Positions 1 to 64,000 of a stretch of DNA of 64,000 bases are shown piece after piece. The translations under genes were made by a program, and so were the position numbers. Source of the stretch: an uncultured Caldilineales bacterium. GTDB taxonomy: Bacteria; Chloroflexota; Anaerolineae; JAAEKA01. How positions within the stretch are numbered: position 1 is the first letter of the stretch; the number at the start of each line of letters is the position of its first letter. Location of the stretch: contig CALESQ010000079.1 of assembly GCA_937907455.1 (NCBI GenBank), positions 1 to 64,000 on the forward strand, read 5' to 3'. The notes under the pieces were generated by a model that saw only the letters and a program-made list of their open reading frames with translations, searched no databases and had not been told where the DNA came from.

Positions 1-3000
1 GCCAGGTTGGTCCATGTCGGGCCACCGGCCACGTTGTTCACCACGCTCCAGCCCAGCGGCGGCACGCCTGCCTCGAAGTTCTCGATCGGATACTCGCACG
101 AGAAGGCGTACACATCCACGAAGGCCGTGGCAGTAGCTGATGCGCTCGGACCGCCCACCACTGCGGCGGTCCAAGTGGCCGTGTTGGTGGTAGGCGTGTT
201 GATCACAGCGGGCACACTCAGCCCCGCAGTCACGGTGTTGACCGATGCGCCCGGGTTGAGCACATAGGCCAAACCGCTGAAGATCGTGCCCAACTGGTCA
301 TCAACCAGATCGTGCACATTCAGCGCCACGTTGCCGGTGTTGGTGACGGTGTAGCAGTAGTACACGGTGGTACCTGCGGCCACCAGGATGCTGCTTTCGG
401 TGGCGCAGACGCCGGGCACTGTGCCCACCGTCTTGGTGACGATGATCGAAGGCTCCAGCGGCATACTTACCGTCAGGGTCACGGGCACGATCACGAAGTC
501 AGTGCCATTGCCGGGACCCATGTCAGGATCATCGCTGCTGATGCACAGGTTGCCGGTGTAGACACCGGGGGTCAGGCCCGTAGCGTCAAAGCCCAGAGTC
601 ACCGGAGTGGTGGCCCCAGGGGCAGTCACACCATTGAGAGGACTGACAGTCAGCCAGGGGATGTCAGAGGGCAACTGGCAGTTGCCAGCGACTGCGGGCG
701 TTCCTTCGACCAGGAAGGGGAAGTCCTGCGGATATGCGGCAGTGCCGCTGGCGCCGGTGTCCTCGACCGGAACCCAGGCGGCCCCGTCGAACTGCATGGC
801 ATTGGCGCCTGGCTTGCCGGTCTGACCGAGAATGCTGACCGGGGGAGCCCAGGGGCCGGAAGCCAGCGTGCCACCGGTCTGCCAGTCGAGCCAGTACGTG
901 CCTGCTGGCAACATCATATTCACCGTCACCACATCCGCCATGATGGGGCGGGTGTTGCCGGTGAGTGCGGTTTGCAGCACGCGGTAGTCGTTGCTCCAGG
1001 TGCTGGACGCCAGCCGGTTGGTGGTGGTGTCGCCGAAGACAACGTTGCTGCCAGGCTGGCCGGGCACGCCATCCCAGATGCGCAGGTTGACTGCGTTGAT
1101 CGTGGAGGTGGTGGTGGAGCCGGTCTGGTAAGCGAAGAAGGTGATCTGCGAGATATTCCAGCCGCCAGCGGGGACGGTGAAGTCGTCAGCCACGCGGAAG
1201 CCGGAGGAAACAGCGTGACCAAAGCCATAGGTACCGAGGATGGCGTCTTGCAGGGCGCTGGCATCGGCGCCACCCGCACCGCCACCAGGATGGGTGACCA
1301 GCGGGCCATTGTCATACAGCAAAGCTGCCGGCGCCTGCCAGTTGCCAAGCGGCGCTGCAACGCCACCTTCGCCTGGCTTGAAGTCAGATGCATCCACCCG
1401 TTCAGCCGCGAACAACGGATTGCCCGCCGTACCGGTATTCACCTGACCTGTCGGCGCAGGCAGATTCTCTTCCTCGATCATCCACGTCAGCGGCGCGCCG
1501 CCCACGTTGCTGATGTTCAAAGGTCGCGTGGTGGTCTCATCCGGGAACAACTTGAGCGCCACGTACTCAGGATCTACCATGATCTGCGGGTAGAGGACGT
1601 TCACTTCAGCGGTGTCGCTGTCGGAAGCGGTGTAGACCGTGGCCGGGCTGAAGAGGATCGCCTGCTGGGCACTGAGCGAGGGGGTGTTAAAGGAGACCTG
1701 CACGGCCGTGCTGGCGTCCTTGTTGATGCCGACGGTGGCGGAAGCGCCGTTGTTATAGAGCGGATCGCCGAAGTCTACATCAGCATACTGGAACTTGATC
1801 TGGTTGGTGGTTTCGTAGAGGATCACCTCGAAGGTGGCCGCACCGATATTGGAATAATGCGGGCGGTTGTACCATTCGATGATCGCCATACGGTTGGGGG
1901 CAACGCCTTGCACCTGCCAGTAAACATCGCCGGTATCGCTGTCAATGTCATCCCAGAAGGGGAAGATGGCATAGGCAGGGGAGGCGGTGGGGAGGGCGGC
2001 GTTGGTGAAGGAGAGATCGCCGGCGGCGGTGTTGAAGAGGATGCCGCCGTTGTTGCCGACGCGCAGGTTGCTTGAGGTGACGCCGAAGAAGGTGAAGGGG
2101 AAGGGCAGGGTGATGTTGGCTTCGCCGTCGTCACCGAGCGCCAGGGCAGCGCCGGAGGTCTGGATGGAGATGTAATTGTAGGGAGCGCCGGTGTTGACGG
2201 TGTAGCCGCCGAGAGCGCTGACCGCCGTCCAGGTGGCGGTGTTGGTGGTGGTGATGTCAATGGAGGCGTTAACGATGAAGGGATCGCTGACCGCACCGGG
2301 GGGAAGGACGTAGGCGGAGTTGGTGAGCAGCGTACCGAGTTGGTCGTCCACCAGCGAGTGGACGGTCATGGTGACGTTGCCGCTGTTCTCCACCTGGTAG
2401 CAGTAGTAGACCGTCGTGCCGGATGGCACGGTCACCTTGCTGGTGGTGGCGCAGACGCCCGGTACTGTCCCCACCGTCTTCGTCATCACGATGGCCGGGT
2501 CGGGTACAACCGGGTTACACTGCGGGTTGTTCGGATCAGACGCCGGCACGGTGATGGTGACAGCCGCCGCGGTGGCACTGGCCGTCATGCTGTCGTCGTC
2601 GGGAATAGTTGTTGCCGTCACCGTAACGGTGTTGGTCAGAACCACGGTGATGGGATCGCACAGCGCCGGGGTAATGTCCACATCGCAGGTCACAATTTGG
2701 CTGTCCGAGCTGTCTGCGTCCACGGTACCGCTGATCGGCACCGAACAGGACACAATGCCCGCGCTAATCGTGCCCGTGTCATCGAAGGTCATGACCTCGT
2801 CGGACATCGTGGGCGAGGTGTTCGTGTAAGATACGGTGAAACTGATTGTGCCCGTACCATCCGGCAGAGTCACTGCACTGGGACCATCTACCGTTTTTGT
2901 GATTTCCACACCGGCTACAGGCACGAGTTCGCAACCTGTCACCGATACATCGTCAATTGCCAGACCAGCGTATTGTGCGGTTGTATCGCTGTCCAAATGG

Positions 3001-4952
3001 AACAAGGCTTCAATGCTCTGCCCGGCGTAGCTGCTGATATCAGCCGACCACTCACCCCAGCCTGCGCTTTCCTGGATAGTGGTGCTGGGACTGCCAACCA
3101 AGTTTGTCATAGTGGCGTCCAGCCATTCCCACAACTTGGTGGGATTGGCACCGCCCGCCTGCTGCACCTGAACGTAGGCATGGTCGAAGCTGGCGCTTTC
3201 CATCTGATAGCGCTGTGCCCAGTTCAGAGTGATGGGGCCTGAGATATCAGTAAGATCAATGGCGGGCGATAAAAGGTCCTGACTGCTGCTGACGTTGTAC
3301 GTACCTGCAAGGTCCGTCTTCCAGCAGCTTGACCCGCTGTTGCAAGTGGTGATGGGCGCGGCGGTTGGCGTGCCGCGGGCCCATTCGTCCTCCGTACCAC
3401 TGTGGGTAAAGCCATCATCACCTGCTTCAAAATCGCTGCTGTACAGGGTGACCGGCGCATAGCCAGCGGGGCACACCGGCGGTGGCGGTGGTTCGCAGAT
3501 GGTAATGCTCCAGCCTTGCAGTACACCGCCGTCGCCGCTGGCATCGTCGTACAGCTTGAGCGTCCAGGTGCCACCGGCCTTTTCGTGATCAAACCACGAC
3601 AGGCGATAGCTAAGCTCCGGCTTGTAGTTCATTCCCTTCATCGCAGTAAACGCGGGAGGAATAGCGGCCTCGTCATCCCAGGTGACATCCATCTGGATCT
3701 GTGGGTTCGTTAGCGTGCCGCTCCCCACATCGGTAAACAAGCCGTTATCGTTGCCCGCCGGTGACACCAGGTGAACATCCAGATCTTGCATCCAGGTGTG
3801 CGTCAGTTGAATGCTGACATCAATATCGGCAATCACCGGGTTGCCCGGCACGGTCAAGGTGGATTGCACCATACCTGTGACAGTTGGAATGGTTACCGGC
3901 ACATCGGTGCTGGTGTAGGTCGTGCAGTTGATGCCTTCCGGGTTTGCCGGATAGATCGTCACGCTCAGGTGATAGGTGGCTGTCGGCCCCCCCACCGTTG
4001 CAGTAGCCGAGTCAACAAACGCATAGTACGTCCCGCCCGTCTTGATCGTCATGAACATGGCTTCCGAGAGCGGGTTGGTAGCGCTGCCGGTGCTGCCGTC
4101 ATTGGCCACCAGGATCTGGTTGCCGGCATCACCAAACAAAGCGATGCCCAGGCGACCGTTCCATTGCACATTGTCGCGCTCCGGGTCCAGGTCCAGGTTC
4201 AGGTACACGGTATCGCCAGCGTTGGCGGTAAAGCTGAACCAATCCTGCTCGGTGGCCGCGGCCGGGTCACGCGCTCCACTCACCCAGCCGTTGGCAGGCA
4301 GTGCATTGGCCGTAGCAGGTGTATCATTCGATTCGCTCTCAGGCGTCGGTGAGCCGCTCTGCACCCGCAGGTACAGGTAATACGGGCGAAGCTGACTGGT
4401 CGCCGAGTTGTGTCGAACTTGCAGGTAGTAGGTACCGGCGCTGGGGAGCGTGGCCCCGGCAATGGTTGATGCAGTGGTACCGAAACTACCATCGTCGTTA
4501 TCGGACTCAATCACTGTTGAGCCATCGCTGGCAAAAAGGGTGAGAAAACTGTCGGTGCTGCTACTGGCCGAGAAGCTGGTCATCGTGGCCGCGTAGACAC
4601 GGTCACCCGCGTTGCCGGTGAACGAGAAATAATCAAGATCGCCGTTGGGGTAAACATTCCCCACAGCCACCGTGTTATTTCCCGGCAGAGCCGTCGCGGT
4701 TGCGCTGGTGCCATTCGGTTCCACCTCGCTGAACATATTCATGCCAGCAATGCTGACCAGACCATCCACTGAGGAGGCTTCTGTGATTGTTTTGCCACTG
4801 GCAGTGTCTCCCAGCGGCTTGGTTAAGTCAAATTGAAATGGGCCGGGCTGGCTTTGCGGAGGTGTAGACACCTGCGCAGCCACAGCCGTGGGCAGCATCA
4901 ACACCAGAAGGGCAATAACCGCCAAAATATGGAGAATATACTTGCGTTGCAT
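1..4952 (-). CDS. Very large secreted multidomain protein. Signal peptide, 2x PPC (pre-peptidase C-terminal-like) domains, proprotein-convertase P-domain, multiple DUF11 'conserved repeat' domains. C-terminus lies outside the window.
   Basis: The minus-strand ATG at 4952 gives MQRKYILHILAVIALLVLMLPTAVAAQV (signal peptide). The frame then stays open to position 1, so the ORF is absent from the track because no stop falls inside the window. Motifs: NGDLDYFSFTGNAGDRVY and EQDWFSFTANAGDTVY (PPC-like); MQDLDVHLVSPAGN...GTWTLKLYDDASGDGGVLQGWSITI (P-domain-like); repeated TKTVGTVPGVCAT...TVYYCY.V.N.GNV (DUF11-like). Plus-strand ORFs 312..2075, 2340..3242 and 3771..4352 are antisense shadows. Confidence 0.75.
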   Translation of the reverse strand, partial: MQRKYILHILAVIALLVLMLPTAVAAQVSTPPQSQPGPFQFDLTKPLGDTASGKTITEASSVDGLVSIAGMNMFSEVEPNGTSATATALPGNNTVAVGNVYPNGDLDYFSFTGNAGDRVYAATMTSFSASSSTDSFLTLFASDGSTVIESDNDDGSFGTTASTIAGATLPSAGTYYLQVRHNSATSQLRPYYLYLRVQSGSPTPESESNDTPATANALPANGWVSGARDPAAATEQDWFSFTANAGDTVYLNLDLDPERDNVQWNGRLGIALFGDAGNQILVANDGSTGSATNPLSEAMFMTIKTGGTYYAFVDSATATVGGPTATYHLSVTIYPANPEGINCTTYTSTDVPVTIPTVTGMVQSTLTVPGNPVIADIDVSIQLTHTWMQDLDVHLVSPAGNDNGLFTDVGSGTLTNPQIQMDVTWDDEAAIPPAFTAMKGMNYKPELSYRLSWFDHEKAGGTWTLKLYDDASGDGGVLQGWSITICEPPPPPVCPAGYAPVTLYSSDFEAGDDGFTHSGTEDEWARGTPTAAPITTCNSGSSCWKTDLAGTYNVSSSQDLLSPAIDLTDISGPITLNWAQRYQMESASFDHAYVQVQQAGGANPTKLWEWLDATMTNLVGSPSTTIQESAGWGEWSADISSYAGQSIEALFHLDSDTTAQYAGLAIDDVSVTGCELVPVAGVEITKTVDGPSAVTLPDGTGTISFTVSYTNTSPTMSDEVMTFDDTGTISAGIVSCSVPISGTVDADSSDSQIVTCDVDITPALCDPITVVLTNTVTVTATTIPDDDSMTASATAAAVTITVPASDPNNPQCNPVVPDPAIVMTKTVGTVPGVCATTSKVTVPSGTTVYYCYQVENSGNVTMTVHSLVDDQLGTLLTNSAYVLPPGAVSDPFIVNASIDITTTNTATWTAVSALGGYTVNTGAPYNYISIQTSGAALALGDDGEANITLPFPFTFFGVTSSNLRVGNNGGILFNTAAGDLSFTNAALPTASPAYAIFPFWDDIDSDTGDVYWQVQGVAPNRMAIIEWYNRPHYSNIGAATFEVILYETTNQIKFQYADVDFGDPLYNNGASATVGINKDASTAVQVSFNTPSLSAQQAILFSPATVYTASDSDTAEVNVLYPQIMVDPEYVALKLFPDETTTRPLNISNVGGAPLTWMIEEENLPAPTGQVNTGTAGNPLFAAERVDASDFKPGEGGVAAPLGNWQAPAALLYDNGPLVTHPGGGAGGADASALQDAILGTYGFGHAVSSGFRVADDFTVPAGGWNISQITFFAYQTGSTTTSTINAVNLRIWDGVPGQPGSNVVFGDTTTNRLASSTWSNDYRVLQTALTGNTRPIMADVVTVNMMLPAGTYWLDWQTGGTLASGPWAPPVSILGQTGKPGANAMQFDGAAWVPVEDTGASGTAAYPQDFPFLVEGTPAVAGNCQLPSDIPWLTVSPLNGVTAPGATTPVTLGFDATGLTPGVYTGNLCISSDDPDMGPGNGTDFVIVPVTLTVSMPLEPSIIVTKTVGTVPGVCATESSILVAAGTTVYYCYTVTNTGNVALNVHDLVDDQLGTIFSGLAYVLNPGASVNTVTAGLSVPAVINTPTTNTATWTAAVVGGPSASATATAFVDVYAFSCEYPIENFEAGVPPLGWSVVNNVAGGPTWTNL

Positions 4953-5246
4953 ACGGTAAAACTCCTCTGTCAGGGAAGAAATGATGGAATAAAGAAAAAC
5001 TATCCTGATATACCTGGAAAACCCAGCGCGTCAGGACACCCTCAGAAGCACTGTCACCTCCTTAAATTTACTGATGCTACGGCATTTGCCGAACCATGCC
5101 GGTTGTTGATCAACACCAAAGCGAGCGAGGGGGTGATCCGTCACGAAGAGGCTAACTTGGGCTGAACGGATCAAATGGGAAAAAACTGCCAGAACCTTAT
5201 TCTACTCAGGTTACAGCCTGTCGTCAAATGGTTTTGCCACTGGCCG

Positions 5247-5274
5247 TTGCCACAATGCAGCTTTGCGGTATAAT
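5247..5274 (+). promoter_or_regulatory. Sigma70-like promoter (TTGCCA, 16-nt spacer, TATAAT) upstream of the 5332 gene.
   Basis: TTGCCA at 5247-5252 and TATAAT at 5269-5274, about 58 nt upstream of the start codon. Confidence 0.45.
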
Positions 5275-5331
5275 AGGCCCCGTTTACGTCGTGTTCCACC
5301 GCGATCCTGCTACACTGCCTGAGTTTACATC

Positions 5332-7122
5332 ATGCCTGACCCTGCTTCTACTCACAATACCGGCGCGCAAGCTGCCGACCGCATTGCTCAAATTCACTTT
5401 GCCCCGCCGCGCCCCAATGTCCAGCTCCGTTGTGCCAACGGTGCCATTCTGCAAGGTCCGCCCGGAGCCACGCTGGAAGAATTTGCCTGCGCAGCCAACA
5501 ATCAGCCCGGCGCAGCCCCCATTGTGGCAGCACTGGTCAACGGCGAGTTGCAAGACCTGAACACCACGGTCACCAACGACTGCGACGTGGTCTGGCTGGA
5601 TACCGGCAGCGACGACGGCATGCGCATCTACCGTCGCTCGTTGACCTTTCTACTGGCGGCCGCAGTCAGCGAGTTGTTTTCCGGCGCACGCCTGCACATT
5701 GACTATTCGATGACTTTTGGCGGGCTTTTTTGCCATGTCGCCGCACGTCCGCCCTTCTCGGCGCAGGAACTGGAAGCGCTGGAAGCACACATGCACACGC
5801 TGGTGGCCGCCAATCTACCCATCCTGCGCCAGGAAACCACCATCAGCCAGGCCATTGCCGAATTTCAGGCCAATGGGGACCCGGAAAAGGCTGATCTGCT
5901 GGCAGTGGCGGCAGATGGCGGCAAGCGCACAGTGGCGATTCACCAGTTGGGCACATACCGCAATCACTTCCACGGCTACATGACCCCCCGCACCGGCTAT
6001 CTGCGCTGGTTCAACCTGGTGCCCTACCCCGCGGGGCCTGGCTTTGTGCTGCATTATCCGCGACGACAGGCCCCCACGGTGCTCAGCCCATTTCGTGATG
6101 TGCCGCGGCTGGGGCAGGTATTTCAGGAATACCGCGGCTGGCTAGAGCGCATCGGCGTGGGCAACCTGCCTGCGCTCAACCGCACCATCGAGGATGGCCG
6201 CATCCGCGAGGTGATCTTGGTAGCCGAAGCCCTGCACGAACAGCGCATTGCAGCCATGGCCGGTGCTATTGCCCAAGGTCAAGGGCAAATGGGCATGGTG
6301 CTGATCGCCGGACCTTCCTCATCCGGCAAAACCACCTTTGCCCGCCGCCTAGCCGTGCAGTTGATGGCCCACGGCTTGCAGCCGGTGGCGCTGGGGTTGG
6401 ACAATTGGTTTGTCAACCGCGAGCAAACGCCGCTGGACGAGGATGGCCAACATGACTTTGAAGCGCTGGACGCAATTGACCTGGCACTGTTCAATGCCCA
6501 GTTGAGCCGCCTGCTGGCAGGCGAAACCGTAACCCTGCCTGCTTACAACTTCCTCACCGGCAAACGGGAAAGCGGCGAAACTCTGGCTATCACCCCAAAC
6601 CATGTCATTCTGGTAGAGGGTATCCACGGCCTGAACCCCCGCCTGGCCCATGATGTGTCGCAGGCGCGCATCTTTCGCATCTACATTTCAGCGCTCACCC
6701 AGCTTAACCTCGACCGGCACAACCGCGTGTCTACCACCGACACCCGCATTATCCGCCGCATCGTGCGCGATGCGGCGCGGCGCGGCTACTCGGCAGCCGA
6801 TACCATTGGCCGCTGGCCCAGCGTGCAGCGCGGCGAATGGCGCTGGATCTTCCCGCATCAGGAACACGCCGACGTGATGTTCAACTCGGCGTTGGTCTAT
6901 GAGCTGGCCGTGCTGCGCCCACTGGCCGAACCGCTGCTGCTGCGCGTAGCGCCCAACTCACCGCAGCGGGTAGAGGCTGACCGCCTGCTCAGCCTGCTGC
7001 GCTGGTTTACGCCCATCGCCTCGCACGACCTGATCCCCGACAACTCAATCCTGCGTGAGTTCATCGGTGGCTCGATCATGGAAGATTTTATGCCGTGGCA
7101 ACGGCATCCAGCGCCGCGCTAA
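5332..7122 (+). CDS. P-loop nucleoside kinase of the uridine kinase / phosphoribulokinase family, fused to an N-terminal ThrRS-like TGS plus second-additional-domain region.
   Basis: Walker A GPSSSGKTTFARRL. Udk-like C-terminal motifs VILVEGIHGLNPRL and TRIIRRIVRDAARRGYSAADTI. The N-terminal segments IYRRSLTFLLAAAVSELF...IDYSMTFGGLFCHV and LEALEAHMHTLVAAN resemble ThrRS N2/SAD (SLAHLLGHA...DNGFYYDV, VEALEKRMHEL). Confidence 0.7.
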   Translation: MPDPASTHNTGAQAADRIAQIHFAPPRPNVQLRCANGAILQGPPGATLEEFACAANNQPGAAPIVAALVNGELQDLNTTVTNDCDVVWLDTGSDDGMRIYRRSLTFLLAAAVSELFSGARLHIDYSMTFGGLFCHVAARPPFSAQELEALEAHMHTLVAANLPILRQETTISQAIAEFQANGDPEKADLLAVAADGGKRTVAIHQLGTYRNHFHGYMTPRTGYLRWFNLVPYPAGPGFVLHYPRRQAPTVLSPFRDVPRLGQVFQEYRGWLERIGVGNLPALNRTIEDGRIREVILVAEALHEQRIAAMAGAIAQGQGQMGMVLIAGPSSSGKTTFARRLAVQLMAHGLQPVALGLDNWFVNREQTPLDEDGQHDFEALDAIDLALFNAQLSRLLAGETVTLPAYNFLTGKRESGETLAITPNHVILVEGIHGLNPRLAHDVSQARIFRIYISALTQLNLDRHNRVSTTDTRIIRRIVRDAARRGYSAADTIGRWPSVQRGEWRWIFPHQEHADVMFNSALVYELAVLRPLAEPLLLRVAPNSPQRVEADRLLSLLRWFTPIASHDLIPDNSILREFIGGSIMEDFMPWQRHPAPR

Positions 7123-7522
7123 GCCTTGCTGTAGCTGCCGCGGCCATCTCAGCCAGCGCCGGGTTTGCCACCATCGCAATGGCCGCTTGCGGATTGAGCG
7201 CCGACACGGTAACTGTGCTATCATCGTTTTCGTAAACCACCACGGTGCAGGGCAACATCAAACCCACGCGCTTGTCGGTGGTGAGAGCCTGATGTGCCAG
7301 CGGCGGATTGCACACGCCCAAAATCATGTAGCGCGTGAATGCCACATCCAGCTTGGCCCGCAGCGTAGCCTGCACATCTACTTCAGTAAGCACGCCAAAA
7401 CCCTGATCCTTCAACGCGGCAATGGTGCGCGCCAATGCCTGCTCGTAGGGCAGTGTCAGCCCGATGGTAATATCCAACGATTGCGTCATTATAGCCTCAT
7501 AAACTCTGACAAGGTGTGCCAC
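7088..7522 (-). CDS. DUF302 domain protein. An alternative start at 7489 (MTQSL...) is possible.
   Basis: 144-aa ORF of typical DUF302 size and composition (GFGVLTEVDVQATL...LMLPCTVVVYEN). It overlaps the 3' end of the 5332 gene convergently by 35 nt. Confidence 0.55.
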   Translation of the reverse strand: MAHLVRVYEAIMTQSLDITIGLTLPYEQALARTIAALKDQGFGVLTEVDVQATLRAKLDVAFTRYMILGVCNPPLAHQALTTDKRVGLMLPCTVVVYENDDSTVTVSALNPQAAIAMVANPALAEMAAAATARLSAALDAVATA

Positions 7523-7590
7523 CGGCCGCGGCTATGCGGCCGACACATGAACATCTGTTATGTAACCTCTATGCCAGGAGCAACATCCAA

Positions 7591-8214
7591 ATGCCGGAAT
7601 TGGCAATTGATCTAACGCGCTACGCCGATGAAGATGCGCTGGTTAAGGCCCTGCTCGCTGGCGACAAACACGCCTGCGCCTGCCTGGTCAAAATCAACAG
7701 CAGCCAGATGTACGCGCTGGCCTTGCGCATGATGGGCGATGCCGCAGAAGCGGAAGATGTGGTGCAGGAAGCCTTCATCAGCGCTTGCAGCAAAGCTGCC
7801 AGCTTTGAGCGGCGCAGCAAGCTAAGTACATGGCTGTATCGCATCACCACCAACGCAGCGTTGATGCGCCTGCGCAAGCGGCGTGATGATACCGTATCTC
7901 TCGACGAGCCGCAAGTCAGCGAGGAAGGCGACAGCTTTCCCCGGCAACTGGGCGACTGGTCAGTGGATCCCAGCCGCGAAGCGCTGTCAGCCGAGTTGCG
8001 CGCAGTGCTAGAGGGCGCCATCGAAACCCTGCCCCCCACACTGCGCAGCGCCTTTGTCCTGCGCGACATTCAGGGCCTTAGCACGCTGGAAGCAGCCGAC
8101 GCCCTGGAGATCACCGAAAGCGCGCTGAAGGTACGTCTGCACCGTGCCCGCCTGCTGCTGCGCGAAAAGCTGGCAGGCTATCTGACCGATCACCCCACGG
8201 AGCGTATGGCATGA
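7591..8214 (+). CDS. ECF (sigma-70 family group 4) RNA polymerase sigma factor.
   Basis: Region 2 (DVVQEAFISACSKAASFERRSKLSTWLYRITTNAALMRLRKR) and region 4 (LPPTLRSAFVLRDIQGLSTLEAADALEITESALKVRLHRAR). Internal ATG at 7591 preceded by AGGAG. Its stop overlaps the start of the next gene (ATGA). Confidence 0.85.
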   Translation: MPELAIDLTRYADEDALVKALLAGDKHACACLVKINSSQMYALALRMMGDAAEAEDVVQEAFISACSKAASFERRSKLSTWLYRITTNAALMRLRKRRDDTVSLDEPQVSEEGDSFPRQLGDWSVDPSREALSAELRAVLEGAIETLPPTLRSAFVLRDIQGLSTLEAADALEITESALKVRLHRARLLLREKLAGYLTDHPTERMA

Positions 8215-8492
8215 GTTCATCTCAACACGGCCATTGCCGCGATTTGCTACAAGACCTGAACGATTATATTGACGGCGAGCTGGATGAAACTTTGTGCAGC
8301 GAGTTGGAACGCCACATGCGCGAATGCGAAAACTGCCGCGTGGTGGTAGACACTCTGCGCAAAACCGTGCTGCTCTACAACCATCTGCCCGCGCAGCCGG
8401 CGCCCGATGCTCTGGAGGCCCGGCTGTTCAAATGCCTCGATCTCGAAGCTTTTCTGGCTGCGCCCGCCGCCGGAGGCGCCACCAGCCTTTAA
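8211..8492 (+). CDS. Zinc-binding (ZAS-type) anti-sigma factor.
   Basis: HxxxCxxC motif (ERHMRECENCRVV) plus an upstream Cys. Small protein translationally coupled to the ECF sigma gene. Confidence 0.8.
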   Translation: MSSSQHGHCRDLLQDLNDYIDGELDETLCSELERHMRECENCRVVVDTLRKTVLLYNHLPAQPAPDALEARLFKCLDLEAFLAAPAAGGATSL

Positions 8493-8506
8493 CAAGGAGT
8501 AAAATT

Positions 8507-8923
8507 ATGACCCAGGTCAGTGTTACTTGGCAGCATGAAGACCTGTTGCTGCAAGCCGAAAACGACAGTGGCAACACCTTTTTGCTCGACTCATCGGCCG
8601 CGGTGGGCGGTAAAAACCGCGGTGCTCGCCCGCTGCAACTGCTGCTGATCGGTCTGGCAGGCTGCACAGCCATGGATGTGCTGAGTATTCTGCAACGCAA
8701 GCGCGAGCCGGTGAAGGACCTGCAGGTAACGGTGAGCGGCGAGCAGGCTGAAAGCCACCCGCGCGTCTTCACCTCGCTGCACATCGAATACATTGTCACC
8801 GGCAACGTCAGCGAAAAGGCCGTTGAGCGCGCTATTGCGCTTTCTGAAAACACCTATTGCCCCGCCCAAGCCATGTTGCGTTCTGGCACACCCATCACCA
8901 GCAGCTATCGCATCGTTTCCTAA
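8507..8923 (+). CDS. OsmC/Ohr-family peroxiredoxin-like protein.
   Basis: LLLIGLAGCTAMDV and ENTYCPAQAM show the two conserved Cys of the OsmC fold. RBS AAGGAGT 7 nt upstream of the ATG at 8507. Confidence 0.8.
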   Translation: MTQVSVTWQHEDLLLQAENDSGNTFLLDSSAAVGGKNRGARPLQLLLIGLAGCTAMDVLSILQRKREPVKDLQVTVSGEQAESHPRVFTSLHIEYIVTGNVSEKAVERAIALSENTYCPAQAMLRSGTPITSSYRIVS

Positions 8924-9059
8924 GCCCGGGACCAGAACGCGGCAATGCCCATCCTGGGTTGGGGGAGGAGGTCCAGGATAGGCATTGGTAAGCTCAGTTT
9001 ATCACAATCTGCTGAATTATGCAAGTCCTTTTTGGCTCTATTGGCGCGGCGGCAAGGCA

Positions 9060-9087
9060 TTGACAGCCAGCCGCGGTGGGATACAAT
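9060..9087 (+). promoter_or_regulatory. Near-consensus sigma70 promoter (TTGACA, 16 nt, TACAAT), flanked by the direct repeat GGCATTGACA / GGCATTGTCAACG.
   Basis: TTGACA at 9060-9065 and TACAAT at 9082-9087. Confidence 0.5.
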
Positions 9088-9128
9088 AGGCATTGTCAAC
9101 GCAGTTTGAGCCTTTTCAGCCGCTTTCG

Positions 9129-9140
9129 CCCCCCCCCCCC
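9129..9140 (+). repeat. C12 homopolymeric tract in the 5' leader of the AsnC-type gene.
   Basis: cgcc followed by cccccccccc at 9129-9140, lying between the promoter and the start codon at 9173. Confidence 0.9.
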
Positions 9141-9172
9141 GAAACGGCCTCATTTCCTCGCAGGAGCTTGTT

Positions 9173-9451
9173 ATGGTCAATGCCATTGTGCTGTTTAACG
9201 TCGAGCGCGGCCACGTCAACGCGGTGGCGCAGCAGTTGGTGGCGCTGGACGGCGTCACCGAGGTGTTTTCGGTGGCGGGACGCTACGATCTGGTGGCGGT
9301 GTTGCGCACGGCCAGCAACGAGCAGATCGCCGACCTGGTGACGCGCGCCATCATGCAGATCGAACACATCACGCACACGGAGACGCTGCTGGCCTTCCGC
9401 ATGTTTTCAAAGTACGACCTGGAGGCGATGTTCGCGGTGGGGATGGAGTGA
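9173..9451 (+). CDS. AsnC/Lrp-type ligand-binding (RAM) domain protein; stand-alone small regulator.
   Basis: 92 aa. VLFNVERGHVNAVAQQLVALDGVTEVFSVAGRYDLVAVLRT is typical of the AsnC C-terminal (RAM) domain. Confidence 0.65.
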   Translation: MVNAIVLFNVERGHVNAVAQQLVALDGVTEVFSVAGRYDLVAVLRTASNEQIADLVTRAIMQIEHITHTETLLAFRMFSKYDLEAMFAVGME

Positions 9452-9455
9452 GGAG

Positions 9456-9570
9456 GAGACAAGTACACAAGGTGACAGGTAGACAGGTAGACAGGTAGAC
9501 AAGTACACAAGGTGAGAAGGGCGGAGGCTTTGTTTCCTTGTCTACTTATTCCGTGTCTGCTTGTCTGCTC
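9456..9570. repeat. Intergenic micro-repeat. GACAAGTACACAAGGTGA flanks (CAGGTAGA)x3, followed by an inverted partial copy (cttgtctacttattccgtgtctgcttgtctgc).
   Basis: Direct reading of 9456-9570, which lies between the convergent AsnC-type and IMPase genes. Confidence 0.8.
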
Positions 9571-10349
9571 GTTATCCTCTGCAACAGCGGCTCGATCAGC
9601 GCGGCGCGCGCGGCGAGGATCGGTTCGGGCGCGGCGCGGCCATCCAACAGCGGGGTGATCTCCACGGCTGCGCCGGAGAGGTAGCGCAGTTCGATGCCCA
9701 AAGCACTCAGCAGCGGCCAAACACCAGCCAAATCCCATAGCCTGACCGGACGCAGCAGCGCGCCCACCGCCGCGCCGCGGCCTACATAGACCAGATGCGC
9801 CGCCGCGCTGCCCAAACTACGCAGCCGGGGGTAGTCAATAGTGTAAAGCTGATGCCAGTTCGACGGCACAGCCAGAAACGCGGTGCGATCCTCTAACCCG
9901 AGGGCGGGCGGCAGCAGACGGCGGCCATTCAGAAACGCACCGCGGGGGTGGCCGGTGTACAACTCGCCCACGGCAGGCAGATAAAACGCACCAGCGACGG
10001 GAACGCCCTGCTGCAAAATCCCCACGGAGATACCCCACACCGGCAAACCACTCAAGTAAGCGCGGCTGCCGTCCAGCGGATCGAGCACCCAGGTGACCGC
10101 GGGATCGTCGCCGCCCAGGTTGCCCTCCTCGGCCAGAATGCGCTCGGCGGGGAAACGGCTGCGGATGCGCGCAGCCAGCAACGCCTCAATCTGCTCATCC
10201 ACCGCGCTCACCGGCGTGTGATCGGCTTTGTCGCGCACGGCAAGATCGGCGCGACGCGCAGCCAGTGCCATGCGCCCGGCCTGCCTGAGCGTCGGCGTGA
10301 TCCAACGCAACAGCCCGCGGACAGGGAGGGACAAAGCGTTTGTTGGCAT
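9546..10349 (-). CDS. Inositol monophosphatase family protein (SuhB/CysQ-like phosphatase).
   Basis: WVLDPLDGS (compare W.IDPIDGT) and WDLAGVWPLL (compare WD.AAG). Its start lies 2 nt downstream of the stop of the AAA-wHTH gene. Confidence 0.8.
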   Translation of the reverse strand: MPTNALSLPVRGLLRWITPTLRQAGRMALAARRADLAVRDKADHTPVSAVDEQIEALLAARIRSRFPAERILAEEGNLGGDDPAVTWVLDPLDGSRAYLSGLPVWGISVGILQQGVPVAGAFYLPAVGELYTGHPRGAFLNGRRLLPPALGLEDRTAFLAVPSNWHQLYTIDYPRLRSLGSAAAHLVYVGRGAAVGALLRPVRLWDLAGVWPLLSALGIELRYLSGAAVEITPLLDGRAAPEPILAARAALIEPLLQRITSRQADTE

Positions 10350-10351
10350 CG

Positions 10352-11713
10352 TCAGGAGACGGCGTTCTCTGGCGTGTCCACCAGCCGGTAGCCATGCCCG
10401 CGCACGGTGAGCAGGTAGCGCGGTTGCGTCGCATCCGGCTCGATGGCGCGGCGCAGGTGGCGCATCAGCGAGTCAATGCGGTTTTCGCTGCCGGCCTTGT
10501 CAGGATCAAGCGCCTCGGTGGGGTATAACGCGGCCAAAATCTCATCACGGCTGCACACCTGGCCCAGCCGACGATAGAGCAGGCGCAGCAAGTCGTATTC
10601 CAGCTTGCTGAGATCGGCCAGGCGGCGGCCCTCCACCCACACCACGGCCGCGGCCTCGTCCAGCCACAGCCCGCGGTGGCTCAGCGTGCCTTTCTCCAGC
10701 ACGAAATGATGAAACACCGGCGAGAAAAAGGTCGGCTGCTCGCTGTTCTCGTCGCGAATTAAGCCTTTCAGCGCCAGCAATTCACGCGGGGTGTACGGCG
10801 CGCCGATGCCCTGGGCGAGGCGGCTCAAGGCCAGGCGCTCATCCTCGGCCAGGCCCTGCCACAGCTTGCGGTATTCTTCTGCGACCGCGGGCTGAGCCAG
10901 CGCCCAATGCACCTGCGCGTCTGCATCCGCGGGTAACTCGGTGCGCGCCAGCACATCAGACAACGCCACCAGCGAACCGGGGTGTCCACCGCTGAGACGC
11001 AGCATGGCGGCGATTTCGGCCTCGCTCCAGGCGCGGCCACGGCGCGCGGCGATCTGTGCAACCACCTGCCGCGCGTCCACATCGTTGTAGGGCTTCAAGC
11101 CAAGCACCGAGCGCGACAGCAACTCGTAGAAGCCTTCACTGTCCGCGCGGTCACGCAGGCGGCCCGGATGATCGCGCAGCATCAGCACAAAGCACACCTG
11201 ATAGCGGTCGTTGTCGCGCAGGGCGCGCAGATTGGCCAGCGCGGCCGCGGGCAAGGTGCGGTAGCTCTCGTCGAACTCGTCGAGGATGAAGCACAGGCGC
11301 AAACCATGCTCACGGCACAGGGTGCGCGTGGCCAGCTCCAAATGACGTTGCGCCAGCAGCGCGTCGCGGCGGGTAATTGCCTCTGCACGCAGCGCGTTCA
11401 GCCATTCGCGCGCGTCCGCGGGGACGCGGTTGCCCACGCCCTCGATCAGCGCGGTGAGCAGCAGCTCGTACAGGCCCCAGTCGCTTTTCTCGGCCAGGCG
11501 GTTGCAGTCCGCCAGCAGCAGCGCGGTGTGGAGCGCAGCCTCGCTCAGGTAGTGCTGCTGCACCTCCGCGCGCTGGAGGAAGAGCAGCAGCCGCGACTTG
11601 CCCATGCTGGCCGAGCCGATGATGGCCGCGGACTCGCCGCCGCGCAGGAGGTCAAAGAGGGGCGCGGCGATTTCGGCACGAAAAGAAAGGGGGTAATCGG
11701 TTAAAACAAGCAT
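10352..11713 (-). CDS. N-terminal AAA/STAND-like P-loop ATPase fused to a C-terminal OmpR/PhoB-type winged-helix DNA-binding domain.
   Basis: Walker A GSASMGKSRLL and Walker B LCFILDEFDE. C-terminus LSKLEYDLLRLLYRRLGQVCSRDEILAALYP...RIDSLMRHLRRAIEP...YLLTVRGHGYRL (trans_reg_C). Confidence 0.75.
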   Translation of the reverse strand: MLVLTDYPLSFRAEIAAPLFDLLRGGESAAIIGSASMGKSRLLLFLQRAEVQQHYLSEAALHTALLLADCNRLAEKSDWGLYELLLTALIEGVGNRVPADAREWLNALRAEAITRRDALLAQRHLELATRTLCREHGLRLCFILDEFDESYRTLPAAALANLRALRDNDRYQVCFVLMLRDHPGRLRDRADSEGFYELLSRSVLGLKPYNDVDARQVVAQIAARRGRAWSEAEIAAMLRLSGGHPGSLVALSDVLARTELPADADAQVHWALAQPAVAEEYRKLWQGLAEDERLALSRLAQGIGAPYTPRELLALKGLIRDENSEQPTFFSPVFHHFVLEKGTLSHRGLWLDEAAAVVWVEGRRLADLSKLEYDLLRLLYRRLGQVCSRDEILAALYPTEALDPDKAGSENRIDSLMRHLRRAIEPDATQPRYLLTVRGHGYRLVDTPENAVS

Positions 11714-11715
11714 GT

Positions 11716-13938
11716 TCAGGCAGGGGTTAGGTTAGGATCAGAAGGAGTTGATGCTTTTAGCAATTTTTCCCACGACAACTCAATGCCTTCCGGATCGGCA
11801 AAATCAACATAAACCAGATAGGCAATGCGCAGGGGAAGCTCAACTTTTTCCTTGCGCAAGGGGACAAAGCGCCGTTCTCGATTAGCAGAATCAAGTGTCT
11901 GTAACATCAAATTCTCGAATTCCGTCCAACCGCTATCCATGTAATTTTGTGTGAGTATAGCCACAGTTTTTCGGCTTGTCTTAATTGCACGTTCCATTTC
12001 AATGACACTAGGCGCGCCTGGCTCAAAGTCAATGAAGTCAATACAAACCTTGAGATTGGCAGCTTTCAACCGCGGCAATAACTCAGCAACCACCCAGGCG
12101 CGATCCTTTGAACTGTAAGAAATAAAAACATCATACTCAAAGGACGAAGTTGTCGAGACAGAAGGTGATGATTGAGATGGAAATGATGGCTTCTTTGGAT
12201 TGCTCCAACTCTTGGGGGGCCAAGCATCATTTTGCCCGCTGTCCAGACTGCGACAAGTTGTGCCGCCTAACAGAGCGCATCGCTCATCCAGTGGAAGATC
12301 ACCCTCTTCTATTGGGTTATCTTCCTTCCGCATAGGCAAGGTTAAACGAAATGCTGTATTCAGCAGCAACGCCCAACGGTAAGGCCTGGTATCATCACCG
12401 GTTGTTGCTTTAGCGTGTTTACGGATGGTTTTAATGGCCTCAAAAGCCTTCACTGTATCGGTGCTAGCTCCTGAAGGCAAATCTGGCTCCCAAAATTTTA
12501 CTGGGTCTGACGAAAGCAGGTTAACGACAAGATGCAGAAACTCTGAAACCTTCGTTGCAAGTACCCGAAGAAGACGGGTGAGTATATCTATTTCTAACTC
12601 AACCCAATCGGCAAAAATCGGACCTGGGCCGGAGCGTTCGAAATCAATCAACCAAAGCTGCTTGGTTGTTTCATCTATAAAACAGTTGTCGGCCTGGAGA
12701 TCGCCGTGGATAACACACATTGGAATTGACTTGGGGCTATAGTCTTGGGAAACTATATAACCATTGGTTTCGCTGGCTTGTTCTAAAGCAATTCGTTGTT
12801 TTAGCCACGTAATTGGATCTGGGAGTTTTAGTTGCTCGCTAAACCAGGCTTGAAACTCAGGCGATACCTTTTCTAAAGCGCCTGCTGATGCACCGAAACG
12901 GTTGTGCCAGTTGTTGCCCCATAATGCTCTGTAAGCTTGATAAAGAGTTACTTTATTGTCGCCTTTTTCCTTTTTTGCATCATAGTAACTCTTCCACCCG
13001 GATCCGAAGTTGTTTAATACAGTGCAGATGTCTTCTGCCTGCCTTTCTTGATAATAGATGCGAAACAGAGCACCCACATCCCCAACATTCAAATAGCGAG
13101 TACCTTGGACATCCCATAAAACAGCTTCTGATTTCAGAGTAGCATAATACCTCAATGGAAATTTATCTTCCACGTACTTCTTATAACGAGTTGATTCATC
13201 ACGCGTCGGATCTGTTCGCACGATCTTGACAATATCGGAAATTGCGTTCCCATCTCGGTTAATCCGAATAACTACTGAACGCGGACGAACGCTACCTGCA
13301 CTGGGAAAACGATCATCGCTTTCTAAAGAATGGACTGCTAGCTGCTGGGCATCAGGATATAATTTCCAGAGGAGATCTTCTATTTCATCCACAGGAACAT
13401 CATCTTGATCAGGGAAAAGGCGTTTAATTAACTGTTCCGAGCCACCAATACTAAATGGCCATTTAATAAGCTCTTTTGTAAAGCGCCCCCAGTACTGGAG
13501 CTTTACTTCTTCAATAGTTTTCTCAAGCTCCTCAGGACCACTTTCCTTACCAACAAAGTCATAAGCGCGTAGGGGTACATCAGGTGGTGATTTGATAGCT
13601 GCACGCACGGTATCTTTGTCACCGTATCCGCTCACAATAATAGACACTGTAGGAGCGAGATGAGAAACAAGTTCCAAGCCTGTCCGATCAGTGGGATCAC
13701 CATCGCTTCTGAGCCGCATATCCACAAGAGCAATATGACATCGGTAATCATGCGCCTTTTTGATAGCGTCATCCCAAAGCGCCTGAAACAGATTGTCAGC
13801 GTCTTCGGGCGCTTCAGCCGCGTACGCTTCGTAACCCCAATCAGCAAGATTTTTGAGATGATCTTGTCGCCATTGCGGATCGTTCTCCACCACCAGAACA
13901 CGCGGCAGGTTCTCTTTACCCTTAGTATTGTCACTCAT
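11716..13938 (-). CDS. Three-domain protein: response-regulator receiver (REC), protein-kinase-like (APH/choline-kinase-type) phosphotransferase domain, and a C-terminal TIR domain.
   Basis: REC: RVLVVENDPQ...HIALVDMRL...VSIIVSGYG...AYDFVGK. Kinase-like: IHGDLQADNCFID (HGDLhxxN catalytic loop) and LWLIDFERSG (DFG/IDWE equivalent). TIR: YDVFISYSSKD (beta-A), DFEPG (BB-loop P-G) and SGWTEFENLM (the W-x-x-x-E glutamate used by NADase TIRs). Confidence 0.8.
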   Translation of the reverse strand: MSDNTKGKENLPRVLVVENDPQWRQDHLKNLADWGYEAYAAEAPEDADNLFQALWDDAIKKAHDYRCHIALVDMRLRSDGDPTDRTGLELVSHLAPTVSIIVSGYGDKDTVRAAIKSPPDVPLRAYDFVGKESGPEELEKTIEEVKLQYWGRFTKELIKWPFSIGGSEQLIKRLFPDQDDVPVDEIEDLLWKLYPDAQQLAVHSLESDDRFPSAGSVRPRSVVIRINRDGNAISDIVKIVRTDPTRDESTRYKKYVEDKFPLRYYATLKSEAVLWDVQGTRYLNVGDVGALFRIYYQERQAEDICTVLNNFGSGWKSYYDAKKEKGDNKVTLYQAYRALWGNNWHNRFGASAGALEKVSPEFQAWFSEQLKLPDPITWLKQRIALEQASETNGYIVSQDYSPKSIPMCVIHGDLQADNCFIDETTKQLWLIDFERSGPGPIFADWVELEIDILTRLLRVLATKVSEFLHLVVNLLSSDPVKFWEPDLPSGASTDTVKAFEAIKTIRKHAKATTGDDTRPYRWALLLNTAFRLTLPMRKEDNPIEEGDLPLDERCALLGGTTCRSLDSGQNDAWPPKSWSNPKKPSFPSQSSPSVSTTSSFEYDVFISYSSKDRAWVVAELLPRLKAANLKVCIDFIDFEPGAPSVIEMERAIKTSRKTVAILTQNYMDSGWTEFENLMLQTLDSANRERRFVPLRKEKVELPLRIAYLVYVDFADPEGIELSWEKLLKASTPSDPNLTPA

Positions 13939-16900
13939 GATTTCGCTCCTGAATTACTTGGCTTAGATGGCAGGCGGATAGCGAACAAAGCCCCTTGACC
14001 TTCAACGGCTGGGTAGAGATGGATGCGCCCGTTCATTGTTTCGATCAATGATTGGGCAATCAGTAAGCCAAAACCACTGTTTTGCTGGGTGTCGTCATTC
14101 TTTTTGGTCGAAAAGGGTCCGCGCAAAAGGTGTCGCCGCGCTTCAAAATCAAGACCAGGGCCGTTGTCCTGAATTTGCAGTTCCACTTGCTCAGAGGAAA
14201 GACGGTGGACGCGCAACGTGATTTGCTTAACAAGGGTTGTCGCCAGCGCTTCGGCTGCATTGCGCAATAGATGGCGTACAGCGCGCCAGGTTTGTTCTTT
14301 GTAGGCATAAACGACATGATCTTCATCGTCGGCAAAGGTTATCTTTACGTCGGAAGCGTTCGTGATGCGCCAGTGACGCACTCGGGGTTCGAGGAATTCT
14401 TTCAAAAAAAATCCGACCGGATCATTTCGTTCTATGTGCGCGTCACGCACAGTGTCTGCCAATTGCCCTGCGCGTCCGTCAATCTCTTTAGCCCAATCCA
14501 CTTTTTGATCTGCGGTAGCCCTGGTATCTGTTTGCAGCCAGCCCGCACGATTGCGAATATAGCCCACCTCGCTGTTGATGTCATGAGCAATATCAGCCGC
14601 CCAGGCCATCGCGCCGGCCACTGAAACGCGACTCTGTGCCAATGCAGCATGGCCTAAGCGGTCAAGCGCCAAAGCAACTTGTTTGGCTGCCATTTCAAAA
14701 AGTCTCTCGTCGTCTTCACCAAAAGCATTCGGTGTGTCACTCTTGATCACCAAGACCCCGATCAGCTTATCGTTGCTGCCCAATAAGCCAGCGCATAGCT
14801 CAGACTGTGTGTTTGAGTTGACTTCAACATATATGCCCTTGTACTTCTCGTCATGAACGTTTTTGACGTTTTCTATGATGATTTTCTTCTCGTTAAGGGA
14901 ACGTCGGGCTACCTCGCAGGTGATCCCTTCGCCGTCAAGGGGTAAACGGACACGGTGCTGATATTCAGGTATTGTAGGCTGATAAAATTCCCTTGCCACC
15001 TTGGGAAGCTCTAACACATCCTCGCGATCCTCGTAGAGCATAATATAAGGCGTTGCTGTAGGATCTTTGCGGCTAAACTCCTCTTTTAAGACGTTTAATA
15101 CGCCGCGCAAAACAGTGTCAAGGTCCAGGCTGGCTCCTGCGGCGGTGGCAACCCTCAAGGCAGTCTCAAATCGTTGCTGTCGCTGCTGTGCCAATTCCAG
15201 CGTTTGCGCATTGTGGATGGCGGTGGCAGCAGCGTCGGCAAAGGCGGTGAACAAGGCCCGCTCAGTAGCCAAAAACTCATGACGTTTGCGATAATTTAAG
15301 AATAATGCTCCAATTGCAGCAGATTTGGTACCGAAGCGCAAGGAAAGTGCCGCAGTTGAGAAAATGCCCTCCTCGCGCGTAAAGTCTCCATCTAAGACGG
15401 AGCCGTTCTCTATAACCGAAGCAAACAAAGGATTAGGGCGCTCCATCACGGTTTTCACCAGGTGATCACTGGTTCTGCTGCCACGATGTTTTTCGTTTTG
15501 TACATTCCATTGCGGCCCTGAAATCAGCTTGTCTTTGTCTTCTGCATCGGTATACCACATGGTGATGCAATCCAGTTCCGGCGCCACCTTGCGGGCATAC
15601 GCGACGATGGCGTCGAGGGTTGTGGCTAAGTCCATAGATGCAGACACGGTAGCAATCGTCTGCGCCATGGTTTGCAGATCACTGCGGGTGCGTACGCTAT
15701 CCAACGCCAACTCGCAGGCCCGGCCCAAGCGCTGTAAGCTCTCTTCATCCAGAGTGCTGAAGGATGCTTTCTTGTCTGATTGGCGGACGGCCAATGCGCC
15801 GATGGCTTTTTCACCGGTGCGCAGCAGAACAATTAAATCATTCTTGTTGCGGTGTAAAGGCTTGTTTTGCTCCAAAACCTGGCCAATCGCTCCAGCATGG
15901 ATTTCGCTAGACAGCGAGCGCAGCTCGCCTTTTGGGGTGAGATGATAATCGCGGCGCATTTGCTTGCGCTGTTCCCCTTCTCCTTCCCAGTGAGCTATAG
16001 CCAGAGTAGTTTTGACTCGGTGATCGAACAGGTCTGCAGTATTCGATAGAATGGAGCGTCTTAACTTTTTCTCATCCACATCGGAGGCCAACGCTTGAGC
16101 TTGAATGTTCGCGATCAGTTGCATGCTAAGCCGTTGCCGTTCCATGCCATGCTCAGCTTGGACGCGCCCATGTTGTTCCTGCCCGAATTCACGCGCATAG
16201 CTAATGACCGTAGCGCCAATTGTCGCCAGATGTTCGGAGCGGGCAATGTCCTCTTCGGTGAAAGATCGCGGTGTACGATAGTCAAAATAAATCACACCCA
16301 GCGGTTCTGCTGTCAAGGCTTTGCGCATGGGAACGGCTATCATTGCTTTGACACCTTCACGCTTGACAAATGAATGTTCAGCGAGGCGCTTGCCCCCAAA
16401 CTTTAGCGTAGAATGATCAACGTCAGCTACCACCAGATTACCAGATTGCAAGACCGAAAAGGTGACGCCTTGTTGGCGCGGTTTGTTTTTAGAGATGAAA
16501 TCATCACCGTGGTTCAAGCCACGATGGACAACGTTGTTCAAGTCATAAGCGCCTGTTTCAGCCAGATAGGGATAAATCACAATACTGTTCGCTGACATGA
16601 TGGAATCAGCGGATTGGTCACACAGGTCTTGCAAGCTCTCTTTTAAGGGTCGCTGGGCTGCCCGCTCGGTGATGCGCCGGTTGAGTGCGAGGATGTTTTC
16701 ATACTTTTCGCCAAGCAGGCGACTTCGGTTTCTTTCCTGTGCCTGCTGCCATTCAGTCATGGCCTGCGCCAGCAATTCTTCCACCTTGCTCAGATCGCCA
16801 TGACGAAGGGGCTCGCCGTCAAAAGCGTTGTCTACCCACAAAACCCCGATGACTTTGCCACCCTGTTTGACCGGCAGCAAGGCGCAGTCGTAGTCTGTTG

Positions 16901-18809
16901 CCTTGTCCAGTAAATCAGATGGGTGGGGCAATGAACTTTCCGGCAGCGCATTTTCCAATGCCGAAGAAGCCATGGTTCTGCGTGCTGGACTACGCAAAAT
17001 ATCAACCTGCTCTGAGCTAAGTCGCCACTCAACGACTGCCTGTTGCAGAGGGGTTGGATCAGACAAGGCCAGATGAGGAGCGGCAAAGTAGTCTTGCAGG
17101 CTTTTTTTGCCATCGCGATCCTTTTCCCAGGACCCCCGCGCCTCTTTGCGCGTCCAGTGGCCAATGGCCATGCGTCCCATCCAGAGGCTATCTGCCACCG
17201 GCGATTGCAAAAACAGCAAGGCGCGGTTGAAACTGTTGCCCTCGCGATGGGTAATCGTAGTCAACACGGCATGCCAAAAGCCTTCTTCTGACTCCTCGAT
17301 CAAACGCGGCAGCACGGCCCGGAGTTGCTTGGCTGCTTCATCCTGGCGCTTCTTCTCTTCTTCGCGCTCGTGCTGATAGGCCGCATAAATCGCACCGGCA
17401 ATTTGATCAGCAATTTTGCCGAGTAGCTGCTGATGGCTAGGCGTATAGGATATTTTTTCATCATAACTTTGAACAGCTAGCACACCAATGACTTTTCCAC
17501 TATCTAATCGCAGTGGCACGCCCAGCCAACAAGCAGCCGGCCTGCCAAAATGGTCAATGCCATTATCTTGACAGAATTTTATCGCATCATGAAAAAGCAG
17601 AGATTGGTTTTTGGATATGAGATAACCACTCACTGCACTACCTGGTTTATGCCAGTGGCGATCTTGTAACACGTTGTCTTCATAGTGTCTTCGATAATCA
17701 AGATAGCCTGTTTCCAAATCGGACAAAACAACCATAAAGTTAGATACATCCAGCTTGACACGTTTTCCCACCAGGCGGCGTATCTCGTCCAGCAGTTCAT
17801 CGAGATTGCTGGTAGCGGCTTTGGTAATGATCTGCCTGCCAATGGTACTCAACAACTCCGCTTCCCGCGCCTGCTCTTGCGTTTGCTCATGCAGCCGCGC
17901 CCGCTCTAACGCCGCTGCGGCCTGATTGCCGAACAAAGCTAATACCGCCCCGATTTGATTGCGCTGTTGTGCGCTAAAAGCAGAATCCAGTTCATCGTTG
18001 TCCAGAGTGAGTGTACCAACTTTGTGGTTTCCGCTCGACAGCGGGATTTTTACCCATTCTCCGACCGGTGGTTGCATCCCTTGGGCTGCATAAAATTCAT
18101 CAGTTCCACCCTTACCTGCCTCACGCGCCTTGAAGATCATCGGCTTGCCAGCTTCAATTGCTTGCTTGGAATACATTAACTCCTTCAAAGGTGCGCGCAA
18201 ACCTGCAAACCCTTTCAAGCGAGCGGTGCCTGCCTGACTAACACCTACCATTTCAGGATCACCCTGTGCTTCCTGGCCTTGTTCTACCAAGAGGCGCAAG
18301 CGCGCGCGCTTAAAATCAAAGTGTAGAGCGCCCTGAACAATGGCATCGGCTACAGCTTGCACGGTCGAGGCGCTCTGCATGGCGGTGGTGACCTCGGTCA
18401 AAATTTGCAGCCAGTTGCGTTCATTGCGAATACCACGGCTTTTTTCAATGGACTTAAGCACGTAGACGAGTTCGCGCGTGTCAAAAGGCTTGGTCAGATA
18501 GCGATACGCCCCCAAATCAAAGGCAGCAATCCCCGCCTCAACCTCGTTGTAACCAGTCAGGATGATGGCATCGCTTTCCGGGCTGAGATCGCGCAGTTGC
18601 CCCATCAAGACAACACCGTTAACGTCCGACCCTTCCAGGCGTTGATCCAAAACAAAAGCAGCAAAAGGCGAGGCAGCCTCCTTCACCGCCAAACGCGCCT
18701 GTGCTGCGCTGTTGACGGCAACCACATCAAATCCTTTTTCGAGTCGCCTCAGTTGCTCACCGAGCATGTGAGCAAGTACTTCGTCGTCGTCTACAATTAA
18801 AATACGCAT
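13935..18809 (-). CDS. Giant hybrid sensor histidine kinase: N-terminal REC, at least 6 tandem GAF domains, HisKA and HATPase_c (about 1,625 aa).
   Basis: REC: MRILIVDDDEV...AFVLDQRLEG. GAF cores, for example ACWLGVPLRLDSGKVIGVLAVQS, LGVIYFDY, IGALAVRQS and LIGVLVIKS. H-box ADIAHDINSEV. HATPase_c: QDNGPGLDF...GFGLLIAQSLIETMNGRI. The start was placed at the internal ATG at 18809 (MRILIV), giving a 16-nt gap to the upstream gene. Confidence 0.8.
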   Translation of the reverse strand: MRILIVDDDEVLAHMLGEQLRRLEKGFDVVAVNSAAQARLAVKEAASPFAAFVLDQRLEGSDVNGVVLMGQLRDLSPESDAIILTGYNEVEAGIAAFDLGAYRYLTKPFDTRELVYVLKSIEKSRGIRNERNWLQILTEVTTAMQSASTVQAVADAIVQGALHFDFKRARLRLLVEQGQEAQGDPEMVGVSQAGTARLKGFAGLRAPLKELMYSKQAIEAGKPMIFKAREAGKGGTDEFYAAQGMQPPVGEWVKIPLSSGNHKVGTLTLDNDELDSAFSAQQRNQIGAVLALFGNQAAAALERARLHEQTQEQAREAELLSTIGRQIITKAATSNLDELLDEIRRLVGKRVKLDVSNFMVVLSDLETGYLDYRRHYEDNVLQDRHWHKPGSAVSGYLISKNQSLLFHDAIKFCQDNGIDHFGRPAACWLGVPLRLDSGKVIGVLAVQSYDEKISYTPSHQQLLGKIADQIAGAIYAAYQHEREEEKKRQDEAAKQLRAVLPRLIEESEEGFWHAVLTTITHREGNSFNRALLFLQSPVADSLWMGRMAIGHWTRKEARGSWEKDRDGKKSLQDYFAAPHLALSDPTPLQQAVVEWRLSSEQVDILRSPARRTMASSALENALPESSLPHPSDLLDKATDYDCALLPVKQGGKVIGVLWVDNAFDGEPLRHGDLSKVEELLAQAMTEWQQAQERNRSRLLGEKYENILALNRRITERAAQRPLKESLQDLCDQSADSIMSANSIVIYPYLAETGAYDLNNVVHRGLNHGDDFISKNKPRQQGVTFSVLQSGNLVVADVDHSTLKFGGKRLAEHSFVKREGVKAMIAVPMRKALTAEPLGVIYFDYRTPRSFTEEDIARSEHLATIGATVISYAREFGQEQHGRVQAEHGMERQRLSMQLIANIQAQALASDVDEKKLRRSILSNTADLFDHRVKTTLAIAHWEGEGEQRKQMRRDYHLTPKGELRSLSSEIHAGAIGQVLEQNKPLHRNKNDLIVLLRTGEKAIGALAVRQSDKKASFSTLDEESLQRLGRACELALDSVRTRSDLQTMAQTIATVSASMDLATTLDAIVAYARKVAPELDCITMWYTDAEDKDKLISGPQWNVQNEKHRGSRTSDHLVKTVMERPNPLFASVIENGSVLDGDFTREEGIFSTAALSLRFGTKSAAIGALFLNYRKRHEFLATERALFTAFADAAATAIHNAQTLELAQQRQQRFETALRVATAAGASLDLDTVLRGVLNVLKEEFSRKDPTATPYIMLYEDREDVLELPKVAREFYQPTIPEYQHRVRLPLDGEGITCEVARRSLNEKKIIIENVKNVHDEKYKGIYVEVNSNTQSELCAGLLGSNDKLIGVLVIKSDTPNAFGEDDERLFEMAAKQVALALDRLGHAALAQSRVSVAGAMAWAADIAHDINSEVGYIRNRAGWLQTDTRATADQKVDWAKEIDGRAGQLADTVRDAHIERNDPVGFFLKEFLEPRVRHWRITNASDVKITFADDEDHVVYAYKEQTWRAVRHLLRNAAEALATTLVKQITLRVHRLSSEQVELQIQDNGPGLDFEARRHLLRGPFSTKKNDDTQQNSGFGLLIAQSLIETMNGRIHLYPAVEGQGALFAIRLPSKPSNSGAKS

Positions 18810-18825
18810 CGTTTTTCCCTTCCCG

Positions 18826-21039
18826 TCAGATACGATAGGGCAGCTCCACCGCCATGGTGGTGCCCCAAAGGGTATGGCTGGACTCGATAAATACACGACC
18901 GCCCTGAGATTCGATCAGGCTGCGGGCAATGAACAACCCCAGACCGCTTCCATCTTCTCTGGTGGTATAGTCCATCTCAAAAATTCGTTCCCACAAGCGC
19001 TGATGAATGCCCGGGCCGTCATCCTGCACATATAAGCGCAGGATGTTTTTTCCTTCATGTTTGGTTTGTAGCATTTGAATTTCAACCCGGCCGCCACGCT
19101 CCGGTCTCGTTAACGCGATTTGCTGGATGGCATTTTGTACTACATTCACCAACACCTGTTGCAGGTAGGTAATCATCGCCCGCGTGAAATAAAGTTTGGG
19201 AGCTGGGCGGAGAATTAATTCAACTTTGTTTTCTTTGGCCGTTTCGCTCAGCAGGCTCACCACTTCATGGGCAACTTCGTCCAGACGAATTAATTCTTCC
19301 ACCCCTGAGCGTGTTATTTTGCCGAAAGAGTGCATCGTATGGGCCATGCTTTGTGTTTGTTGCGTCAGCTTTTGCAGTTCTTCTTTTGTCCGTGCTGTTT
19401 CCCTGATAACTTCCTCAGGAGAAGTAAGGGCACATTGCTCTACCCGCTTGCAGCCCTCTTCGAGATCCCGCAAGATAAGATTGAGTGGGCTAATACGTCC
19501 GCTGATTTCATGAATCACGGTGCGGCTCAACTGCCCCAGCAAAGCAACCCGTTGTAAATCCGCCGTTTGTTTAATCAATTGCTGGCGTTCCAGCCAGGAA
19601 GCAATGCGCGCCGCGCTTCCTTCGGCGCTGGCGATCAGCCCATTGGGGATGAAAGCGAGCGGGTGACTGAAAAACAGGAACAATGCGTAGCGTTTGCGCA
19701 GATGAGCCGGCACCGGCACGCCGCAGCACGCGCTGAAATCAAGCAAAGGCAGCACGTGTCTTAAGCGTCCGGCGGTTTGCTGCTGAACATGGTTAGCAGT
19801 AAAAACAGTCTGCTCTTCAGCCACGTTGCGTATCGGACTGTAGATTAGCTCCGGCCACGCCGTGTTGCGCAAAGAAACAGGCCCTTTGTGTTCAAACACC
19901 TTGATCTGCGCCTGATCTGTATCCAGCTCAAAGAGCACTGCCTTGTCAGCTTGCGCAGCACTGATAGCACGCAGCAGCATAACAGCCAGTTCGCTTTGTT
20001 CAGCCTTGGGTACGGTAAATACAGATTGTTCTAATGTCATACGGGTAGGCGAACTGGAAGGTGCTAGTGATTGGTCGGGCTTTTCCAGCAACATTTCAGC
20101 TAAATGGTTAGGCAGTAAAGGCTTGATCAAGAGCGATACTCCCTCTTTGCGCAGGGGCGTTAGCTCCTTGTCACGGCGTTCTGCCCTTCCCCAATCGGTC
20201 ATCAACACGCAGCGCAGCTCAGGCCATTGGAATCTGATCTGCCGGGCTGCGGCAATGCCATCCATGCCGGGCAGGCCAATATCCATCAACACCAAATCCG
20301 CCGATTGTGCTTCAAGAAAGGCAAGAGCCTCCTCTGCCTTCTCAGCCACATAAACGACACGTTGACCGACATTACGTAGCCAGTTCGCCAGCGACAGACG
20401 TTGATCCTCCTCATCTTCTACCACTACGATAGATTTAGGAACGCTGCTCAAGAGCTGTTGAATAGCGGTATTGTTAAGTCGGCTGGGAGACAATCCCTGT
20501 ACTGCACTCTTTGTCACAGTTTCAGGGTAGTGCCCGGCGCTATTCCATCGGTATTTTTCCAGTTGGCGCATGCTCAAAGCAACCCGTCTGCGCTTGCGGT
20601 CAACCGCGTCTATCGTTACTTTGACCAGATCACCGGGCCAGAAAACATCACCTATTGCCTCTTGTTTCCAATCGGGAAGATGAGAGATATGAACCAACCC
20701 AGAAAAGTCCTTTTCGAGCTTAACAAATACCCCATACGGCATGATGCCATCAACAACGCCACTAACTAAAGCGCCTACTGGAAAGCCATCAGCAGTGACA
20801 TTCCACAAATAAGCTTCAGCCAGCCAAATTTCCTCACTGTGTTGGCCCACAGCTTCGATTGGCTGTACAACGATTTCCAGCGAGTCTCCAGGCTTGTAAC
20901 GAGGAATTCTGGGGAACTTTGCCAGGATTTCAGGATTTGTGTCCCGCACCAACCCCTGCCGCCCATCCGGCAGCGCGACAATCAACCCGGCAGGGGTTGC
21001 GCGCACAACACGGGCATGGAGGGGCTGCGAGTAAAGCAT
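18826..21039 (-). CDS. Hybrid sensor histidine kinase with two N-terminal S1 RNA-binding domains, then REC, HisKA and HATPase_c.
   Basis: S1 domain: GALVSGVVDGIMPYGVFVKLEKDFSGLVHISHL...GDLVKVTIDAVDRKRRRVALSMRQL. REC: KSIVVVEDEEDQRL...DLVLMDIGLPGMDG. H-box VIHEISGRISPL. HATPase_c: YVQDDGPGIH...GSGLGLFIARSLIESQGGRV. Confidence 0.75.
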   Translation of the reverse strand: MLYSQPLHARVVRATPAGLIVALPDGRQGLVRDTNPEILAKFPRIPRYKPGDSLEIVVQPIEAVGQHSEEIWLAEAYLWNVTADGFPVGALVSGVVDGIMPYGVFVKLEKDFSGLVHISHLPDWKQEAIGDVFWPGDLVKVTIDAVDRKRRRVALSMRQLEKYRWNSAGHYPETVTKSAVQGLSPSRLNNTAIQQLLSSVPKSIVVVEDEEDQRLSLANWLRNVGQRVVYVAEKAEEALAFLEAQSADLVLMDIGLPGMDGIAAARQIRFQWPELRCVLMTDWGRAERRDKELTPLRKEGVSLLIKPLLPNHLAEMLLEKPDQSLAPSSSPTRMTLEQSVFTVPKAEQSELAVMLLRAISAAQADKAVLFELDTDQAQIKVFEHKGPVSLRNTAWPELIYSPIRNVAEEQTVFTANHVQQQTAGRLRHVLPLLDFSACCGVPVPAHLRKRYALFLFFSHPLAFIPNGLIASAEGSAARIASWLERQQLIKQTADLQRVALLGQLSRTVIHEISGRISPLNLILRDLEEGCKRVEQCALTSPEEVIRETARTKEELQKLTQQTQSMAHTMHSFGKITRSGVEELIRLDEVAHEVVSLLSETAKENKVELILRPAPKLYFTRAMITYLQQVLVNVVQNAIQQIALTRPERGGRVEIQMLQTKHEGKNILRLYVQDDGPGIHQRLWERIFEMDYTTREDGSGLGLFIARSLIESQGGRVFIESSHTLWGTTMAVELPYRI

Positions 21040-21157
21040 GGTCGGCAGCTTTCGTGAACAGAAAACAGCATACAGACGAGGACGATAACGCGGGGAAAGT
21101 TCACTCGCTATTATAACACAGCCACACTGCCCTGCTGCTATCAGATTTCTGGCAAAA

Positions 21158-21262
21158 TCCTGACAAAGCTGTCAAAGATTTCTGACATGCGCCTTTTGTC
21201 AGAAATTGCAGCCAGTTGTCAGCCGCCAGACAGCCTGGTGTCAGGTAGGAATTCCTGACCTG
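21158..21262. promoter_or_regulatory. Array of TGTCAG/CTGACA inverted repeats (candidate operator sites) in the promoter region of the S1-HK / TIR operon.
   Basis: CTGACAaagcTGTCA (21160-21174); TTCTGACAtgcgccttTTGTCAGAA (21180-21204); TTGTCAGccgcCAGACA (21216-21235); GGTGTCAGGtaggaattCCTGACC (21238-21260). Also a direct repeat AGATTTCTG x2. Confidence 0.55.
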
Positions 21263-21342
21263 TGATAACATGATAACAGAACGGAACCAAACAACACCCT
21301 CCGTTTTCACCACTGAATTCCCGAACGAAAGGAGTTGTCACC

Positions 21343-21567
21343 ATGGAAATCGCACTCGTGTTGCTGTTCATCATCGGTCTGATGGGTGTCTACATTCTTT
21401 ACCTGACCGTGCGCCTGAGCCTGTCGAGCCGCACCACGATGGTAGTGATGGCCCCAACTCCTGCTGGCGAGCAAGGTAACGGCTGCGGCGTGGCCGTGTT
21501 CCTGATCCTGACCATCATTGCAGCCATCATCCTCACCCTGGTCTTTGGACCGATCTTTCTCGGATAA
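21343..21567 (+). CDS. Small two-TM membrane protein (hypothetical).
   Basis: RBS AAAGGAG; two hydrophobic helices (LVLLFIIGLMGVYILYL and VFLILTIIAAIILTLVFG). Confidence 0.5.
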   Translation: MEIALVLLFIIGLMGVYILYLTVRLSLSSRTTMVVMAPTPAGEQGNGCGVAVFLILTIIAAIILTLVFGPIFLG

Positions 21568-21620
21568 ACTACCCCCACTCTATAATCACTCCGCAACCCC
21601 ATTTGCAAAGGAGTATCCCC

Positions 21621-21983
21621 ATGAACACCCTCACCGCCAAACTCTACGAGAAGAAACTGTTGGAAGAAAAAGCTTGGTGCACTGACATGATCGAACACCT
21701 GGCTGACCATGCCACCATGGACCCCCAGAACAACTACGCCGTAACAATGGCTCGGCACAAGCTGGTCAAGATCGAACGGGCTTTACGCCGGGTTGCTGCC
21801 GGCACCTATGATCAGTGCGACCAATGCGGCGACAAGATCGAGGCGGAGCGCCTTGAAATCCTGCTTGACAGCGAACACCATAGCTGCGCCCGTTGCGCCA
21901 CTGCCATTCGTCCCACCAACAAGCGAATGCCGGTGCGCCAACCAGCCTACGGCTACGGCCAGATGGCCCTGGCGCAGGCATAG
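21621..21983 (+). CDS. DksA/TraR-family C4 zinc-finger protein.
   Basis: CDQCGDKIEAERL...HHSCARCA four-Cys finger after an N-terminal coiled coil. RBS AAAGGAGT upstream of the ATG at 21621. Confidence 0.65.
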   Translation: MNTLTAKLYEKKLLEEKAWCTDMIEHLADHATMDPQNNYAVTMARHKLVKIERALRRVAAGTYDQCDQCGDKIEAERLEILLDSEHHSCARCATAIRPTNKRMPVRQPAYGYGQMALAQA

Positions 21984-22035
21984 CGCTAAACCCTCACCCT
22001 ACACGCGTTTCTGTTGAGGCACAGGAGGCAAGCCC

Positions 22036-22359
22036 ATGAACGTTCCCAACCTGCGCAACTCTGACACCGCCGGACTAGCCGCCATTCGTCGCTGGCAGCC
22101 ATGCGCCATAATCGCTGCTGATATGGCTGCAACCACCGGCGACTCGGTCCAGCCAATCTATTTTAACATCAGTTATGGCCTTGCTGCCCAAGCCCATTAC
22201 CCCTGGGCAGCCCGGATGTGGGAACTGAAAACTCCTCCCAAGCGTCCGGCAATTGACAAAATCGTACTCTCTGCAGAGGCTCTCACCTGCCTGCAGGATG
22301 TGCTAGATCTGCTAGAGGCAACGCTCATCCCATCAACCGACTATGTACTTATACAATAA
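22036..22359 (+). CDS. Hypothetical protein.
   Basis: ORF with RBS ACAGGAGG; followed by a terminator. Confidence 0.4.
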   Translation: MNVPNLRNSDTAGLAAIRRWQPCAIIAADMAATTGDSVQPIYFNISYGLAAQAHYPWAARMWELKTPPKRPAIDKIVLSAEALTCLQDVLDLLEATLIPSTDYVLIQ

Positions 22360-22377
22360 GTATGACCAACCGCACTG

Positions 22378-22412
22378 AACGCTGTTCTGGCCAACCAGAG
22401 CAGCGTTTTTGA
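22378..22412 (+). terminator. Rho-independent terminator.
   Basis: aacgctgttctgg cc aa ccagagcagcgtt followed by TTTTT. Confidence 0.6.
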
Positions 22413-22536
22413 TTCTCATCTCCGAACTCTACACACACGCTCTGCGCGGCGTTCACCGCGTCCCTGTGATTTGACAAGTTGCCCTACTGTAAATAGAATT
22501 AGAACATATTTTCTAATTCCCGAGAAACAATCAACC

Positions 22537-22797
22537 ATGGGTCAACTCGTCTGGCATCGGCACGACATCGAGAATATCCTGCGCGGCGTGGAGCTGGCAG
22601 GCCTGCAAACCGCGGGTCAGATGAATGACGCAGAGCTGGCCGGCTATCGCCGCGGCTTCCTGGCCGCGTTGGCGGCCACGGCTACCAGCTTCGGCATTGA
22701 GGTGAGACCCTTGCCTCTCGCCGCCCCCGCAGAAAGCCAACTCCCCCCCCTTACCCCCGCGCATCACCGCTATCCAAACCGAACGGGAGAGCGCTAA
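22537..22797 (+). CDS. Hypothetical small protein (weak call).
   Basis: ORF from the internal ATG MGQLVWHR. No recognisable domain. Confidence 0.3.
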   Translation: MGQLVWHRHDIENILRGVELAGLQTAGQMNDAELAGYRRGFLAALAATATSFGIEVRPLPLAAPAESQLPPLTPAHHRYPNRTGER

Positions 22798-24189
22798 CTT
22801 AGCGAATCAGGGCCTGCACCGCGGTTGCCCATGTTCCTCAGCAATTCCATCATCAGCAAACGCGTTACCATGTCCATTTCCTGACCGGTGGCGCTGGTGG
22901 CGGTATTACCGCTGCGCTGAATCTGCTCAATCATACTGAGCATCAGCAGATCGTTAGGGCTGGTATGGTAACTTCGCGCTTCACGCATAGCATCTGACAT
23001 TTTTTTTAGCGCTTCGCCGCGACCTTCAGCGACGTGAAAATCTATATCGCGCTGCAAATCAGCCTGCTCCCAGGCGAATTTTTGATCTTTATCAGCTACC
23101 CAGCGTTGCATAAGTCGCTGCGCGGCCAGGTCGGGGATGGTCACCGCGCCGATGCCGGTAATTGTCACTGTTACGCCCAAAAATTCATCGGTTACTTTGT
23201 TCACCAAATTACCCAGCTTCTTCTTGAATTCCGTTCGTCCTTCGCCATTCAACTTCAGAAACGTTTCCAGATCATAATCGGCAATGGCGTTGCGCGCTTC
23301 GCGTTCGGTAATGGCACGTACCGCGGTCCCCCAACTATTACCAGATGGCGACCAAACCTTGTTTGTGAGAAACATGTCCAGGTTCTTTTTCAGCTCCTGC
23401 GCAGAAATTCCCTTAAACTGTGGGGGGTTCACCTTGTGAAACACCGCCAGATTTAACTCTTCAATCACCAGAGGATCGCTGGTAGAGGCATTTCTCACCA
23501 CCACGGCTTCTCCTCTGCCAAAGAGCGGCACCACCATACAGATGCGCTCCATAGCTCCTAGCCAATGACTGCCTTCTTCTATAAAACGGGCGATACGGCC
23601 ACTTCGCTCGACAATCACCACATGATCGCGCTGCACTTCGATGGCTCCCGGCCCGGTGAGCACGGGATACGGAGGCGGAGCGGCCCGCAGCGTGACGATC
23701 TCGCCGTTGCGTATCTCCCATTCCGCCGGCACCCAGCCCAGGGCGCGCCGTAAGCCCAGCGTAAATGCATCGAACTTGCTCACACCCATCACTTGCGAGT
23801 CCGGCAGCAGGCGCAACAGCCTCACCGGCCCCAGCAGCAACGCGAACAACACCAGGGTGCCACCCATGCCCAGCAGCAAACCCCAGAAGTTTTGCAGCAG
23901 CGCTGTACCTGCAAAGACATGGATAAAGCGCGCCGCCGTGCCTTCGCTGAATACCTCATGCACACGGCCAAGTCCCCAGCGAAACAGCCAGGCAAGGGCC
24001 AATGCCTGCATAACAAACAGCCCACCATAGATGGCCGGGCGCTCTCGCCCCGGCGACCCGCGCAATAAAAGGAACATACACACGGCCAATGCCGCCGGCA
24101 CCAGGAAAATAATCCAGGGCCAGCCCAACTGAAGCGACCAAAAACCAGTAGCCACCATCACAAGGAGGATTAACAACGAACGCACCATG
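22794..24189 (-). CDS. Polytopic membrane protein (4 N-terminal TM helices) with a C-terminal soluble domain of possible SPFH/band-7 type (uncertain).
   Basis: N-terminal hydrophobic helices; C-terminal alpha-helical Lys/Glu-rich region. No diagnostic motif. Confidence 0.4.
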
Positions 24190-24433
24190 ACGCACCTCCA
24201 CTTGCCACCACCAAAAACCAAACCCGAAAGACGACAGCCACACAGTGCAAAATTTAGCAGCGTTGCACAGTCGCCGGCCCACTCCGAGCTTCCAACTCCA
24301 CTGTCTGGGCAATTTCTGCCGCAAGGGCAAAAACCCCCAAGTTAACAAGAAACAAAGCGTCACTATTGTCACACAAACAGATAACAAAAACCATGATTTA
24401 AATCATATTAGCCTTGCCAAAATCAGGGCGGCC

Positions 24434-25660
24434 ATGTTAGAATCGCAATACAGGTCCCTCATGCCCACCCTTCCCCCCATCCTCTTCTTCACCCCAGACC
24501 CTCCGAATGCGATCTGGCAGGACAAGCCGCAGATCGCGCGGCGGCTGGCGCGGCTGGCTCCGCTGCTGCTGGTGCCGGAGGAGCCGACGCTGCACGGCCA
24601 AACGCCAGGACACGACCAGCTGCGCGCCGCCCTGAGCCGCCAGCCCGACGGCCTCTGGTGGCTGCGCTGGTCGCCGCTGATGCCGCTCACCCCCGCGCCG
24701 CTGCTCGGCTCGTTCAGCGCGACCCTGCGCCTTCGCCGCCTACAACGCGCCCTGCAACGGGTGATCAATGACTTTGCCACAAAGGCACCCACCACCGCCC
24801 GGGCCTCGCAGCGCGACCCCATCCTCTGGTTCTTCCGCCCGGGTCAGCAGCATTGGATCGAACCGCTGCGCCCGCGCCTGGTGATCTACCATGTGGTGGA
24901 TGAGTACAGCGCCTACCCTGGCTTAACGCCTGCACAGGTGCAACGCCAGCGCGAGCTGGACGCGCAGCTCACCAAACGCGCCGATCTGGTGTTCTGCACC
25001 GCGCAAAGTCTGGTGGAGGCGCGCCGCCCCCTCAACCAACACACGTATTACCTGCCCAACGCCGTAGATTTTGCCGCCTTTGCCTCGCCCATCACCAGCG
25101 CGCCCGCATCGCCTGAGGCCGCAGCTTCCCAATCCCCCACCCTCGCCGTAGTGGGCGGCATCAATGCCAAGGTAGATCTGGCCCTGCTGGCCGAACTGGC
25201 CGCGCGCCGTCCGCACTGGCTGATCAAGCTGGCAGGGCCGGTGAATGCCAGTGCCGATGCCGCTGCGCTGGCGCGGCTGCGCAGCTTGCCCAACGTCGTT
25301 TTTGCAGGCACAGCCCCGCCGCACGAAGTGCCGGCCCTGCTGAGCCGCTGTGATGTAGGGCTGATCCCTTATCGCCTCACCGAGCAAACGCGGCACGTCA
25401 ACCCGCTGAAGGTGTACGAGTATCTGGCTGCTGGCCGCGCGGTGGTAGCCACGCCGCTGCCTGAGCTACACCAGTTCCAGCCGTTGGTGCGTCTGGCTGC
25501 TGATGCTGATAGCTTTGTGGCCGCGGTGGAAGCCGCGCTGGCCGAGGCGCACGCCCCGCAGGCCATTGCCGCGCGGCGCGCTGTAGCCGCGACCAACACC
25601 TGGGATCACCGCGTCGCACGCATGACCGAGCTGATTGAGCAACGCCTGGCCGTCGCGTAA
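24434..25660 (+). CDS. Glycosyltransferase family 1 (GT4-type) protein.
   Basis: C-terminal GT1 signature NVVFAGTAPPHEVPALLSRCDVGLIPYR...NPLKVYEYLAAGRAVVATPLPE. Start placed at the internal ATG MLESQ. Confidence 0.7.
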   Translation: MLESQYRSLMPTLPPILFFTPDPPNAIWQDKPQIARRLARLAPLLLVPEEPTLHGQTPGHDQLRAALSRQPDGLWWLRWSPLMPLTPAPLLGSFSATLRLRRLQRALQRVINDFATKAPTTARASQRDPILWFFRPGQQHWIEPLRPRLVIYHVVDEYSAYPGLTPAQVQRQRELDAQLTKRADLVFCTAQSLVEARRPLNQHTYYLPNAVDFAAFASPITSAPASPEAAASQSPTLAVVGGINAKVDLALLAELAARRPHWLIKLAGPVNASADAAALARLRSLPNVVFAGTAPPHEVPALLSRCDVGLIPYRLTEQTRHVNPLKVYEYLAAGRAVVATPLPELHQFQPLVRLAADADSFVAAVEAALAEAHAPQAIAARRAVAATNTWDHRVARMTELIEQRLAVA

Positions 25661-25895
25661 CCTGCCTGGCCCGGCGTGCATCTTAGGGCAGTGAATAGCA
25701 GGTAGTAAGCAGTAACCAGTTCAGAGCCGCAGGCTTCGAGCGTGTGACCTGAAAGGTTTCGATACAGCCGCAGACGGTCACCTCAACCGGCGGAAGCAAG
25801 AACCCGCTTACCCGCCTTCAGCGTACCAATTCCCAATTCTCCATTACTCACTTCTCAATTCTCACTTCCCAATTCTCAAGGAGTTTGATCACCCT

Positions 25896-26336
25896 ATGAA
25901 ACGTCGTTTTAGCCTCATCATGGTAGTGCTGATGCTGACACTTGCCGCGTTGAGCGCCTGCGGCGGCGCGGCTGCCCCGGTCGCGGCCCCTGCCACCGGC
26001 GACACTGCCGCAGCCGCGTCCCTTAATCTGCCCGAGCTGATTGATGTGAAGACAGCCAACAGCCTGCGCGGCAACCCCAATGTCTTTTTTGTTGATGTGC
26101 GCGAGCCAGACGAATACGCTGCCGGCCACATCGCCGAAGCGCAACTGATTCCCCTGGGCCAGTTGGCCTCGCGCCTGAATGAATTGCCCAAGGACAAAAC
26201 TATTGTGGCGGTGTGCCGCAGCGATAACCGCAGCGGGCAGGCTACCCAATACCTGCTGCAACAGGGCTTCAATGTCCACAACATGGATGGCGGCATGAAC
26301 GCCTGGCAAGCCGCTGGGTTTGAGATTGTACGCTAG
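25896..26336 (+). CDS. Rhodanese-domain lipoprotein (sulfurtransferase-like).
   Basis: Signal peptide with lipobox LSAC. Rhodanese motifs FFVDVREPDEYAAGHIAEA and active-site CRSDNRS. RBS AAGGAG. Confidence 0.8.
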   Translation: MKRRFSLIMVVLMLTLAALSACGGAAAPVAAPATGDTAAAASLNLPELIDVKTANSLRGNPNVFFVDVREPDEYAAGHIAEAQLIPLGQLASRLNELPKDKTIVAVCRSDNRSGQATQYLLQQGFNVHNMDGGMNAWQAAGFEIVR

Positions 26337-26370
26337 CAGCGACACAAGAGCCGCAAAAGCCGCTCTAAAT

Positions 26371-26406
26371 AAAAAGCCGGAAACGACTACGTTTCCGGCT
26401 TTTTAT
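26371..26406. terminator. Bidirectional rho-independent terminator between convergent genes.
   Basis: AAAAAGCCGGAAACgactacGTTTCCGGCTTTTTATTT: a perfect 10-bp stem flanked by an A-run and a T-run. Confidence 0.85.
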
Positions 26407-26435
26407 TTAGCACAACGATGAAGTTCAGACGCTGC

Positions 26436-27119
26436 CTACAGCACATCCTCCAGGCCCGATTTTGCCCTGTCAGCAACCTCTTCAGCCGTGGATTTGGCGT
26501 CGTCTGCGGCGTTTTTAGCTTTGTCGGCCAGCTTGTCGGCGCTGTCGTGCAGCGAATCGCCCGCATCGGCCAGACCTGATTTGGCGTCTTTCACTCCGCT
26601 TCGCGCCTCTTTTTTGAAGTCACGGGCGGCATCTTTCAGGCTGTCACGCGCATCCCTGGCCTTGTCCTGCACTGCCTCGGCAGCGCTGCCGGCCTTGCCT
26701 TTGGCGCTACCGGCGGCATCTTTCAGGCTGTCGCGTGCCTCTTTAGCCTTGTCCTGCACTGCTTCGGCAGCACTGCCCGCCTTGCCCTTCACAGCATCAG
26801 CAGCCTCTTTTGCTGCCTGCCTGATCTCTTCAGCCTGGCGAGCGGCGTCTTTTGAGGCGCTGCGCATGTCTTTGGCGAACTGTTGCGCCTGCTGCGCCGA
26901 AGCTTGAGCCTGCTGCCGTGCTTCAGGACTGTAGGTATAGGCCGGTGCAGGCTGCCATGTGGCCGCGCTGCTGCCAGACTGACCACCCAAACGATTGCTC
27001 ACTTGCAGCCATGCAGCACGGCCTGATTGCGGTGTGCGCAGCAGGGTATACACACCTGCACCCGCAGCACCGATTAAAAATCCTAAGGTAAACGCGCCGG
27101 ATCCTCGTTTTTCACTCAT
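26436..27119 (-). CDS. YtxH-like / LEA-like stress protein with an N-terminal TM helix and KDAA-type repeats.
   Basis: GFLIGAAGAGVYTLL TM helix followed by low-complexity repeats; contains an in-frame tandem duplication. Confidence 0.6.
   Translation of the reverse strand: MSEKRGSGAFTLGFLIGAAGAGVYTLLRTPQSGRAAWLQVSNRLGGQSGSSAATWQPAPAYTYSPEARQQAQASAQQAQQFAKDMRSASKDAARQAEEIRQAAKEAADAVKGKAGSAAEAVQDKAKEARDSLKDAAGSAKGKAGSAAEAVQDKARDARDSLKDAARDFKKEARSGVKDAKSGLADAGDSLHDSADKLADKAKNAADDAKSTAEEVADRAKSGLEDVL
26640..26795. repeat. In-frame tandem duplication of about 78 bp inside the YtxH-like gene.
   Basis: ggcatctttcaggctgtc(a/g)cg(c/t)gc...gtcctgcactgc(c/t)tcggcagc(g/a)ctgcc(g/c)gccttgcc occurs twice in tandem. 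The protein segment AVKGKAGSAAEAVQDKA(K/R)(E/D)ARDSLKDAA is repeated. Confidence 0.8.
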
Positions 27120-27130
27120 AGTCAGTCTCC

Positions 27131-27604
27131 TTACAGATCAGAATAGGGATCAGCGGGCGGCCAAACGGGAGGGCGCTGCCCGGAGGTGTTCCCGCGGCTT
27201 TGCCGCGCCGGGTTGAGAATAGTGTCCATGACAAAGCGTAGCGAGCCTTTCACGCCCGCGGCCTTGGCCGAAACATCAATAATGGGGTTGGTTACCTCTT
27301 CACCCACAAAGCCGGCCGTGCCGCGCACCGTGCTGCTGGTTTGTTGCAGGTTATCCATCACCGGCTTCAGCGCGCCCAGCAGAAAATCAACCAGCCGAAT
27401 CACCTGCCACAGCATGATGATCACAAAAATGTTCATCAGCATCAGCACCGAAGCCAGAATGATAATGGACAGGTTGCTGGCAACCGCGGTAAAATGAGGG
27501 TGGGTGAACAAAAACCATACCAGCAGCACCACCAGGGCGATCAGCACCACAGCCACCACAGCGATCAAAGCCTTGCGTTTAGGAGTAAGGAATTTATCAG
27601 GCAT
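27131..27604 (-). CDS. DUF948-like membrane protein, the usual partner of a YtxH-type protein.
   Basis: Start at the internal ATG MPDKFLTPKRK. Single TM helix (ALIAVVAVVLIALVVLLVWFLF), then a helical domain. Gene order matches the ytxG/ytxH pair. Confidence 0.5.
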   Translation of the reverse strand: MPDKFLTPKRKALIAVVAVVLIALVVLLVWFLFTHPHFTAVASNLSIIILASVLMLMNIFVIIMLWQVIRLVDFLLGALKPVMDNLQQTSSTVRGTAGFVGEEVTNPIIDVSAKAAGVKGSLRFVMDTILNPARQSRGNTSGQRPPVWPPADPYSDL

Positions 27605-27792
27605 ACACTTGCTCTTTCTTGAAGCACTTGGGCACAACAGTTGCCCCAGCGATTGTAACATAAAACAAAGGAACCAGCAACGATCACTACCCATCCGGCG
27701 TGATTTGTGTTATAATCCCGCCCATCGGTGCAGCCCTGCGCTGCTTGAAACCCGCCGACCCGTCAGGTTGGCGCTTGTTGCGGAAGGTAGCC

Positions 27793-30360
27793 ATGACACT
27801 CACTGAACGACTCGGCTCGTTTTATCTGGGTAAAGAATATGATCTCGTCGCCGGCACGTTGAGCGAAACGCCGGTGATGTACGACGCCCGCGACCTGACC
27901 ACCCATGCGGTCTGCGTGGGGATGACCGGCAGCGGCAAAACCGGACTGTGCATTGATCTGATGGAGGAAGCAGCAATAGATCAAGTGCCCATGATCATCA
28001 TTGATCCCAAGGGCGACATCACCAACTTGCTGCTAACCTTCCCCGAGCTGCTGCCGGCTGACTTCCAGCCCTGGGTGAACGTAGACGACGCCCGGCGCAA
28101 GGATATGACTGTAGAGCAGTATGCCGCCAACCAGGCTGAAACCTGGGCCAAAGGGCTGGCAAGCTGGGAACAAGGTCCCGAACGCATCCGTCTGTTAAAG
28201 GAAAGCTGCGACTTCGTCATCTACACACCCGGCTCCGATTCCGGCGTGCCGGTGAGCATTCTCAGTTCCTTTGCCGCCCCCGCTCTCAGTTGGGATGATG
28301 AACAGGAAGCCCTGCGCGAACGCATCAGCGGCACGGTGAGCGCGCTGCTGGGCCTGATCGGCGTCGAAGCTGACCCCGTGCGCAGCCGCGAGCATATTCT
28401 GCTGGCCACGTTGTTCGAGCATTACTGGCGCAACGGCCAAACCCTCGACCTGGCTACGCTGATCACCGCCATCCAAAACCCGCCCGTGCGTCAGCTTGGT
28501 GTGTTCGACATTGACACCTTCTACCCGCAACGTGAGCGGTTCAACCTGGCTATGGCACTTAACAACATCATCGCCGCACCCTCCTTTGCCAGTTGGATTC
28601 AGGGCGTGCCGCTCAACATTGACCAAATGCTCTATGGCGGCGATGCCAAGCCCAACGTCAGCATTTTCTACATTGCCCACCTTAGCGATGCCGAGCGCAT
28701 GTTCTTCGTCACCCTGCTGCTTGAGCAGGTGATCACCTGGATGCGGGCCCAAGGCGGCACTACCAGCCTGCGCGCCCTCGTCTACATGGATGAGGTATTC
28801 GGTTTCTTCCCACCCTCCAGCAATCCGCCCAGCAAGCGCCCCATGCTCACATTGATGAAACAGGCACGCGCCTTTGGGCTGGGGGTGATGCTCACCACAC
28901 AAAACCCGGTAGATCTGGACTACAAAGGGCTAACCAACGCCGGAACCTGGTTCATCGGCAAGCTACAGGCCGACCGCGACAAACAGCGCCTGCTGGATGG
29001 CCTGGAAGGGTTGGAAGGCAGCAATCGCCCCAGCCGCCAGCAACTGGACAAGATCATTTCGGCGCTGGGCAGCCGCGTGTTTCTGATGCACAACATCAAC
29101 CAGAAGCAGCCGGTGGTCTATCAAACGCGCTGGGCAATGAGCTATCTGCGCGGGCCGCTGACGCGCAGCCAGGTGCGCGGCTTGATGCAGACGCAGCGCA
29201 GCCAGCTGCAAGGGCAGGTCACCGCGGCAGTCGCACCGCCTGCGCCAGCGTCTGGCAGCGTGCCCCAGGCCGCGCCCGCAGTCGTGGCCCCCGCAGCCAG
29301 CGCGCCCAGCGTCTTGCCTGCAATTGCCTCCATGCCCCCGGCGTTGCCGCCCGATGTGCCGCAGGTATATCTGCCGGTGCAGCGCACGGTGCATCAGGCT
29401 CTGAGCGACCTGGAACAGCGTCTGCAAACGCGCGTAGAGGTATCCAGTTACCAACTGCGCTACGATGCCCGCCTGCTGGGCATGGGCAGCATTGCTTTTG
29501 TAGATGACCGCCGCGGCCTGCGCGAGCAACAAACGGTTTCCTTGCTGCTGCCCGGCCCCGACAATGCCGCGTTGGTGCGCTGGGATCAAGCAGCCTCAAT
29601 ACAGCTTGAGGCAAGCGATCTGACTGCCCAGGCGCAGGCTGATGCGCAGTTCAGCGAAGTACCGGCCACCATCAACAGCGCCCGAAAGCTCAAAACGCTG
29701 TCCAGCGACCTGCAAAACTATCTGTACAACAACTCCAGCTATTCGTTGTGGTACAGCCCGGCGCTAAAAGCCTATGCCCAGCCCGGCGAGGATGAGCGCA
29801 GCTTTAGAATTCGCTTGCAGCAATTGGCGCGCGAACAACGCGACGCCGAAGTAGACAAGCTGCGAGCGAAATACGAAAAGCAGGTGGAAACGCTGGAAAC
29901 CCGCCTGCGCCGCGCCCAGATCGAACTGGAAAAGGATGAAGCAGCCTACAGCGCACGCAAACAGCAGGAAATGCTCTCTGCAGGTGGATCGCTGCTCAGC
30001 CTGTTTGGCGGACGCAAGCGCGTCACCACGGCGCTCAGCTCGGCATCGCAAAAGCGCCAAATGACCGAACGCGCCAAGCGCGAGATTCAGCAAAGCCAGG
30101 ACACCATCAGCACGCTCAGCAGCGATATCGGGCAACTGCGTGCCGAGTTGGATGAGCAGAGCCGCACTATCACCGATCAATGGAATACGGCTATAACCAA
30201 TATTGAACAATCCCCCGTGCGCCCCCGCAAAAGCGATGTCGGTATTCAGCAAATGGCAGTAGCCTGGACGCCGCAATGGTTGATTACCTTCCGCGACGCT
30301 GGCGGGCACGCGCGCACAGAAGTTGTGAGTGCCCTACAGAATGACAACCCTAACCGCTAA
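27793..30360 (+). CDS. HerA/FtsK-like P-loop ATPase (DUF87/DUF853-type) with a C-terminal coiled-coil region.
   Basis: Walker A GMTGSGKTGL and Walker B LVYMDEVFGFF; C-terminal REQRDAEVDKLRAKYEKQVETLE coiled coil. Start at the internal ATG MTLTERL, with RBS GGAAGG. Confidence 0.65.
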   Translation: MTLTERLGSFYLGKEYDLVAGTLSETPVMYDARDLTTHAVCVGMTGSGKTGLCIDLMEEAAIDQVPMIIIDPKGDITNLLLTFPELLPADFQPWVNVDDARRKDMTVEQYAANQAETWAKGLASWEQGPERIRLLKESCDFVIYTPGSDSGVPVSILSSFAAPALSWDDEQEALRERISGTVSALLGLIGVEADPVRSREHILLATLFEHYWRNGQTLDLATLITAIQNPPVRQLGVFDIDTFYPQRERFNLAMALNNIIAAPSFASWIQGVPLNIDQMLYGGDAKPNVSIFYIAHLSDAERMFFVTLLLEQVITWMRAQGGTTSLRALVYMDEVFGFFPPSSNPPSKRPMLTLMKQARAFGLGVMLTTQNPVDLDYKGLTNAGTWFIGKLQADRDKQRLLDGLEGLEGSNRPSRQQLDKIISALGSRVFLMHNINQKQPVVYQTRWAMSYLRGPLTRSQVRGLMQTQRSQLQGQVTAAVAPPAPASGSVPQAAPAVVAPAASAPSVLPAIASMPPALPPDVPQVYLPVQRTVHQALSDLEQRLQTRVEVSSYQLRYDARLLGMGSIAFVDDRRGLREQQTVSLLLPGPDNAALVRWDQAASIQLEASDLTAQAQADAQFSEVPATINSARKLKTLSSDLQNYLYNNSSYSLWYSPALKAYAQPGEDERSFRIRLQQLAREQRDAEVDKLRAKYEKQVETLETRLRRAQIELEKDEAAYSARKQQEMLSAGGSLLSLFGGRKRVTTALSSASQKRQMTERAKREIQQSQDTISTLSSDIGQLRAELDEQSRTITDQWNTAITNIEQSPVRPRKSDVGIQQMAVAWTPQWLITFRDAGGHARTEVVSALQNDNPNR

Positions 30361-32305
30361 CACCCCCCCTGTTGCCCCGCCGCGCCGTGCAGTCGGCAAA
30401 CCGCGCCGCTCGCCGCTGCGCATCCTGCTGGCTCTGCTGGCGGTTCTGGTCTTTCTCGCCGCGCTGGCCGCCATCGGCGGAATCGTCTGGTATCAAACCA
30501 CCTATGCCAACCGCATTTTCCCCGGCGTATCGGTGCGCGGTATTGATCTGAGCGGCCTGACGCTGCCCGCAGCGCAGCAAACGCTCTCCACTGCGTTCGA
30601 TCCCTACCCCCTGGCGCCGGTGACGGTGCAGTACGGCGACCAACGTTGGACGCTCAGCACCAAAGACCTGGGAGTCAACTTCGATGCCGACAGCGCCGCG
30701 GCCGCGGCACTGCGGGTGGGCCGTAAGCCCATCACCGGCCCGGGCGTGCTGGTGCAGGCCGCGCAGCTTCAGGCCAACCTGCAAGAGCAGCTCGCGGCCT
30801 ATCGCTTTAGTCACGATGTGCTGGCCGACGAAGCCATTGACCGCTCTGCCGGTCTGAATTGGCTGGAGCAGCGCGCTCAGGAGATCAACCGTCCCACTGC
30901 CGAGGCCACGCTGCGCATCAACGGCTTGCAGGTCAGCTCAACCCCCAGCCAAACCGGCTATGCGTTGGATGTAGCTGCCAGTCTGGAGCAGATCTACACG
31001 GCGCTGGTGGCGAACCGGGGCGAAACCGTTGCGCTGACCGTGCGCACCACGCCGCCGCTGCTGGCCGAAGTGACCCAAGCCGAGGTGTTTGTGCGCCAGG
31101 CGCTGGCCGGGCCTGTGGTGCTGGTGGCCGACACCCCCGATATTGACGCCGGCGCACCGCCGCCCAGCTACACGGTTTCGGCAGACGATCTGGCACAATT
31201 GGTAAGCACCAAACTGTCCGCTCAGGCTGATGGCACGCTGCAAATGATTGCCCAGTTCGATGAAGAGCCACTGCGCGCCCGCGTAGCTGGCTGGGCTGCT
31301 GAGCTGGCGCGCGAGCCGCGCAATGCCACAGTGAACTTCAATCCACTGAACTATGTCATCAGTGTGGCGACGCCCAGCCAAACCGGGCGTATTCTGGATG
31401 TAGACGCCACGCTGGCGGCAATCCGCAGCGGCACACTCAGCCCGGTACGCCAGGTCACCCTGCCGCTAACGCTGATCGAACCCTCGGTCAACTCGCACAA
31501 GATCAACGAAATGGGCATTCGGGAGCTGGTAGCCGAAGGTTCCTCCACCTTCCGTGGCTCCAGCCCAGAGCGAATGCACAACATTGCCACCGCAGCAGCC
31601 GCAGTAGATAACGCCGTGGTAGCACCCGGTGAGGTATTCTCCTTCAACCAAACCATTGGTGATGTCAGCAAAGAATACGGCTATCAGGATGCATTGGTGA
31701 TCTGGGGTGACCGCACGGCAATCGGAATAGGGGGCGGCGTGTGTCAGGTAAGCACCACCGTGTTCCGCGCGGCTTTTTATGGCGGCTTTCCGATTGTAGA
31801 ACGCTGGAACCACGGCTATGTGGTAAGCTGGTACGGCACGCCCGGCCTGGATGCCACCATCTACACCCCAAGTGTGGACTTCAGGTTCCGCAACACCACC
31901 AACCACCACCTGATCATCAAGTCAGAGATGAACGCAGCCAAAGGCACGCTTGCCTTCAAATTCTACGGCACGAAACCTGCGTGGACAGTAAGTGTCACCG
32001 GCCCGGAAATCCTGAAAGAGATTCCGGCTCCGCCCGCGGTGTATGAAACTGATCTTACCCTGGCTGCCGGTCAGGTCAAACAGGTGGAATGGTCAAGCAA
32101 CGGCATGGATGTGATCTGGCGGCGGGTGATTCGCGACACCCAGGGGCAAGTGATCTCCAGCGAGGCGCTGAGCAGCAGCTACACCCCGTGGGCCGCCCAT
32201 TACCTGATCGGCCCGCAGCCGGTTTCGCAGGAAAGCAGTGGCGAAGGCAGCGGTGAAGGCGAGGCCGCTCCTGATCCTGCGGAAAGTCCTACGCCGTCAC
32301 CGTAA
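30329..32305 (+). CDS. VanW-family protein with an N-terminal TM anchor.
   Basis: VanW core GEVFSFNQTIGDVSKEYGYQDALVIWGDRTAIGIGGGVCQVSTTVFRAAFYGGFPIVERWNH. TM helix LRILLALLAVLVFLAALAAIGGIVWY. Confidence 0.7.
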   Translation: MPYRMTTLTANTPPVAPPRRAVGKPRRSPLRILLALLAVLVFLAALAAIGGIVWYQTTYANRIFPGVSVRGIDLSGLTLPAAQQTLSTAFDPYPLAPVTVQYGDQRWTLSTKDLGVNFDADSAAAAALRVGRKPITGPGVLVQAAQLQANLQEQLAAYRFSHDVLADEAIDRSAGLNWLEQRAQEINRPTAEATLRINGLQVSSTPSQTGYALDVAASLEQIYTALVANRGETVALTVRTTPPLLAEVTQAEVFVRQALAGPVVLVADTPDIDAGAPPPSYTVSADDLAQLVSTKLSAQADGTLQMIAQFDEEPLRARVAGWAAELAREPRNATVNFNPLNYVISVATPSQTGRILDVDATLAAIRSGTLSPVRQVTLPLTLIEPSVNSHKINEMGIRELVAEGSSTFRGSSPERMHNIATAAAAVDNAVVAPGEVFSFNQTIGDVSKEYGYQDALVIWGDRTAIGIGGGVCQVSTTVFRAAFYGGFPIVERWNHGYVVSWYGTPGLDATIYTPSVDFRFRNTTNHHLIIKSEMNAAKGTLAFKFYGTKPAWTVSVTGPEILKEIPAPPAVYETDLTLAAGQVKQVEWSSNGMDVIWRRVIRDTQGQVISSEALSSSYTPWAAHYLIGPQPVSQESSGEGSGEGEAAPDPAESPTPSP

Positions 32306-32415
32306 GGCATAGGGCAACACCTTGTCTGGCGCAGAATTGAACACCCTTAAAAAAGCCCGCGGCTTGGCTAAACCAGACCGCGAGCTATGTTATCTCAACC
32401 TTTTACCCAGTGTGG

Positions 32416-32826
32416 TTACTGCGCTCCCAGCCAAAGCAACGCTGGGATGATGATCTCGCTGCCGGTGGAAGCAGAGCGATCCACGATAAAAACCAACCAC
32501 AGGCACACCAGCGCGTAGATAACGTTGTCGCTGCGTGTGCCTTTGCCGCCGGTGTAGAGATAGGCCGCAGGCAAGGACAGCAGCACCGTGGCACCGTATA
32601 GCGCGTGGACAATGGGCCGGGCCAGTGCGTTCCAGTGAGACAGTCCCACCAGGCCGCCCACAATGACCTGCGCCACCATCAGCACCTGCAACAGCACCAG
32701 GCCGCCCCAATAGCTGCCGGTGACAGGCTGCTTGCGCAGGAAATTCAGCAGCCCCCAGGCCACACAAATAGCGCTAAACAGCAACGACGCGGTGGAAAGA
32801 CGGGCGTGGATAAACGTTAACGACAT
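32416..32826 (-). CDS. Hypothetical 4-TM membrane protein.
   Basis: Hydrophobicity pattern only. Start at the internal ATG MSLTFIH. Confidence 0.4.
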   Translation of the reverse strand: MSLTFIHARLSTASLLFSAICVAWGLLNFLRKQPVTGSYWGGLVLLQVLMVAQVIVGGLVGLSHWNALARPIVHALYGATVLLSLPAAYLYTGGKGTRSDNVIYALVCLWLVFIVDRSASTGSEIIIPALLWLGAQ

Positions 32827-33016
32827 GGTTAATTCCTTGTCCAAACAAGATCAGCGCCATGAGTGTTTGAAAGGCTCATGGTGCTATGAGTCTAACCCGA
32901 GGAGGAAGGGCTGTCAAGTTGCGAAGGCCGGTGCATTTGCCTGTGTCGCGCATCTGCGTTAAGATAGTGCATTGTTTGAACCCGTTCCTGTCTGCACAAC
33001 TTACTTGGAGGCCCTC

Positions 33017-34579
33017 ATGCTCAATCTGGCGATGTTGCTGGAATCCAGCACCCAATCTGCTCCCGGCCACACGGCGGTGATCTTCAACGAGACGCGGCTG
33101 AACTATGCTCAACTCAACGGCGCGGCCAACCAACTGGCTAACGGCCTGCGCAAACTGGGTGTTCAGCGCGGGGACAAGGTGGCCTTGTCGTGTCCCAACC
33201 TGCCCTTCTTCCCCATTGCCTACTATGCCATTCTGAAAACAGGGGCTACGGTGGTGCCTTTCAACGTCCTGTTCAAGGGCCGCGAGATCGCCTATCACCT
33301 GCAAGACAGCGATGCCGTGGCGATGATTGCCTTTCAGGGCACGCCCGACCTGCCCATTGCGCAGATGGCGTTGGAGGGCTTTCAGCAAGCGCCATCCTGC
33401 CGACATTTGATCATTGCCACGGTGGATCCGGCAGCCGCGCCGCCGGTAGAGGGCGAAGGCGTGACCACCATGGGGCGGGTAATGGCAGGACAGCCGCCGG
33501 TGTTTGATACCGCACAAACCATGCCTGATGAAACCGCGGTGATCCTCTACACCTCAGGCACTACGGGCAGTCCCAAGGGCGCAGAGTTGACACACGCCAA
33601 CATGGTGATGAACGCAATGGCTACGCGCGACATGATCGCCTTCAACGCCGACGACGTGGCTTTGGCTGTGTTGCCCTTGTTCCACTCTTTCGGTCAAACG
33701 GTGATCATGAACACCGCGTTTGCCTCAGGCGCGACCATCACCCTGCTGCCGCGCTTCGCGCCTGATGCAGCATTGGGCATTTTGCAGCGCGACCGCGTCA
33801 CCATCTTTGCAGCCGTGCCCACCATGTATTGGGCGCTGATGAGCTATCCCGATGCCGACAAGTTCGACCTGGCCCAGATCAAAGACACGTTGCGCGTGGC
33901 AGTCAGTGGCGGCTCGGCTTTACCGCTGGAGGTGATTAAGGGCTTCGAGGGCAAGTTCGAAGTGCCGATTCTGGAAGGCTATGGCCTGAGCGAAACCTCA
34001 CCGGTGGCCTGCTTCAACCAGTTGACCCGTGAGCGCAAGCCCGGCTCCATCGGTCACCCCATTTGGCTGACCCAAATGCGCATCGTGACTCCGGACGATG
34101 CCGCACATACTCCATTGCCCGCCGGTGAAGTAGGCGAAGTGATTATTCGCGGCCATCAGTTGATGAAGGGCTATTACAAAAAGCCACAAGCTACAGCCGA
34201 TGCAATCCGCGACGACTGGTTCCACAGCGGCGACATGGGCAAAACCGATGAAGATGGCTATTTCTACATCGTAGACCGCCTGAAGGAAATGATCATCCGC
34301 GGCGGTTTCAATGTCTACCCGCGCGAGCTGGAAGAGTATCTGATGACACATCCCAAGGTGTCGCTGGTAGCGGTAAAGGGCGTGCCGGATGCCAAGCTGG
34401 GCGAAGAAGTGAAGGCATTTATCGTACTCAAACCGGGCCAATCGGCCACGGTAGATGAGATCATGGAATTTGCCAAAGAAGGCTTGGCGGCTTATAAATA
34501 TCCGCGCTACATCGAATTTCGTACCGCCTTGCCGATGACCGCCACCGGCAAAATCCTCAAGCGCGAGCTGGAAGATTAA
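33017..34579 (+). CDS. AMP-dependent acyl-CoA synthetase/ligase (long-chain fatty acid-CoA ligase-like).
   Basis: LYTSGTTGSPKGAELTH (AMP-binding motif), GYGLSETSP, GDMGKTDEDGYFYIVDRLKEMIIRGGFNVYPRELEE. Confidence 0.85.
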   Translation: MLNLAMLLESSTQSAPGHTAVIFNETRLNYAQLNGAANQLANGLRKLGVQRGDKVALSCPNLPFFPIAYYAILKTGATVVPFNVLFKGREIAYHLQDSDAVAMIAFQGTPDLPIAQMALEGFQQAPSCRHLIIATVDPAAAPPVEGEGVTTMGRVMAGQPPVFDTAQTMPDETAVILYTSGTTGSPKGAELTHANMVMNAMATRDMIAFNADDVALAVLPLFHSFGQTVIMNTAFASGATITLLPRFAPDAALGILQRDRVTIFAAVPTMYWALMSYPDADKFDLAQIKDTLRVAVSGGSALPLEVIKGFEGKFEVPILEGYGLSETSPVACFNQLTRERKPGSIGHPIWLTQMRIVTPDDAAHTPLPAGEVGEVIIRGHQLMKGYYKKPQATADAIRDDWFHSGDMGKTDEDGYFYIVDRLKEMIIRGGFNVYPRELEEYLMTHPKVSLVAVKGVPDAKLGEEVKAFIVLKPGQSATVDEIMEFAKEGLAAYKYPRYIEFRTALPMTATGKILKRELED

Positions 34580-34600
34580 AGTTTCAAGATTTAAGGGGCT

Positions 34601-34671
34601 AAGTTTTAAGTTTTAAGCGCGAAACCATTCCTTGCTTATCATTAACCGTTAAAACTTAAAACTTAAAACTT
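34601..34671. repeat. AT-rich 17-20 bp inverted repeat built from tandem AAGTTTT heptamers: (AAGTTTT)2AAG ... CTT(AAAACTT)2.
   Basis: AAGTTTTAAGTTTTAAG at 34601-34617 and CTTAAAACTTAAAACTT at 34655-34671, between fadD-like and osmC-2. AT-rich in a GC-rich genome. Confidence 0.8.
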
Positions 34672-34687
34672 CCCCCAAGGACTTCCT

Positions 34688-35107
34688 ATGACAAAAAACG
34701 TTACAGTAACCTGGTTGCAAAAGAAGCAATTTGTCGGTGTTGGTGATAACAAGCGCTCGGTGGTGATGTCTGGACAGGACGAAGACAACCTGATTGGCGT
34801 GTCTCCCTCAGAAATGCTGCTGCTGGGGCTGGCTGGCTGCTCGGCCTATGACGTGGTTGGCATTCTGGAAAAGAAAAAATTCAAGCTAACCGGCTTCGAG
34901 GTACGCGTGCGCGGCGAGCAAGAGGCTGACCCGCCCTGGCCCTATCGCCAGATCCACATGGAATACATCCTGCGCGGCCGCGGCCTGACGGAAAAAGCCG
35001 TAAGCGATGCCATTCACCTTTCGGAAAGCAAGTATTGTTCGGTAGCTGCCACCATCCGCCCCACCGCCGAGATCACCACCAGTTTTCAGATCATCGAAGA
35101 CGAATAA
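34688..35107 (+). CDS. OsmC/Ohr-family protein, a paralog of the 8507 gene.
   Basis: LLLGLAGCSAYDV and ESKYCSVAAT, the same two-Cys layout as the first OsmC. RBS AAGGA. Confidence 0.8.
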   Translation: MTKNVTVTWLQKKQFVGVGDNKRSVVMSGQDEDNLIGVSPSEMLLLGLAGCSAYDVVGILEKKKFKLTGFEVRVRGEQEADPPWPYRQIHMEYILRGRGLTEKAVSDAIHLSESKYCSVAATIRPTAEITTSFQIIEDE

Positions 35108-35179
35108 CCTGCCCCGGTTAAGTGCTTCGGCAAGACCGCACGCAACCGGCTGAACCCCTCGCACCGGCACCATTCGGCT

Positions 35180-36856
35180 ATGCAAAACTCTCTTTCTTCT
35201 GATACCCTGCCCGTGCTGACAGTAGCCGATGACTGGCGCAGCCTGTTGCTGCCTGCCGGCCAAACCGCGCTAGAGACGGTTTTACCTGGCTATCTGGCAG
35301 CGCGGCGCTGGTTCGGTTCCAAAGCGCGCACCATCGAGGCAGTCCACCTGCTTGAGGTTATCCCTCTGGGTGCCGACGCCGTGCTGACCCTGGTGCAGGT
35401 GAGCTTTACCAGCGGACCGGCAGAAATCTATGTGCTGCCGCTGGCCTTTGCCGCGGGCGAGGCTGGCGACACCCTGCGCCATACGCGACCCAACGCATCC
35501 ATCGCCGAGTTGCACAGCGCAAAGGCCAGCGGCGTGCTGTACGATGCCATCTGGGACAAGCCTTTTGCCACCCTGTTGCTGGAGGCTATCAGCAGCGGCG
35601 GTGAGTTTGTCGGACGCACCGGCAAGCTGACCGCCTCCCCCACCATTGCCTATCCGTGGCTGCGCGGCGACCCGCGCGAACCGCTCACCCCGCATGTGTT
35701 GCGCGTGGAGCAGAGCAACACCAACGTGCGCTACGGCGAACGTATGATCCTGAAACTGTTCCGCCGATTAGAGGCAGGCCTCAACCCCGATCAGGAAATC
35801 GGTACCTTTCTGACCGAACGCGTGGCTTTTGGCCATGTCCCGGCAGTGGCCGGTGCGCTCACCTATTACCCAGCCGCGGGCGAGCAGGCCGGTGAGGCCA
35901 TATCGCTGGCCCTGCTGCAAGGCTTTGTAGCCAACCAGGGCGATGCCTGGCGCTACACCCTGGAGTCGCTGCAAAGCTATTTTGCCCAAGCCCTGAACAC
36001 CTACTCCCCTCCTGCCACAGTGCAGGCCTTGCCGCAAGAGCCATTGCTGCGGCTGGCGCAGGGGCAAATCCCTGCAGAAGCCGAGCAGTTCATCGGTGCT
36101 TACCTCGATTCGGCGCGGCTGCTGGGCCAACGCACGGCCGAGCTGCATCTGGCGCTGGCCTCAGCCCCCGACGATCCCGTGTTCGGGCTTGAGCCATTTA
36201 ACGCGGCCTATCGCAGCCAGCTACGCCAGGCCATGCAGCAATCCAGCGAAACGGTGTTTGCTTTGCTGCGCAGCCACCTGCACGATTTGCCCGCAGCCAC
36301 ACAGCCAGCCGCCACCCGCGCCCTCGATCTGCAAGACCAGATTGTCGCAAACTTCGACACGCTGATGCGGCGCGAAGTAGAGCTGCATCGCACCCGCATC
36401 CACGGCGACTATCACCTGGGGCAAGTGCTGTATACCGGCAGCGACTTCATGATCATTGATTTTGAGGGTGAACCGGCGCGTCCGTTACCCGAGCGCCGCA
36501 AAAAAGGCTCACCGTTACAGGATGTGGCCGGCATGTTACGTTCATTCCACTACGCTGCCTATGCCGCCTATTTCTACGCGATAGATCGGCCTGACCAATC
36601 GGCAGTGACGCAGCTCGACCTGGAAACCTGGACGCGCTATTGGCATGTGTGGGTATCGGTGGCCTATCTGCAAAGCTATTTGCAGGCCGCGCAGGGCGCA
36701 CCCTTCCTGCCCGCCGATGATGACACACTGCGCGCCTTGCTGGATGCCTATTTGCTTTCCAAAGCAGTGTATGAATTGGGTTATGAGTTGAACAACCGCC
36801 CGCATTGGGTAGCCATTCCACTGCAAGGGATTTTGCAAACGGCTCAAGCCGCTTAA
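35180..36856 (+). CDS. Maltokinase-like (Mak/Pep2 family) aminoglycoside-phosphotransferase-fold kinase.
   Basis: IHGDYHLGQVLYTGSDFMIIDFEGEPARPLPERRKKGSPLQDVAGMLRSFHYAAY matches the maltokinase catalytic region (HGDxHLGQVL...IIDFEGEP...RDVAGMLRSF). Confidence 0.7.
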   Translation: MQNSLSSDTLPVLTVADDWRSLLLPAGQTALETVLPGYLAARRWFGSKARTIEAVHLLEVIPLGADAVLTLVQVSFTSGPAEIYVLPLAFAAGEAGDTLRHTRPNASIAELHSAKASGVLYDAIWDKPFATLLLEAISSGGEFVGRTGKLTASPTIAYPWLRGDPREPLTPHVLRVEQSNTNVRYGERMILKLFRRLEAGLNPDQEIGTFLTERVAFGHVPAVAGALTYYPAAGEQAGEAISLALLQGFVANQGDAWRYTLESLQSYFAQALNTYSPPATVQALPQEPLLRLAQGQIPAEAEQFIGAYLDSARLLGQRTAELHLALASAPDDPVFGLEPFNAAYRSQLRQAMQQSSETVFALLRSHLHDLPAATQPAATRALDLQDQIVANFDTLMRREVELHRTRIHGDYHLGQVLYTGSDFMIIDFEGEPARPLPERRKKGSPLQDVAGMLRSFHYAAYAAYFYAIDRPDQSAVTQLDLETWTRYWHVWVSVAYLQSYLQAAQGAPFLPADDDTLRALLDAYLLSKAVYELGYELNNRPHWVAIPLQGILQTAQAA

Positions 36857-36863
36857 GGGGTAT

Positions 36864-37700
36864 ATGCACCGAATTCCATCTGCTTTGCCAGAGGACCAAA
36901 GCGGCGAAGATCGGCGGCGCCGCGTCACAGGCGCTATACTCGGTGCAGCGTTGGGTGTGGTCTACGCGTTTTCTACTCAGGCTGTAAATGTTGTTTTGTT
37001 GCGCGAAGTGCCGTTGTACCAAGCACCCTTTGGTTTTTGGGGCAACGTGTTGCTGGGCCTTGTGTGGGGTGCTATGGTGGGATTGGTGTGCGCCTGGCCG
37101 TATAGCACAGCCTGGGGTGTAGCACTGGGCAGCATTGCCAGTGTGATGATGGCCTTGCTGCGGGGCGCAGGTGGTCTGGAAATTGATTTGGTCTGGCTGG
37201 CGGTAGCTACTGTGACTCTCGGCACACCTGCTGCCGTCTTCATGCTGCCTGCCCTGTTTGCCCTGCGCTGGGCGATTAACGTGCAGGCTGATGTGCCGTT
37301 GTCCTCAAGTGGACGCAGCAACCGGCTGCGTGCGCCGTTGATTCTGCTGGCAGTGATCGCTGTGCTGGGAATCTTGTCGCTGTATCCGGCCAAAGCACGG
37401 GCGGTACTGCGTGCCGCCAACCGCAGCCTGGACGCGGGTCTGGCCGCAGGCAGCACGGCTGATCTGCCTTATGAATTGGCAACGTTGCGCGACGGCAGTG
37501 ATTTTCGCCGCAACGCCAGCCAACACGTTACCCTGGAGTGGACGGAAGCGAATCTGGACCGGTTTATCGAGCTGCGTCCGGCCAACAACTACGACGAACA
37601 TTCAGCAGTGCTTGCCCACTTCGACAACGGCAACACCCTGGTGTGTCTCTACCCCACGCGTGACAGTCGCCCCAACTGCGCTTTCCTGTCAGATGAATAA
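36864..37700 (+). CDS. Hypothetical polytopic membrane protein.
   Basis: Multiple hydrophobic helices; no motif recognised. Confidence 0.4.
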   Translation: MHRIPSALPEDQSGEDRRRRVTGAILGAALGVVYAFSTQAVNVVLLREVPLYQAPFGFWGNVLLGLVWGAMVGLVCAWPYSTAWGVALGSIASVMMALLRGAGGLEIDLVWLAVATVTLGTPAAVFMLPALFALRWAINVQADVPLSSSGRSNRLRAPLILLAVIAVLGILSLYPAKARAVLRAANRSLDAGLAAGSTADLPYELATLRDGSDFRRNASQHVTLEWTEANLDRFIELRPANNYDEHSAVLAHFDNGNTLVCLYPTRDSRPNCAFLSDE

Positions 37701-38815
37701 TGGCCTTTCCAGGCAGGCATCAAACTGTGCAACTAAGCATTTGCATTCCCACCTATAACCGCCGGGCGCTGCTGCAAGCTACGCTGGAAAGTCTGCGCGC
37801 CCAAACCTTCCACGACTACGAAATCATCGTGTGTGATGATTGTTCGCCCGATGACACCTGGGACTACCTGCAATCGCTGCGCTGGCCGAACCTACATGTG
37901 CTGCGCAACGAGCGCAACCTGCATTTAGCCGGCACAATGACGCGACTGTTCAACACAGCGCAGGGTGAGTTTGTAGGCATGCAGCATGACCACGATCTGT
38001 ACGGACCACACTTTGCCGAACGCATGGTGCGGCTGTTGCAGGATCATCCCAGCGCGGGCTTTGCCTGCTGCGCCTATCATCTGCTGGATAACGCTGGCCG
38101 GTTAAACGCTCCTGATCTGGCTGAATTTCGCCTGTTTCCTGACAACGGCATTATCCCCGGCCAGGCGTTGCTGCGCGTCATAGCGACTCACCTTTTTACG
38201 CCGATTCCAGCCATGAGTACTGTGTTTCGCCGCGCCGTGGTGGAGCAAGTCGGCGGCTATCGTTCCACCTGGCAATTGGCCGCCGATGAAGATCTGTATC
38301 GCCGCATAGCCGCTATCTCGGACATGGCCTATGTCCACGAGCGTCTGTTCACGCTGGCCGACCGTCCGCCGGAACGCCGTTCGGTGATGGGGAGCTGGCG
38401 CGGGCTGTACAACAATACGGAACTGCGCTACGACCTCATCGAAACGGAACTGCACGCGGCTGCCGCAGAAAAGCGCTCGCTAAAGGCGGGCATCACTTGG
38501 CTGGCTGCAAAAGATTGGCTGCTGGAGTCGCTGGCTGCATGGCTTTGTGGAGACCGTGCGACCTTACGCGGCGCCCTGGACTTCCAAACCGTGCGCCGCG
38601 CGCGTCCGGTGCTGCCGGGGATGTGGCGACTGGCGGCGCGCGGCTGGTTGACGAGCTTGCGCCTCACCGCGGGCATCGGACAGCGAATAGGTAGTTTTCG
38701 TCGCGCCAGACACAGCACGACGAAAACAGCACGACAAAAAGGGTTAAACAAAAAAGCCGCCGCCATGCATCTGGATTGGCATCCTTTTCGACCACCCAAG
38801 CTAAGTTGCCTGTAG
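37700..38815 (+). CDS. Glycosyltransferase family 2 protein.
   Basis: LSICIPTYNRRALLQATLESLRAQTFHDYEIIVCDDCSPDDT (GT2 N-terminal signature with DxD). Confidence 0.75.
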   Translation: MAFPGRHQTVQLSICIPTYNRRALLQATLESLRAQTFHDYEIIVCDDCSPDDTWDYLQSLRWPNLHVLRNERNLHLAGTMTRLFNTAQGEFVGMQHDHDLYGPHFAERMVRLLQDHPSAGFACCAYHLLDNAGRLNAPDLAEFRLFPDNGIIPGQALLRVIATHLFTPIPAMSTVFRRAVVEQVGGYRSTWQLAADEDLYRRIAAISDMAYVHERLFTLADRPPERRSVMGSWRGLYNNTELRYDLIETELHAAAAEKRSLKAGITWLAAKDWLLESLAAWLCGDRATLRGALDFQTVRRARPVLPGMWRLAARGWLTSLRLTAGIGQRIGSFRRARHSTTKTARQKGLNKKAAAMHLDWHPFRPPKLSCL

Positions 38816-39030
38816 ACACGGTCATTGCAGAGTAACGGTCTGATGCTACGCAACGAACCACCGGTTGGTGCGGTTGTGACGGCGCTAACCGCCAGGTACT
38901 CCTGCCAGACAGAGGTGAGTTCACACCCGATCACAGCCACAACCGTACCGAGACCCTTCCCGTCTGGTTTCGGTACGGGCAGGCAGGGTTCTGTCCAGGC
39001 AACATTGATTCATCCACCCGCTCCCGCAAC

Positions 39031-39074
39031 AAAAAAAAGCGTCAGTCGCCTGTGAGGCAACCGACGCTTTTTTG
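39031..39074. terminator. Bidirectional terminator between the GT2 gene and pgk.
   Basis: A8, then GCGTCAGTCG...CCGACGC, then T6. Confidence 0.6.
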
Positions 39075-39081
39075 CTATGTA

Positions 39082-40275
39082 CTATTTCTCATCCAGCGCA
39101 GCGACACCGGGCAGTACCTTGCCTTCGAGATACTCCAGGCTGGCACCGCCACCAGTACTAATGTGGCTCATTTTGGCTGCCAGACCAGCATCATTCACTG
39201 CGGCGGCCGAGTCGCCACCGCCGATGATAGTGGTGGCATCAAGGTGTGCCAGCACGTCAGCAATGGCAAAAGTACCTTTGGCAAAGGCGGGAAACTCGAA
39301 CACGCCCATGGGGCCGTTCCACACCACGGTTTTGGCAGCGGCCAACCGGTTGGCGTAGTGGGCCACAGTAGCCGGGCCGATATCCAGCACGCGCCAGCCC
39401 GCGGGGATTTCATCCACCCCCACCACGCGGTTGGCCGCGTCTGCGGCAAAAGCATCGGCGATCACCACATCCACGGGCAGCACCAGCTTGTCACCACCCT
39501 CAACCATAAGCGCTTTAGCCAGTTCCACGCTGCTCTCTTCGACCAGCGAATCGGCCATGTCATAGCCCTGCGCCTTCAGGAAGGTGTTGGCCATGCCGCC
39601 GCCGATCAACAGCGCATCTACTTTGCCCAGCAGGTTTTGGATCACAGCGATCTTGTCAGAGACCTTGGCGCCACCCAGAATAGCCACAAAGGGACGCACG
39701 GGATGTTCCACCGCCGAGCCGAGGAATTCGATCTCTTTTTCCAGCAGGAAACCGGCCACCACCGGCTTGCCCGCAGCGCGCATGATCTGCGGTACACCGG
39801 CCACGCTGATATCGGGGCGATGGGCTGTGCCAAAGGCGTCGTCTACGTAGACATCAATGCCACCGGCAAGCTGCTCAGCAAAGGCCATGTCGCCTTTCTG
39901 TTCGCCTGGATAGAAGCGCACGTTCTCTAACACCAGCACCTGGCCGGGCTGCAACGCCTGCTTCTGCGCATCCACCTCAGGGCCGATAGCATCACCGGCC
40001 ATGATTACCTGATTGTGAGGCAGCAGCTCCTGCAAACGGGCCGCAGTCGGGGACAGGCTGTATTTCGCTTCCGGTCCGCTTTTAGGGCGGCCCAGATGGG
40101 AAGCCAGCACCAACGCCGCGCCGTTATCCAGCAGATAGCGAATGGTAGGCAGCGCGCCCTGAATGCGGGTGTCATCGGTGATGGCGAGTTCTTTGTTGAG
40201 CGGCACGTTGAAGTCTACGCGCACAAAGACCCGCTTGCCGTTGACATCTACCTCGCGGATGGTTTTTTTGTTCAT
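39082..40275 (-). CDS. pgk: Phosphoglycerate kinase.
   Basis: [26 protein letters not shown]...ASHLGRPK and GGGAS...[10 protein letters not shown]. Confidence 0.95.
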
Positions 40276-40282
40276 CAGGGAA

Positions 40283-40390
40283 TCTCCTGAGTCATAATTC
40301 GTAACCCGTAACCCGTAACTCAGAGTGCTACGGGCTTTGCAGCCGCAGATGTCAATTCCGGGTTACGAATTACTCGTTACGAGTTACGTT
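40283..40390. repeat. Member of the GTAACCCGTAAC / CAATTCCGGGTTACG extragenic repeat family, between pgk and gap.
   Basis: ttcgtaacccgtaacccgtaactcag ... caattccgggttacgaattactcgttacgagttacg. Confidence 0.7.
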
Positions 40391-41416
<1,026 letters not shown>

Positions 41417-41629
41417 TTACGCGGAAATTTGAAACGTAGCACAGCAACGCATTAAAACGTTACTCGTGTTTAAAGTGTGAACTGTTGCACATTATACCAC
41501 ACACAAGGAAAATTACGCCAGCCGAACCGCTCGCTACACGTCGGAAAATCAACGGCAATGGCTGGGCGGGCGATTGGGAAACATGCCAAAACGACCGGCC
41601 ACGGCAAGAAGCAAGTGCTGAAAAGGCTC

Positions 41630-42925
41630 TTAGCCGATCGTTGGCTCTTGATAGATGGACATGAGCACCTGAGCCAACTTGGCCGAGTCGTGCCGCCACG
41701 GACGCTGCACGTCTATCACATCGCCAGTGAGCAGGGTGTAAGCGGTTGGCGGCTCTGCGGGTAGTGTCACCGGCTGAAGATGCGCCTGTTCGCCGTGGCT
41801 GGCGATGATGCAATCGTTAGCCAGCACCAGCGGGAACAAGTCACCAACATGACGCCGCAGCGCGCTTACATGCTTGTCCACATCAAATTCGCTGGTTTCG
41901 CCAGGCTGAGTAGCTACATTGCACACATACACCTTGCGCGCTTTAGCAGCACGGATAGCCGCAGCAATGCCCGGCACCAACAAGTTAGGCAGCACGCTAG
42001 TGAACAAACTGCCCGGCCCGGTGATAATCAGATCCGCTTGCAGGATCGCTTTAACGGCTTCGGGGTAGGCGGGGACCATTTCCGGCTCCAGAAAAACGCG
42101 CACAATATCGTGATCGGCCTGAGGAATAGCCGACTCGCCCACAATACGCCGCCAGCCATAGCCCGATGCCTCGTCGTGCACGCGCACATCCGCGGTCAAC
42201 GTCACCTGCTTCAACGTGGAAGGCACCACCTGCCCGCGCACCGCCAGCACACGACTCGACTCGATCACCCCCTGCTCGAAACTGCCGGCGATGTCGCTCA
42301 TGGCGGCAATGAAAAGATTGCCAAAGCTGTGCCCCTCCAGGCCGTATTCATCGCCGAAGCGATACTGAAAAAGCTGGCCGGTGACACCTTCTTCTTCGGA
42401 TAGGGCTACCAGGCATTGGCGAATGTCACCGGGCGGCAGAATGCCCGTGGCTTCACGCAGCTTGCCAGAGCTGCCGCCATCATCGGCCACCGACACGATG
42501 GCGGTGATGTTGTCGGAATAGCTTTTCAGCCCGCGCAGCAGGATGGAAAGGCCCGTGCCACCACCCAACACGACCACACGCGGGCCTCGCCGCCGCCGAT
42601 GGTGACGATAGATGCGCTCGGCTACATTGGCCGCGGGCTGACCCTCTGCTACAAATGGCTGAAGCAAGGAGCGGTTCAGTTGAAACAGAGCTATTGCCAG
42701 CACACCCAGGCCCGCGCTGCCCAGCACCAGGGCACGCAGCGGGCGGTTGATAAACTGCAAAGTAATGTAAAAGAAAAAGAAAGGCAGCGGCATGTCGGCG
42801 TACAGCTCGGTTAGCAGCAATGCCAAAGCCAGGCTGATCAGCACAACAGCGACCAACAACACCAGCAACCAACGTTTGACGTGCATGCCTGGGCGCAGCC
42901 ACAGCCATCGCGAAGTACTCATGGC
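41630..42925 (-). CDS. YvcK/CofD-family gluconeogenesis-factor-like protein (UPF0052) with an unusual N-terminal two-TM extension.
   Basis: VVVLGGGTGLSILLRGLK...ITAIVSVADDGGSSGKLR are the YvcK hallmarks. The N-terminal 120 aa contain two hydrophobic helices. The start is ambiguous (42925 or 42886). Confidence 0.7.
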   Translation of the reverse strand, partial: AMSTSRWLWLRPGMHVKRWLLVLLVAVVLISLALALLLTELYADMPLPFFFFYITLQFINRPLRALVLGSAGLGVLAIALFQLNRSLLQPFVAEGQPAANVAERIYRHHRRRRGPRVVVLGGGTGLSILLRGLKSYSDNITAIVSVADDGGSSGKLREATGILPPGDIRQCLVALSEEEGVTGQLFQYRFGDEYGLEGHSFGNLFIAAMSDIAGSFEQGVIESSRVLAVRGQVVPSTLKQVTLTADVRVHDEASGYGWRRIVGESAIPQADHDIVRVFLEPEMVPAYPEAVKAILQADLIITGPGSLFTSVLPNLLVPGIAAAIRAAKARKVYVCNVATQPGETSEFDVDKHVSALRRHVGDLFPLVLANDCIIASHGEQAHLQPVTLPAEPPTAYTLLTGDVIDVQRPWRHDSAKLAQVLMSIYQEPTIG

Positions 42926-43063
42926 CGAATTATAGCCAAAAACCAGCCGCGGGCTAAAAGTGTCATCTGGCAACGGCGCTGCGCAGCTTGACGCCGACCT
43001 GCAAGCGTGCTACTCTATACCTGACGATTGCAGACTGTCTGGTTATGTGAAAGGTGTTTTTAT

Positions 43064-43484
43064 GACTGAGTCTGTTGTTTCCCATGCGATGTTCCCCTGT
43101 CTTGTATTTGACGAAACCGGCCAACCGGCCGAAGTGGTTTTTGTCGGTAACGAAGCTCAATATGTCATTCTGGATGATGGCTTTCGCCGCCATGTGTCCG
43201 CAGCAGAGATAGACCGTCAGATACTGGCGCACTTGCAAAGCGCCATGGCACCATTTCGTGATCAGGCTGTGGCCGAAATGATGCGCATGATAGGACAGGA
43301 AGACCTGTTTACCAAAGCGATGATCGATTCATCCCTGAAAAACTGGCAGCAGGCGTTGGGCCGCCCCATTCCCGCTGAGACGCTGGCCTGGCTGGGTATG
43401 CTGGGCTTTGCAGCAGTGGTCAACGTTCACGGCGAAGTGACAACTATCAATCTGCCTGGAGCTGCAGACAACAACGAACCCTAA
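43064..43484 (+). CDS. Hypothetical protein.
   Basis: ORF from the internal ATG MTESVVSH; no motif recognised. Confidence 0.35.
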
Positions 43485-43498
43485 CCTCAGGTGATGCT

Positions 43499-45979
43499 AT
43501 GAAGAAGTTTGTGATGGCAGCTATGGCTGCTTTGGCGCTGGTGCTGGGCGCTGTCGCGGCACTGCGTGCTTTTTTGCTTCGCTTTTTGCCGCAAACCACG
43601 GGCGCACTGCGTCTGCACGGCCTGCACGGGCCGGTGGAAATTCTGCGCGATCGCTGGGGCGTGCCTCATCTCTACGCCGAGGACGAAGACGATCTTTTCT
43701 TCGCGCAGGGATATGTGCATGCGCAGGATCGGCTCTGGCAAATGGAGTTGCAGCGCCGCCTGGGCGCAGGCCGCTTGTCCGAAATTCTGGGTGAACCTAC
43801 ATTAGAAATGGACCGGCTGGTGCGCACGCTGGGGTTGAACCGTGCTGCCGAAGAGGACGTACACGCGCTATCTGCTGAATCACAAGCGGCGCTGAATGCC
43901 TATGCCGCCGGAGTGAATGCTTTCATCCGCACGCAGCAGGGACGTTGGTCGCTGGAATTTGAACTGCTGCGCTGCCGACCGCAACCGTGGCGACCGGTTG
44001 ATAGTTTGTACTGGGTAAAGTTCATGGGGGTGATCCTCAGCAGCAACTGGGCCAGCGAGACACTGCGCGCGCAACTGGCGCTGGCGCTGGGCGCTGAGTT
44101 AGCCGCCGATCTGGAGCCACCCTATCCGGCAGATAATCCGCCGATTGTGCATGGCTCCGGCCTGGCTGCGGGAACCGCTGCTGCGCCTAACGGCTGGGGC
44201 AGTCCGGCGCTGCGTCAGGCCCTGCAACTGGTGACAGATTTGCTGGGCGGCGAAACCCACAAAACCCCGCCCGCCGCCACGGCTGCCGGCCTGACCGGCA
44301 TCATCAACCTGACCCCAGGTGCGAGCAACCAATGGGCTGTCAGCAGCGCGCGCACCACTACCGGCAAGCCGCTGCTGGCTAACGACACGCACATGTCGGT
44401 AGCTGTGCCCGCGCTGTGGTATCAAGTGCATCTGGAAGGGGGCCGTTACCATGTGGCAGGCGTTTCTTTCCCCGGTGCGCCCGGTGTGATGGTAGGACAT
44501 AACCAGCGCTGCGCCTGGGGCCTGACTACGGCCTGGCAAGACGCTCAGGATCTTTTTATCGAACGCTTCAACCCTGCCAACTCTGCTGAATATGAGTTTC
44601 AGGGCGCATGGCTGCCAGTGGAGACGTTGCACGAGGTGATCACGGTCAAGGGGCGCGCCGAGGCGGTGGTGGAAGAGGTGCGCCTTACCCGGCATGGCCC
44701 GCTGATGAGCGCCTGGACCACTTTGGCCGCACCGGTGGCACTGCGCTGGACCGCATTGGAACGCAGCGATATGCTGGCCGCGGTGCTGGGCTATAACCGC
44801 GCCGCAAACTGGGCCGAGTTTCGTGCTGCACTAGCTCACTGGGCTGTACCTGCACACAATTTTGTCTATGCAGATGTGGACGACCATATTGCCTATCTGC
44901 AAGCCGGATGGATGCCCCGTCGCGCCGCGGGCTATGGCATGGCTCCAGTGCCCGGTTGGAGCGGCGACTATGAATGGCAGGGCTATCTGACACTGGATGA
45001 ACTGCCGCAGGCTATGGATCCGGCAGATGGCTGGCTGGGCGCGGCTAACAACCTGGTGACAGATGACCAATATCCGCACTTTCTGAGCAGTGATCTGGAA
45101 AACCCCAGCCGCGCCACACGGCTGGCAGCCCTGCTGGCGCAAAAGGAAAGGTTCACTGTTGCTGACTTTGCAACGATGCAGCAGGATACCTACAGCGATC
45201 AGGCACGGCGCTTTGTGCGCCACCTGCTGCCGATCCAGCCGACCAACCGGCGCGAGGCACGCGCTCTGGAACTGCTGCGTGCCTGGGATTTTCATATGCA
45301 CGCGGATAGTGTGGCGGCTACGTTGTATGAGGTGTGCCGCGTGTACGCCCTCCACGAGGTATTCGATGGTCATCTGGGCGATCTGGCCGCGGCCTATGTA
45401 GGGGTCAGTCCTACGCCGCTGGGCGACTCAGGGCCGTTTCACGGTCGCAGCATGGTGCGTTTGCTGGATTTGCTGGATAGCAAGCAGCCCTCGGTATGGC
45501 TGACGGACCCGGCTACCGGCATCCCGCGCGCCAAGACAGAGCTGATGCACCGCGCCCTGCGCATTGCCTTGAAGCAACTGCACGACCATTTAGGCGGCGA
45601 GGTGGACGAATGGCAATGGGGCCGGGTGAACACGGTGCATTTTGCTCATCCTCTGGGCGCGGTGAAGCCGCTGCATCTGCTGTTCAACCGCGGGCCTTAT
45701 CCCATGAGCGGTGATCAGGATACGTTGCTGCGGGCCAGCGGTACACCGGCCTTTCCCTTCAAGCCGGTAGGCGTGGTAGATGCCGTGCGCTTTATTGCGG
45801 ATTTGAGCGATTGGGACCGCTGCCAGATCATTGTGCCGGGAGGCCAGTCGGGCCATGTTGCCAGTGCTCACTACGCGGACCAAATTCCGCTGTGGCGCGA
45901 AGGGCTGATGATGTCGTTGCCCTTCAGCCGCGGCGAGGTGGAACGATTGGCTACAGAGCGGCTGACGCTGCATCCGTAA
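43499..45979 (+). CDS. Penicillin acylase family (Ntn-hydrolase S45) protein; possible AHL/penicillin amidase.
   Basis: Signal peptide; LYAEDEDDLFFAQGYVHAQDRLWQMELQRR; the SNQWAV beta-subunit N-terminal nucleophile motif; 826 aa. Confidence 0.85.
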   Translation: MKKFVMAAMAALALVLGAVAALRAFLLRFLPQTTGALRLHGLHGPVEILRDRWGVPHLYAEDEDDLFFAQGYVHAQDRLWQMELQRRLGAGRLSEILGEPTLEMDRLVRTLGLNRAAEEDVHALSAESQAALNAYAAGVNAFIRTQQGRWSLEFELLRCRPQPWRPVDSLYWVKFMGVILSSNWASETLRAQLALALGAELAADLEPPYPADNPPIVHGSGLAAGTAAAPNGWGSPALRQALQLVTDLLGGETHKTPPAATAAGLTGIINLTPGASNQWAVSSARTTTGKPLLANDTHMSVAVPALWYQVHLEGGRYHVAGVSFPGAPGVMVGHNQRCAWGLTTAWQDAQDLFIERFNPANSAEYEFQGAWLPVETLHEVITVKGRAEAVVEEVRLTRHGPLMSAWTTLAAPVALRWTALERSDMLAAVLGYNRAANWAEFRAALAHWAVPAHNFVYADVDDHIAYLQAGWMPRRAAGYGMAPVPGWSGDYEWQGYLTLDELPQAMDPADGWLGAANNLVTDDQYPHFLSSDLENPSRATRLAALLAQKERFTVADFATMQQDTYSDQARRFVRHLLPIQPTNRREARALELLRAWDFHMHADSVAATLYEVCRVYALHEVFDGHLGDLAAAYVGVSPTPLGDSGPFHGRSMVRLLDLLDSKQPSVWLTDPATGIPRAKTELMHRALRIALKQLHDHLGGEVDEWQWGRVNTVHFAHPLGAVKPLHLLFNRGPYPMSGDQDTLLRASGTPAFPFKPVGVVDAVRFIADLSDWDRCQIIVPGGQSGHVASAHYADQIPLWREGLMMSLPFSRGEVERLATERLTLHP

Positions 45980-46006
45980 CTATTCTCTGTTTTATCGGAT
46001 GACGCT

Positions 46007-46654
46007 ATGAAACGCAAGCTTTTTTTCGGCACGCTCTTGCTGGCGCTGGCTGCGGTGTTGTTTGCTCTGTGGGCCGATCGCCATGTGGAAACCAGCGCAG
46101 CAGGCCGGGTCTACAACGATCTGGACGCGCTGCCACCGCGCCGCGTGGCGCTGGTGCTGGGCACGGCGAAATACTACAACGGACGCATCAACGCGTTTTA
46201 CCTGGGGCGAATGCGTGCCGCAGCCCAGTTGTATCACGCCGGTAAAGTGCAAGGCATTCTGGTAAGCGGCGACAACGGCAGTACTGCCTACAACGAACCA
46301 GAGGAAATGCGTCGCGATCTGATAGCGTTGGGTGTGCCCGGCGAGTACATTACCGCAGACTATGCCGGATTTCGCACCCTCGATTCGATCTATCGCGCCG
46401 AGACAGTGTTCGGCTTGCAGGCTTACATCATCGTGTCACAACCCTTTCACATCGAACGTGCTTTGTATCTGGCTGATCAGCGCGGGCATGATGTGGTAGG
46501 CTATGCCGCGGCCGGGCCGGGTGGCTACTGGAATCGCCGCGTGCGTGTCCGCGAGGTACTGGCCCGCGCCAAAGCCGTGCTGGATGTGGAGCTACTCAAC
46601 CAGCAGCCGAAGTTTTTGGGCGATCCGGTTGAGGTGGTGACTCGTAACGAGTAA
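46007..46654 (+). CDS. SanA/YdcF (DUF218) family protein.
   Basis: N-terminal TM anchor and a DUF218 core (ALVLGTAKYYNGRIN...ILVSGDNG). The 3' end runs into a GTAAC repeat (C-terminal ...VVTRNE). Confidence 0.65.
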   Translation: MKRKLFFGTLLLALAAVLFALWADRHVETSAAGRVYNDLDALPPRRVALVLGTAKYYNGRINAFYLGRMRAAAQLYHAGKVQGILVSGDNGSTAYNEPEEMRRDLIALGVPGEYITADYAGFRTLDSIYRAETVFGLQAYIIVSQPFHIERALYLADQRGHDVVGYAAAGPGGYWNRRVRVREVLARAKAVLDVELLNQQPKFLGDPVEVVTRNE

Positions 46655-46700
46655 CTCGGAATTGACTTCTGCGGCTGCTAAGGTGTTAAACTCTGAGTTA
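46640..46700. repeat. Partial copy of the GTAAC-family extragenic repeat.
   Basis: cgtaacgagtaactcggaattgacttctgcggctgctaaggtgttaaactctgagttacgc. Confidence 0.6.
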
Positions 46701-46738
46701 CGCATTACTTCTTACTTCTTACTCTCCCCGCTCCTCCC

Positions 46739-47209
46739 ATGCTTCACGTCCTCTTCGTTTGTCTAGGTAATATTTGCCGCTCGCCGATGGCAGAAGCGGT
46801 GTTTCAGCAGTTGGTGGCCGAGGCCGGCCTGAGCGACCGCATTGCGGTTGACTCTGCGGGCACGGCGGGTTGGCACGAAGGCGAACGCGCAGATGCGCGC
46901 ACGCTGGCGGTGCTGCGCGCCCGCCACATCCCCTACGATGGCCGCTCACGCCCGATACGCGCGGCAGATCTGGCGCATTTCGACTATGTGGTAGCCATGG
47001 ACGGACAAAACCTGGCTGATCTGCGCCGCCTTGACCAAACAGGCGCGCTTGAGGGTAAATTGTTTCGCTTGCTGGATTTTGCGCCGCGTGGCACCGGCCA
47101 AGATGTGCCCGACCCCTACTACGACAACCGCTTTGAACACGTCTATCAACTGGTGGAGGCTGGCTGCCGCGGCCTGTTGAAAGCTATCCGCGCAGCTCAG
47201 GGGTGGTAA
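46739..47209 (+). CDS. Low-molecular-weight protein-tyrosine phosphatase.
   Basis: CLGNICRSP P-loop and DPYY motif. Confidence 0.9.
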   Translation: MLHVLFVCLGNICRSPMAEAVFQQLVAEAGLSDRIAVDSAGTAGWHEGERADARTLAVLRARHIPYDGRSRPIRAADLAHFDYVVAMDGQNLADLRRLDQTGALEGKLFRLLDFAPRGTGQDVPDPYYDNRFEHVYQLVEAGCRGLLKAIRAAQGW

Positions 47210-47289
47210 GTCTCTCGTTTTTAAACAAATCCCAAAACTTTCTTCACAGAATCACAACAAGTTGGGGGTATGCTGGGGGTATGAATAGT

Positions 47290-47560
47290 AACACGTAACC
47301 TGGAATTGAGCTGGCAGGCTTTAAGGATGTGGTTACGTGTAACTTCGTAACCCGTAACCCAGAATTAAGCTGGTAGGCTTTAGGTATGTAATTAGGCGTA
47401 ATGCGTAACCCGGAATTGAGCCTAGCAGGATCCAAATATGTGGTTAGTCGTATCTTGCAGCTCAGAACCTAACATCCATGCAGCCACAGATCTCAAATCC
47501 GAGTTACGGGTTACGAGTTACGGGTTACGAGTTAATCCCCACCTCAACACCGAAGGATTT
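47290..47560. repeat. Three tandem degenerate copies (about 55 nt each) of the GTAACC(C/T)GGAATTGAGCTGG... element, plus a conserved roughly 60-nt tail directly upstream of the 47566 gene.
   Basis: Copies begin near 47295, 47354 and 47405. The tail CAGAACCTAACATCCATGCAGCCACAGATCTCAAATCCGAGTTACGGGTTACGAG recurs at 49364-49425. Confidence 0.8.
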
Positions 47561-47565
47561 CCCCA

Positions 47566-48029
47566 TGTCACGCAACCAACTACGTTATATGTTTGGCGCT
47601 CTCACGATCACTGCAATGGCCTTGTTGCTGGTGCTGGCTTTTGGTCACAATGCCGGCCGCGTCACCGAATCGGCGGTTTCAGCCGATGTGGCAGCCCTGC
47701 AAACGGAAAATGTTCAACTCAACCAAACCTTGCAGGTGATGCAACAGCGCGAGGTCCAATATCAAGCTCAGATCCAGCAGGCCAACGACACCATCGAACA
47801 ACTGGTCAACGATCTGGACGCTGCTGAGACCAGGCAAGCTGACAATTCTTTCTTCTCAGACAATGCCCCATTGGCGCCCTCCTCTTTTCTCGACAATGCG
47901 CAATCGGCTTTGCAAAATCTGTTCGATGATGACAGTGATGACTTTACGCCGAACGGCAGCTCTGAAAGCGACGCTGCCGACCAGTTTGTCCGACCTTTTG
48001 ATCACACTCACGAAAGACGCCACCCATGA
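47566..48029 (+). CDS. Membrane-anchored coiled-coil protein (hypothetical).
   Basis: TM helix ALTITAMALLLVLAF, then Gln-rich coiled coil and an acidic tail. Start at the internal ATG MSRNQL. Confidence 0.5.
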
Positions 48030-48337
48030 CCTCTTCTTCTCATAGCAAACAACCGGCTCGATCCAACGGCTGGTTGAAGGTGGCGCTGGCCGGCAGTGGC
48101 ATTGCGCTCACGGTGTTGGGTACAGGGCTGATTGCCCGTGAAGCAGCCGGTCAAACTCAAACCAACGTCCGTACAGACAGCGCCTTGCAGGCCATCCCCA
48201 CGGTGATGCCTGTGCCCAGCCGCAGCCGCTCAAACCGCAGCAGTCGCGGCTCCCGACAACAACTGCAAGCACCCGGCCAATCCAGCCAGGGATTACAAAT
48301 GCCCGGCGGCTTCACTCAATCCCGCTCTTCACGTTAG
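48026..48337 (+). CDS. Small signal-anchored protein ending ...QSRSSR; paralog of the 50336 gene.
   Basis: LKVALAGSGIALTVLGTGLIAREAAGQT resembles [28 protein letters not shown] in the paralog. Both end MP.P.RSRS...RSSR. Start overlaps the upstream stop (ATGA). Confidence 0.5.
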   Translation: MTSSSHSKQPARSNGWLKVALAGSGIALTVLGTGLIAREAAGQTQTNVRTDSALQAIPTVMPVPSRSRSNRSSRGSRQQLQAPGQSSQGLQMPGGFTQSRSSR

Positions 48338-48350
48338 ATATCACCGTTTT

Positions 48351-49316
48351 ATGGATGCTCACCTACCCCTGCACCAACACCGCTTCCGCGCCATGGGCAG
48401 CCAAATCGTCATCTGGTTGCAACATACCGATGCGGATGAGGCTCGCGATGCCTGCACCCTGGCCGAGGATCTGTTCGCCGCAGCAGAACAGCGCATGAGC
48501 CGCTTCCTGCCGCACAGCGAGCTGTCGCAGCTCAATGCGCGCAGCGGCGAGTGGGTGACAGTATCACGCCTGCTTTGGCAGGTCATTTCCCACGCCCTGC
48601 TGCTGGCCCAGGAAACTGGCGGCCTGTTCGATCCAACCATCGGCAACGCGCTCTTGGCCGGTGGCTATACCGCATCGTTTAGCCCCACACAACGCCAACT
48701 CAACGGCTCTGACCAGGCAAACGCTGAACCGCTGATCGGCCGCTGGCGGCAGGTCGAATTGGATCCCTTGCGCCATGCAGTGCGCGTTCCAGCCGGTCTG
48801 CGCCTTGATCTGGGCGGCATTGGCAAGGGCTACACCGCGCAGATGGCCGTGGACCTGCTGGCGTTGTGGGGGCCATGCCTGGTGGATGCAGGCGGCGATG
48901 TCGTGGCCGGTGATGGCCCGGCCGGTCAACCCGGCTGGCTGGTGGGCGTGGCTCATCCCTCGGAACAAGACGCAGAGACAGCTCTGGAGCTATGGCTGAA
49001 CAACGCCACATTGGCTACCTCTGGGATAGATTATCGCTGGTGGTGGCAAAACGACCGGCGTCAGCATCATCTGATTGACCCGCGCACCGGCCAGGCCGCA
49101 CAAACCGACCTGCTGACGGCTACCGTGTTAGCCGCGGATGGCAGCGAGGCCGAAGCCTGGGCCACTGCATCGCTGGTAATGGGCCGGCAGCCCAGCCTGA
49201 CGCTGGCGGCTGAGCAGCATCGTGCTCTGATCGTGGCCGACGAGACCGGCGTCATGCAGCGCTCGGCGGCTGTTGAGCCGTTCGTGGCAGGGCGATACGT
49301 AACTCGTAACTCGTAA
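48351..49316 (+). CDS. apbE: FAD:protein FMN transferase (ApbE family).
   Basis: LRLDLGGIGKGY (ApbE signature), DPTIGN, LIDPRTG. Confidence 0.8.
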   Translation: MDAHLPLHQHRFRAMGSQIVIWLQHTDADEARDACTLAEDLFAAAEQRMSRFLPHSELSQLNARSGEWVTVSRLLWQVISHALLLAQETGGLFDPTIGNALLAGGYTASFSPTQRQLNGSDQANAEPLIGRWRQVELDPLRHAVRVPAGLRLDLGGIGKGYTAQMAVDLLALWGPCLVDAGGDVVAGDGPAGQPGWLVGVAHPSEQDAETALELWLNNATLATSGIDYRWWWQNDRRQHHLIDPRTGQAAQTDLLTATVLAADGSEAEAWATASLVMGRQPSLTLAAEQHRALIVADETGVMQRSAAVEPFVAGRYVTRNS

Positions 49317-49440
49317 CCCAGAATTGAGCTGGTAGACTTCGAGTACTTCATTAGGCGTAATTTGCAACTCAGAACCTAACATCCATGCAGCCACATATCT
49401 CAAATACCAGTTACAGGTTACGGGTTAATCCCCCATCCCA
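49298..49440. repeat. Second full copy of the GTAAC element plus the conserved roughly 60-nt tail, upstream of the 49510 gene. Overlaps the ApbE 3' end (C-terminal ...YVTRNS).
   Basis: cgtaactcgtaactcgtaacccagaattgagctggtag...CAGAACCTAACATCCATGCAGCCACATATCTCAAATACCAGTTACAGGTTACGGG. Confidence 0.8.
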
Positions 49441-49509
49441 ACCTGCAACCCTCTCATTCTCCGGATTACGCGTTAATCCCCCACCCACAAAATTCTCACT
49501 GGTTTTGCC

Positions 49510-50184
49510 ATGACATCATCCAACCTTTCATCTTCTTCTCTGTCGAGCCCCCTGCGTTGGGTAGCTTACACCTTAGTAATGGCGTTGCTGATAGCGGCCA
49601 GCGCCTGGTTGACGGCGCGTATGGCTCCCGACGTGCTAACGGTTTCCAACGAAACCATCTGGTACGCCATCCGCGCCAGTGGCAACGTGGCCTATTTGCT
49701 GCTGGCCGCTTCCACGGTTTGGGGTATCATGCTCAGCAGCAAAATCCTCAAGCGCTGGATTCCCACCGCAGTAGCCCTGGATTTGCACAACTATCTTTCA
49801 TGGCTGGCCATTGGCCTTTCTGCTCTGCACGCAGCGCTGCTGCTGGCTTCCAGCTATTTCGACTATCACCTGCTCAACCTGTTCGTACCGTTCACCGGGC
49901 CGTTTAAGCCGTTCTGGGTCGGCCTGGGCATCATTGGGCTGTATCTGATGATCCTGACCACGGTCACTTTCTATCTGATTGAGCGCATTGGCTACATCGC
50001 TTTCCATCGCATTCATGCGCTGGCGTATCTGGCCTTTGTTGGCAGCTTGCTGCACAGCATTGTAGCCGGTACCGACACACCGGCCATGGCCCCCGTCTAT
50101 CTCGCTACCGGGCTGATGGTACTGTTTGTCACCACCTATCGCATTCTCTCGATGGGACAGAGCCAGTCACGCAGCTCAAATTAA
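49510..50184 (+). CDS. Ferric-reductase-like transmembrane domain protein (MsrQ/YedZ-like, six TM helices).
   Basis: Six TM helices with conserved His pairs (LHNYLSWLAIGLSALH; FHRIHALAYLAFVGSLLH), typical of the heme-b-binding FRD/MsrQ fold. Confidence 0.6.
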   Translation: MTSSNLSSSSLSSPLRWVAYTLVMALLIAASAWLTARMAPDVLTVSNETIWYAIRASGNVAYLLLAASTVWGIMLSSKILKRWIPTAVALDLHNYLSWLAIGLSALHAALLLASSYFDYHLLNLFVPFTGPFKPFWVGLGIIGLYLMILTTVTFYLIERIGYIAFHRIHALAYLAFVGSLLHSIVAGTDTPAMAPVYLATGLMVLFVTTYRILSMGQSQSRSSN

Positions 50185-50204
50185 CCCGGAACGGATCCCC
50201 AGCA

Positions 50205-50238
50205 AGGCCGCAGAGCAAACGTCCTGCGGCCTTTTTAT
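50205..50238 (+). terminator. Rho-independent terminator after the MsrQ-like gene.
   Basis: GGCCGCAGagcaaacgtcCTGCGGCC followed by TTTTTATT. Confidence 0.7.
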
Positions 50239-50335
50239 TGGCAACAGTTTCCCTATAATTCCTTCATGCTTTCCAAACAGGTTTCCGGTAAGCTGTAGCC
50301 ATTCTGTCATTCATCATTAAACAAGGAAATCAACT

Positions 50336-50716
50336 ATGAATCTAAACCGAAATGCCCCCCGCAATGGAATGTTGAAAGCTACACTTACCGGCGGCAGCGT
50401 TGCCTTGACTTTACTGAGCATCGGCGTGCTGGCGCGCAACGAAGGACAAGCGGCCGCCGTGCAGCCGCAACTGGTTGCCTCGTTCACCCTTGCTGATCTG
50501 CCTGCCATTCCCACATTGATGCCGCTGCCCACTGCCTCACCCACCCCTGAACCGGTGCTGATGCAACCCACCTCGGCAGTGGCTGTGCCTGCGGCCACTC
50601 CGCTGGAAACCGATGTGCCCACCGCCACCGCAACGCCCACGCTCACGCCTGTGCCCACCGCCACGCCTGCACCGGTGCAGGTGATGCCACCGGTGCGCAG
50701 CCGCTCTTCACGCTAG
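50336..50716 (+). CDS. Small signal-anchored Pro/Thr/Ala-rich protein ending ...VRSRSSR; paralog of the 48026 gene.
   Basis: RBS AGGAAA. N-terminal anchor similar to the 48026 protein and the same RSRSSR tail. Confidence 0.5.
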
Positions 50717-50766
50717 CCCATCCATCGCCCGCAAACAAGACATCAATGCCGGTCAGGATGCTGAAT

Positions 50767-50795
50767 CTGACAAGCGCATCTGCCCGTGCTATAAT
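50767..50795 (+). promoter_or_regulatory. Sigma70-like promoter (CTGACA, 17 nt, TATAAT).
   Basis: CTGACA at 50767-50772 and TATAAT at 50790-50795, upstream of the carboxyltransferase gene. Confidence 0.5.
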
Positions 50796-50840
50796 GCGCC
50801 TGCCGATCCCCCAACCTCTTCTTTCAGACACAGGTGGACT

Positions 50841-52451
50841 ATGGAAGTCCTCGATTCGCATCTCGACCCGCGTGATCCTCAATTTCAAGCCAACGCTGCT
50901 CATAATCGCGACCTGGCCCAAGCCCTGCGCAATCGGCTGGCTGAAGTCCGCAGCGGCGGCGGCCAGCAGGCCCAGCAACGTCACCGCGAACAGGGCAAGC
51001 TGTTTGTCCGCGAGCGCATTGACAAGCTGCTCGACCCCGGCTCACCTTTTCTGGAGCTATCACCGCTGGCCGCGTGGGAATTGTACGAAGGTGACGCACC
51101 CAGCGCCGGCATTGTCACCGGCATTGGCCGCGTGGCCGGACGCGAATGCCTGATCGTAGCCAACGATGCCACCGTGAAGGGCGGAACTTACTATCCGATG
51201 ACCGTGAAAAAGCATCTGCGCGCTCAGCAGGTAGCTTTGGAAAACCGTCTGCCTTGCATCTACCTGGTAGATTCAGGCGGCGCCTTCCTGCCAATGCAGG
51301 ATGAAGTTTTCCCCGATGTAGACGATTTCGGGCGCATTTTCTACAACCAGGCCACCATGAGCGCGGCCGGCATCCCGCAAATCGCCGCGGTGATGGGTTC
51401 GTGTACGGCGGGCGGGGCTTACGTGCCGGCCATGAGCGATGAAACCGTGATTGTCAAAGGCACCGGCACGATTTTTCTGGGCGGGCCACCGCTGGTAAAA
51501 GCCGCCACCGGCGAAGAAGTCACCGCCGAGGAACTGGGCGGGGCCGATGTACACGCGCGCGTCTCTGGCGTGGCCGACCACCTGGCGCTGGACGATGACC
51601 ACGCGCTGGAGATTGTGCGCGGCATTGTAGCCACACTCAACACCCGCAAACAGCTAAACTTGGACCTGGCCCCGGTGGAAGAGCCGCTGCACGACCCGGC
51701 AGAGCTGTATGGCGTGATCCCTCAGACCTTTCGTGAAGTGTATGACGTGCGTGAGGTGATCGCCCGCCTGGTGGATGGCAGTCGTCTGCGTGAGTTCAAA
51801 GCGCTGTACGGCACAACCCTGGTGTGCGGCTTTGCCCGTATCTGGGGCTATCCCGTGGGAATCATAGCCAACAACGGCATTCTGTTCAGCGAATCTGCCT
51901 TGAAAGGGGCACACTTTGTAGAGCTATGCACTGCGCGGCACATCCCCCTGCTGTTCCTGCAAAACATCACCGGCTTCATGGTAGGCAAACAATACGAAAC
52001 CGGCGGCATTGCCCGCGACGGGGCCAAGATGGTACACGCCGTTGCCAACGCTCAGGTTCCCAAGCTCACCGTAGTGATTGGCGGTTCCTTCGGCGCCGGC
52101 AACTATGGCATGTGTGGCCGTGCTTATGGCCCGCGCTTTCTGTGGATGTGGCCCAACAGCCGTATCAGCGTAATGGGCGGCGAACAGGCTGCCAATGTGC
52201 TGCTCACAGTGAAACAGGAACAATTGGCGCGGCGCGGCCAACCGGCCATGAACACGCAAGAGCAGGAAACCTTCAAGCGCCCCACGCTGGAAAAATACGA
52301 ACGCGAGGGCAGTCCCTACTACGCCACGGCGCGACTGTGGGATGACGGCATTCTCGACCCCGCGGAAACGCGTCAAGTGCTGGGATTGGCGCTATCAGCT
52401 TGCCTCAACGCGCCCCTGAACGACACGCGCTACGGCGTTTTTCGCATGTAG
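50841..52451 (+). CDS. Acyl-CoA carboxylase carboxyltransferase subunit (methylcrotonyl-CoA / propionyl-CoA carboxylase beta-chain family).
   Basis: Carboxyl-transferase domain: [66 protein letters not shown]. Length 536 aa, typical of MCCB. Confidence 0.85.
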
Positions 52452-54449
52452 CAGCTCCCATACCCGCAACACTTCGGCCACTGTCCACGCCTGAGCCAGG
52501 CACGCGCGCGGCGTAAAGGGCGCATCACCGTCAAATACCTCACTCAGGCTGCCCACGCCGTGGCTGTTGAGCTGTTGCAGCAGCGGCAGCAAAAAACTGC
52601 GGGCCTGTGCCACATCACCGTAAACGCGGTAATGCGCTGCCGCAAATGGGCCGATCAGCCAGCCCCACACCGTGCCCTGATGATAGGCTGCGTCGCGAGT
52701 GCGTCGGTCACCGCCGTAGCGCCCTATGTAGCTGCTGTGGTCAGGAGTCAGGCTGCGCAAGCCATGTGCAGTGAGCAGACGCCGCGCGCAGACATCCACC
52801 ACCGCACGGGCCTGATCAGCCGGCAGCGGGCTGTGGTGCAGCGACACCGCAAACAACTGGTTGGGGCGCAGGCTGAGATCATCACCTTCCGGCCCATCAA
52901 GCACATCGTTACAATAGCCCAGGGTGGGGTTCCAGAAACGGGCAAAACCGACTTTGGCTTGCGCTGCCAATGCCGCGTAGCGGGCTGCATCCTCCGCATG
53001 GCCCAGCCTGCGGGCAAAACCAGCCATGCTGCCCAGCGCGTTGTACCACAGCGCGTTGATCTCCACCGGCTTGCCGCGGCGCGGCGTCACTACCCAATCA
53101 TCCAACTTGGCATCCATCCAGGTAAGTTGCACTCCCGCCGCACCGCCGGCCAGCAGCCCATCCGCAGGGTCAAGGTGGATGTGATAGCGCGTGCCGCGTT
53201 GATGCCAGGCCACAATCTCCTGCATCACCGGATACAAGTCAGCCAGCAGCACTTCGTCTCCTGTAGCCGCATGATAGGCGCGCAGAGCCTCGATGTACCA
53301 CAGGGTGGCATCCACGGTGTTGTATTCCGGCGTTTCCCCGGCATCAGGAAACCGGTTGGGAATCATGCCCTGATCCACCACCGTGGCGAAGGTTTGCAAG
53401 ATCTGGCGGGCAATTTGCGGCCTGCCCGTAGCCAGGGTCAGGCCCGGCAAGCTGATCATAGTATCGCGGCCCCAATCACCAAACCAGGGATAGCCTGCGA
53501 TTACTGAGCGCCCCATGCCACGGCGTACAATAAACTGATCTGCAGCCAGCAGCAGATGGCGAATAGCCGCATCTGACTGCGCACCCACGGCCACGAAATC
53601 CGCTTGATCCAACAACGCCTGCTCGTAAGCCTGACGCACAGCATAGGCGCGGCTGCCATCCAGGTTTGCTGCCAGCTCTGTGCTGGCAACCACAGTTGCC
53701 GCCTCACCGGCCTGCAGAGTCACATCAAGATCCGCCACATAGCAATAGCATTCCTGGTCCAATTGACCGCGGGAGCGCTCTATAGCCAAGTGATAGCCCT
53801 GCTGCCAGGCGCAAGACGCCGCCTGCACCGCAAATTCCGCGCTGCGCAGGTACAAGGGCGCTGTTTGATGAAAGGCAGCAACCCGCACCCCCGCTGCGTC
53901 TGGTGCGACATGGATGGGGAACACGCCGTGCCGCTGCACGTTGCCGTGGTGGTCGCGGCAGGTTGCCAACGCAGCCAGATGCAGGGCGAGCGGGCCATTG
54001 CCGCGCAACAAGGTATAGCGAATATAGGTGGTGTTGGCGTCGGGCTGCATCCATACGCGCTTCTCCAACAGCGCGTCGGCCACAGCATAGGTCCACACCG
54101 GCGTGGTTCCCTCCAGGTGAAAGCGTTGCAGGTGCAAATACCCTTTGGGCGTCGTCCACGGATCATCTGCCGCGGCGCGGTCGGCATATTGATCAGCAAA
54201 CAGCAAGCTGACTTGCCCATCGTAGCTGACGGTTTCATTTAATTTAGCCAGCAGCAGCGTGCGCGCCGCGGGCGGCAGGCCGGGCGCTTCGGGCGGTGAC
54301 ACCGCAGCTATCAGCAGGCCGTGATAGCTACGGCCAAGCAGGCCGGCCATGGTGCCCATGGCATAACCGCCCAGGCCGTTGGTAACCAACCATTCACGCC
54401 GCGCAGCCTGAGTGAGATCGCTGCAGATTTCGTGTCCGTAGGTGAGCAT
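52395..54449 (-). CDS. Glycogen-debranching-enzyme-like (amylo-alpha-1,6-glucosidase / GDE_C family) protein.
   Basis: GDE N-terminal beta-sandwich plus (alpha/alpha)6 C-terminal barrel features ([49 protein letters not shown]). Start at the internal ATG MLTYGH. Confidence 0.7.
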
Positions 54450-54759
54450 AGGCAGATAAAGAACGAAGTTTAAGGAAGGCGGTGCAAGCACTGACCAAAG
54501 AGAGTGACAACGGCTGAAGCGAATTGAAACAATGGCACAACCTGCTTTTCGCTGAAAGGCTAGTTCATGCCGGTTTGATTGTACTCACCTCAGTATAAAA
54601 GCGCAGCCAGCGTGTGTCAAACCGCGGCAGCAAGACCCGTGCGCAAGCTCTCTGCTTCGTGAGCCAGAGGCCGCCATACCCGGCGGGTTGCACCTGAACT
54701 GCAAAGTGCAGGCCGTAATCTACCCTACTGCCCGCCTGATCGGCTTGTGGTATGATTAG

Positions 54760-54788
54760 TTGACACGATCTGGCCCCTGTGCTAGACT
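54760..54788 (+). promoter_or_regulatory. Sigma70-like promoter (TTGACA, 17 nt, TAGACT) for ftsH.
   Basis: TTGACA at 54760-54765 and TAGACT at 54783-54788; RBS GAGGAG before the ATG at 54822. Confidence 0.5.
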
Positions 54789-54821
54789 GCCAACGATACG
54801 TTTACGCTATCGAGGAGATCA

Positions 54822-56645
54822 ATGGGACAAGGTTCTTTCAAGAGCGGATTTCTCTACATCATTTTACTGGCTGTGCTGGCGACCTTCCTGATGTCTACCA
54901 TGCGACAAGGACGCGAAACAGTACAAACCGCGCCGATCAGCCAGATAGCCGCCGATATCTCGGCGGACAAAGTCACTGAGATTTCGGAAAAGGATGGCTT
55001 GCTCACCGTCACCTATGCCGGTGAGGGAGAAACGCCGCCTCAGGTGCAATCGCGCATCGAGCCATCCGCTGATCTGGTAAAAACGCTCACCGAGCTGGGA
55101 GTCAGCACAGAAAGCCTGAGCAAGGTCAAACTGGAATTCCCCGGCACGAGCTTCTGGGAAAACTGGGCCCCTGTGCTGGGCACGCTGCTGCCAGTGATCC
55201 TGATCGGTGCTTTCTTCTTCTTTATTCTGCGCCAGGCTCAGGGCGCGGGCAACCAGGCTTTTTCCTTTGGCAAAAGCCGTGCCCGTATGTTCACCGGGGA
55301 TAAGCCCACCGTCACCTTCGACGATGTGGCCGGTGCGCGCGAATCAAAGGAAGAGCTGCGCGAGGTGGTGGAGTTTCTGAAGGAGCCACAGAAGTTTGCC
55401 GCGCTGGGGGCACGCATCCCCAAGGGCGTGCTGCTGGTTGGCCCTCCTGGCACCGGCAAAACGCTCATGGCTAAGGCCGTGTCGGGTGAGGCTGGCGTAC
55501 CCTTCTTCTCCATCTCCGGTTCGGAGTTCGTAGAGATGTTTGTGGGCGTGGGCGCCAGCCGCGTGCGCGACCTCTTCGAGCAGGCCAAACGCAACTCGCC
55601 CTGCATTATCTTCATTGATGAGATTGATGCAGTAGGCCGACACCGCGGTGCGGGCCTGGGCGGCAGCCACGACGAGCGCGAACAAACCCTGAACCAAATC
55701 CTGGTAGAGATGGATGGTTTCGACACCGACACCAACATCATCATTATTGCTGCCACCAACCGCCCCGACATTCTCGACCCGGCGCTGCTGCGCCCCGGCC
55801 GCTTCGACCGCCGCGTGGTGATGGATCAGCCCGACGTGAAGGGCCGCGAGGAGATCATGGCCGTGCATGTGCGCGGCAAGCCGCTGGCCGAAGATGTGGA
55901 CCTGGAGGTGTTGGCCCGCGCCACACCCGGCTTTGTCGGCGCCGATCTGGAAAACATGATCAACGAAGCAGCGATTCTGGCCGCGCGACGCAACCGGCGC
56001 AACATCACCATGACCGACGTCACCGAGGCGATTGAACGGGTAGCGATTGGGCCGGAACGCAAAAGCCGTGTCCTTTCCGAGCAGAAAAAGCGGGTAATCG
56101 CTTATCACGAAGCGGGCCACGCCCTGGTGCAGGAAAAGCTTTCGCATACCACACCAGTGCTGAAGGTGACGATTGCCGGTCGCGGCATGGCCGGTGGCTA
56201 CATGTGGCCGCTGGATAAGGACAGTCTGTTGCGCAGTCGCACCGAAATGGAGCAGGAAATCTCGGTGGCGCTGGCCGGTCGTGTCGCTGAGGAAGTTGTC
56301 TTCGGTCAGGTCACCACCGGGGCTTCCAGTGATTTAGAGCAAGTGACGCGCATCGCTCGTCGCATGGTGACCGTGCTGGGCATGAGCGATCGCATGGGGC
56401 CGCTGACCTACGGTCAGAAGGAAGAGATGATCTTCCTGGGCCGGGAAATCGGCGAACACCGCAACTACAGCGAAGAGGTAGCCGAGGCCATTGACCGCGA
56501 GGTGCAACGCATTGTCCGGGAAGCGCACGAGCGTACCCGTCAGGTCATTACCACCTACCGCGACCTGCTGAACACAATTGCGGAACGCCTGATGGAAGTG
56601 GAAACCCTGGATCAAACTGCCTTCAAGCAGCTTGTCACCGCATAA
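54822..56645 (+). CDS. ftsH: ATP-dependent zinc metalloprotease FtsH.
   Basis: N-terminal TM helices, AAA module [23 protein letters not shown], second region of homology (SRH), HEAGHAL zinc motif. Confidence 0.95.
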
Positions 56646-56669
56646 GCAGCCACTTTTCTACTGATTTTA

Positions 56670-56700
56670 CCATGCGCCGGAGATACACTCCGGCGCATGG
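56670..56700 (+). terminator. Perfect 13-bp-stem hairpin downstream of ftsH; a probable terminator although it lacks a T-run.
   Basis: CCATGCGCCGGAG atacA CTCCGGCGCATGG. Confidence 0.45.
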
Positions 56701-56717
56701 TGACTCTGGGTGACTCG

Positions 56718-57000
56718 CCATCAGGCATCACCGGCAGGCATCACCGGCAGGCATCACCGGCTCGGTCTGGAGACCGGCCGGAGCACGTTTCTGGCCGTGG
56801 CCGGTCCCTGCGGGATGGTTCCCAATCTCCAGACCGAGCCTTTCGCTGTGGCCGGTCTCCCAACCGAGCCTTTCGCTGTGGCCGGTCCCTGCGGGATGGT
56901 TCCCAATCTCCAGACCGAGCCACTGGGTAAGCCTTTCGCTGTGGCCGGTCCCTGCGGGATGGTTCCCAATCTCCAGACCGTGCCACCGGGTAAGCCTCTC
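56718..57000. repeat. Repeat block: (AGGCATCACCGGC)x3, then about 3.5 tandem copies of a 50-63-nt unit GTGGCCGGTCCCTGCGGGATGGTTCCCAATCTCCAGACCGAGCC..., with an inverted partial copy at 56760-56780.
   Basis: Units at 56797-56847, 56848-56877 (truncated), 56878-56940 and 56941-57000. One further copy lies at 57763-57810 downstream of the next gene. Confidence 0.85.
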
Positions 57001-57699
57001 ATGTTCTTCAAGCTCAGCTACCTGCTGCAACATTACCGCTTCTGGGGCATATCGCTACAACGCTGGCTGATGATCGGTCTGGCTCTGCTGGCCGTACTGA
57101 TGGCACTGCGCATCTTGCCCGGCGGTACAGCCGCGACTCTGCTTTGCCTGCTGCTCATCCCTGTGAGCATCATAGCCAATGCCGCAGCACGGCGCAGCCA
57201 GTATGTGCAGTTTCGCAGCGATTCGGCCGCGCCGCCGCGCCCAGCTAAACTCAACCCGACACAACGGCTGACGATACACGCCACCGGTTTGTTTGAGGTA
57301 CAAGACAAGCAGCGTCGCTACAGCGAAGTGTCTGCCCACTATCAAACCTTTGCCACCCGCGAACATGTGCTCACCGTCGCCGCGGTGGAGGAGACACACT
57401 GGCACGGCCTGCTGCGCGGGTCAGATGATGCACGCGGTCTGTGGTATCTGTTCTTCAAACCCGGCGAGCTGCACAGCGTGGAAGCGGGCATACTGCGCAA
57501 CGGTTTCAAGCAAAGGCCCGCGTTGCGACTGGAAATCGGGCAAGTGCTGCACCGGCAATCGCCTTCGGATGCCTGGGGAATTCCACCGAGCCGCGACGCC
57601 AAGGCCGAGCGCCGCCAACTTGTTTATCTTTCGTTTGCCACCCCCGAAGATCGTGATAAGGTTTGGGGAGATTTGCTGGCCGACCGCATTCAGGCATAA
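57001..57699 (+). CDS. Hypothetical membrane protein (two TM helices plus a soluble domain). The start was placed after the repeat block.
   Basis: The ORF is open from 56710 but its first 97 codons translate the nucleotide tandem repeat. The internal ATG at 57001 precedes the TM helices WLMIGLALLAVLMAL and LLCLLLIPVSIIA. Confidence 0.45.
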   Translation: MFFKLSYLLQHYRFWGISLQRWLMIGLALLAVLMALRILPGGTAATLLCLLLIPVSIIANAAARRSQYVQFRSDSAAPPRPAKLNPTQRLTIHATGLFEVQDKQRRYSEVSAHYQTFATREHVLTVAAVEETHWHGLLRGSDDARGLWYLFFKPGELHSVEAGILRNGFKQRPALRLEIGQVLHRQSPSDAWGIPPSRDAKAERRQLVYLSFATPEDRDKVWGDLLADRIQA

Positions 57700-57743
57700 A
57701 AAAAGAAGGAGCAAGAACGATCATTCTTGCTCCTTCTTTTTTA
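57698..57743. terminator. Bidirectional rho-independent terminator.
   Basis: A7, then GAAGGAGCAAGAAcgatcattCTTGCTCCTTC, then T6: a perfect 12-bp stem. Confidence 0.85.
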
Positions 57744-57762
57744 AACGGCTAACCTAAAAACT

Positions 57763-57810
57763 GCGATGGCTGGTTCCTGCGGGATGCTTCCCGATCTCCG
57801 ACCGAGCCAA
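57763..57810. repeat. Isolated copy of the GGTTCCTGCGGGATG(G/C)TTCCC(A/G)ATCTCC(A/G)GACCGAGCC element.
   Basis: gctggttcctgcgggatgcttcccgatctccgaccgagcc. Confidence 0.75.
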
Positions 57811-57819
57811 AGTGCGGAC

Positions 57820-59316
57820 TTAATCCTTGGCCGTCTCTTGCTTTTTTTCAGCCTTGCGGGATGCATCGCGAATGCCGGGCAGTTCCTGAAGTGCGGCAAT
57901 TAAATCCACACCGGTGAGCGCCTCTACTGTAGCCGGCACCTGCGCTACGATGTTGGTAATATCGCCGGTGATCTTGGATGCGCCCGCGCCGGACTGCCCA
58001 TCGCTGCCATTGCTGATCACCACAATGCGCTCGGTGCGCGCCAGCGGCTGAGCAATAGCCGTTGCCACCTGCGGCAGCGCCTCGATCAACTGCTGAATAA
58101 TGGCAGCCTGGTTGTACTGCTTCCACGCTTCAGCCTTTTTCTCCATCGCCTGCGCCTCAGAGAAGCCGGTAGCCTGAATGACGTCGGCCTCAGCCAAACC
58201 GCGTGCCTTGACGATTTCGGCATCGGCCAGACCGCGGGCACGGGTTGAAGCAGCCTCGCCCTCGCCGATGGACTGAGTAGCCGCAGATTGGCCCTGCGCT
58301 TCGGCCAGTCGCTTGAACTTTTCGGCATCGGCCAGCATTTCAATGCGATAGCGCTCGGCTTCAGCGGGCTTGCGCACGGTAGCCTCCAGCTCGCGCTCCT
58401 TGCGCAGCGCCTCTTGCTGCTGCACTTCGATCTGCTTTTGCTTGGCGACTACTTCGATCTGGATTTCCTGCTCTTTTACGGCCTGGCTGGTCTTGGTTTC
58501 CTGCAACTTATAGGCCAGATCTGCCTCGGCGCGTTTCTGGTTAACTTCCTGATCGTAAGCAGCCTTCTGCACCGCATAGTCCTTCTGCGACTCGGCAATG
58601 CGGGTTTCAGCCACAAACTTAGCCGTCTCGCCTTCCTGCCGTGCCTGGGCGCTTTTGATGGTGGCATCGCGGGCGGCCTCGGCCTGACCAATGGCTGCGT
58701 CGCGTTTGACCTCGGCAGTACGCTTCTGGCCCAGTGCATCCAGGTAGCCCTGGTCGTCCTGAATATCGCGAATGGTGAACGAAATGATGCGCAAGCCCAT
58801 CGCGGCCATGTCACCGGATGAGACTTCCTGCACCTGTTGCGCAAAGGCATCGCGGTCGCGATAAACCTCTTCCACAGTCAGGGTTCCCAAAATGGCGCGC
58901 AGGTGGCCTTCCAGCGTTTGCAGGGCTACGTTGCGGATTTCATCTTCGGTTTTAGAAAGAAAAAGCTGCGCCGCAGTGCGGATGGCGGTTTCAGCAGGGT
59001 CAATAGACACCTGCGCCACACCGTCCACGGTGATGGGCACGCCCTGTACCGTATAGACACGGTGCGTGACCACGTCAATGGTCATTACTTCCATTGAAAG
59101 CTTGTCTACCCGCTCAAGTGCCGGCAGCACAAAAGTACCGCCGCCACGCACCACGCGAAAAGCCTGACCGTCCTTGCGTCGGCGACCACCTGAGATCACC
59201 AACACTTCGTTGGGGCCGGCTTTGCGATAGCGATTGGCAAATACAATGCCGAAAGCTACCAGCACCACCACCAGGGCTATGGGCACACACGCCAACAACA
59301 CAGTACTTTCACCCAT
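57820..59316 (-). CDS. Flotillin-like SPFH/band-7 family protein.
   Basis: N-terminal TM helix, an SPFH domain, then a long Ala/Glu/Gln-rich coiled coil (EAxxQ repeats) typical of FloT/YuaG. Start at the internal ATG MGESTV. Confidence 0.8.
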   Translation of the reverse strand: MGESTVLLACVPIALVVVLVAFGIVFANRYRKAGPNEVLVISGGRRRKDGQAFRVVRGGGTFVLPALERVDKLSMEVMTIDVVTHRVYTVQGVPITVDGVAQVSIDPAETAIRTAAQLFLSKTEDEIRNVALQTLEGHLRAILGTLTVEEVYRDRDAFAQQVQEVSSGDMAAMGLRIISFTIRDIQDDQGYLDALGQKRTAEVKRDAAIGQAEAARDATIKSAQARQEGETAKFVAETRIAESQKDYAVQKAAYDQEVNQKRAEADLAYKLQETKTSQAVKEQEIQIEVVAKQKQIEVQQQEALRKERELEATVRKPAEAERYRIEMLADAEKFKRLAEAQGQSAATQSIGEGEAASTRARGLADAEIVKARGLAEADVIQATGFSEAQAMEKKAEAWKQYNQAAIIQQLIEALPQVATAIAQPLARTERIVVISNGSDGQSGAGASKITGDITNIVAQVPATVEALTGVDLIAALQELPGIRDASRKAEKKQETAKD

Positions 59317-59342
59317 CGTGTTTTCTCCTTGCTTCCATGCAA

Positions 59343-59918
59343 TCAACCAGCAGGCGGACGCTGCCGCACCAGCAGCACCCCTGCACCAATCACCTGCTCG
59401 ATGCGCACGGTGACGCCACGGGCAATAGCCACGCCCTCAATTGAGCGTGCCGGGCGGCTCATGCGCTCACCGTGTACTTCAAAACCCACCTCGCCCAAGC
59501 CGGTGGCTGGGATAGGGGTGGAGACCACACCCTCAACCCCCACCATTTCCTGCTCGGAAATAGTAGTGCTGCCGTGCAGAGCAATCAACAGACGGCTGTA
59601 AAGCGCAGCCACCAGCAAGCTGATCACTGCCGCGGCCAGGCCGGAAATAACCAGGCTCAGCCGGTCTTCTATGCGCAGCCCCAGCGTAGCGATCAGCCCG
59701 ACGCCGCCAAACACCGCCAGAAATGTGCCGATGGTCAGCGGGCTGAAAATGGTCAGATCGTGACCACCGCTTCCATCCAGGCTGAAGTCCGCATCTACAT
59801 CGCCGCCCAGGTCATTCAACAGCAGCGAAACCAATGCCAGCAGCAAGCCTGAAATCAGCGCTGAAAAGTAGATACAATTGACGGTACTGCCGTTAGCGAG
59901 TGTCAGAAGGCCCGACAA
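59343..59918 (-). CDS. NfeD-like membrane protein (flotillin partner, OB-fold C-terminus), with a TTG start.
   Basis: Strong RBS GAAGGAGGA 6 nt before the TTG at 59918. TM helices, then a C-terminal beta-rich domain. Its stop overlaps the flotillin start (ATGA), as in yuaF-yuaG. Confidence 0.55.
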   Translation of the reverse strand: MSGLLTLANGSTVNCIYFSALISGLLLALVSLLLNDLGGDVDADFSLDGSGGHDLTIFSPLTIGTFLAVFGGVGLIATLGLRIEDRLSLVISGLAAAVISLLVAALYSRLLIALHGSTTISEQEMVGVEGVVSTPIPATGLGEVGFEVHGERMSRPARSIEGVAIARGVTVRIEQVIGAGVLLVRQRPPAG

Positions 59919-60161
59919 GGTGGCTTCCTCCTTCTCCGGCGGGGGGTTCAACCAGATATCTATAAAACGAAATGCGGTGCATTTGCCGCACCGTTGAATT
60001 ATACCTGCGAAACGGTTTGGGGTCAATCGCACTATCTGATGACGCCAGGGCTCTGAAAAACCCTGAGCGGCGGGTGCATACGCTGGCAGGCAGCACCGAT
60101 GCTGTGGTATAATCGGCGCTGCCCGCTGCACGGGCTTTTTCATCTCTGGAGGTAATTTTTC

Positions 60162-60293
60162 ATGGCAAAATCAAGTAAATCACAGGCACGACGCGATTGG
60201 AGACGCACCCTCTTTCTGGTCGTCAGTGTACTGATCGTCATTACCATGTTGCTTTCGCTGGCGCTGACCTTTGCGCCTGCGCCCGGCTCCTGA
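60162..60293 (+). CDS. 43-aa single-TM peptide, too short for the ORF track, preceded by a leader hairpin.
   Basis: RBS GGAGG 8 nt upstream of the ATG. Sequence MAKSSKSQARRDWRRTLFLVVSVLIVITMLLSLALTFAPAPGS. Confidence 0.4.
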   Translation: MAKSSKSQARRDWRRTLFLVVSVLIVITMLLSLALTFAPAPGS

Positions 60294-60318
60294 TCGCGTC
60301 CGGTTTTTTGTCGCGCCC

Positions 60319-61179
60319 ATGACTTCACCTGCCGAACAACGTCGCGGCGTTTGGCTGGCCATGCTGGCTGTGCTGTTCTTCTCCACCTCACCGGTGCTGA
60401 TCCGCCTGGCTGATCCGTTAAGCCCCTACGAGAAGACTGCGGCACGGCTGGGCATCGCCGCGCTTGGGTTGTGGCTGCTGATGGCCGGACGCGGCGAACG
60501 CTTTCGCCCGTCACGCCGAGATCTGCCCCTGTTTGGGGGTATCGGTCTGGTAGCGGCGCTGCACTTTGGGGCCTATGTCGCCTCGCTGAACTTCACCACC
60601 ATTGCCCACGCTCTGGCGATTGTCTACACCGCGCCGATCTTTGTCACCCTGTTCTCTGCCTGGTGGCTGCACGAGCCGATTCGCCCGCGGCAATGGCTTG
60701 GGGTGCTGGTGACGGTACTGGGCATTGCACTGCTGGCCGGGCTGGAACCAAACTGGACGCGACGCATGGCGCTGGGCGATGGCCTGGCTTTGGTTTCGGC
60801 CATTACTTTTGGTATTTACTCAGTAGCCGGACGCAAACATCGGGAGCGCGTGTCATTGCTCACCTACACGGTGGCGGTGTACGGCCTGGCCGCGCTCTGG
60901 ATGCTGCCCGCTGCCCTGGCGAATTTCACGCCGTCCGGTTATACCCTCAAGCCGCTGCTGGCTGTGCTGGCGCTGGGCGTTTTTCCGCTGGGCATCGGCC
61001 ACACGCTGTACAACGCAGCCCTGCGCCGCACCCATGCCACCACGGTAAACCTGATCGCCACCCAGGAAGTGACGTTGGGCATTCTGCTGGGCGCGCTGCT
61101 GCTGCATGAGCTGCCGCGCAGCAACGAACTCATCGGCGCGCTCATCACGCTGCTGGGCATTGTCCTGGTGCTGGTGTAA
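60319..61179 (+). CDS. EamA/DMT-family transporter (10 TM helices).
   Basis: Two EamA repeats. Start at the internal ATG MTSPAEQ. Confidence 0.75.
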   Translation: MTSPAEQRRGVWLAMLAVLFFSTSPVLIRLADPLSPYEKTAARLGIAALGLWLLMAGRGERFRPSRRDLPLFGGIGLVAALHFGAYVASLNFTTIAHALAIVYTAPIFVTLFSAWWLHEPIRPRQWLGVLVTVLGIALLAGLEPNWTRRMALGDGLALVSAITFGIYSVAGRKHRERVSLLTYTVAVYGLAALWMLPAALANFTPSGYTLKPLLAVLALGVFPLGIGHTLYNAALRRTHATTVNLIATQEVTLGILLGALLLHELPRSNELIGALITLLGIVLVLV

Positions 61180-61188
61180 AGAAACGTT

Positions 61189-61512
61189 ATGGCTTCGCAA
61201 ACACCCCCTAACTGCCGTTTTTACTACGAAGACTATTACCGCGGCCAACAAACCAGCGAATGCCGTTTGCCTAAAAGCCGCGCCTCGGAACGCTGGCTGC
61301 GCAGTGTGTGCGACAGTTGTCCCACCCCGACTCTGTTGCGCGAAACCAATTGCGCGCATCTGGCGCTGGAAGGCACGATTCGCCGTCGGCGTCCCTTTGG
61401 CCTGCGCATGGAGTTGTTTGCCATCTGCACCCGTCATACTGCGCAATTGAAAGAGGCTGGCTATTGCGCAGCGTGCGCCGAAGAACAAGCCGCGCTGCTC
61501 AATGCCTCATAA
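61189..61512 (+). CDS. Cys-rich hypothetical protein (CxxC...CxxC pairs).
   Basis: CRLPKS...CDSCPTP...CAHL...CTRH...YCAACAEE suggests a zinc-ribbon-like protein. Confidence 0.4.
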   Translation: MASQTPPNCRFYYEDYYRGQQTSECRLPKSRASERWLRSVCDSCPTPTLLRETNCAHLALEGTIRRRRPFGLRMELFAICTRHTAQLKEAGYCAACAEEQAALLNAS

Positions 61513-61675
61513 ACCTGAGCTAAAAAAAAAACCACAAATGCCACAAAGAGCTTTTTGTGCTATAATAACAGCAAGCGACCGAGTGTAGAACCTATCTGCG
61601 CAGTTTGCGTGCCGGCCTTAAATTTCGGGCTTGCCGCTTGATGCAGGCAAGCGCAGTTTTAACGAGGTATCCATC

Positions 61676-61933
61676 ATGTCTCCGAAAATAGATACGCGTC
61701 TGCGAAATACCTTGCGGCGCTACCGCGAAAATGACTTTGACCTGCTGTTGCGGGTGGACGAGGTTGACAAGGAAAACGAAGAAAATCTTGCCGCCCGCGG
61801 CATTGCCATCCGCCACCGCCTGATTTTAACCCCCACCTACGCAGTCACTTGTACTGGCCAGGAGGGGCTGGGGCTGCTGGATGTGCCCTGGATCTGCCGT
61901 ATTGACGAAGATCAACGCGTGTTCACCCAATAG
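61676..61933 (+). CDS. Hypothetical small protein upstream of the S8 protease.
   Basis: RBS AACGAGG. Extended -10 TGcTATAAT at 61553-61562 upstream. Confidence 0.4.
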   Translation: MSPKIDTRLRNTLRRYRENDFDLLLRVDEVDKENEENLAARGIAIRHRLILTPTYAVTCTGQEGLGLLDVPWICRIDEDQRVFTQ

Positions 61934-62030
61934 GCACACCTGCGCCAGACAGAACTAACAAGCGGAGGAATGCGGAGCAACGTACATTACTCACAGTCTG
62001 CTTTTTGTTGCCCCACGCCAGGAGGATTTC

Positions 62031-63371
62031 ATGGCTGACACCATCTCTGCCTGGGCTGCTCAAGCCGCAGGTCAGACCATCCCCGTAATCGTTCAATTTT
62101 CCAGCGCCGAAACCATGCGCGCTTTTAGCGAGTCCAGCGTGGCTGCCGCCGCCACCGTAGACCCGGGGCATCGTTTCGGGTTGATCCCTGCCCAGGCAAT
62201 GAGCATTTCGGCCCAGGACCTGGAAAAGCTGCAAGCCCTGCCCTATGTAGAAAAAGTGTGGGAAGACAAGCCGGTTTACGTTTCGCTCGATGTTTCAGCA
62301 CCGCATGTTCATGCCCCTCAGATGTGGAACCTGGGCTTTGACGGCAGCGGCGTGAAGGTAGCCGTGGTGGATACGGGCATTGACCACAGCCATCCCGATT
62401 TCAGCGACCGCATTCTGAAGACCCGCGATTTCACCGGCAGCAAGCCAGACGCAGGCGATGGTCACGGTCATGGCACCCACGTTGCCGGCATCGTCGCAGG
62501 CAGCGGCGAGGCCTCCGGTGGGCGCTACATCGGCATGGCCCCGCAGGCACAATTGCTAATTGCCAAAGCGCTGGACGACACCGGCAACGGGATGACCAGC
62601 ACGGTGATGGCCGGGGTAGATTGGGCCGTGACCGAAGGCGCCCAGATCATCAACCTGTCACTGGGTTCACTCGGCCCCAGCGATGGCACTGACCCCCTTT
62701 CGGCTATTTGCAACGCGGCAGTAGATAACGGCGTGGTGGTGTGTGTGGCAGCAGGCAATGCCGGGCCAAATGCCAGCACCATTGGGTCACCCGGCTGCGC
62801 GGTCAAGGTGATCACCGTAGGCGCAACCAACGACAGCGACGAGATGATGGCATTCTCATCGCGTGGACCAACCGGCGATGGCCGTGCTAAACCCGATATT
62901 TGCTTCCCGGGCTTTGGCATCATTGCACCCCGCGCCCACGGCACCAGCATGGGCAGCGCGATTGATACGTTCTACACCTCGGTGTCGGGAACCAGCATGG
63001 CCACCCCACACGCCAGCGGCATTGCCGCGCAACTGCTGGAGGCCTTCCCCGGCACCTCGCCTGGCGAGATCAAGCGTCGTTTCACAGCTACGGCTTTATC
63101 GCTGGGGTTAGAGGCCAACACGCAAGGCGCCGGACGCGGTGATGCACGCTTAGCCTACGAAAATGTACCCGCTCAGCCCGATCCTACTCCCACCCCCACA
63201 CCAACACCACTGCCAGCGCCTGACGCGAGTGGCTGCTCGCCGCTGCGCGCCAGCGCCACCGGTGGCAGTGCCGGCGTTTTCTGGCTGTTCCTGGCTCTGT
63301 TCGTGCTGTTGTGCCTGTGCCTGGTCTGCCTGGCTGCCGGGCTGATTACCTTTGGCCTGACCACAGTGTAA
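62031..63371 (+). CDS. Subtilisin-like serine protease (peptidase S8) with an N-terminal propeptide-like region, a Pro/Thr linker and a C-terminal Gly-Gly plus hydrophobic tail.
   Basis: Catalytic triad motifs VAVVDTGID, HGTHVAGIVAG and GTSMATPHASGIAAQL. C-terminus PTPTPTPTPLPAPDASGCSPLRASATGGSAGVFWLFLALFVLLCLCLVCLAAGLITFGLTTV. Confidence 0.85.
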   Translation: MADTISAWAAQAAGQTIPVIVQFSSAETMRAFSESSVAAAATVDPGHRFGLIPAQAMSISAQDLEKLQALPYVEKVWEDKPVYVSLDVSAPHVHAPQMWNLGFDGSGVKVAVVDTGIDHSHPDFSDRILKTRDFTGSKPDAGDGHGHGTHVAGIVAGSGEASGGRYIGMAPQAQLLIAKALDDTGNGMTSTVMAGVDWAVTEGAQIINLSLGSLGPSDGTDPLSAICNAAVDNGVVVCVAAGNAGPNASTIGSPGCAVKVITVGATNDSDEMMAFSSRGPTGDGRAKPDICFPGFGIIAPRAHGTSMGSAIDTFYTSVSGTSMATPHASGIAAQLLEAFPGTSPGEIKRRFTATALSLGLEANTQGAGRGDARLAYENVPAQPDPTPTPTPTPLPAPDASGCSPLRASATGGSAGVFWLFLALFVLLCLCLVCLAAGLITFGLTTV

Positions 63372-63372
63372 G

Positions 63373-64000
63373 CTAGCTCATCAGCTCATCGGCCGCTTCC
63401 AGCAGCGCCGTGGCACGCTCAACCGGCACGCCCCGCGCGTTAAAATAGCGTTCCAGCAGCTCGCGCGGCGTCAGCGCCTCGACCGATACAGCTCCCAGGC
63501 GCTGGCGCTCGCGGCGTTCAACCTCTTTTTTCACACCGGCCACGTAATAGGCCTGGTTTTGCAGCGCGCGCAGTAACTCGCGTTCGTGCAGCGCGCTTTC
63601 CTGCTCTTCATCCAGGTCAATCACCATACGCACCACCGCATCCTGCAGATCATGGCGGGCAATGGCAGCCAATGCCGCAGCAGTGGGATCAGCCTCGCCG
63701 CGCACATCGGCTTTGATGGTGATAAAGGGGCGGGCGGGGTGACGATAATGGCCGACATAATGCCAGTCGGTATGGCCGCGGCGCAGAGTCACGTCAACCC
63801 AGCCCTTTGGCTCATGCTCTTCGCCAAAATCAATGCGCTCGATGCTGCCGCTGTAAAGAACAGGGGGATGAGCAGTGCCGTTCAGGCTTTGATGCTTGTG
63901 GATATGGCCCAACGCCACGTAGTCCCAGGCGGGGTTAGCCAGCACACTGCGCGGCGCGGCCACGTCGCGGCCGATCATAATGTTGCGCTCACTGCCTTGA
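63373..64000 (-). CDS. SbcD/Mre11-type nuclease, C-terminal part. The 5' end of the gene lies beyond the window end.
   Basis: Metallophosphoesterase C-terminal motif YVALGHIHKHQ, then an SbcD-like C-terminal domain. The minus-strand frame remains open through position 64000. Confidence 0.55.
   Translation of the reverse strand, partial: QGSERNIMIGRDVAAPRSVLANPAWDYVALGHIHKHQSLNGTAHPPVLYSGSIERIDFGEEHEPKGWVDVTLRRGHTDWHYVGHYRHPARPFITIKADVRGEADPTAAALAAIARHDLQDAVVRMVIDLDEEQESALHERELLRALQNQAYYVAGVKKEVERRERQRLGAVSVEALTPRELLERYFNARGVPVERATALLEAADELMS

Follow-up and report, generated by a model that had tools for sequence, protein, structure and literature searches.

The 64,000-nt stretch of DNA that we analysed (the window) carries a compact five-gene operon that is conserved in filamentous Chloroflexota. 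The original prediction took a TIR domain to be its defining part; comparison of sequences shows instead that the conserved core is a receiver (REC) domain joined to an APH-like kinase (TCAD9), and that the TIR domain is one of many interchangeable effectors. Gene content and comparison point to a function in conflict. We think it fairly probable that the locus is a two-component-wired conflict module, immune or for programmed cell death, typical of filamentous Chloroflexota, and the operon seems to be a relative, not yet described, of Detocs and other two-component immune systems.

The five tightly packed genes lie on the minus strand at 9546-21039 and encode, in 5′-to-3′ order, S1-REC-HK, REC-GAFx5-HK, REC-TCAD9-TIR, AAA+-wHTH, and an IMPase-family phosphatase. 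All ORFs were present at the coordinates first given, and the 2-nt gaps and ATGA overlap were found as described. Reading the junction directly, we saw the stop codon of the GAF kinase overlap the start of REC-TCAD9-TIR in ATGA at 13935-13938. Gaps of 2 nt separate REC-TCAD9-TIR from AAA-wHTH (11716 versus 11713) and AAA-wHTH from the phosphatase (10352 versus 10349). For the GAF kinase, the longest ORF begins at a GTG at 18896, but this start is probably wrong, since the alignment with homologues starts at Met30 (MRILIVDDD), and an ATG at 18809 is preceded by an RBS. The ATG leaves a 16-nt gap past the S1-HK stop (18826), whereas the GTG would give a 71-nt overlap. The spacings across the four junctions are thus −4, 2, 2, and 16 nt, in line with the single compact operon that had been proposed. 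Dozens of genomes that differ at species level show this gene order again, and the set is therefore more than a chance juxtaposition.

Two large kinases come first. S1-REC-HK (18826-21039, minus strand; 737 aa) matches Pfam S1 (1.9e-15), Response_reg (5.4e-18), and HATPase_c (7.1e-17). One clear S1 RNA-binding domain (aa 87-158), possibly with a degenerate S1-like domain ahead of it, is followed by a REC domain (aa 204-316, D253), a middle domain, a DHp domain with H-box His510 that is covered by an NCBIfam AtoS alignment, and HATPase_c; its H, D, K, and G1/G2 boxes are all invariant in 18 orthologues. REC-GAFx5-HK (13935-18809, minus strand; 1624 aa from the ATG) has, by Pfam, an N-terminal REC (D55), five GAF stretches, an H-box “AHDIN” (His1409), and HATPase_c, with the H, D, and G boxes invariant in 15 orthologues.

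The third gene (11716-13938, minus strand) encodes the 740-aa effector protein, which matches Pfam TCAD9 at 58 bits (cut-off 40), APH at 27 bits, and TIR_2 at 1.4e-22. TCAD9 is a Pfam APH-like kinase domain catalogued by the Aravind group (PMC7159879, PMC8195603). The N-terminal REC (aa 13-145; 13504-13902) gives a weak but full-length Pfam match, 22 bits against a cut-off of 30.2. This domain call is nevertheless supported, because the acceptor D73 and residues S103 and K131 are near-invariant across 39 homologues (alignment A1), the AF2 model (pLDDT >90) matches DivK at a TMt of 0.77, and the REC of some REC-TCAD9 homologues reaches the Pfam cut-off. In the TCAD9/APH-like kinase domain (aa ~165-580; 12199-13446), K238, E248, H411-G412-D413, N418, and D432 are invariant or near-invariant among 39 and 150 relatives. 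Its fold, modelled like the REC at pLDDT >90, retrieves APH(3′) kinases with Foldseek (APH(3′)-Ia, E 1.5e-6). The TIR domain (aa ~601-730; 11749-12138; Pfam TIR_2/TIR) matches TLR6, TLR1, and MyD88 TIRs in a phmmer search of the PDB (E 4e-10), with Glu675 of its WTEFE motif aligned to the WCxxE Glu; the residue is kept in relatives P0007-P0010. The intact catalytic-type motifs that had been claimed are thus present in TIR, REC, and kinase alike. Likeness to scaffolding TIRs of the TLR/MyD88 type equals that to NADase TIRs; the AF2 model of this part is of low confidence, and further matches (ThsB-like, retron-TIR, PDC-S66) are weak. Across the operon, the Pfam profile search supported every domain call made earlier, with the effector REC and the AAA models of the fourth gene scoring below cut-off.

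The fourth gene (10352-11713, minus strand) encodes a STAND/Orc-like AAA+ NTPase fused to an OmpR-type winged-helix DNA-binding domain (wHTH, aa ~350-447). Walker A (G38-K39), Walker B (D145-E146), and GGHPG (242-246) were located, and the AAA+ motifs, including Walker A/B, are invariant in alignment A3. Trans_reg_C scores 1.2e-16, while AAA_16, nSTAND1, and AAA_22 all fall below the gathering cut-off. The AF2 model (pLDDT 90) resembles PAB2304, Orc1/Cdc6, and the RPP1/Apaf-1 NOD, and the VicR/YycF DNA-binding domain at a TMt of 0.8. At least 198 homologues of uniform length exist; the AAA partner of some relatives has no wHTH. The last gene (9546-10349, minus strand) encodes a 267-aa phosphatase with DPLDGS and WDLAG motifs (Inositol_P, 4.9e-32) that reached no equivalog in the NCBIfam profile search. 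It recurs in six distant loci, with a position after the cassette noted in L009, L012, L018, L019, L025, L038, and L039, and is an accessory limited to some lineages.

We found the REC-TCAD9 cassette at about 38 independent loci, nearly all in Chloroflexota and all the relatives from uncultured or poorly studied members, with a shared gene order in L001 and L004-L041. Immediately before REC-TCAD9 there is a histidine kinase gene in all 36 of the 36 assessable loci, and the two are fused in P0219 and P0280, so the predicted linkage to kinases elsewhere held. The AAA module follows REC-TCAD9 in 30 of 34 assessable loci spanning Chloroflexota orders, and in P0252 a single protein joins TCAD9 to this module (36% identity over 354 aa, E 1e-64). 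S1-REC-HK precedes the GAF kinase in at least 19 loci, and a 153-155-aa stand-alone receiver lies between kinase and effector gene in L006 and L038. A reciprocal search from AAA-wHTH recovered the cassette in L038, L040, and L041; the sequence of L039 starts at its AAA-wHTH gene, leaving only this gene and the IMPase visible. Searches found no relatives in phages, and in plasmids only matches to the TIR domain.

Downstream of REC-TCAD9, the 79 homologues vary: the C terminus may be TIR, CHAT, caspase, trypsin, SIR2, PNP, Metallophos, or none. Among 70 representatives we counted CHAT 7, TIR 6, caspase 4, trypsin 3, EAD7 2, and one each of SIR2, PNP, and Metallophos; about half of the relatives have no recognisable death effector, and in some loci separate CHAT, NUDIX, Trypco2, or HEPN genes occupy the effector slot. 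The operon is also a compositional mosaic. At 11713/11716, GC shifts from 0.46-0.52 in the HK-HK-TIR block to 0.66-0.665 in the AAA-wHTH/IMPase pair, and GC3 from 0.41 to 0.82. Homology to L038, a close relative, breaks sharply at the same effector/AAA junction: AAA-wHTH and IMPase are 84% and 79% identical in amino acids (DNA 80% over 9162-11680), whereas the GAF kinase and REC-TCAD9 are 34% and 35% identical and the L038 effector is Metallophos, not TIR. A similar GC contrast recurs in L005, L006, L009, and L038. We propose that sensors and effector form an exchangeable cassette beside a stable AAA-wHTH/IMPase anchor.

How might such a module work? A phosphorelay had been suggested, but domain searches found no HPt domain in the five-gene set and the REC domains of both kinases are N-terminal to the kinase cores, so the pathway is a branched His-to-Asp one, with three receivers and two transmitters. 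In our model, S1-REC-HK, a candidate RNA sensor, and REC-GAFx5-HK, a candidate small-ligand sensor, would autophosphorylate on their conserved His and pass phosphate to Asp73 of REC-TCAD9-TIR, while their own receivers would serve as inputs for cross-regulation or draw off phosphate, and so fix a threshold. Phosphorylation of the effector REC would turn on the APH-like kinase and, via oligomerisation, the TIR, which would then use up NAD+ or make a nucleotide signal, leading to growth arrest or death. AAA+-wHTH, with which the TCAD9 kinase probably interacts or which it phosphorylates, would be an ATP-gated transcriptional arm, and the TGnCA direct repeats before the operon are its probable binding target. 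In loci that carry the IMPase-family enzyme, its role may be to reset a small-molecule product that has been phosphorylated. These assignments are inferred: the cues that the kinases sense, the pairing of kinases with receivers, what the APH-like kinase phosphorylates, the DNA bound by the wHTH, and what the IMPase does, as is a function in defence.

Ordinary, non-conflict signalling is a possible but rather doubtful alternative. Here the two kinases would combine signals from cell physiology (GAF ligands, the status of RNA or translation), and the REC-gated APH-like kinase and AAA-wHTH would run a programme for stress, dormancy, or filament development, with the peptidase and TIR add-ons serving developmental cell death or proteolytic signalling. 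Multi-GAF kinases of giant size are typical physiological sensors. Since half of the family is without a death effector, the core output may be kinase plus transcription, which fits ordinary signalling equally well. The neighbouring genes that we examined are chromosomal housekeeping genes with no recognisable defence island and include a Band_7 (SPFH) and a DksA-like gene, typical of stress physiology; AAA-wHTH and IMPase are inherited vertically and stably, with conserved flanks, and the operon promoter has an autoregulatory look. Against this, TIR, SIR2, PNP, caspase, CHAT, trypsin, Metallophos, and EAD7, together with HEPN, Trypco2, and NUDIX, are a conflict-system repertoire (PMC7159879). 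Close relatives differ by wholesale replacement of the sensor/effector block, and base composition breaks with it; this indicates evolution by diversification or horizontal exchange, which is not usual in housekeeping signalling. An IS interrupts the kinase of L040.

For a conflict module there is a precedent. Detocs, with a histidine kinase, a buffer REC, and a REC-effector, was shown experimentally to be antiphage, with PNP as the effector in 80% of operons and others in the rest (Rousset et al. 2023, bioRxiv 10.1101/2023.01.24.525353), so signalling from a kinase to a REC-effector can serve defence against phages and draw on exchangeable effectors. The view that no TIR system is known under two-component phosphotransfer is therefore out of date in principle, but in the searchable literature we found no description of TIR output under such control or of this cassette, and no system-level model in PADLOC or NCBIfam matches the locus. 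That the locus is itself a divergent Detocs member (DtcA kinase, DtcB buffer receiver, DtcC receiver-effector) is improbable. Both encode a kinase beside a receiver fused to an exchangeable toxic effector in place of a DNA-binding domain; PNP_UDP_1 effectors occur in P0006, P0017, and P0225, and the stand-alone receivers of L006 and L038, like those on both window kinases, recall the buffer receiver. However, the window has no stand-alone receiver, and two kinases with S1 and multi-GAF sensors replace the single TPR kinase. A conserved APH-like kinase, absent from Detocs, follows the receiver; the AAA+(-wHTH) partner is conserved as well, and some lineages add an IMPase. Among the effectors are TIR, CHAT, caspase, trypsin, and SIR2, the distribution is restricted to Chloroflexota, and the function is predicted. 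PADLOC matched neither kinase and called none Detocs, in a release that may not hold Detocs models. The locus is best read as analogous to Detocs and built from different parts. Hardly credible is a chance or recent juxtaposition, free of any functional link, of a horizontally acquired low-GC HK-HK-TIR block with an unrelated high-GC AAA-wHTH/IMPase pair: the exact GC/GC3 discontinuity would suit it, but the 30/34 adjacency, the P0252 fusion, the 2-nt gap, and the recurring GC contrast contradict it.

Other known systems share parts with this putative conflict module. The vWA-MoxR “ternary” systems have TCAD9, EAD7, Trypco2, an nSTAND1-like NTPase, TIR, caspase, and CHAT in common with it, as well as an effector-displacement grammar and a bias to filamentous or multicellular bacteria (PMC7159879, PMC8195603). 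Unlike them, the window locus has no vWA, MoxR, VMAP, or iSTAND gene in or near it, and a kinase is always adjacent to the receiver protein and sometimes fused to it, whereas the receivers of those systems are stated to be found without any link to histidine kinases (Kaur, Burroughs, Iyer, Aravind 2020/2021; PMC7159879, PMC8195603). Thoeris and other TIR defences likewise have a TIR with a conserved catalytic-type Glu, and the TIR part gives the weak ThsB-like, retron-TIR, and PDC-S66 matches; here, however, a signal receptor like ThsA is absent, the TIR is an add-on that can be exchanged, and activation is predicted via Asp phosphorylation rather than direct phage sensing. STAND NTPase regulators (Avs/NLR-like; LAL/MalT, SARP/AfsR) similarly couple an Orc/STAND-like P-loop NTPase, with lid and winged helix, to a DNA-binding domain, which in SARP/AfsR is a wHTH of the same OmpR type. 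The window protein differs in being minimal (~450 aa, without a TPR, WD40, or LRR sensor arm), in its C-terminal rather than N-terminal wHTH, in scoring below cut-off with Pfam STAND models, and in having relatives that lack the wHTH.

Upstream of the operon, a repeat search and alignment A4 defined a promoter/operator (21095-21255, minus strand). The “palindrome-rich promoter” reported there is real and conserved but is better termed a TGnCA(R) array of direct repeats with some inverted copies (~21140-21250), upstream of an extended −10, TGTTATAAT (~21104-21112). The latter was missing from a simple sigma-70 scan because it has no −35 hexamer. In the six aligned loci (the window, L001, L005, L006, L008, L009), three TGnCA direct repeats, spaced 9 and 11 nt and lying ~39 nt upstream of the extended −10, are invariant, as is TGnTAT..T. 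It is uncertain whether a divergent operon of small genes (21343-22797, plus strand) belongs to the system; with tblastn matches in L001, L004, L005, L006, L008, and L009, these genes are kept beside the cassette in the close clade only. They encode a 74-aa membrane peptide (21343-21567), a DksA/TraR-like zinc finger (21603-21983; weak Pfam zf-dskA_traR and NCBIfam yteA/DksA-like matches), and proteins of 107 and 108 aa.

ORF calls placed five genes on the minus strand at 9546-21039, and ORFs, junctions and Pfam domains together confirmed the core of the original prediction, a set of two histidine kinases (HK), a receiver-kinase-TIR protein, an AAA-wHTH protein and an IMPase. The first gene encodes S1, Response_reg and HATPase_c domains (S1-HK). 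The second has Response_reg, five GAF stretches and HATPase_c (GAF-HK). The third, which we call the effector protein, carries TCAD9/APH, an APH-like kinase domain, and TIR_2/TIR. The fourth matches Trans_reg_C, with AAA_16, nSTAND1 and AAA_22 below threshold, and the last matches Inositol_P. We read the junctions directly: the stop of GAF-HK and the start of REC-TCAD9-TIR overlap as ATGA at 13935-13938, and 2-nt gaps separate REC-TCAD9-TIR from AAA-wHTH (TGA-AC-ATG, 11716/11713) and AAA-wHTH from the IMPase (TGA-CG-ATG, 10352/10349). S1-HK stops at 18826, and 16 nt on an RBS-preceded ATG at 18809 opens the MRILIVDDD of GAF-HK. Since all alignments of GAF-HK homologues begin at the Met of this ATG, the GTG at 18896 probably extends the ORF too far, and the product would have 1624 aa. 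PADLOC and NCBIfam gave generic TIR, REC and HK matches for the five proteins, with no system-level or equivalog match.

Both kinases have the hallmarks of two-component transmitters, a conserved H-box His and a HATPase_c domain (Pfam E about 1e-17 in each) with its G1/G2 boxes. Neither His510 of S1-HK ('HE[IV]N') nor its G1/G2 glycines (18/18) vary among the 18 orthologues aligned. In GAF-HK, His1409 ('AHDIN') and the G2 Gly are invariant in all 15 orthologues aligned, and the G1 box is partly kept, for example in 10/15 at one position. No Pfam HisKA or other DHp model was detected in the regions preceding HATPase_c; the phospho-acceptor call rests on His conservation in orthologues, in place of a DHp profile. 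An NCBIfam AtoS alignment spans the DHp. All three receivers of the operon qualify by the residues expected of such a domain: an acidic pocket with its acceptor Asp, a Thr or Ser, and a Lys. D253 and K306 of the S1-HK receiver are invariant in orthologues; in GAF-HK, D55 is invariant and position 107 is Lys in 12 of 15 and Arg in 3. The prediction of a multi-step phosphorelay (His-Asp-His-Asp) failed, because the Hpt family profile found nothing in the five proteins or their neighbours. At the related locus L040 (4436-5529), an ISAzo13-type DDE transposase splits REC-GAF-HK and leaves the HATPase part as a separate 303-aa ORF; this sensor may have been inactivated by the insertion.

The receiver of the effector protein scores 22 bits against a Pfam cut-off of 30.2, yet the match covers the full model, D73, S103 and K131 are at least 90% conserved in 39 homologues, and its model resembles the receiver DivK (Foldseek, TMt 0.77). 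Together with a TIR_2 match at 1.4e-22, this bears out the prediction of both domains. TCAD9 (PF19974) clears its 40-bit cut-off with 58.4 bits, and with 60.7 bits on the isolated region. It has the bilobal fold, beta3 Lys, alphaC Glu, HxD...N loop and metal-binding Asp of APH/eukaryotic-like kinases: K238, E248, H411-G412-D413, N418 and D432 are invariant or nearly so in the 39 homologues and hold in 150 representatives. The AlphaFold model has a pLDDT of 81 as a whole; REC and kinase exceed 90, and the TIR part is low. Foldseek matched it to APH(3') aminoglycoside kinases (APH(3')-Ia, E 1.5e-6). The nearest PDB sequences of the TIR domain are the scaffolding TIRs of TLR1/2/6 and MyD88, with AbTir and TcpB weaker. 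Glu675 (WTEFE) pairs with the WxxxE Glu of TLR1/6 in these alignments and is kept in the TIR-bearing homologues P0007-P0010. By motif comparison, and not from the TLR alignments, we take its position to be that of the catalytic Glu of plant-type NADase TIRs. The domain is thus a TIR fold with a conserved catalytic-type Glu, a putative NADase at the level of motif.

The AAA-wHTH protein (453 aa) belongs to a family of uniform length, about 450 aa, with more than 198 matches. G38-K39 of Walker A, D145-E146 of Walker B and a GGHPG motif are invariant in the homologue alignment. Its model (pLDDT 90) matched the archaeal ATPase PAB2304, Orc1/Cdc6 and the nucleotide-binding modules of the NLRs RPP1 and Apaf-1 in Foldseek, and it combines a Walker A/B NTPase, a helical lid and a winged helix in the manner of STAND and Orc/Cdc6-like proteins. 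The nSTAND1 and AAA_16 models stay below the Pfam cut-off here and reach it in relatives. Neither Pfam nor the model revealed a repeat sensor arm (TPR, WD40 or LRR); the C terminus is an OmpR-type winged helix (Trans_reg_C, 1.2e-16), with PDB phmmer matches to RpaA, VicR and others and a Foldseek TMt of ~0.8. The IMPase (Inositol_P, 4.9e-32) has DPLDGS and WDLAG in its translation, the family motifs DPxDG[ST] and WDxAxG. It reached no NCBIfam equivalog cut-off.

REC-TCAD9 homologues (79 matches, best 54% identity) were mapped to contigs and to 30 species-level genomes, and neighbours were counted by tblastn and blastp with the window proteins. Almost all of these loci are from Chloroflexota (Anaerolineales, Caldilineaceae, Chloroflexia, Ardenticatenaceae and Ca. 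Viridilinea); one bearing MAG is labelled Nitrospirae. A GAF-type HK lies immediately upstream on the same strand in 36/36 assessable loci, an AAA module immediately downstream in 30/34, and S1-REC-HK farther upstream in at least 19. An IMPase follows 3' of the cassette in loci L009, L012, L018, L019, L025 and L038. Searching in reverse from AAA-wHTH recovered the same cassette in L038, L040 and L041; L039, which starts at the AAA-wHTH gene, shows AAA-wHTH and IMPase only. The parts are also found fused: homologue P0219 has the order REC-GAF-HK-...-TCAD9 (1218 aa align with the window kinase at 29% identity), P0280 has GAF-HATPase-REC-TCAD9, and in P0252 TCAD9 and the AAA module form one protein (36% identity across 354 aa, E 1e-64). 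The gene set is a unit. The possibility that homologues of the receiver-kinase-TIR gene are never linked to histidine kinases fails decisively, because an HK adjoins in 36/36 loci and HK fusions (P0219, P0280) exist. The closest species-level genome, Anaerolineales H71_756 (L009:9965-20252 and L033), has an expanded cassette of REC-TCAD9, TCAD9-CHAT, Trypco2, AAA-wHTH, HEPN, a second nSTAND1-like AAA, Band_7 and IMPase. The same contig carries a second, smaller HK and REC-TCAD9 pair some 15 kb downstream.

The REC-TCAD9 core is constant and TIR is one output among many on it. C termini in the 79 homologues are TIR, CHAT, caspase, DUF4062, peptidase C25 or none, and caspase occurs alone or with PNP_UDP_1, EAD7, Metallophos or TIR. 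In a Pfam census of 70 representatives (a sample from the 150), 69 had TCAD9 and 44 Response_reg, followed by CHAT (7), TIR_2 (6), Caspase (4), Trypsin_2 (3), EAD7 (2) and SIR2_2, PNP_UDP_1 and Metallophos (1 each). Effectors also fill the same slot as separate genes: CHAT and NUDIX in L010, Trypco2 in L009 and L040, and HEPN in L009. Stand-alone receivers of 153-155 aa sit between GAF-HK and the REC-TCAD9-effector gene at L006:9201-9668 and L038:4299-4760. The family is rare: a threshold of E<=1e-3 yields 553 matches among 1.84 billion representatives, and E<=1e-30 leaves 79.

The operon is mosaic in composition. GC is 0.665 (GC3 0.76-0.82) in AAA-wHTH and IMPase; for the TIR gene it is 0.458 (GC3 0.41), and for the kinases 0.52. 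The break falls exactly at 11713/11716, and L005, L006, L009 and L038 show the same contrast. L038, from an Anaerolineae MAG (GCA_049299095.1), is the closest genome fragment, with 80% DNA identity over window positions 9162-11680. AAA-wHTH is 84% and IMPase 79% identical in amino acids, and the downstream AsnC-type gene is syntenic, whereas the kinase is 34% and REC-TCAD9 35% identical, and the L038 effector is Metallophos. Judging by these matches, the window itself most probably belongs to an Anaerolineae genome. From these identities and the GC break at the gene junction, it looks as if a block of sensor plus effector has been swapped as a cassette beside a stable anchor, with the breakpoint at 11713/11716. 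We argue that kinase and receiver therefore travel together as partners; the swap beside a conserved anchor would be a useful natural example of such sensor-effector pairs.

With its constant chassis and displaced effector, the cassette follows the grammar that Kaur et al. (PMC7159879) describe for conflict systems. No defence island is obvious around the window locus, but some relatives adjoin SLFN/AlbA_2, helicase, HEPN or HNH-helicase genes. Of the readings considered, a role in immunity or programmed death has the best support and is probable, if unproven; the main rival, ordinary developmental or stress signalling, we regard as less likely.

Among known systems, Detocs is proof that a two-component system with exchangeable effectors can serve in defence (bioRxiv 10.1101/2023.01.24.525353). 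Its DtcA kinase senses through TPRs, whereas the window kinases carry S1 and GAF sensors; it has a stand-alone DtcB receiver, which the window operon lacks; and its DtcC fuses REC directly to the effector, whereas here an APH-like kinase is interposed. PADLOC gave no match of any kind to either window kinase. The stand-alone receivers of L006 and L038 are reminiscent of the DtcB buffer receiver. On sensors, receiver layout, the interposed kinase and PADLOC, we do not place the operon in Detocs, from which its domain make-up sets it apart. The original interpretation survives in part: the link to histidine kinases stands, while a strict phosphorelay (no HPt) does not, and complete novelty of two-component control over such an effector is dated by the Detocs precedent. 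The vWA-MoxR ternary systems share TCAD9 with the effector protein, but no vWA, MoxR or third component (VMAP/iSTAND/TERNS3) was found in the operon, in flanks within ~10 kb or in related loci, and with this core absent we did not accept membership. Thoeris was considered and not accepted. TCAD9-type kinases, receivers, EAD7, Trypco2 and nSTAND1 are catalogued by the Aravind laboratory, in whose conflict systems receivers occur without histidine kinases (PMC7159879, PMC8195603); the part of the Kaur 2020 supplement that was accessible does not mention TCAD9. Searches of the available literature found no two-component-controlled TIR and no such cassette, although supplements or subscription papers could describe it. 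The cassette is real and conserved, and apparently undescribed.

In the mechanism we propose, the two kinases would sense input, RNA via S1 and small ligands via the GAFs, and both would pass phosphate to D73 in the effector protein; the receivers that the kinases carry could, in a way comparable to DtcB, serve for cross-talk or take up phosphate as a sink. The phosphorylated receiver would switch on the APH-like kinase and the TIR. AAA-wHTH would be an ATP-gated transcriptional arm and a likely partner of the kinase, and the IMPase may undo small-molecule phosphorylation. More specifically, and tentatively, the cassette could be an undescribed immune or programmed-death class confined to filamentous Chloroflexota. 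In it, an RNA-sensing S1-HK and a multi-GAF HK would act by Asp phosphorylation on a receiver-gated APH-like kinase, which together with a minimal STAND-type ATPase transcription factor would release interchangeable death effectors (TIR, SIR2, PNP, caspase, CHAT). Such a chain of two-component, kinase and STAND signalling would stand apart from Detocs and include the first two-component-controlled TIR. To our knowledge, Detocs is the only case shown so far of two-component signalling as a direct immune trigger. If this class is real, it would be a second, independently built trigger with richer wiring, and would give a concrete, testable link from His-Asp phosphotransfer to effectors of the TIR, caspase and SIR2 types. 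It would also supply a candidate for a cytoplasmic histidine kinase that senses RNA, and a role for the orphan TCAD9 kinase domain. Finally, it would add to the view of multicellular bacteria as having apoptosis-like, highly regulated death pathways.

The 300-bp gap between the operon and a divergent operon of small genes carries TGnCA(R) repeats. Alignment of six orthologous promoters showed three invariant direct TGnCA half-sites with 9- and 11-nt spacing, followed ~39 nt downstream by an extended -10 that is likewise invariant (TGnTAT..T; window TGTTATAAT). This alignment superseded a count of CTGACA/TGTCAG upstream of S1-HK genes, which was enriched in the close clade only and not across all loci. 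A generic sigma-70 and terminator scan found sites no more numerous than in shuffles and missed the extended -10 promoter. OmpR/PhoB-type winged helices bind direct repeats with a helical-turn period, and AAA-wHTH is co-conserved, which makes it the obvious candidate to bind these repeats. The divergent plus-strand operon (within 21343-24221) encodes a 74-aa membrane peptide, a DksA/TraR-like zinc finger and proteins of 107 and 108 aa without assignment; it is followed by an SPFH (Band_7) membrane protein on the minus strand (22794-24221). These genes adjoin the cassette in the closest loci only (L001, L004-L006, L008 and L009), not in distant ones.

No relatives turned up in phage records, plasmid records gave TIR-domain matches only, and viral contigs two marginal kinase-motif fragments, so there is no evidence for a mobile-element origin. 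tRNA and Rfam scans of the window found nothing, and it holds no second AAA or TCAD9 paralogue. An 8-nt tandem repeat, AGACAGGT, of ~6.6 copies (9457-9509) separates the IMPase stop from a convergent plus-strand gene for a 92-aa AsnC-type ligand-binding domain (~9173-9451; syntenic in L038). Between the OsmC-like and AsnC-type genes, an intergenic ~12-G homopolymer (~9129-9141, minus strand) may be either a tract prone to slippage or an error of assembly. Regions 312-3242 and 27700-30360 include two sizeable ORFs (587 and 300 aa) without a Pfam family and an 886-aa protein whose only match is a weak N-terminal HerA/FtsK-like (DUF87) P loop. The remainder of the window is housekeeping: PGK, CofD-like, acyl-CoA ligase, VanW, penicillin amidase, an ECF sigma factor and OsmC.

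Follow-up and report, generated by a model that had tools for sequence, protein, structure and literature searches.

Within the window, by which we mean the whole 64,000-nucleotide stretch of DNA analyzed here, the gene under study is the last gene of what gene order and domain content predict to be a signaling operon conserved across Chloroflexota. In order, this operon consists of S1-REC-HK, REC-GAF-HK, the REC-APH-like kinase (TCAD9), to which a death effector may be attached, and the NOD, which may bear a winged helix (wHTH). In the window, these genes and the one that follows them are laid out as given below:

18826..21039, minus strand: operon gene 1, S1 (RNA-binding) plus REC plus histidine kinase (Pfam, synteny)
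13935..18896, minus strand: operon gene 2, a hybrid histidine kinase with REC and five GAF domains (Pfam, synteny)
11716..13938, minus strand: conserved upstream partner, REC plus APH-like kinase (TCAD9) plus TIR, 740 aa (Pfam, family alignment, synteny)
10352..11713, minus strand: target gene, NOD plus OmpR/PhoB wHTH, 453 aa (ORF, Pfam, homologs, AF2 model, fold matches)
9546..10349, minus strand: inositol-monophosphatase-family (IMPase) gene, starting 2 nt past the target stop codon (Pfam, neighborhoods)

The target ORF starts with ATG, and the gene is real, since its product has 232 homologs, the top two of which are 99% and 84% identical to it. An initial annotation had proposed an N-terminal NTPase, a helical middle region and a C-terminal Trans_reg_C domain; this architecture is borne out by intact Walker motifs, a helical GxP module, a strong Trans_reg_C match and an AF2 model. 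The individual features are as follows, where the two clades are NODs with and without the wHTH:

Residues 1-345 of the target, minus strand: NOD, consisting of NBD, helical domain and WH (AF2 model, fold matches)
11594..11617, minus strand: Walker A, GSASMGKS, residues 33-40; G, G, K and S invariant in both clades
11267..11293, minus strand: Walker B, CFILDEFDE, residues 141-149; D145, E146 and D148 invariant in both clades
10976..10993, minus strand: GxP motif, SGGHPG, residues 241-246; lies in the helical domain, as usual for STAND NODs (family alignment)
10355..10678, minus strand: C-terminal Trans_reg_C winged helix of the OmpR/PhoB type, residues ~346-450 (Pfam)

In the GxP motif, S, G, H and G are invariant across both clades and P is retained in at least 90% of sequences; within the wHTH clade alone, the invariant positions are G, H, P and G. 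Over 22 homologs with 44-83% identity, Walker A (GSASMGKS), Walker B (ILDEFDE, residues 143-149) and the GxP motif all proved invariant. The AF2 model (pLDDT 89.3) runs from a strand/helix NBD through a helical middle to the C-terminal winged helix, and its N-terminal 345 residues are confidently modeled as an NB-ARC/CED-4/Orc-like NOD, with NLR NB-ARC, CED-4 and Apaf-1 as the closest structural matches. In Pfam, AAA_16, nSTAND1 and AAA_22 match the N-terminus weakly, all under the cut-off; nSTAND1 (PF20703) scores 25.4 bits with the full target and 26.3 bits with the NOD alone (cut-off 27.1), and the relatives P0328 and P0355 exceed this cut-off at 28.5 and 31.4 bits. Trans_reg_C (PF00486) is matched at residues 366-444 (E 1.2e-16; 61 bits, cut-off 26.2), in a domain folded as a winged helix, in which an N-terminal beta-sheet precedes three helices and a C-terminal hairpin, and whose PDB profile matches are VicR, YycF and PhoB (1e-12 to 1e-17). 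A PDB sequence search with the target matched the wHTH part alone, and NCBIfam and PADLOC scans gave no match apart from the wHTH; in PADLOC-DB, the target matches 0 families and the TIR protein generic TIR models only. No solved structure exists for the NOD family, be the wHTH present or not, and the Pfam models of the target NOD stay under threshold. A repeat sensor (TPR, WD40, LRR, SUPR) is absent, the chain ending with the wHTH. The target is a minimal, sensor-less STAND/NB-ARC-like nucleotide switch fused to an OmpR/PhoB DNA-binding domain.

The STAND class, as Leipe and colleagues are said to have defined it in 2004, reportedly combines a P-loop NBD carrying Walker A and Walker B (hhhhDE/D), a GxP helical domain, a winged helix and a C-terminal repeat sensor with NTP-dependent oligomerization. 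The STAND resemblance put forward in the initial annotation holds for the tripartite NOD, with its Walker A/B P-loop NBD and GxP motif, and needs the refinement that the C-terminal repeat sensor is missing. Fold and GxP motif are likewise shared with the NODs of NLRs and the apoptosome (NB-ARC, CED-4, Apaf-1) and with bacterial STAND defense proteins, a likeness that extends to family members with an N-terminal TIR or kinase and to the association with TIR, caspase and CHAT; however, the target is devoid of LRR, WD40 and TPR, and the effector resides on a separate protein predicted to be under phosphorelay control. MalT/LAL regulators also join a STAND ATPase to a C-terminal DNA-binding domain, but they are ~900 aa long against 453 aa and have a LuxR-type HTH and a SUPR/TPR sensor, whereas the target has an OmpR/PhoB winged helix and neither sensor (GerE/LuxR and repeat domains found no match in it by Pfam or in the model), its input presumably arriving in trans from the REC-kinase partner.

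SARP/AfsR regulators bind direct repeats near -35, and SARPs are actinobacterial; they too use an OmpR-type wHTH, in AfsR together with an NB-ARC-type ATPase. Their order, an N-terminal wHTH followed by BTAD, is reversed in the target, a description already given correctly, and the target is not a SARP because the BTAD domain is absent (Pfam matched neither BTAD nor TPR); in contrast to the actinobacterial SARPs, its family is confined to Chloroflexota. In OmpR/PhoB response regulators, REC lies N-terminal to the wHTH in one protein, whereas the target has its NOD ATPase there and the REC domain belongs to the neighboring kinase-like protein; only rare fusions such as P0299 unite the two. Despite its OmpR-type DNA-binding domain, the target is therefore not a response regulator, residues 1-345 being a P-loop NOD without a REC match in Pfam.

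The initial annotation had further described a REC-kinase-TIR neighbor at a 2-nt spacing, and both points stand: the stop codon of the partner ORF is followed by AC and then by the target ATG, and in the partner Pfam matches TIR_2 (E 1.4e-22), TCAD9 (58.4 bits, cut-off 40) and APH (E 4e-6). Pfam matches its REC domain only weakly (22.5 bits), but the family alignment shows no variation at the phospho-acceptor Asp or the Lys. The kinase motifs HGDxxxxN and IDFE are intact, and the catalytic residues are invariant across the family. The suggested co-occurrence of the ATPase with REC-kinase-TIR homologs held for the REC-kinase and not for the TIR. Among the 48 genomes whose NOD family member has enough upstream sequence, 46 carry a REC-TCAD9 gene directly upstream on the same strand, mostly overlapping or within 20 nt of the NOD gene, but TIR is merely one of many interchangeable C-terminal add-ons on this kinase. 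In the two exceptions without a TCAD9 neighbor (L014 and L036), the upstream genes are an amidohydrolase and a Band_7 gene, together with an unknown ORF.

The operon was seen at 53 genome loci in several Chloroflexota lineages, in a syntenic position within the window's clade; its nature as a phylum-wide four-gene operon, and not a local island, had been missed initially. Downstream of the NOD gene, no conserved gene was found across the compared loci, and the IMPase gene, linked solely in the window's narrow clade, was rejected as a system component. By Pfam, the wHTH of the target is the sole DNA-binding domain of the operon. A scan for sigma-70 promoter and terminator consensus over 8.8-21.5 kb gave a signal no better than shuffles, and transcription units are therefore not definable by such a scan.

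Alongside the bacterial STAND defense proteins, the nSTAND1 clade of Kaur et al. 2021 (PMC8195603) is among the groups nearest to the target. The NTP-dependent conflict systems of multicellular bacteria, as presented in Kaur et al. 2020 (PMC7159879), share the effector repertoire, the TCAD9 domain, a filamentous host phylum and a diversifying effector module with our system; however, their vWA-MoxR-VMAP core is missing here, its place being taken by two histidine kinases, the REC-kinase and the NOD. No vWA, MoxR or VMAP gene was found in the operon or at the more than 45 loci examined. That paper notes receiver domains acting without histidine kinases, whereas kinases are present in the target operon. 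A literature search found no description of the operon, and term searches within Kaur 2020 and 2021 met the APH-like kinase and nSTAND1 only as generic mentions.

The NOD family splits into two clades, one with a bare NOD beside a bare kinase, in which the proteins stop right after the WH domain (345-365 aa), and one of NOD-wHTH proteins. The existence of the wHTH-less clade shows that the ancestral function of the NOD was not DNA binding. In the NOD-wHTH clade, about half of the kinases have a TIR, CHAT, caspase, trypsin or metallophosphatase domain attached; at the sampled loci, effectors occur on 12 of the 27 partners beside wHTH-bearing NODs against 0 of ~23 beside wHTH-less ones. Over many lineages, the wider partner repertoire comprises TIR, CHAT, caspase, trypsin, PNP, metallophosphatase, Trypco2 and NUDIX. 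Natural fusions also tie parts of the operon together. In P0299, REC, a degenerate TCAD9, NOD and wHTH form one chain (hhalign E 9e-51), encoded directly after a GAF-HK gene, and the cluster representatives P0305 (Pfam-scanned too), P0331 and P0375 match it in length and NOD position. A Pkinase-NOD-wHTH fusion adjoins a TCAD9 gene, and a TIR-NOD fusion exists among the family members.

Upstream of the operon, motif scans and alignment delineated the following elements:

21216..21244, plus strand: distal CTGACA(A) copies, at 21244-21239 and 21222-21216 (motif scans)
21179..21205, no strand: perfect palindrome TTTCTGACA-N9-TGTCAGAAA, the TGTCAG palindrome of the initial annotation (motif scans)
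21149..21175, minus strand: candidate operator, direct repeats TTGACAG / TTGTCAG / TTGCCAG with 9- and 11-nt phasing (motif scans, alignment)
21110..21118, minus strand: extended -10 box TGTTATAAT, 33 nt downstream of the last repeat (same spacing in L059)

The best-conserved of these is the phased direct-repeat array beside the extended -10 box, rather than the palindrome. Besides the window, the repeats are conserved in L059, L063, L064, L028, L012 and L010, and the array aligns in 7 genomes at a constant distance to TGnTATAAT. In L059, the box reads TGGTATAAT, with a spacing to the repeats equal to that in the window, and the repeat region is 81% identical at the DNA level over 68 bp between unalignable flanks. 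On the plus strand from 21196, the distal copies make a second TTGNCA array that faces the divergent gene. A triple TTGNCA array with 10-11 nt phasing scores at least 12/15 in the window, L059, L010, L012 and L028, and in none of the wHTH-less operons (background P = 0.02 per 350 nt scanned); across the 64 kb, it is found at the operon's upstream intergenic region only. Similarly, the 7-mer GTCAGAA/TTCTGAC has 16 matches in 15 upstream regions of wHTH-type operons, 6 of the 15 being without it, and 0 in 18 upstream regions of wHTH-less operons, the background being 0.03 per 350 nt. The bare TGTCAG hexamer is not enriched across the window (35 found, 31.5 expected); what is significant is solely the way it clusters locally, along with the longer motif. 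Phased direct repeats are the type of site used by OmpR/PhoB domains. The TTGnCAG x3 array beside the extended -10 box is a predicted operator, and operator-like repeats are limited to wHTH-bearing operons; this contrast between the clades is confounded by phylogeny, and the repeats could be bound by a different lineage-specific factor.

A sharp break in GC and GC3 coincides with the boundary between the TIR and ATPase genes (GC3 0.41 against 0.82), with GC3 values of 0.41-0.54 for the three upstream operon genes against 0.82 for the target and 0.76 for the IMPase gene. The compositional break had escaped the initial annotation. It recurs at the L001 and L059 loci and is therefore a property of the locus, not of one insertion. 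DNA homology to the closest relative, L008, is limited to 9162-11680, and in comparison with L001 the ATPase is 84% but the partner only 35% identical. The break at the gene boundary, together with these incongruent identities, shows that the upstream cassette is exchanged; IS or toxin-antitoxin insertions occur at the junction. The break could suggest separate histories of the genes. A recent island inserted beside an unrelated regulator, an idea prompted by the GC break, was rejected on synteny and fusions. Pushed further, the sharp boundary, the confined L008 homology and the unequal L001 identities would fit a native core of ATPase-wHTH plus IMPase beside which a low-GC REC-kinase-TIR/HK cassette arrived by horizontal transfer, the 2-nt spacing being meaningless. 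This coincidental adjacency is highly improbable: it is contradicted by synteny, the pairing in 46 of 48 genomes being phylum-wide and including clades without a GC difference, the break recurs at two other loci, fusion proteins unite both gene products, and conservation of the operator that precedes the cassette goes hand in hand with that of the wHTH.

The best explanation, to which we assign a probability of roughly 60%, is that target and partner would form a split response regulator gated by NTP, in which the partner supplies the REC input and the target the wHTH output, and which autoregulates the operon. The kinase-like partner would be phosphorylated on its REC domain by the two hybrid kinases and, by contact or phosphorylation, would free the NOD into an NTP-bound, self-associating state. 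The NOD oligomer would then set the wHTH domains head-to-tail on the phased TTGnCAG repeats abutting the extended -10 promoter, leading to autoregulation; the target probably switches its own operon on or off. With the TIR-bearing partner of the window, the oligomer may also cluster, and hence activate, the TIR. Domain identities, fold, intact catalytic motifs, gene pairing, fusions and the operator-like repeats are observed, whereas the order of phosphotransfer, the NOD-partner contact, oligomerization, DNA binding and the direction of regulation are predictions from this comparative evidence. Several observations speak against the model: the confounded contrast between the clades, the six wHTH-type upstream regions without the 7-mer, the wHTH-less clade, the compositional break at the gene boundary and the promoter and terminator scan that did no better than shuffles.

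In canonical STAND proteins, the C-terminal position is that of the sensor, and the wHTH could for this reason sense rather than regulate. For TIR, CHAT, caspase and trypsin-type effectors, activation by induced proximity is established. A possible but doubtful alternative is an apoptosome- or resistosome-like scaffold, in which the NOD would mainly oligomerize and cluster the TIR, CHAT, caspase or trypsin effector of the partner, which is activated by proximity. The wHTH would then be a sensor or a DNA-templating domain, on its own repeats or invader DNA, and not a transcription factor. It would accord with the nearest folds of the NOD (NLR NB-ARC, CED-4, Apaf-1), with the induced-proximity type of every effector fused to the partner, with their restriction to wHTH-bearing NODs at the sampled loci, and with the TIR-NOD and kinase-NOD fusions, in which the effector is N-terminal and the wHTH occupies the C-terminal 'sensor' slot. 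However, the array lies at a fixed, operator-like distance from the operon's own -10 box in seven genomes, an effector is missing from about half of the wHTH-type operons, and the REC-pseudoTCAD9-NOD-wHTH fusion combines input with DNA-binding output and no effector.

The spread of the operon over 53 loci with synteny in the window's clade, the wHTH-less clade without a recognizable effector, the invariant catalytic residues of the kinase and the target's lack of a PADLOC system match are also what a housekeeping pathway would show. Here, a core Chloroflexota phosphorelay (e.g. for stress, light or developmental control) would have as output the APH-like kinase acting on a small molecule or protein, with the NOD as nucleotide-dependent co-regulator, the wHTH as simple feedback, and the death domains as later, lineage-specific additions. 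We hold this to be improbable, as the partner bears a classic conflict-system repertoire in many lineages, and cassette replacement with IS and toxin-antitoxin insertions at the junction resembles a defense hotspot. For the target itself, it is compatible with the split response regulator and differs in biological purpose only.

In a speculative and rather unlikely extension, the operon would be a 'mini-resistosome' gated by the phosphorelay and anchored on DNA. Two sensor kinases, of which one bears the RNA-binding S1 domain, would license the REC-kinase adaptor, and an ATP-driven oligomer of the sensor-less NOD would fire its swappable death domain (TIR, CHAT, caspase, trypsin, metallophosphatase, PNP). 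The wHTH would nucleate assembly on the phased repeats of its own promoter, with regulator gene and operator as recombination anchors for the exchange of kinase/effector cassettes among Chloroflexota. If true, the locus would serve bacterial immunity or cell death and be built like a variable-cassette locus.

Most work on NLR-like ATPases of bacteria, and on TIR, caspase and CHAT effectors, treats them as defense genes that are complete in themselves. Here, a sensor-less NOD appears to be wired into a two-component phosphorelay with a predicted transcription-factor output, and it is paired throughout the phylum with a receiver-kinase onto which swappable death domains dock. If the split response regulator model is true, the predicted operator (TTGnCAG x3) and the protein pair would be open to in vitro work, and the system would represent a new response-regulator design, with REC and DNA-binding domain on separate proteins coupled by an NTP switch, as well as a tractable case, from filamentous bacteria, of how a housekeeping signaling operon becomes a module for cell death or immunity.

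The gene at 10352–11713 (minus strand) reads from an ATG start into a 453-residue protein with an OmpR/PhoB-type winged helix-turn-helix (wHTH) at its C terminus (Pfam Trans_reg_C, residues 366–444, 61 bits against a cut-off of 26.2) and an N-terminal half matched by AAA_16, nSTAND1 (slightly below threshold) and AAA_22, all sub-threshold. We recovered 232 homologs of about 450 residues each at 44–99% identity; those with a named source carry Chloroflexota labels (Anaerolineae, Caldilineaceae, Chloroflexales, and Thermoflexales). Across 22 homologs compared, the Walker A (GSASMGKS), Walker B (ILDEFDE), and GxP (SGGHPG) motifs are invariant, and the protein is therefore a minimal NLR/STAND-type NOD (NBD, helical GxP domain, and winged helix) joined straight to an OmpR-type wHTH, with repeat sensor and BTAD absent. 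This agrees with the initial annotation, which had described a P-loop ATPase with a C-terminal OmpR/PhoB-type wHTH located 2 nt from a TIR gene: the dinucleotide AC alone separates the stop codon of the gene at 11716–13938 (minus strand) from the NOD-wHTH start. On the other side, an inositol-monophosphatase-family ORF (IMPase; 9546–10349, minus strand) starts 2 nt past the NOD-wHTH stop codon, a linkage limited to the narrow clade of the window (related loci L001, L003, L005, L006, and L030). It is pure speculation that this enzyme undoes the phosphorylation of a small molecule by the APH-like kinase, or that it degrades a nucleotide signal.

The identification of the upstream partner as a REC–kinase–TIR protein also stands, with matches to TIR_2 (E 1.4e-22) and to the APH-like kinase domain TCAD9 (58 bits, over the cut-off). 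Its divergent REC domain retains a phospho-acceptor Asp and a conserved Lys that are invariant in the family, where these residues and those of kinase catalysis (VVK lysine, HGDxxxxN, and IDFE) are together invariant or nearly so. NADase-active TIRs hold their catalytic glutamate in an SxWxxxE-type motif, which the TIR domain of the partner appears to keep as SGWTEFE. In the closest homolog of this protein, P0121 (54% identity), the alignment shows a TIR domain that seems truncated or frameshifted past about 60 residues, which might reflect effector decay. Upstream of the partner gene come a REC-5xGAF-HK and then an S1-REC-HK gene. The S1-REC-HK ORF, ending at 18826, and the GAF-HK ORF, with its listed GTG start at 18896, share 71 nt (18826–18896); the true GAF-HK start probably lies further downstream.

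A scan with one genome per species yielded 53 loci, 51 of them labeled Chloroflexota; the two labeled Gemmatales and Nitrospirae are probably mis-binned. Searches with tblastn and HMMs, using the window's proteins as queries, found the order S1-REC-HK, REC-GAF-HK, REC-TCAD9, NOD almost everywhere. The co-occurrence with REC–kinase–TIR homologs that the initial annotation had proposed to check was recovered at the level of the REC–kinase gene: a REC-TCAD9 gene lies directly upstream on the same strand for 46 of the 48 primary NOD genes whose upstream sequence extends for at least 1.5 kb (the L046 entry stems from the tblastn/HMM synteny search), usually overlapping the NOD gene or stopping at most 20 nt before it. 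Downstream of the NOD gene no gene is conserved across the loci, so the NOD-wHTH gene is the final gene of a four-gene operon.

The loci fall into two clades. Where the wHTH is absent (L033–L058, 32–42% identity), the NOD protein (345–390 residues) terminates right after the winged-helix domain, and its partner is a bare REC-TCAD9 protein of about 550 residues with no recognizable effector. The other clade, which includes the window, carries the wHTH, and 12 of its 27 partners possess an extra C-terminal or adjacent effector:

TIR: window
Metallophosphatase: L001
CHAT plus TIR: L003/L059
CHAT: L006, L007, L019, L024, L030, L031
Caspase: L012
Trypsin: L026
Separate CHAT and NUDIX genes between the REC-TCAD9 and NOD genes: L032

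Using the TIR protein as query adds a nucleoside phosphorylase (PNP_UDP_1) and two more Pfam domains, PF13271 and PF19960. An exhaustive phmmer search of 1.84 billion cluster representatives with the NOD part as query retrieved 986 relatives (E ≤1e-3), and Pfam scans of these revealed NOD and NOD-wHTH architectures along with several fusions:

TIR-NOD: proteins P0277 and P0230
Hanks kinase-NOD: P0328
Hanks kinase-NOD-wHTH: P0374, directly behind a TCAD9 gene
REC-X-NOD-wHTH: 872–877 residues, assigned to four cluster representatives from their length and NOD position (Pfam scans cover P0299 and P0305)

The REC and X regions of P0299, whose gene sits directly behind a GAF-HK gene, correspond to a REC-TCAD9 module that has lost its catalytic motifs (hhalign probability 100%, E 9e-51). 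These Rosetta-stone fusions argue that the partner and NOD-wHTH proteins would act as one unit, and that the kinase-like module would have a structural, coupling function, at least in part. Together with the synteny, they contradict a purely coincidental adjacency of the two genes. Separately, P0230 (L061, 10001–11566), whose NOD belongs to the same family, is encoded by a solo TIR-NOD gene with a TIR-WD40 protein 2 kb away; L061 and the canonical wHTH-less operon L055 occupy different places on one 4.89-Mb contig.

The TGTCAG sites reported by the initial annotation are present as five exact copies within 85 bp (21160–21244); over the whole window, the hexamer shows no enrichment. The intergenic region contains the following elements:

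21205–21179, operon orientation: perfect palindrome TTTCTGACA-N9-TGTCAGAAA
21175–21149, operon orientation: three direct repeats TTGACAG, TTGTCAG, and TTGCCAG, with 9- and 11-nt phasing
21118–21110, operon orientation: extended -10 box TGTTATAAT, 33 nt past the repeats
21237–21258: additional imperfect palindrome GGTCAGGAATTCCTACCTGACA, upstream of the repeat arrays

L059, L063, and L064 share the layout of repeat array and -10 box. The array itself aligns in L028, L012, and L010 as well, and its TTG and CA columns are invariant. Between the window and L059, the 68-bp repeat/-10 stretch is 81% identical in otherwise unalignable surrounding DNA. In comparisons confounded by phylogeny, a triple TTGNCA array (10–11-nt phasing) scoring at least 12 of 15 occurs in five wHTH-type upstream regions versus 0 of 17 wHTH-less ones (background P = 0.02 per 350-nt window), and the 7-mer GTCAGAA/TTCTGAC occurs 16 times in 15 wHTH-type regions (present in nine) and not at all in 18 counted as wHTH-less, one of which (L024) is a 109-nt fragment of a wHTH-type locus (background 0.03 per 350 nt over 908 kb). 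Over the full 64 kb, arrays with a score of 13 or more are confined to this region, one per strand. The known binding sites of OmpR/PhoB domains are phased direct repeats at the -35 side of promoters, and the wHTH is the sole DNA-binding domain encoded in the operon; the phased repeats are its predicted operator. Divergently from the operon promoter run three small plus-strand ORFs (21603–21983, 22036–22359, and 22471–22797, within 21343–23369), one with a weak zinc-ribbon signature; past them, a Band_7-homologous stretch (22821–23369) follows the operon's direction under a minus-strand ORF (22794–24221). L059, L063, and L064 repeat this arrangement. Because the second TTGNCA array (plus strand, 21196) faces the small ORFs, they may share the operon's regulator.

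GC content falls from about 0.67 to 0.46 exactly at the NOD-wHTH/TIR gene boundary (11714–11715), and GC3 is 0.82 for the NOD-wHTH gene, 0.76 for the IMPase, 0.41 for REC-TCAD9-TIR, 0.54 for each HK gene, and about 0.63–0.76 for most other long ORFs. L059 (0.85 versus 0.47–0.60) and L001 (0.82 versus 0.45–0.50) show the same pattern, so this break inside an apparent operon belongs stably to the locus rather than to one recent insertion; it may come from ongoing exchange of cassettes or from selection for rare codons. DNA similarity to the nearest relative is confined to 9162–11680. NOD and partner identities are 84% and 35% between the window and L001, 69% and 73% between L001 and L003, and 81% and 36% between L006 and L007, and they co-vary in other pairs (97/90, 87/93, and 84/80). 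The incongruent identities, restricted DNA similarity, and composition break together indicate that the upstream cassette was replaced several times in the effector-bearing clade, while the regulator gene and operator–promoter stayed fixed; the Band_7 and small-ORF genes on the flank show conserved synteny across four genomes. The partner/NOD junction behaves as an insertion hotspot: DDE transposases (IS elements) lie exactly between the two genes in L030 (8030–9700) and L017 (8464–9369), and L063 (14721–18494), of the L006 lineage, carries a second TCAD9 gene, a Trypco2 gene ahead of NOD-wHTH, and, after the NOD-wHTH ortholog, an MNT (NTP_transf_2)/HEPN toxin–antitoxin pair and a second, wHTH-less NOD paralog. 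L016, L021, L025, and L029 also have a second NOD after the ortholog, a divergent one of about 460 residues.

Two known groups come closest in working principle: MalT/LAL regulators, which share the plan of a NOD with a C-terminal DBD but are defined by a LuxR HTH and SUPR domain that the NOD-wHTH protein lacks, and AfsR/SARPs, which share an OmpR-type DBD and NB-ARC but are defined by a BTAD and an N-terminal DBD, likewise missing here. Response regulators have the OmpR DBD in common with it, yet it is not one of them because it has no REC; STAND proteins share the NOD, but their sensor repeats are missing. Through the partner's TCAD9 domain and the effector repertoire, the locus is connected with the conflict systems described by Kaur et al. 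(PMC7159879, PMC8195603), although the vWA-MoxR-VMAP core is absent here. Literature searches, including term searches of these two papers, returned no description of the four-gene operon.

On the basis of the fold and motifs, the gene pairing and fusions, and the conservation of the predicted operator, all documented here, we favor, at a probability of roughly 60%, a reading of the partner and NOD-wHTH proteins as a split, NTP-gated response regulator. Its main rival, compatible with it but rather unlikely, is that the NOD mainly scaffolds the partner's proximity-activated effector, much like an apoptosome, and that the wHTH is a DNA sensor or template. In the split regulator, phosphate would be relayed from the two hybrid kinases to the REC domain of the kinase-like partner, which would release the NOD to adopt a self-associating, NTP-bound form; the wHTH domains, now clustered, would occupy the phased repeats and exert control over the operon promoter.

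What the first reader, a model, noticed from the sequence alone, without database searches (positions are those of the whole stretch)
11716..13938. REC / APH-like kinase / TIR three-domain protein with intact NADase-type TIR motifs
Seen directly in the translation. The receiver has a conserved acidic pocket and phospho-acceptor-position Asp (HIALVDMRL). The middle domain has the aminoglycoside/choline-kinase catalytic loop (IHGDLQADNCFID) and the IDFE metal-binding motif. The C-terminus has the TIR beta-A YDVFISYSSKD, BB-loop DFEPG and SGWTEFENLM. The Glu at W+4 corresponds to the catalytic glutamate of SARM1 (WVHKEI) and plant TIRs (WCLDEL), so the TIR is predicted to be enzymatically competent. 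To my knowledge, fusing a phosphorylatable receiver and a small-molecule/protein kinase fold to a TIR is an undescribed architecture. It suggests phosphorylation-gated TIR oligomerisation and/or kinase action on a TIR-derived nucleotide.
Basis: partly seen in the sequence, partly recalled or inferred. Interest (0 to 1): 0.88.

Follow-up and report, generated by a model that had tools for sequence, protein, structure and literature searches.

The report
Phosphorelay-linked receiver–kinase–TIR effector protein
A filamentous Caldilineales (Chloroflexota) bacterium encodes a real receiver–kinase–TIR protein that belongs to a conserved but unstudied operon of histidine kinases and an ATPase–DNA-binding regulator. 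In relatives the TIR is swapped for caspases, other proteases, SIR2 or nucleosidases, so it is most likely a phosphorylation-triggered cell-suicide or immune switch rather than a one-off oddity.

Summary
The ORF is real (minus strand, 11716-13938, 740 aa) and every quoted motif is present. Profiles, folds and family conservation confirm three domains.

- **Kinase:** APH fold, Pfam TCAD9, with all catalytic residues near-invariant.
- **TIR:** genuine (pLDDT 90, TM 0.81 to TLR1 TIR), with conserved BB-loop Gly, alpha-C Trp and Glu at W+4.

It is not unique. REC+TCAD9 is the N-terminal unit of a family of a few hundred 50%-identity clusters, and all named members are Chloroflexota. Every locus with enough sequence shows the operon multi-GAF histidine kinase -> REC-TCAD9 -> P-loop ATPase-wHTH, often preceded by an S1-REC-histidine kinase. 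About half the proteins have no C-terminal domain. The rest carry TIR, CHAT, caspase, trypsin, SIR2, PNP nucleosidase, metallophosphatase or EAD7, and the TIR module is shuffled between divergent kinase scaffolds.

My best reading is a phosphorelay-gated suicide/immune effector. It works like Detocs and the Aravind-type conflict systems but is a member of neither. The idea that the kinase acts on a TIR product is disfavoured. It is a new variant of a known kind with no experimental data.

The parts
11716..13938 (-). REC-TCAD9(APH-like kinase)-TIR protein, 740 aa; the subject of the finding
   Evidence: ORF. Pfam TIR_2, TCAD9 and APH. 79 homologues. AF2 model with pLDDT >90 over aa 11-560.
13489..13908 (-). 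Receiver (CheY-fold) domain, aa 11-150. Key residues: E18, N19 (13882-13884), D73 phospho-acceptor position (13720-13722), S103, K131.
12169..13473 (-). APH-fold kinase domain (Pfam TCAD9), aa 156-590. Key residues: K238, E248, H411-G-D413 (12700-12702), N418, D432, E434.
11749..12147 (-). TIR domain, aa 598-730. Key residues: BB-loop G641, W671 (11926-11928), E675 (11914-11916).
   Evidence: Pfam TIR_2 1.4e-22. AF2 pLDDT 90. Foldseek TLR1 TIR E 1e-9, TM 0.81. Family conservation.
13935..18896 (-). Hybrid histidine kinase: REC, multiple GAF domains, HATPase_c. Its stop overlaps the start of the TIR gene (ATGA). The gene caller's start gives 1624 aa rather than the 1653-aa ORF.
   Evidence: Pfam. 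Junction sequence. Conserved directly upstream in every homologous locus. Fused to REC-TCAD9 in P0165 and P0195.
18826..21039 (-). S1 RNA-binding domain, REC and histidine kinase (737 aa); first gene of the operon
   Evidence: Pfam S1 1.9e-15, Response_reg 5.4e-18, HATPase_c 7.1e-17. NCBIfam HK-core matches over aa 484-736. Present in the window/L001, L002, L005, L009, L010, L012 and L014.
10352..11713 (-). P-loop ATPase (AAA_16/nSTAND1-like, below Pfam cut-offs) with a C-terminal OmpR-type winged helix. It starts 2 nt after the TIR gene stop.
   Evidence: Pfam Trans_reg_C 1.2e-16, AAA_16 and nSTAND1 1.3e-5. PDB hits fall only on the wHTH. Junction. An AAA homologue lies next to REC-TCAD9 in all ten loci with downstream sequence: directly adjacent in eight, separated by a second kinase paralog in L012, on the opposite strand in L014, and without a wHTH hit in L015.
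9546..10349 (-). Inositol-monophosphatase-family gene abutting the ATPase-wHTH gene; possibly co-transcribed, role in the system unproven
   Evidence: Pfam Inositol_P 4.9e-32. Same position in L009. Replaced by other genes elsewhere.
21343..22797 (+). Divergently transcribed small genes: a 74-aa two-TM peptide, a 126-aa DksA/TraR-type zinc-finger protein, and 107-aa and 108-aa proteins. Small genes of similar size sit at this position in relatives.
   Evidence: ORFs. NCBIfam yteA/DksA_like. Small genes of similar size in L005, L009 and L010.
22794..24221 (-). Membrane SPFH/Band_7 protein flanking the module (syntenic in L009)
   Evidence: Pfam Band_7 1.5e-8. Same position in L001 and L009.

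Best explanation
The protein is the output component of a chromosomal phosphorelay module of filamentous Chloroflexota.

**Shown**
- The operon is S1-REC-histidine kinase -> REC-(GAF)n-histidine kinase -> REC-TCAD9 kinase-TIR -> P-loop ATPase-wHTH, with overlapping or abutting genes.
- The triad GAF-kinase / REC-TCAD9 / ATPase is kept down to 25% identity.
- Rare proteins fuse the GAF-kinase, and possibly the ATPase, to REC-TCAD9.
- The kinase catalytic residues and the receiver's Asp, Ser/Thr and Lys are near-invariant.
- The C-terminal position is a swappable slot holding TIR, CHAT, caspase, trypsin, SIR2, PNP nucleosidase, metallophosphatase, the adaptor EAD7, or nothing.

**Inferred**
- The histidine kinases sense a cytoplasmic cue through their GAF and S1 domains (a small ligand and/or RNA) and pass phosphate to D73.
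- Receiver phosphorylation changes the oligomeric state of the REC-kinase unit and brings TIR domains together. TIR enzymes need this to form their two-subunit active site.
- E675 then cleaves NAD+, either depleting it or making a cADPR-type signal, and this arrests or kills the cell. That would be an altruistic response suited to a multicellular filament.
- The APH-like kinase is the ancestral, ATP-dependent output or threshold step of the receiver. It phosphorylates an unknown small molecule or peptide, possibly linked to the neighbouring ATPase-wHTH regulator. It is not specific to TIR chemistry.
For: - **Operon and junctions:**
- **Conserved gene order in independent loci:**
- **Rosetta-stone fusions:** P0165 is REC-GAF-HATPase-REC-TCAD9, P0195 is GAF-HATPase-REC-TCAD9, and P0211 is TCAD9 plus an AAA-like tail.
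- **Residue conservation:** D73 59/60, S/T103 60/60, K131 58/60, K238 59/60, E248 59/60, H411 60/60, D413 58/60, N418 59/60, D432 58/60.
- **TIR active-site residues:** W671, E675 and G641 are conserved.
- **Effector census:** CHAT 11+12, caspase 9+8, TIR 9+5, trypsin 3, PNP 2+2, Metallophos 1+2, SIR2 1, EAD7 1+3.
- **Module shuffling:** the TIR is 60-71% identical to the TIRs of P0007-P0010, whose kinases are only 31-35% identical to the query's. The kinases closest to the query's (46-53%) carry CHAT or caspase-PNP.
- **Link to the conflict-system effector pool:** the TIR is 55-67% identical to free TIR-EAD7 and TIR-EAD1 proteins.
- **Fast-evolving cassette:** the three signalling genes are 32-35% identical between the window and syntenic L009. 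The flanking ATPase-wHTH is 69% and the Inositol_P gene 58.5% identical. A GC drop of 15-20 points covers the same genes.
- **Precedents:** Detocs shows experimentally that a histidine kinase -> receiver-effector system can be an abortive-infection defence with swappable effectors. AbTir needs W204 and E208 and a two-TIR active site.
Against: - The receiver has Asn at DD2, which in canonical receivers binds the Mg2+ needed for phosphotransfer. It has KE instead of the usual KP after the conserved Lys. The query scores below Pfam detection.
- The TIR is closest to TLR/MyD88-type TIRs, where the Glu does not guarantee activity. The orientation of the Glu in the pocket could not be examined.
- The locus lies among housekeeping genes (PGK, GAPDH, FtsH, CofD), not in a defence island. 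No relatives occur on plasmids or phages, and there is no PADLOC system hit beyond the TIR.
- About half of the family has no effector, so the core function is signalling and may be purely regulatory.
- There is no experimental evidence of any kind, and the stimulus and the kinase substrate are unknown.
Confidence: 0.55

Rival explanations
1. This is a purely regulatory signalling module. The phosphorelay and the TCAD9 kinase control gene expression through the ATPase-wHTH regulator. The TIR serves as a TLR/MyD88-like homotypic scaffold that recruits other TIR proteins (for example the free TIR-EAD proteins), not as an enzyme.
For: The TIR is closest in sequence and fold to scaffold-type animal TIRs (TLR1/2/6/10/15, MyD88). 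It shares their BB-loop Pro-Gly. Its closest bacterial relatives are TIR-EAD adaptor-type proteins. Half the family lacks any effector, and a wHTH regulator is almost always present. The locus is chromosomal among housekeeping genes.
Against: W671 and E675 are near-invariant, which a pure scaffold would not require. The alternative occupants of the same slot are overwhelmingly destructive enzymes: caspase, CHAT, trypsin, SIR2 and PNP. Free TIR-EAD genes are not adjacent to REC-TCAD9 genes in the two loci examined.
Confidence: 0.17
2. The N-terminal domain is a pseudo-receiver that is never phosphorylated. It acts as a ligand- or nucleotide-responsive switch, or as a constitutive dimerisation switch. 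The adjacent histidine kinases signal only through their own receivers or by protein contact.
For: DD2 is Asn in 48 of 59 members. By the definition in PMC12632262 this is a pseudo-receiver. Kaur et al. 2021 propose receivers in conflict systems that work independently of histidine kinases.
Against: D73, S/T103 and K131 are kept in 58-60 of 60 members, and 11 members still have Asp at DD2. The gene is translationally coupled to a histidine kinase in every locus and is fused to one in P0165 and P0195.
Confidence: 0.15
3. One reading: the kinase domain phosphorylates a nucleotide product of the TIR (for example ADPR or cADPR) to make or destroy a signal.
Against: The kinase is equally conserved when the C-terminal domain is a protease or is absent. 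The TIR is a recently shuffled add-on. The structural neighbours also include peptide kinases (LxmK, TvaE).
Confidence: 0.05
4. This is an antibiotic or xenobiotic phosphotransferase (an APH-type resistance or detoxification enzyme) under two-component control, with the TIR incidental.
For: The top structural neighbours are aminoglycoside, corramycin and amicoumacin phosphotransferases.
Against: Identity to APHs is only 9-15%. The family is tied to cell-death effectors and a STAND-like regulator. No resistance-gene context is present.
Confidence: 0.03

Closest known systems
Detocs (DtcA/DtcB/DtcC defensive two-component system; Rousset et al., preprint 10.1101/2023.01.24.525353)
   Same: In both, a histidine kinase is encoded next to a protein with an N-terminal receiver and a toxic C-terminal effector. 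The effector slot is modular, and PNP nucleosidase occurs in both families. Extra receiver domains are present and could buffer stray phosphate.
   Different: No Detocs profile matches any gene here (PADLOC). An intact APH-like kinase lies between the receiver and the effector. There are two large cytoplasmic kinases with GAF and S1 sensors instead of a TPR kinase. An ATPase-wHTH partner is nearly always present. The receiver lacks DD2. The locus is a conserved chromosomal site in Chloroflexota, and no defence phenotype is known.
NTP-dependent 'ternary' conflict systems of multicellular bacteria (vWA-MoxR-VMAP, EADs, TCADs; Kaur, Burroughs, Iyer & Aravind, eLife 2020 and 2021)
   Same: The kinase is Pfam TCAD9, the family named after these systems. 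The effector repertoire matches: caspase, CHAT, trypsin, TIR, PNP and EAD7. The TIR is 55-67% identical to TIR-EAD7 and TIR-EAD1 proteins. The hosts are filamentous bacteria.
   Different: No vWA, MoxR or VMAP gene is in the operon. The 2020 paper reports the APH-like kinase only as a rare vWA-fused effector and states that no histidine kinases were found among those effectors. Here the kinase is the conserved core and histidine kinases are obligatory partners.
Enzymatic TIR domains (SARM1, AbTir, Thoeris ThsB, plant TIRs)
   Same: It has the TIR fold, the BB-loop Gly, and the alpha-C Trp with Glu four residues later, as in AbTir W204/E208.
   Different: Matches to AbTir, PdTIR, TcpB and SARM1 are much weaker than matches to TLR/MyD88 TIRs. 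No ThsA-like or other signal-receptor partner is nearby. Activity is untested.
Animal TLR/MyD88 TIR domains
   Same: These are the best sequence and fold matches (profile E 1e-21; TM 0.8). They share the 'DF.PG' BB loop and the 'W..[YF]E' motif.
   Different: This is a bacterial cytoplasmic protein in which the TIR is the C-terminal output of a receiver-kinase. Animal TIRs act mainly as scaffolds, although a 2026 preprint reports that TLR4 makes cADPR.
APH / choline-kinase / peptide-kinase branch of the protein-kinase-like superfamily (Rv3168, LxmK, TvaE, APH(3'), MTR kinase)
   Different: Identity is 8-15%. The substrate is unknown. It has a family-specific long helical C-lobe extension (aa 440-570) and an obligatory N-terminal receiver.

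Membership tests
TIR domain (Pfam TIR_2 / TIR) | Profile match above the curated threshold | tested here: met
   TIR_2 scores 80.9 bits against a cut-off of 28. TIR scores 53.9 against 21.3.
TIR domain (Pfam TIR_2 / TIR) | Flavodoxin-like TIR fold superposing on solved TIRs | tested here: met
   The AF2 model has pLDDT 90.1. All top 50 Foldseek hits are TIR or SEFIR domains, the best being TLR1 at E 1.2e-9, TM 0.81, rmsd 2.6 A.
NADase-type (enzymatic) TIR | Glu at the catalytic position of helix alpha-C, with an aromatic residue four positions before it | tested here: met
   W671 and E675 are present in at least 90% of the 44-member TIR alignment and in all intact REC-TCAD9-TIR relatives. E675 aligns with the TLR1/6/15 'W..YE' Glu. 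The spacing equals AbTir W204/E208. A direct hhalign to a SARM1 sequence recalled from memory stopped before this helix.
NADase-type (enzymatic) TIR | Glu pointing into a pocket formed with the BB loop of a second TIR; NAD+ turnover | not testable with these tools
   Model coordinates cannot be inspected and no oligomer model or assay is available. The literature shows that the Glu alone is insufficient: TLR2, IL-1R9 and IL-1R10 were inactive.
Response-regulator receiver (PF00072) | (beta-alpha)5 CheY fold | tested here: met
Response-regulator receiver (PF00072) | Profile match of the query itself | tested here: not met
   The query has no Response_reg hit at E<0.01. PDB phmmer gives only E 0.02-0.03. 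Homologues do hit: 30/60 and 30/43 members, best 2.4e-20. The family profile aligns to a canonical REC at 93.9% probability.
Response-regulator receiver (PF00072) | Active-site quintet DD, D, T/S, K (PMC12632262) | tested here: not met
   D73, S103, K131 and DD1 (E18) are present. DD2 is Asn19, and it is Asn in 48 of 59 members. By the cited definition this is a pseudo-receiver. Whether it can still be phosphorylated is unknown.
TCAD9 (PF19974) / protein-kinase-like superfamily | Profile match above threshold and a kinase fold | tested here: met
TCAD9 (PF19974) / protein-kinase-like superfamily | Intact catalytic residues (beta3 Lys, alpha-C Glu, HxD...N loop, metal-binding Asp) | tested here: met
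   K238, E248, H411, D413, N418 and D432 are each present in 58-60 of 60 members.
Detocs | Sequence membership in the DtcA/DtcB/DtcC families | tested here: not met
   PADLOC gives no hit for either neighbouring protein tested. For the query it gives only TIR-type hits.
Detocs | Operon of a histidine kinase plus a receiver-effector protein | tested here: met
   This is an analogy of design only.
Detocs | Phage defence dependent on the His, Asp and effector active sites | not testable with these tools
   This needs experiments.
vWA-MoxR-VMAP ternary conflict system | vWA, MoxR ATPase and VMAP/iSTAND genes in the same operon | tested here: not met
   Pfam scans of the operon and its flanks show none of these, and none appear in the homologous loci.
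Thoeris | TIR (ThsB) gene paired with a ThsA-type effector (SIR2/SLOG/Macro or TM) | tested here: not met
   Only weak ThsB-profile hits to the TIR (E 3e-4 or worse). No ThsA-like neighbour is present.

The most novel reading that the evidence does not exclude
The REC-TCAD9 unit defines a so-far undescribed class of bacterial death/immune switch. In it, a histidine-kinase phosphorelay controls an APH-type kinase whose phosphorylated product (a small molecule or a peptide) is the actual second messenger or licensing mark. That product would be read by the STAND-like ATPase-wHTH regulator and would trigger whichever suicide effector is fused (TIR, caspase, SIR2 or PNP). This would be a three-layer design (His-Asp relay -> small-molecule or peptide kinase -> NADase or protease) with RNA-sensing (S1) and ligand-sensing (GAF) inputs, evolving as a hypervariable low-GC cassette at a fixed chromosomal site in multicellular Chloroflexota.
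Probability: 0.2. Interest if true: 0.8.

Novelty: new variant of a known kind. Interest (0 to 1): 0.6.

Why it matters
- If the reading is right, two-component signalling has been recruited more than once to control cell-killing effectors. Detocs is so far the only tested case.
- It would add an ATP-dependent small-molecule or peptide kinase as an intermediate layer, which no characterised defence or programmed-death system has.
- It would give a function to Pfam TCAD9 and to a module conserved across filamentous Chloroflexota, a phylum with almost no experimentally studied immunity.
- It offers a bacterial TIR that is unusually close to animal TLR/MyD88 TIRs. That is relevant to the current question of whether TLR-type TIRs are enzymes.
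- If instead the TIR is a scaffold and the receiver a pseudo-receiver, the module is an unusual regulatory circuit of narrower interest.

Tried and rejected
- **First full-length AF2 model:** the TIR came out poorly (pLDDT 36-57) because most alignment rows carry other C-terminal domains. I redid it with a TIR-only alignment.
- **hhalign of the TIR profile against a SARM1 TIR sequence typed from memory:** it aligned only beta-A to beta-C and stopped before the catalytic helix, so it says nothing about the Glu.
- **Genome-contig scan:** it returned only one relative (L012) and not the source genome. The organism was identified instead from an exact-match FtsH named Caldilineales bacterium.
- **Literature:** 'TCAD9' appears only in figure legends or lists. 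It is absent from the main text of Kaur 2020 and from its one held supplement. No paper was found on receiver-TIR fusions.
- **Promoter/terminator scan of 9-24.5 kb:** counts were not above shuffles, so it was uninformative.
- **Mobile-element idea:** I found no tRNA genes in the window and no REC-TCAD9 on plasmids or phages, where only TIR-only hits appeared. This is not a mobile island.
- **Recruitment in trans by neighbouring TIR-EAD genes:** the two TIR-EAD loci examined have no REC-TCAD9 nearby. The idea is neither supported nor excluded.
- **Pfam census of all 150 representatives:** I ran it on the 43 long new members instead.
- **PADLOC:** it found only generic TIR-containing profiles (PDC-S66, bSEFIR, ThsB and others) over aa 591-728, and no system-level match.
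Full report
**1. What is there**

The finding's coordinates delimit one ORF on the minus strand, 11716-13938, encoding 740 aa. The plus-strand frame is full of stops.

Pfam gives TIR_2 (aa 604-718, 1.4e-22), TIR, TCAD9 (PF19974, 58.4 bits against a cut-off of 40) and APH. No receiver hit reaches E<0.01 in the query itself.

An exact-match look-up places the sequence on a 116,575-bp contig. Its FtsH is named 'Caldilineales bacterium'. The rest of the window carries housekeeping genes such as PGK, GAPDH, FtsH, CofD and acetyl-CoA carboxyltransferase. This is ordinary chromosome. I found no tRNA genes and no REC-TCAD9 relatives on plasmids or phages, where only TIR-only hits appeared on plasmids.

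**2. The three domains**

*Receiver.*
- The AlphaFold model (pLDDT >90 over aa 11-560) shows five alternating strands and helices in aa 13-149.
- The family profile aligns to the canonical receiver of the neighbouring kinase at 93.9% probability. D73 lies under the phospho-Asp, S103 under Thr and K131 under Lys. The pocket E18-N19-D20 lies under D-D-D.
- Across 60 relatives, D73 is present in 59, S/T103 in 60 and K131 in 58. The metal-binding DD2 position is Asn in 48 and Asp in only 11.
- By the definition in PMC12632262, a receiver lacking any of the five residues is a pseudo-receiver.

*Kinase.*
- Foldseek puts aa ~160-560 with APH(3')-Ia (E 5e-7).
- K238, E248, H411, D413, N418 and D432 are each kept in 58-60 of 60 members. 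This is an active enzyme family, not a pseudokinase.

*TIR.*
- A TIR-only model reaches pLDDT 90. It superposes best on TLR1, Hydra TRR-2, TLR6, TLR10 and MyD88 TIRs (E 1e-9 to 1e-7, TM about 0.8). PdTIR, AbTir, TcpB and SARM1 follow at 1e-6 to 1e-4.
- Sequence profiles agree: TLR-type hits at 1e-21, AbTir at 1e-9.
- G641 (BB loop), W671 and E675 are near-invariant.
- E675 aligns with the Glu of the TLR 'W..YE' motif. Its spacing from the Trp matches AbTir W204/E208, where both residues matter for catalysis and cyclisation.
- A 2026 preprint reports that TLR4 uses this Glu to make cADPR. TLR2, IL-1R9 and IL-1R10 carry it but were inactive.
- The motif therefore permits an enzymatic TIR but does not prove one.

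**3. It is one member of a conserved system**

A word-indexed search found 79 relatives. An exhaustive HMMER search with aa 1-590 against 1.84 billion representatives found 935 hits at E<=1e-3, 436 at E<=1e-10 and 197 at E<=1e-30. Most cover query residues 12-580 starting from their own N-terminus. REC+TCAD9 is therefore one evolutionary unit. All members that carry a taxon name are Chloroflexota: Anaerolinea, Anaerolineales, Ardenticatenaceae, Caldilineaceae, Kouleothrix and Chloroflexales.

Gene order was read in the window and eleven further loci carrying distinct homologues or further contigs of them.
- A ~1600-aa REC-(GAF)n-histidine kinase lies directly upstream in every locus.
- An AAA_16/nSTAND1-like P-loop ATPase lies downstream wherever sequence continues. 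It usually carries a C-terminal OmpR-type wHTH, which is not detected in L015. In L012 a second kinase paralog intervenes, and in L014 the ATPase gene is on the opposite strand.
- An S1-REC-histidine kinase precedes these in many loci.

In the window the genes overlap (ATGA) or are 2 nt apart. Three rare fusions give independent evidence that these proteins work together:
- P0165: REC-GAF-HATPase-REC-TCAD9.
- P0195: GAF-HATPase-REC-TCAD9.
- P0211: TCAD9 with an AAA-like tail.

**4. The C-terminal slot is swappable**

About half of the representatives are 510-620 aa and have no C-terminal domain. Pfam censuses of 60 and 43 members give the following counts.

| C-terminal domain | Members (+) |
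|---|---|
| CHAT | 11 + 12 |
| Caspase | 9 + 8 |
| TIR_2 | 9 + 5 |
| Peptidase_C25 | 5 + 1 |
| Trypsin | 3 |
| PNP_UDP_1 | 2 + 2 |
| Metallophos | 1 + 2 |
| SIR2_2 | 1 |
| EAD7 | 1 + 3 |
| DUF4062 | 1 |

The query is a mosaic. Its kinase is 46-53% identical to kinases that carry CHAT or caspase-PNP, but only 31-35% identical to those of the other TIR-bearing proteins P0007-P0010. Yet its TIR is 60-71% identical to theirs. Its TIR is also 55-67% identical to small free TIR-EAD7 and TIR-EAD1 proteins. Those belong to the effector pool of the conflict systems described by Kaur et al..

This pattern of destructive, interchangeable outputs is the signature of immune or programmed-death systems. It also argues against a kinase function tied to TIR chemistry.

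**5. A fast-evolving, low-GC cassette**

| Gene in the window | GC |
|---|---|
| REC-TCAD9-TIR | 45.8% |
| GAF histidine kinase | 52.0% |
| S1-REC histidine kinase | 52.2% |
| ATPase-wHTH (abutting) | 66.5% |
| Window background | 58-64% |

The same step occurs in L009 and L010, and the RR gene is also low in L002 and L005. It is absent in the effector-less distant loci.

Between the window and syntenic L009, the ATPase-wHTH is 69% identical and the Inositol_P gene 58.5%. The three signalling genes are only 32-35% identical. Across other loci the ATPase-wHTH is 61-73% identical where REC-TCAD9 is 33-54%.

Several metagenomic contigs end within 37-66 nt after the TIR gene or just inside the next gene. 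This fits strain-level alternative cassettes joined at that boundary. I cannot distinguish cassette exchange from accelerated divergence.

**6. Mechanism**

*Shown:*
- the operon and its conservation;
- the fusions;
- intact kinase and TIR catalytic residues;
- the receiver's Asp, Ser and Lys;
- effector swapping.

*Inferred:*
- the kinases (GAF, and an S1 RNA-binding domain) sense an intracellular cue and phosphorylate D73;
- activation of the receiver alters oligomerisation and brings TIRs together;
- E675 then cleaves NAD+, either depleting it or making a cADPR-type product, and this stops the cell;
- the TCAD9 kinase is the ancestral ATP-dependent output or threshold step, with an unknown small-molecule or peptide substrate, perhaps connected to the ATPase-wHTH regulator.

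I give this 0.55. The main weaknesses are the following:
- Asn at DD2;
- the TLR-like character of the TIR;
- the housekeeping chromosomal context;
- the many effector-less relatives;
- the total lack of experiments.

The rivals are listed below with my confidence in each:
- regulatory module with a scaffold TIR, 0.17;
- unphosphorylated pseudo-receiver, 0.15;
- kinase acting on TIR products, 0.05;
- xenobiotic kinase, 0.03.

**7. Comparison with what is known**

In design the system works like Detocs: a histidine kinase next to a receiver-effector, with swappable effectors including PNP. No Detocs profile matches, and the kinase layer, the sensors and the ATPase-wHTH partner are different.

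It shares TCAD9, EAD7 and the effector repertoire with the vWA-MoxR-VMAP conflict systems. It lacks vWA, MoxR and VMAP. The 2020 paper that mentions the APH-like kinase states that no histidine kinases were found among those effectors.

It is not Thoeris, because only weak ThsB-profile hits to the TIR and no ThsA-like partner were found.

I found no description of a receiver-TCAD9-effector protein or of this operon in the searchable literature. That library is incomplete.

**8. Verdict**

The object is a member of an uncharacterised, moderately sized Chloroflexota family, and I class it as a new variant of known two-component and conflict-system designs.

Noticed in passing
window 11716-23000 versus 9546-11713: There is a sharp GC step inside one operon. 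The TIR gene is 45.8% GC and the two histidine kinases about 52%, while the abutting ATPase-wHTH and Inositol_P genes are about 66.5%. The same step occurs in L009 and L010, and the REC-TCAD9-TIR gene is also lower in GC than its kinases in L002 and L005. The low-GC genes are also the fast-diverging ones: 32-35% identity against 58-69% for the flanks.
   Followed up: partly
window 18826-21039 (-): This histidine kinase has an N-terminal S1 RNA-binding domain (Pfam S1 1.9e-15) ahead of its receiver and kinase core. That suggests RNA as a sensory input. The architecture is conserved in L002, L005, L009, L010, L012 and L014.
   Followed up: partly
L002-L005 and L007 (contig ends); L006 6871-7008: Independent metagenomic contigs stop 37-66 nt after the TIR gene's stop, or 46 codons into the ATPase-wHTH gene. 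This is the same boundary as the GC step. It may reflect assembly-graph branching caused by alternative cassettes.
   Followed up: no
window 21343-22797 (+): Small genes run divergently from the operon: a 74-aa two-TM peptide, a 126-aa DksA/TraR-type C4 zinc-finger protein, and two proteins of about 107 aa with no family hits. Small genes of similar size sit at this position in L005, L009 and L010.
   Followed up: partly
L011 (whole locus) and P0001: The closest homologue's 'truncated TIR' is an assembly artefact. The whole operon in L011 is broken by frameshifts, and tblastn finds the rest of the TIR (aa 640-731, 63% identity) in another frame.
   Followed up: yes
L012 12300-13379 and 17460-18440: An Anaerolineales MAG carries a second, receiver-less TCAD9 kinase paralog and a second ATPase paralog next to the canonical module.
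   Followed up: no
window 13935-18896 (-): The start of the GAF histidine kinase is ambiguous. The longest ORF (GTG at 18896, 1653 aa) overlaps the upstream kinase gene by 71 nt. The public gene call starts later and gives 1624 aa.
   Followed up: no
window 9546-10349 (-); L014 13056-13973; L009 19457-19933: A phosphatase or NUDIX gene often follows the module: inositol-monophosphatase family here and in L009, NUDIX in L014 and near L009 and L011. These could act on phosphorylated or nucleotide products, or they could be unrelated housekeeping genes.
   Followed up: no
window 35180-36856 (+), 27700-30360 (+), 5332-7122 (+): Three other genes have weak or partial matches. One is a maltokinase-like protein (Mak_N_cap + APH). 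One is an 886-aa protein with a HerA/DUF87 P-loop segment. One is a 596-aa PRK/uridine-kinase-domain protein with a weak nSTAND3 hit. I saw no link to the finding.
   Followed up: no
L016 10001-10711; L018 10001-11430: The free TIR-EAD7 and TIR-EAD1 genes most similar to this TIR sit in unrelated neighbourhoods. One is next to a SEC-C-motif protein with a bpMoxR ATPase 4 kb away. The other is followed by a second TIR gene.
   Followed up: partly
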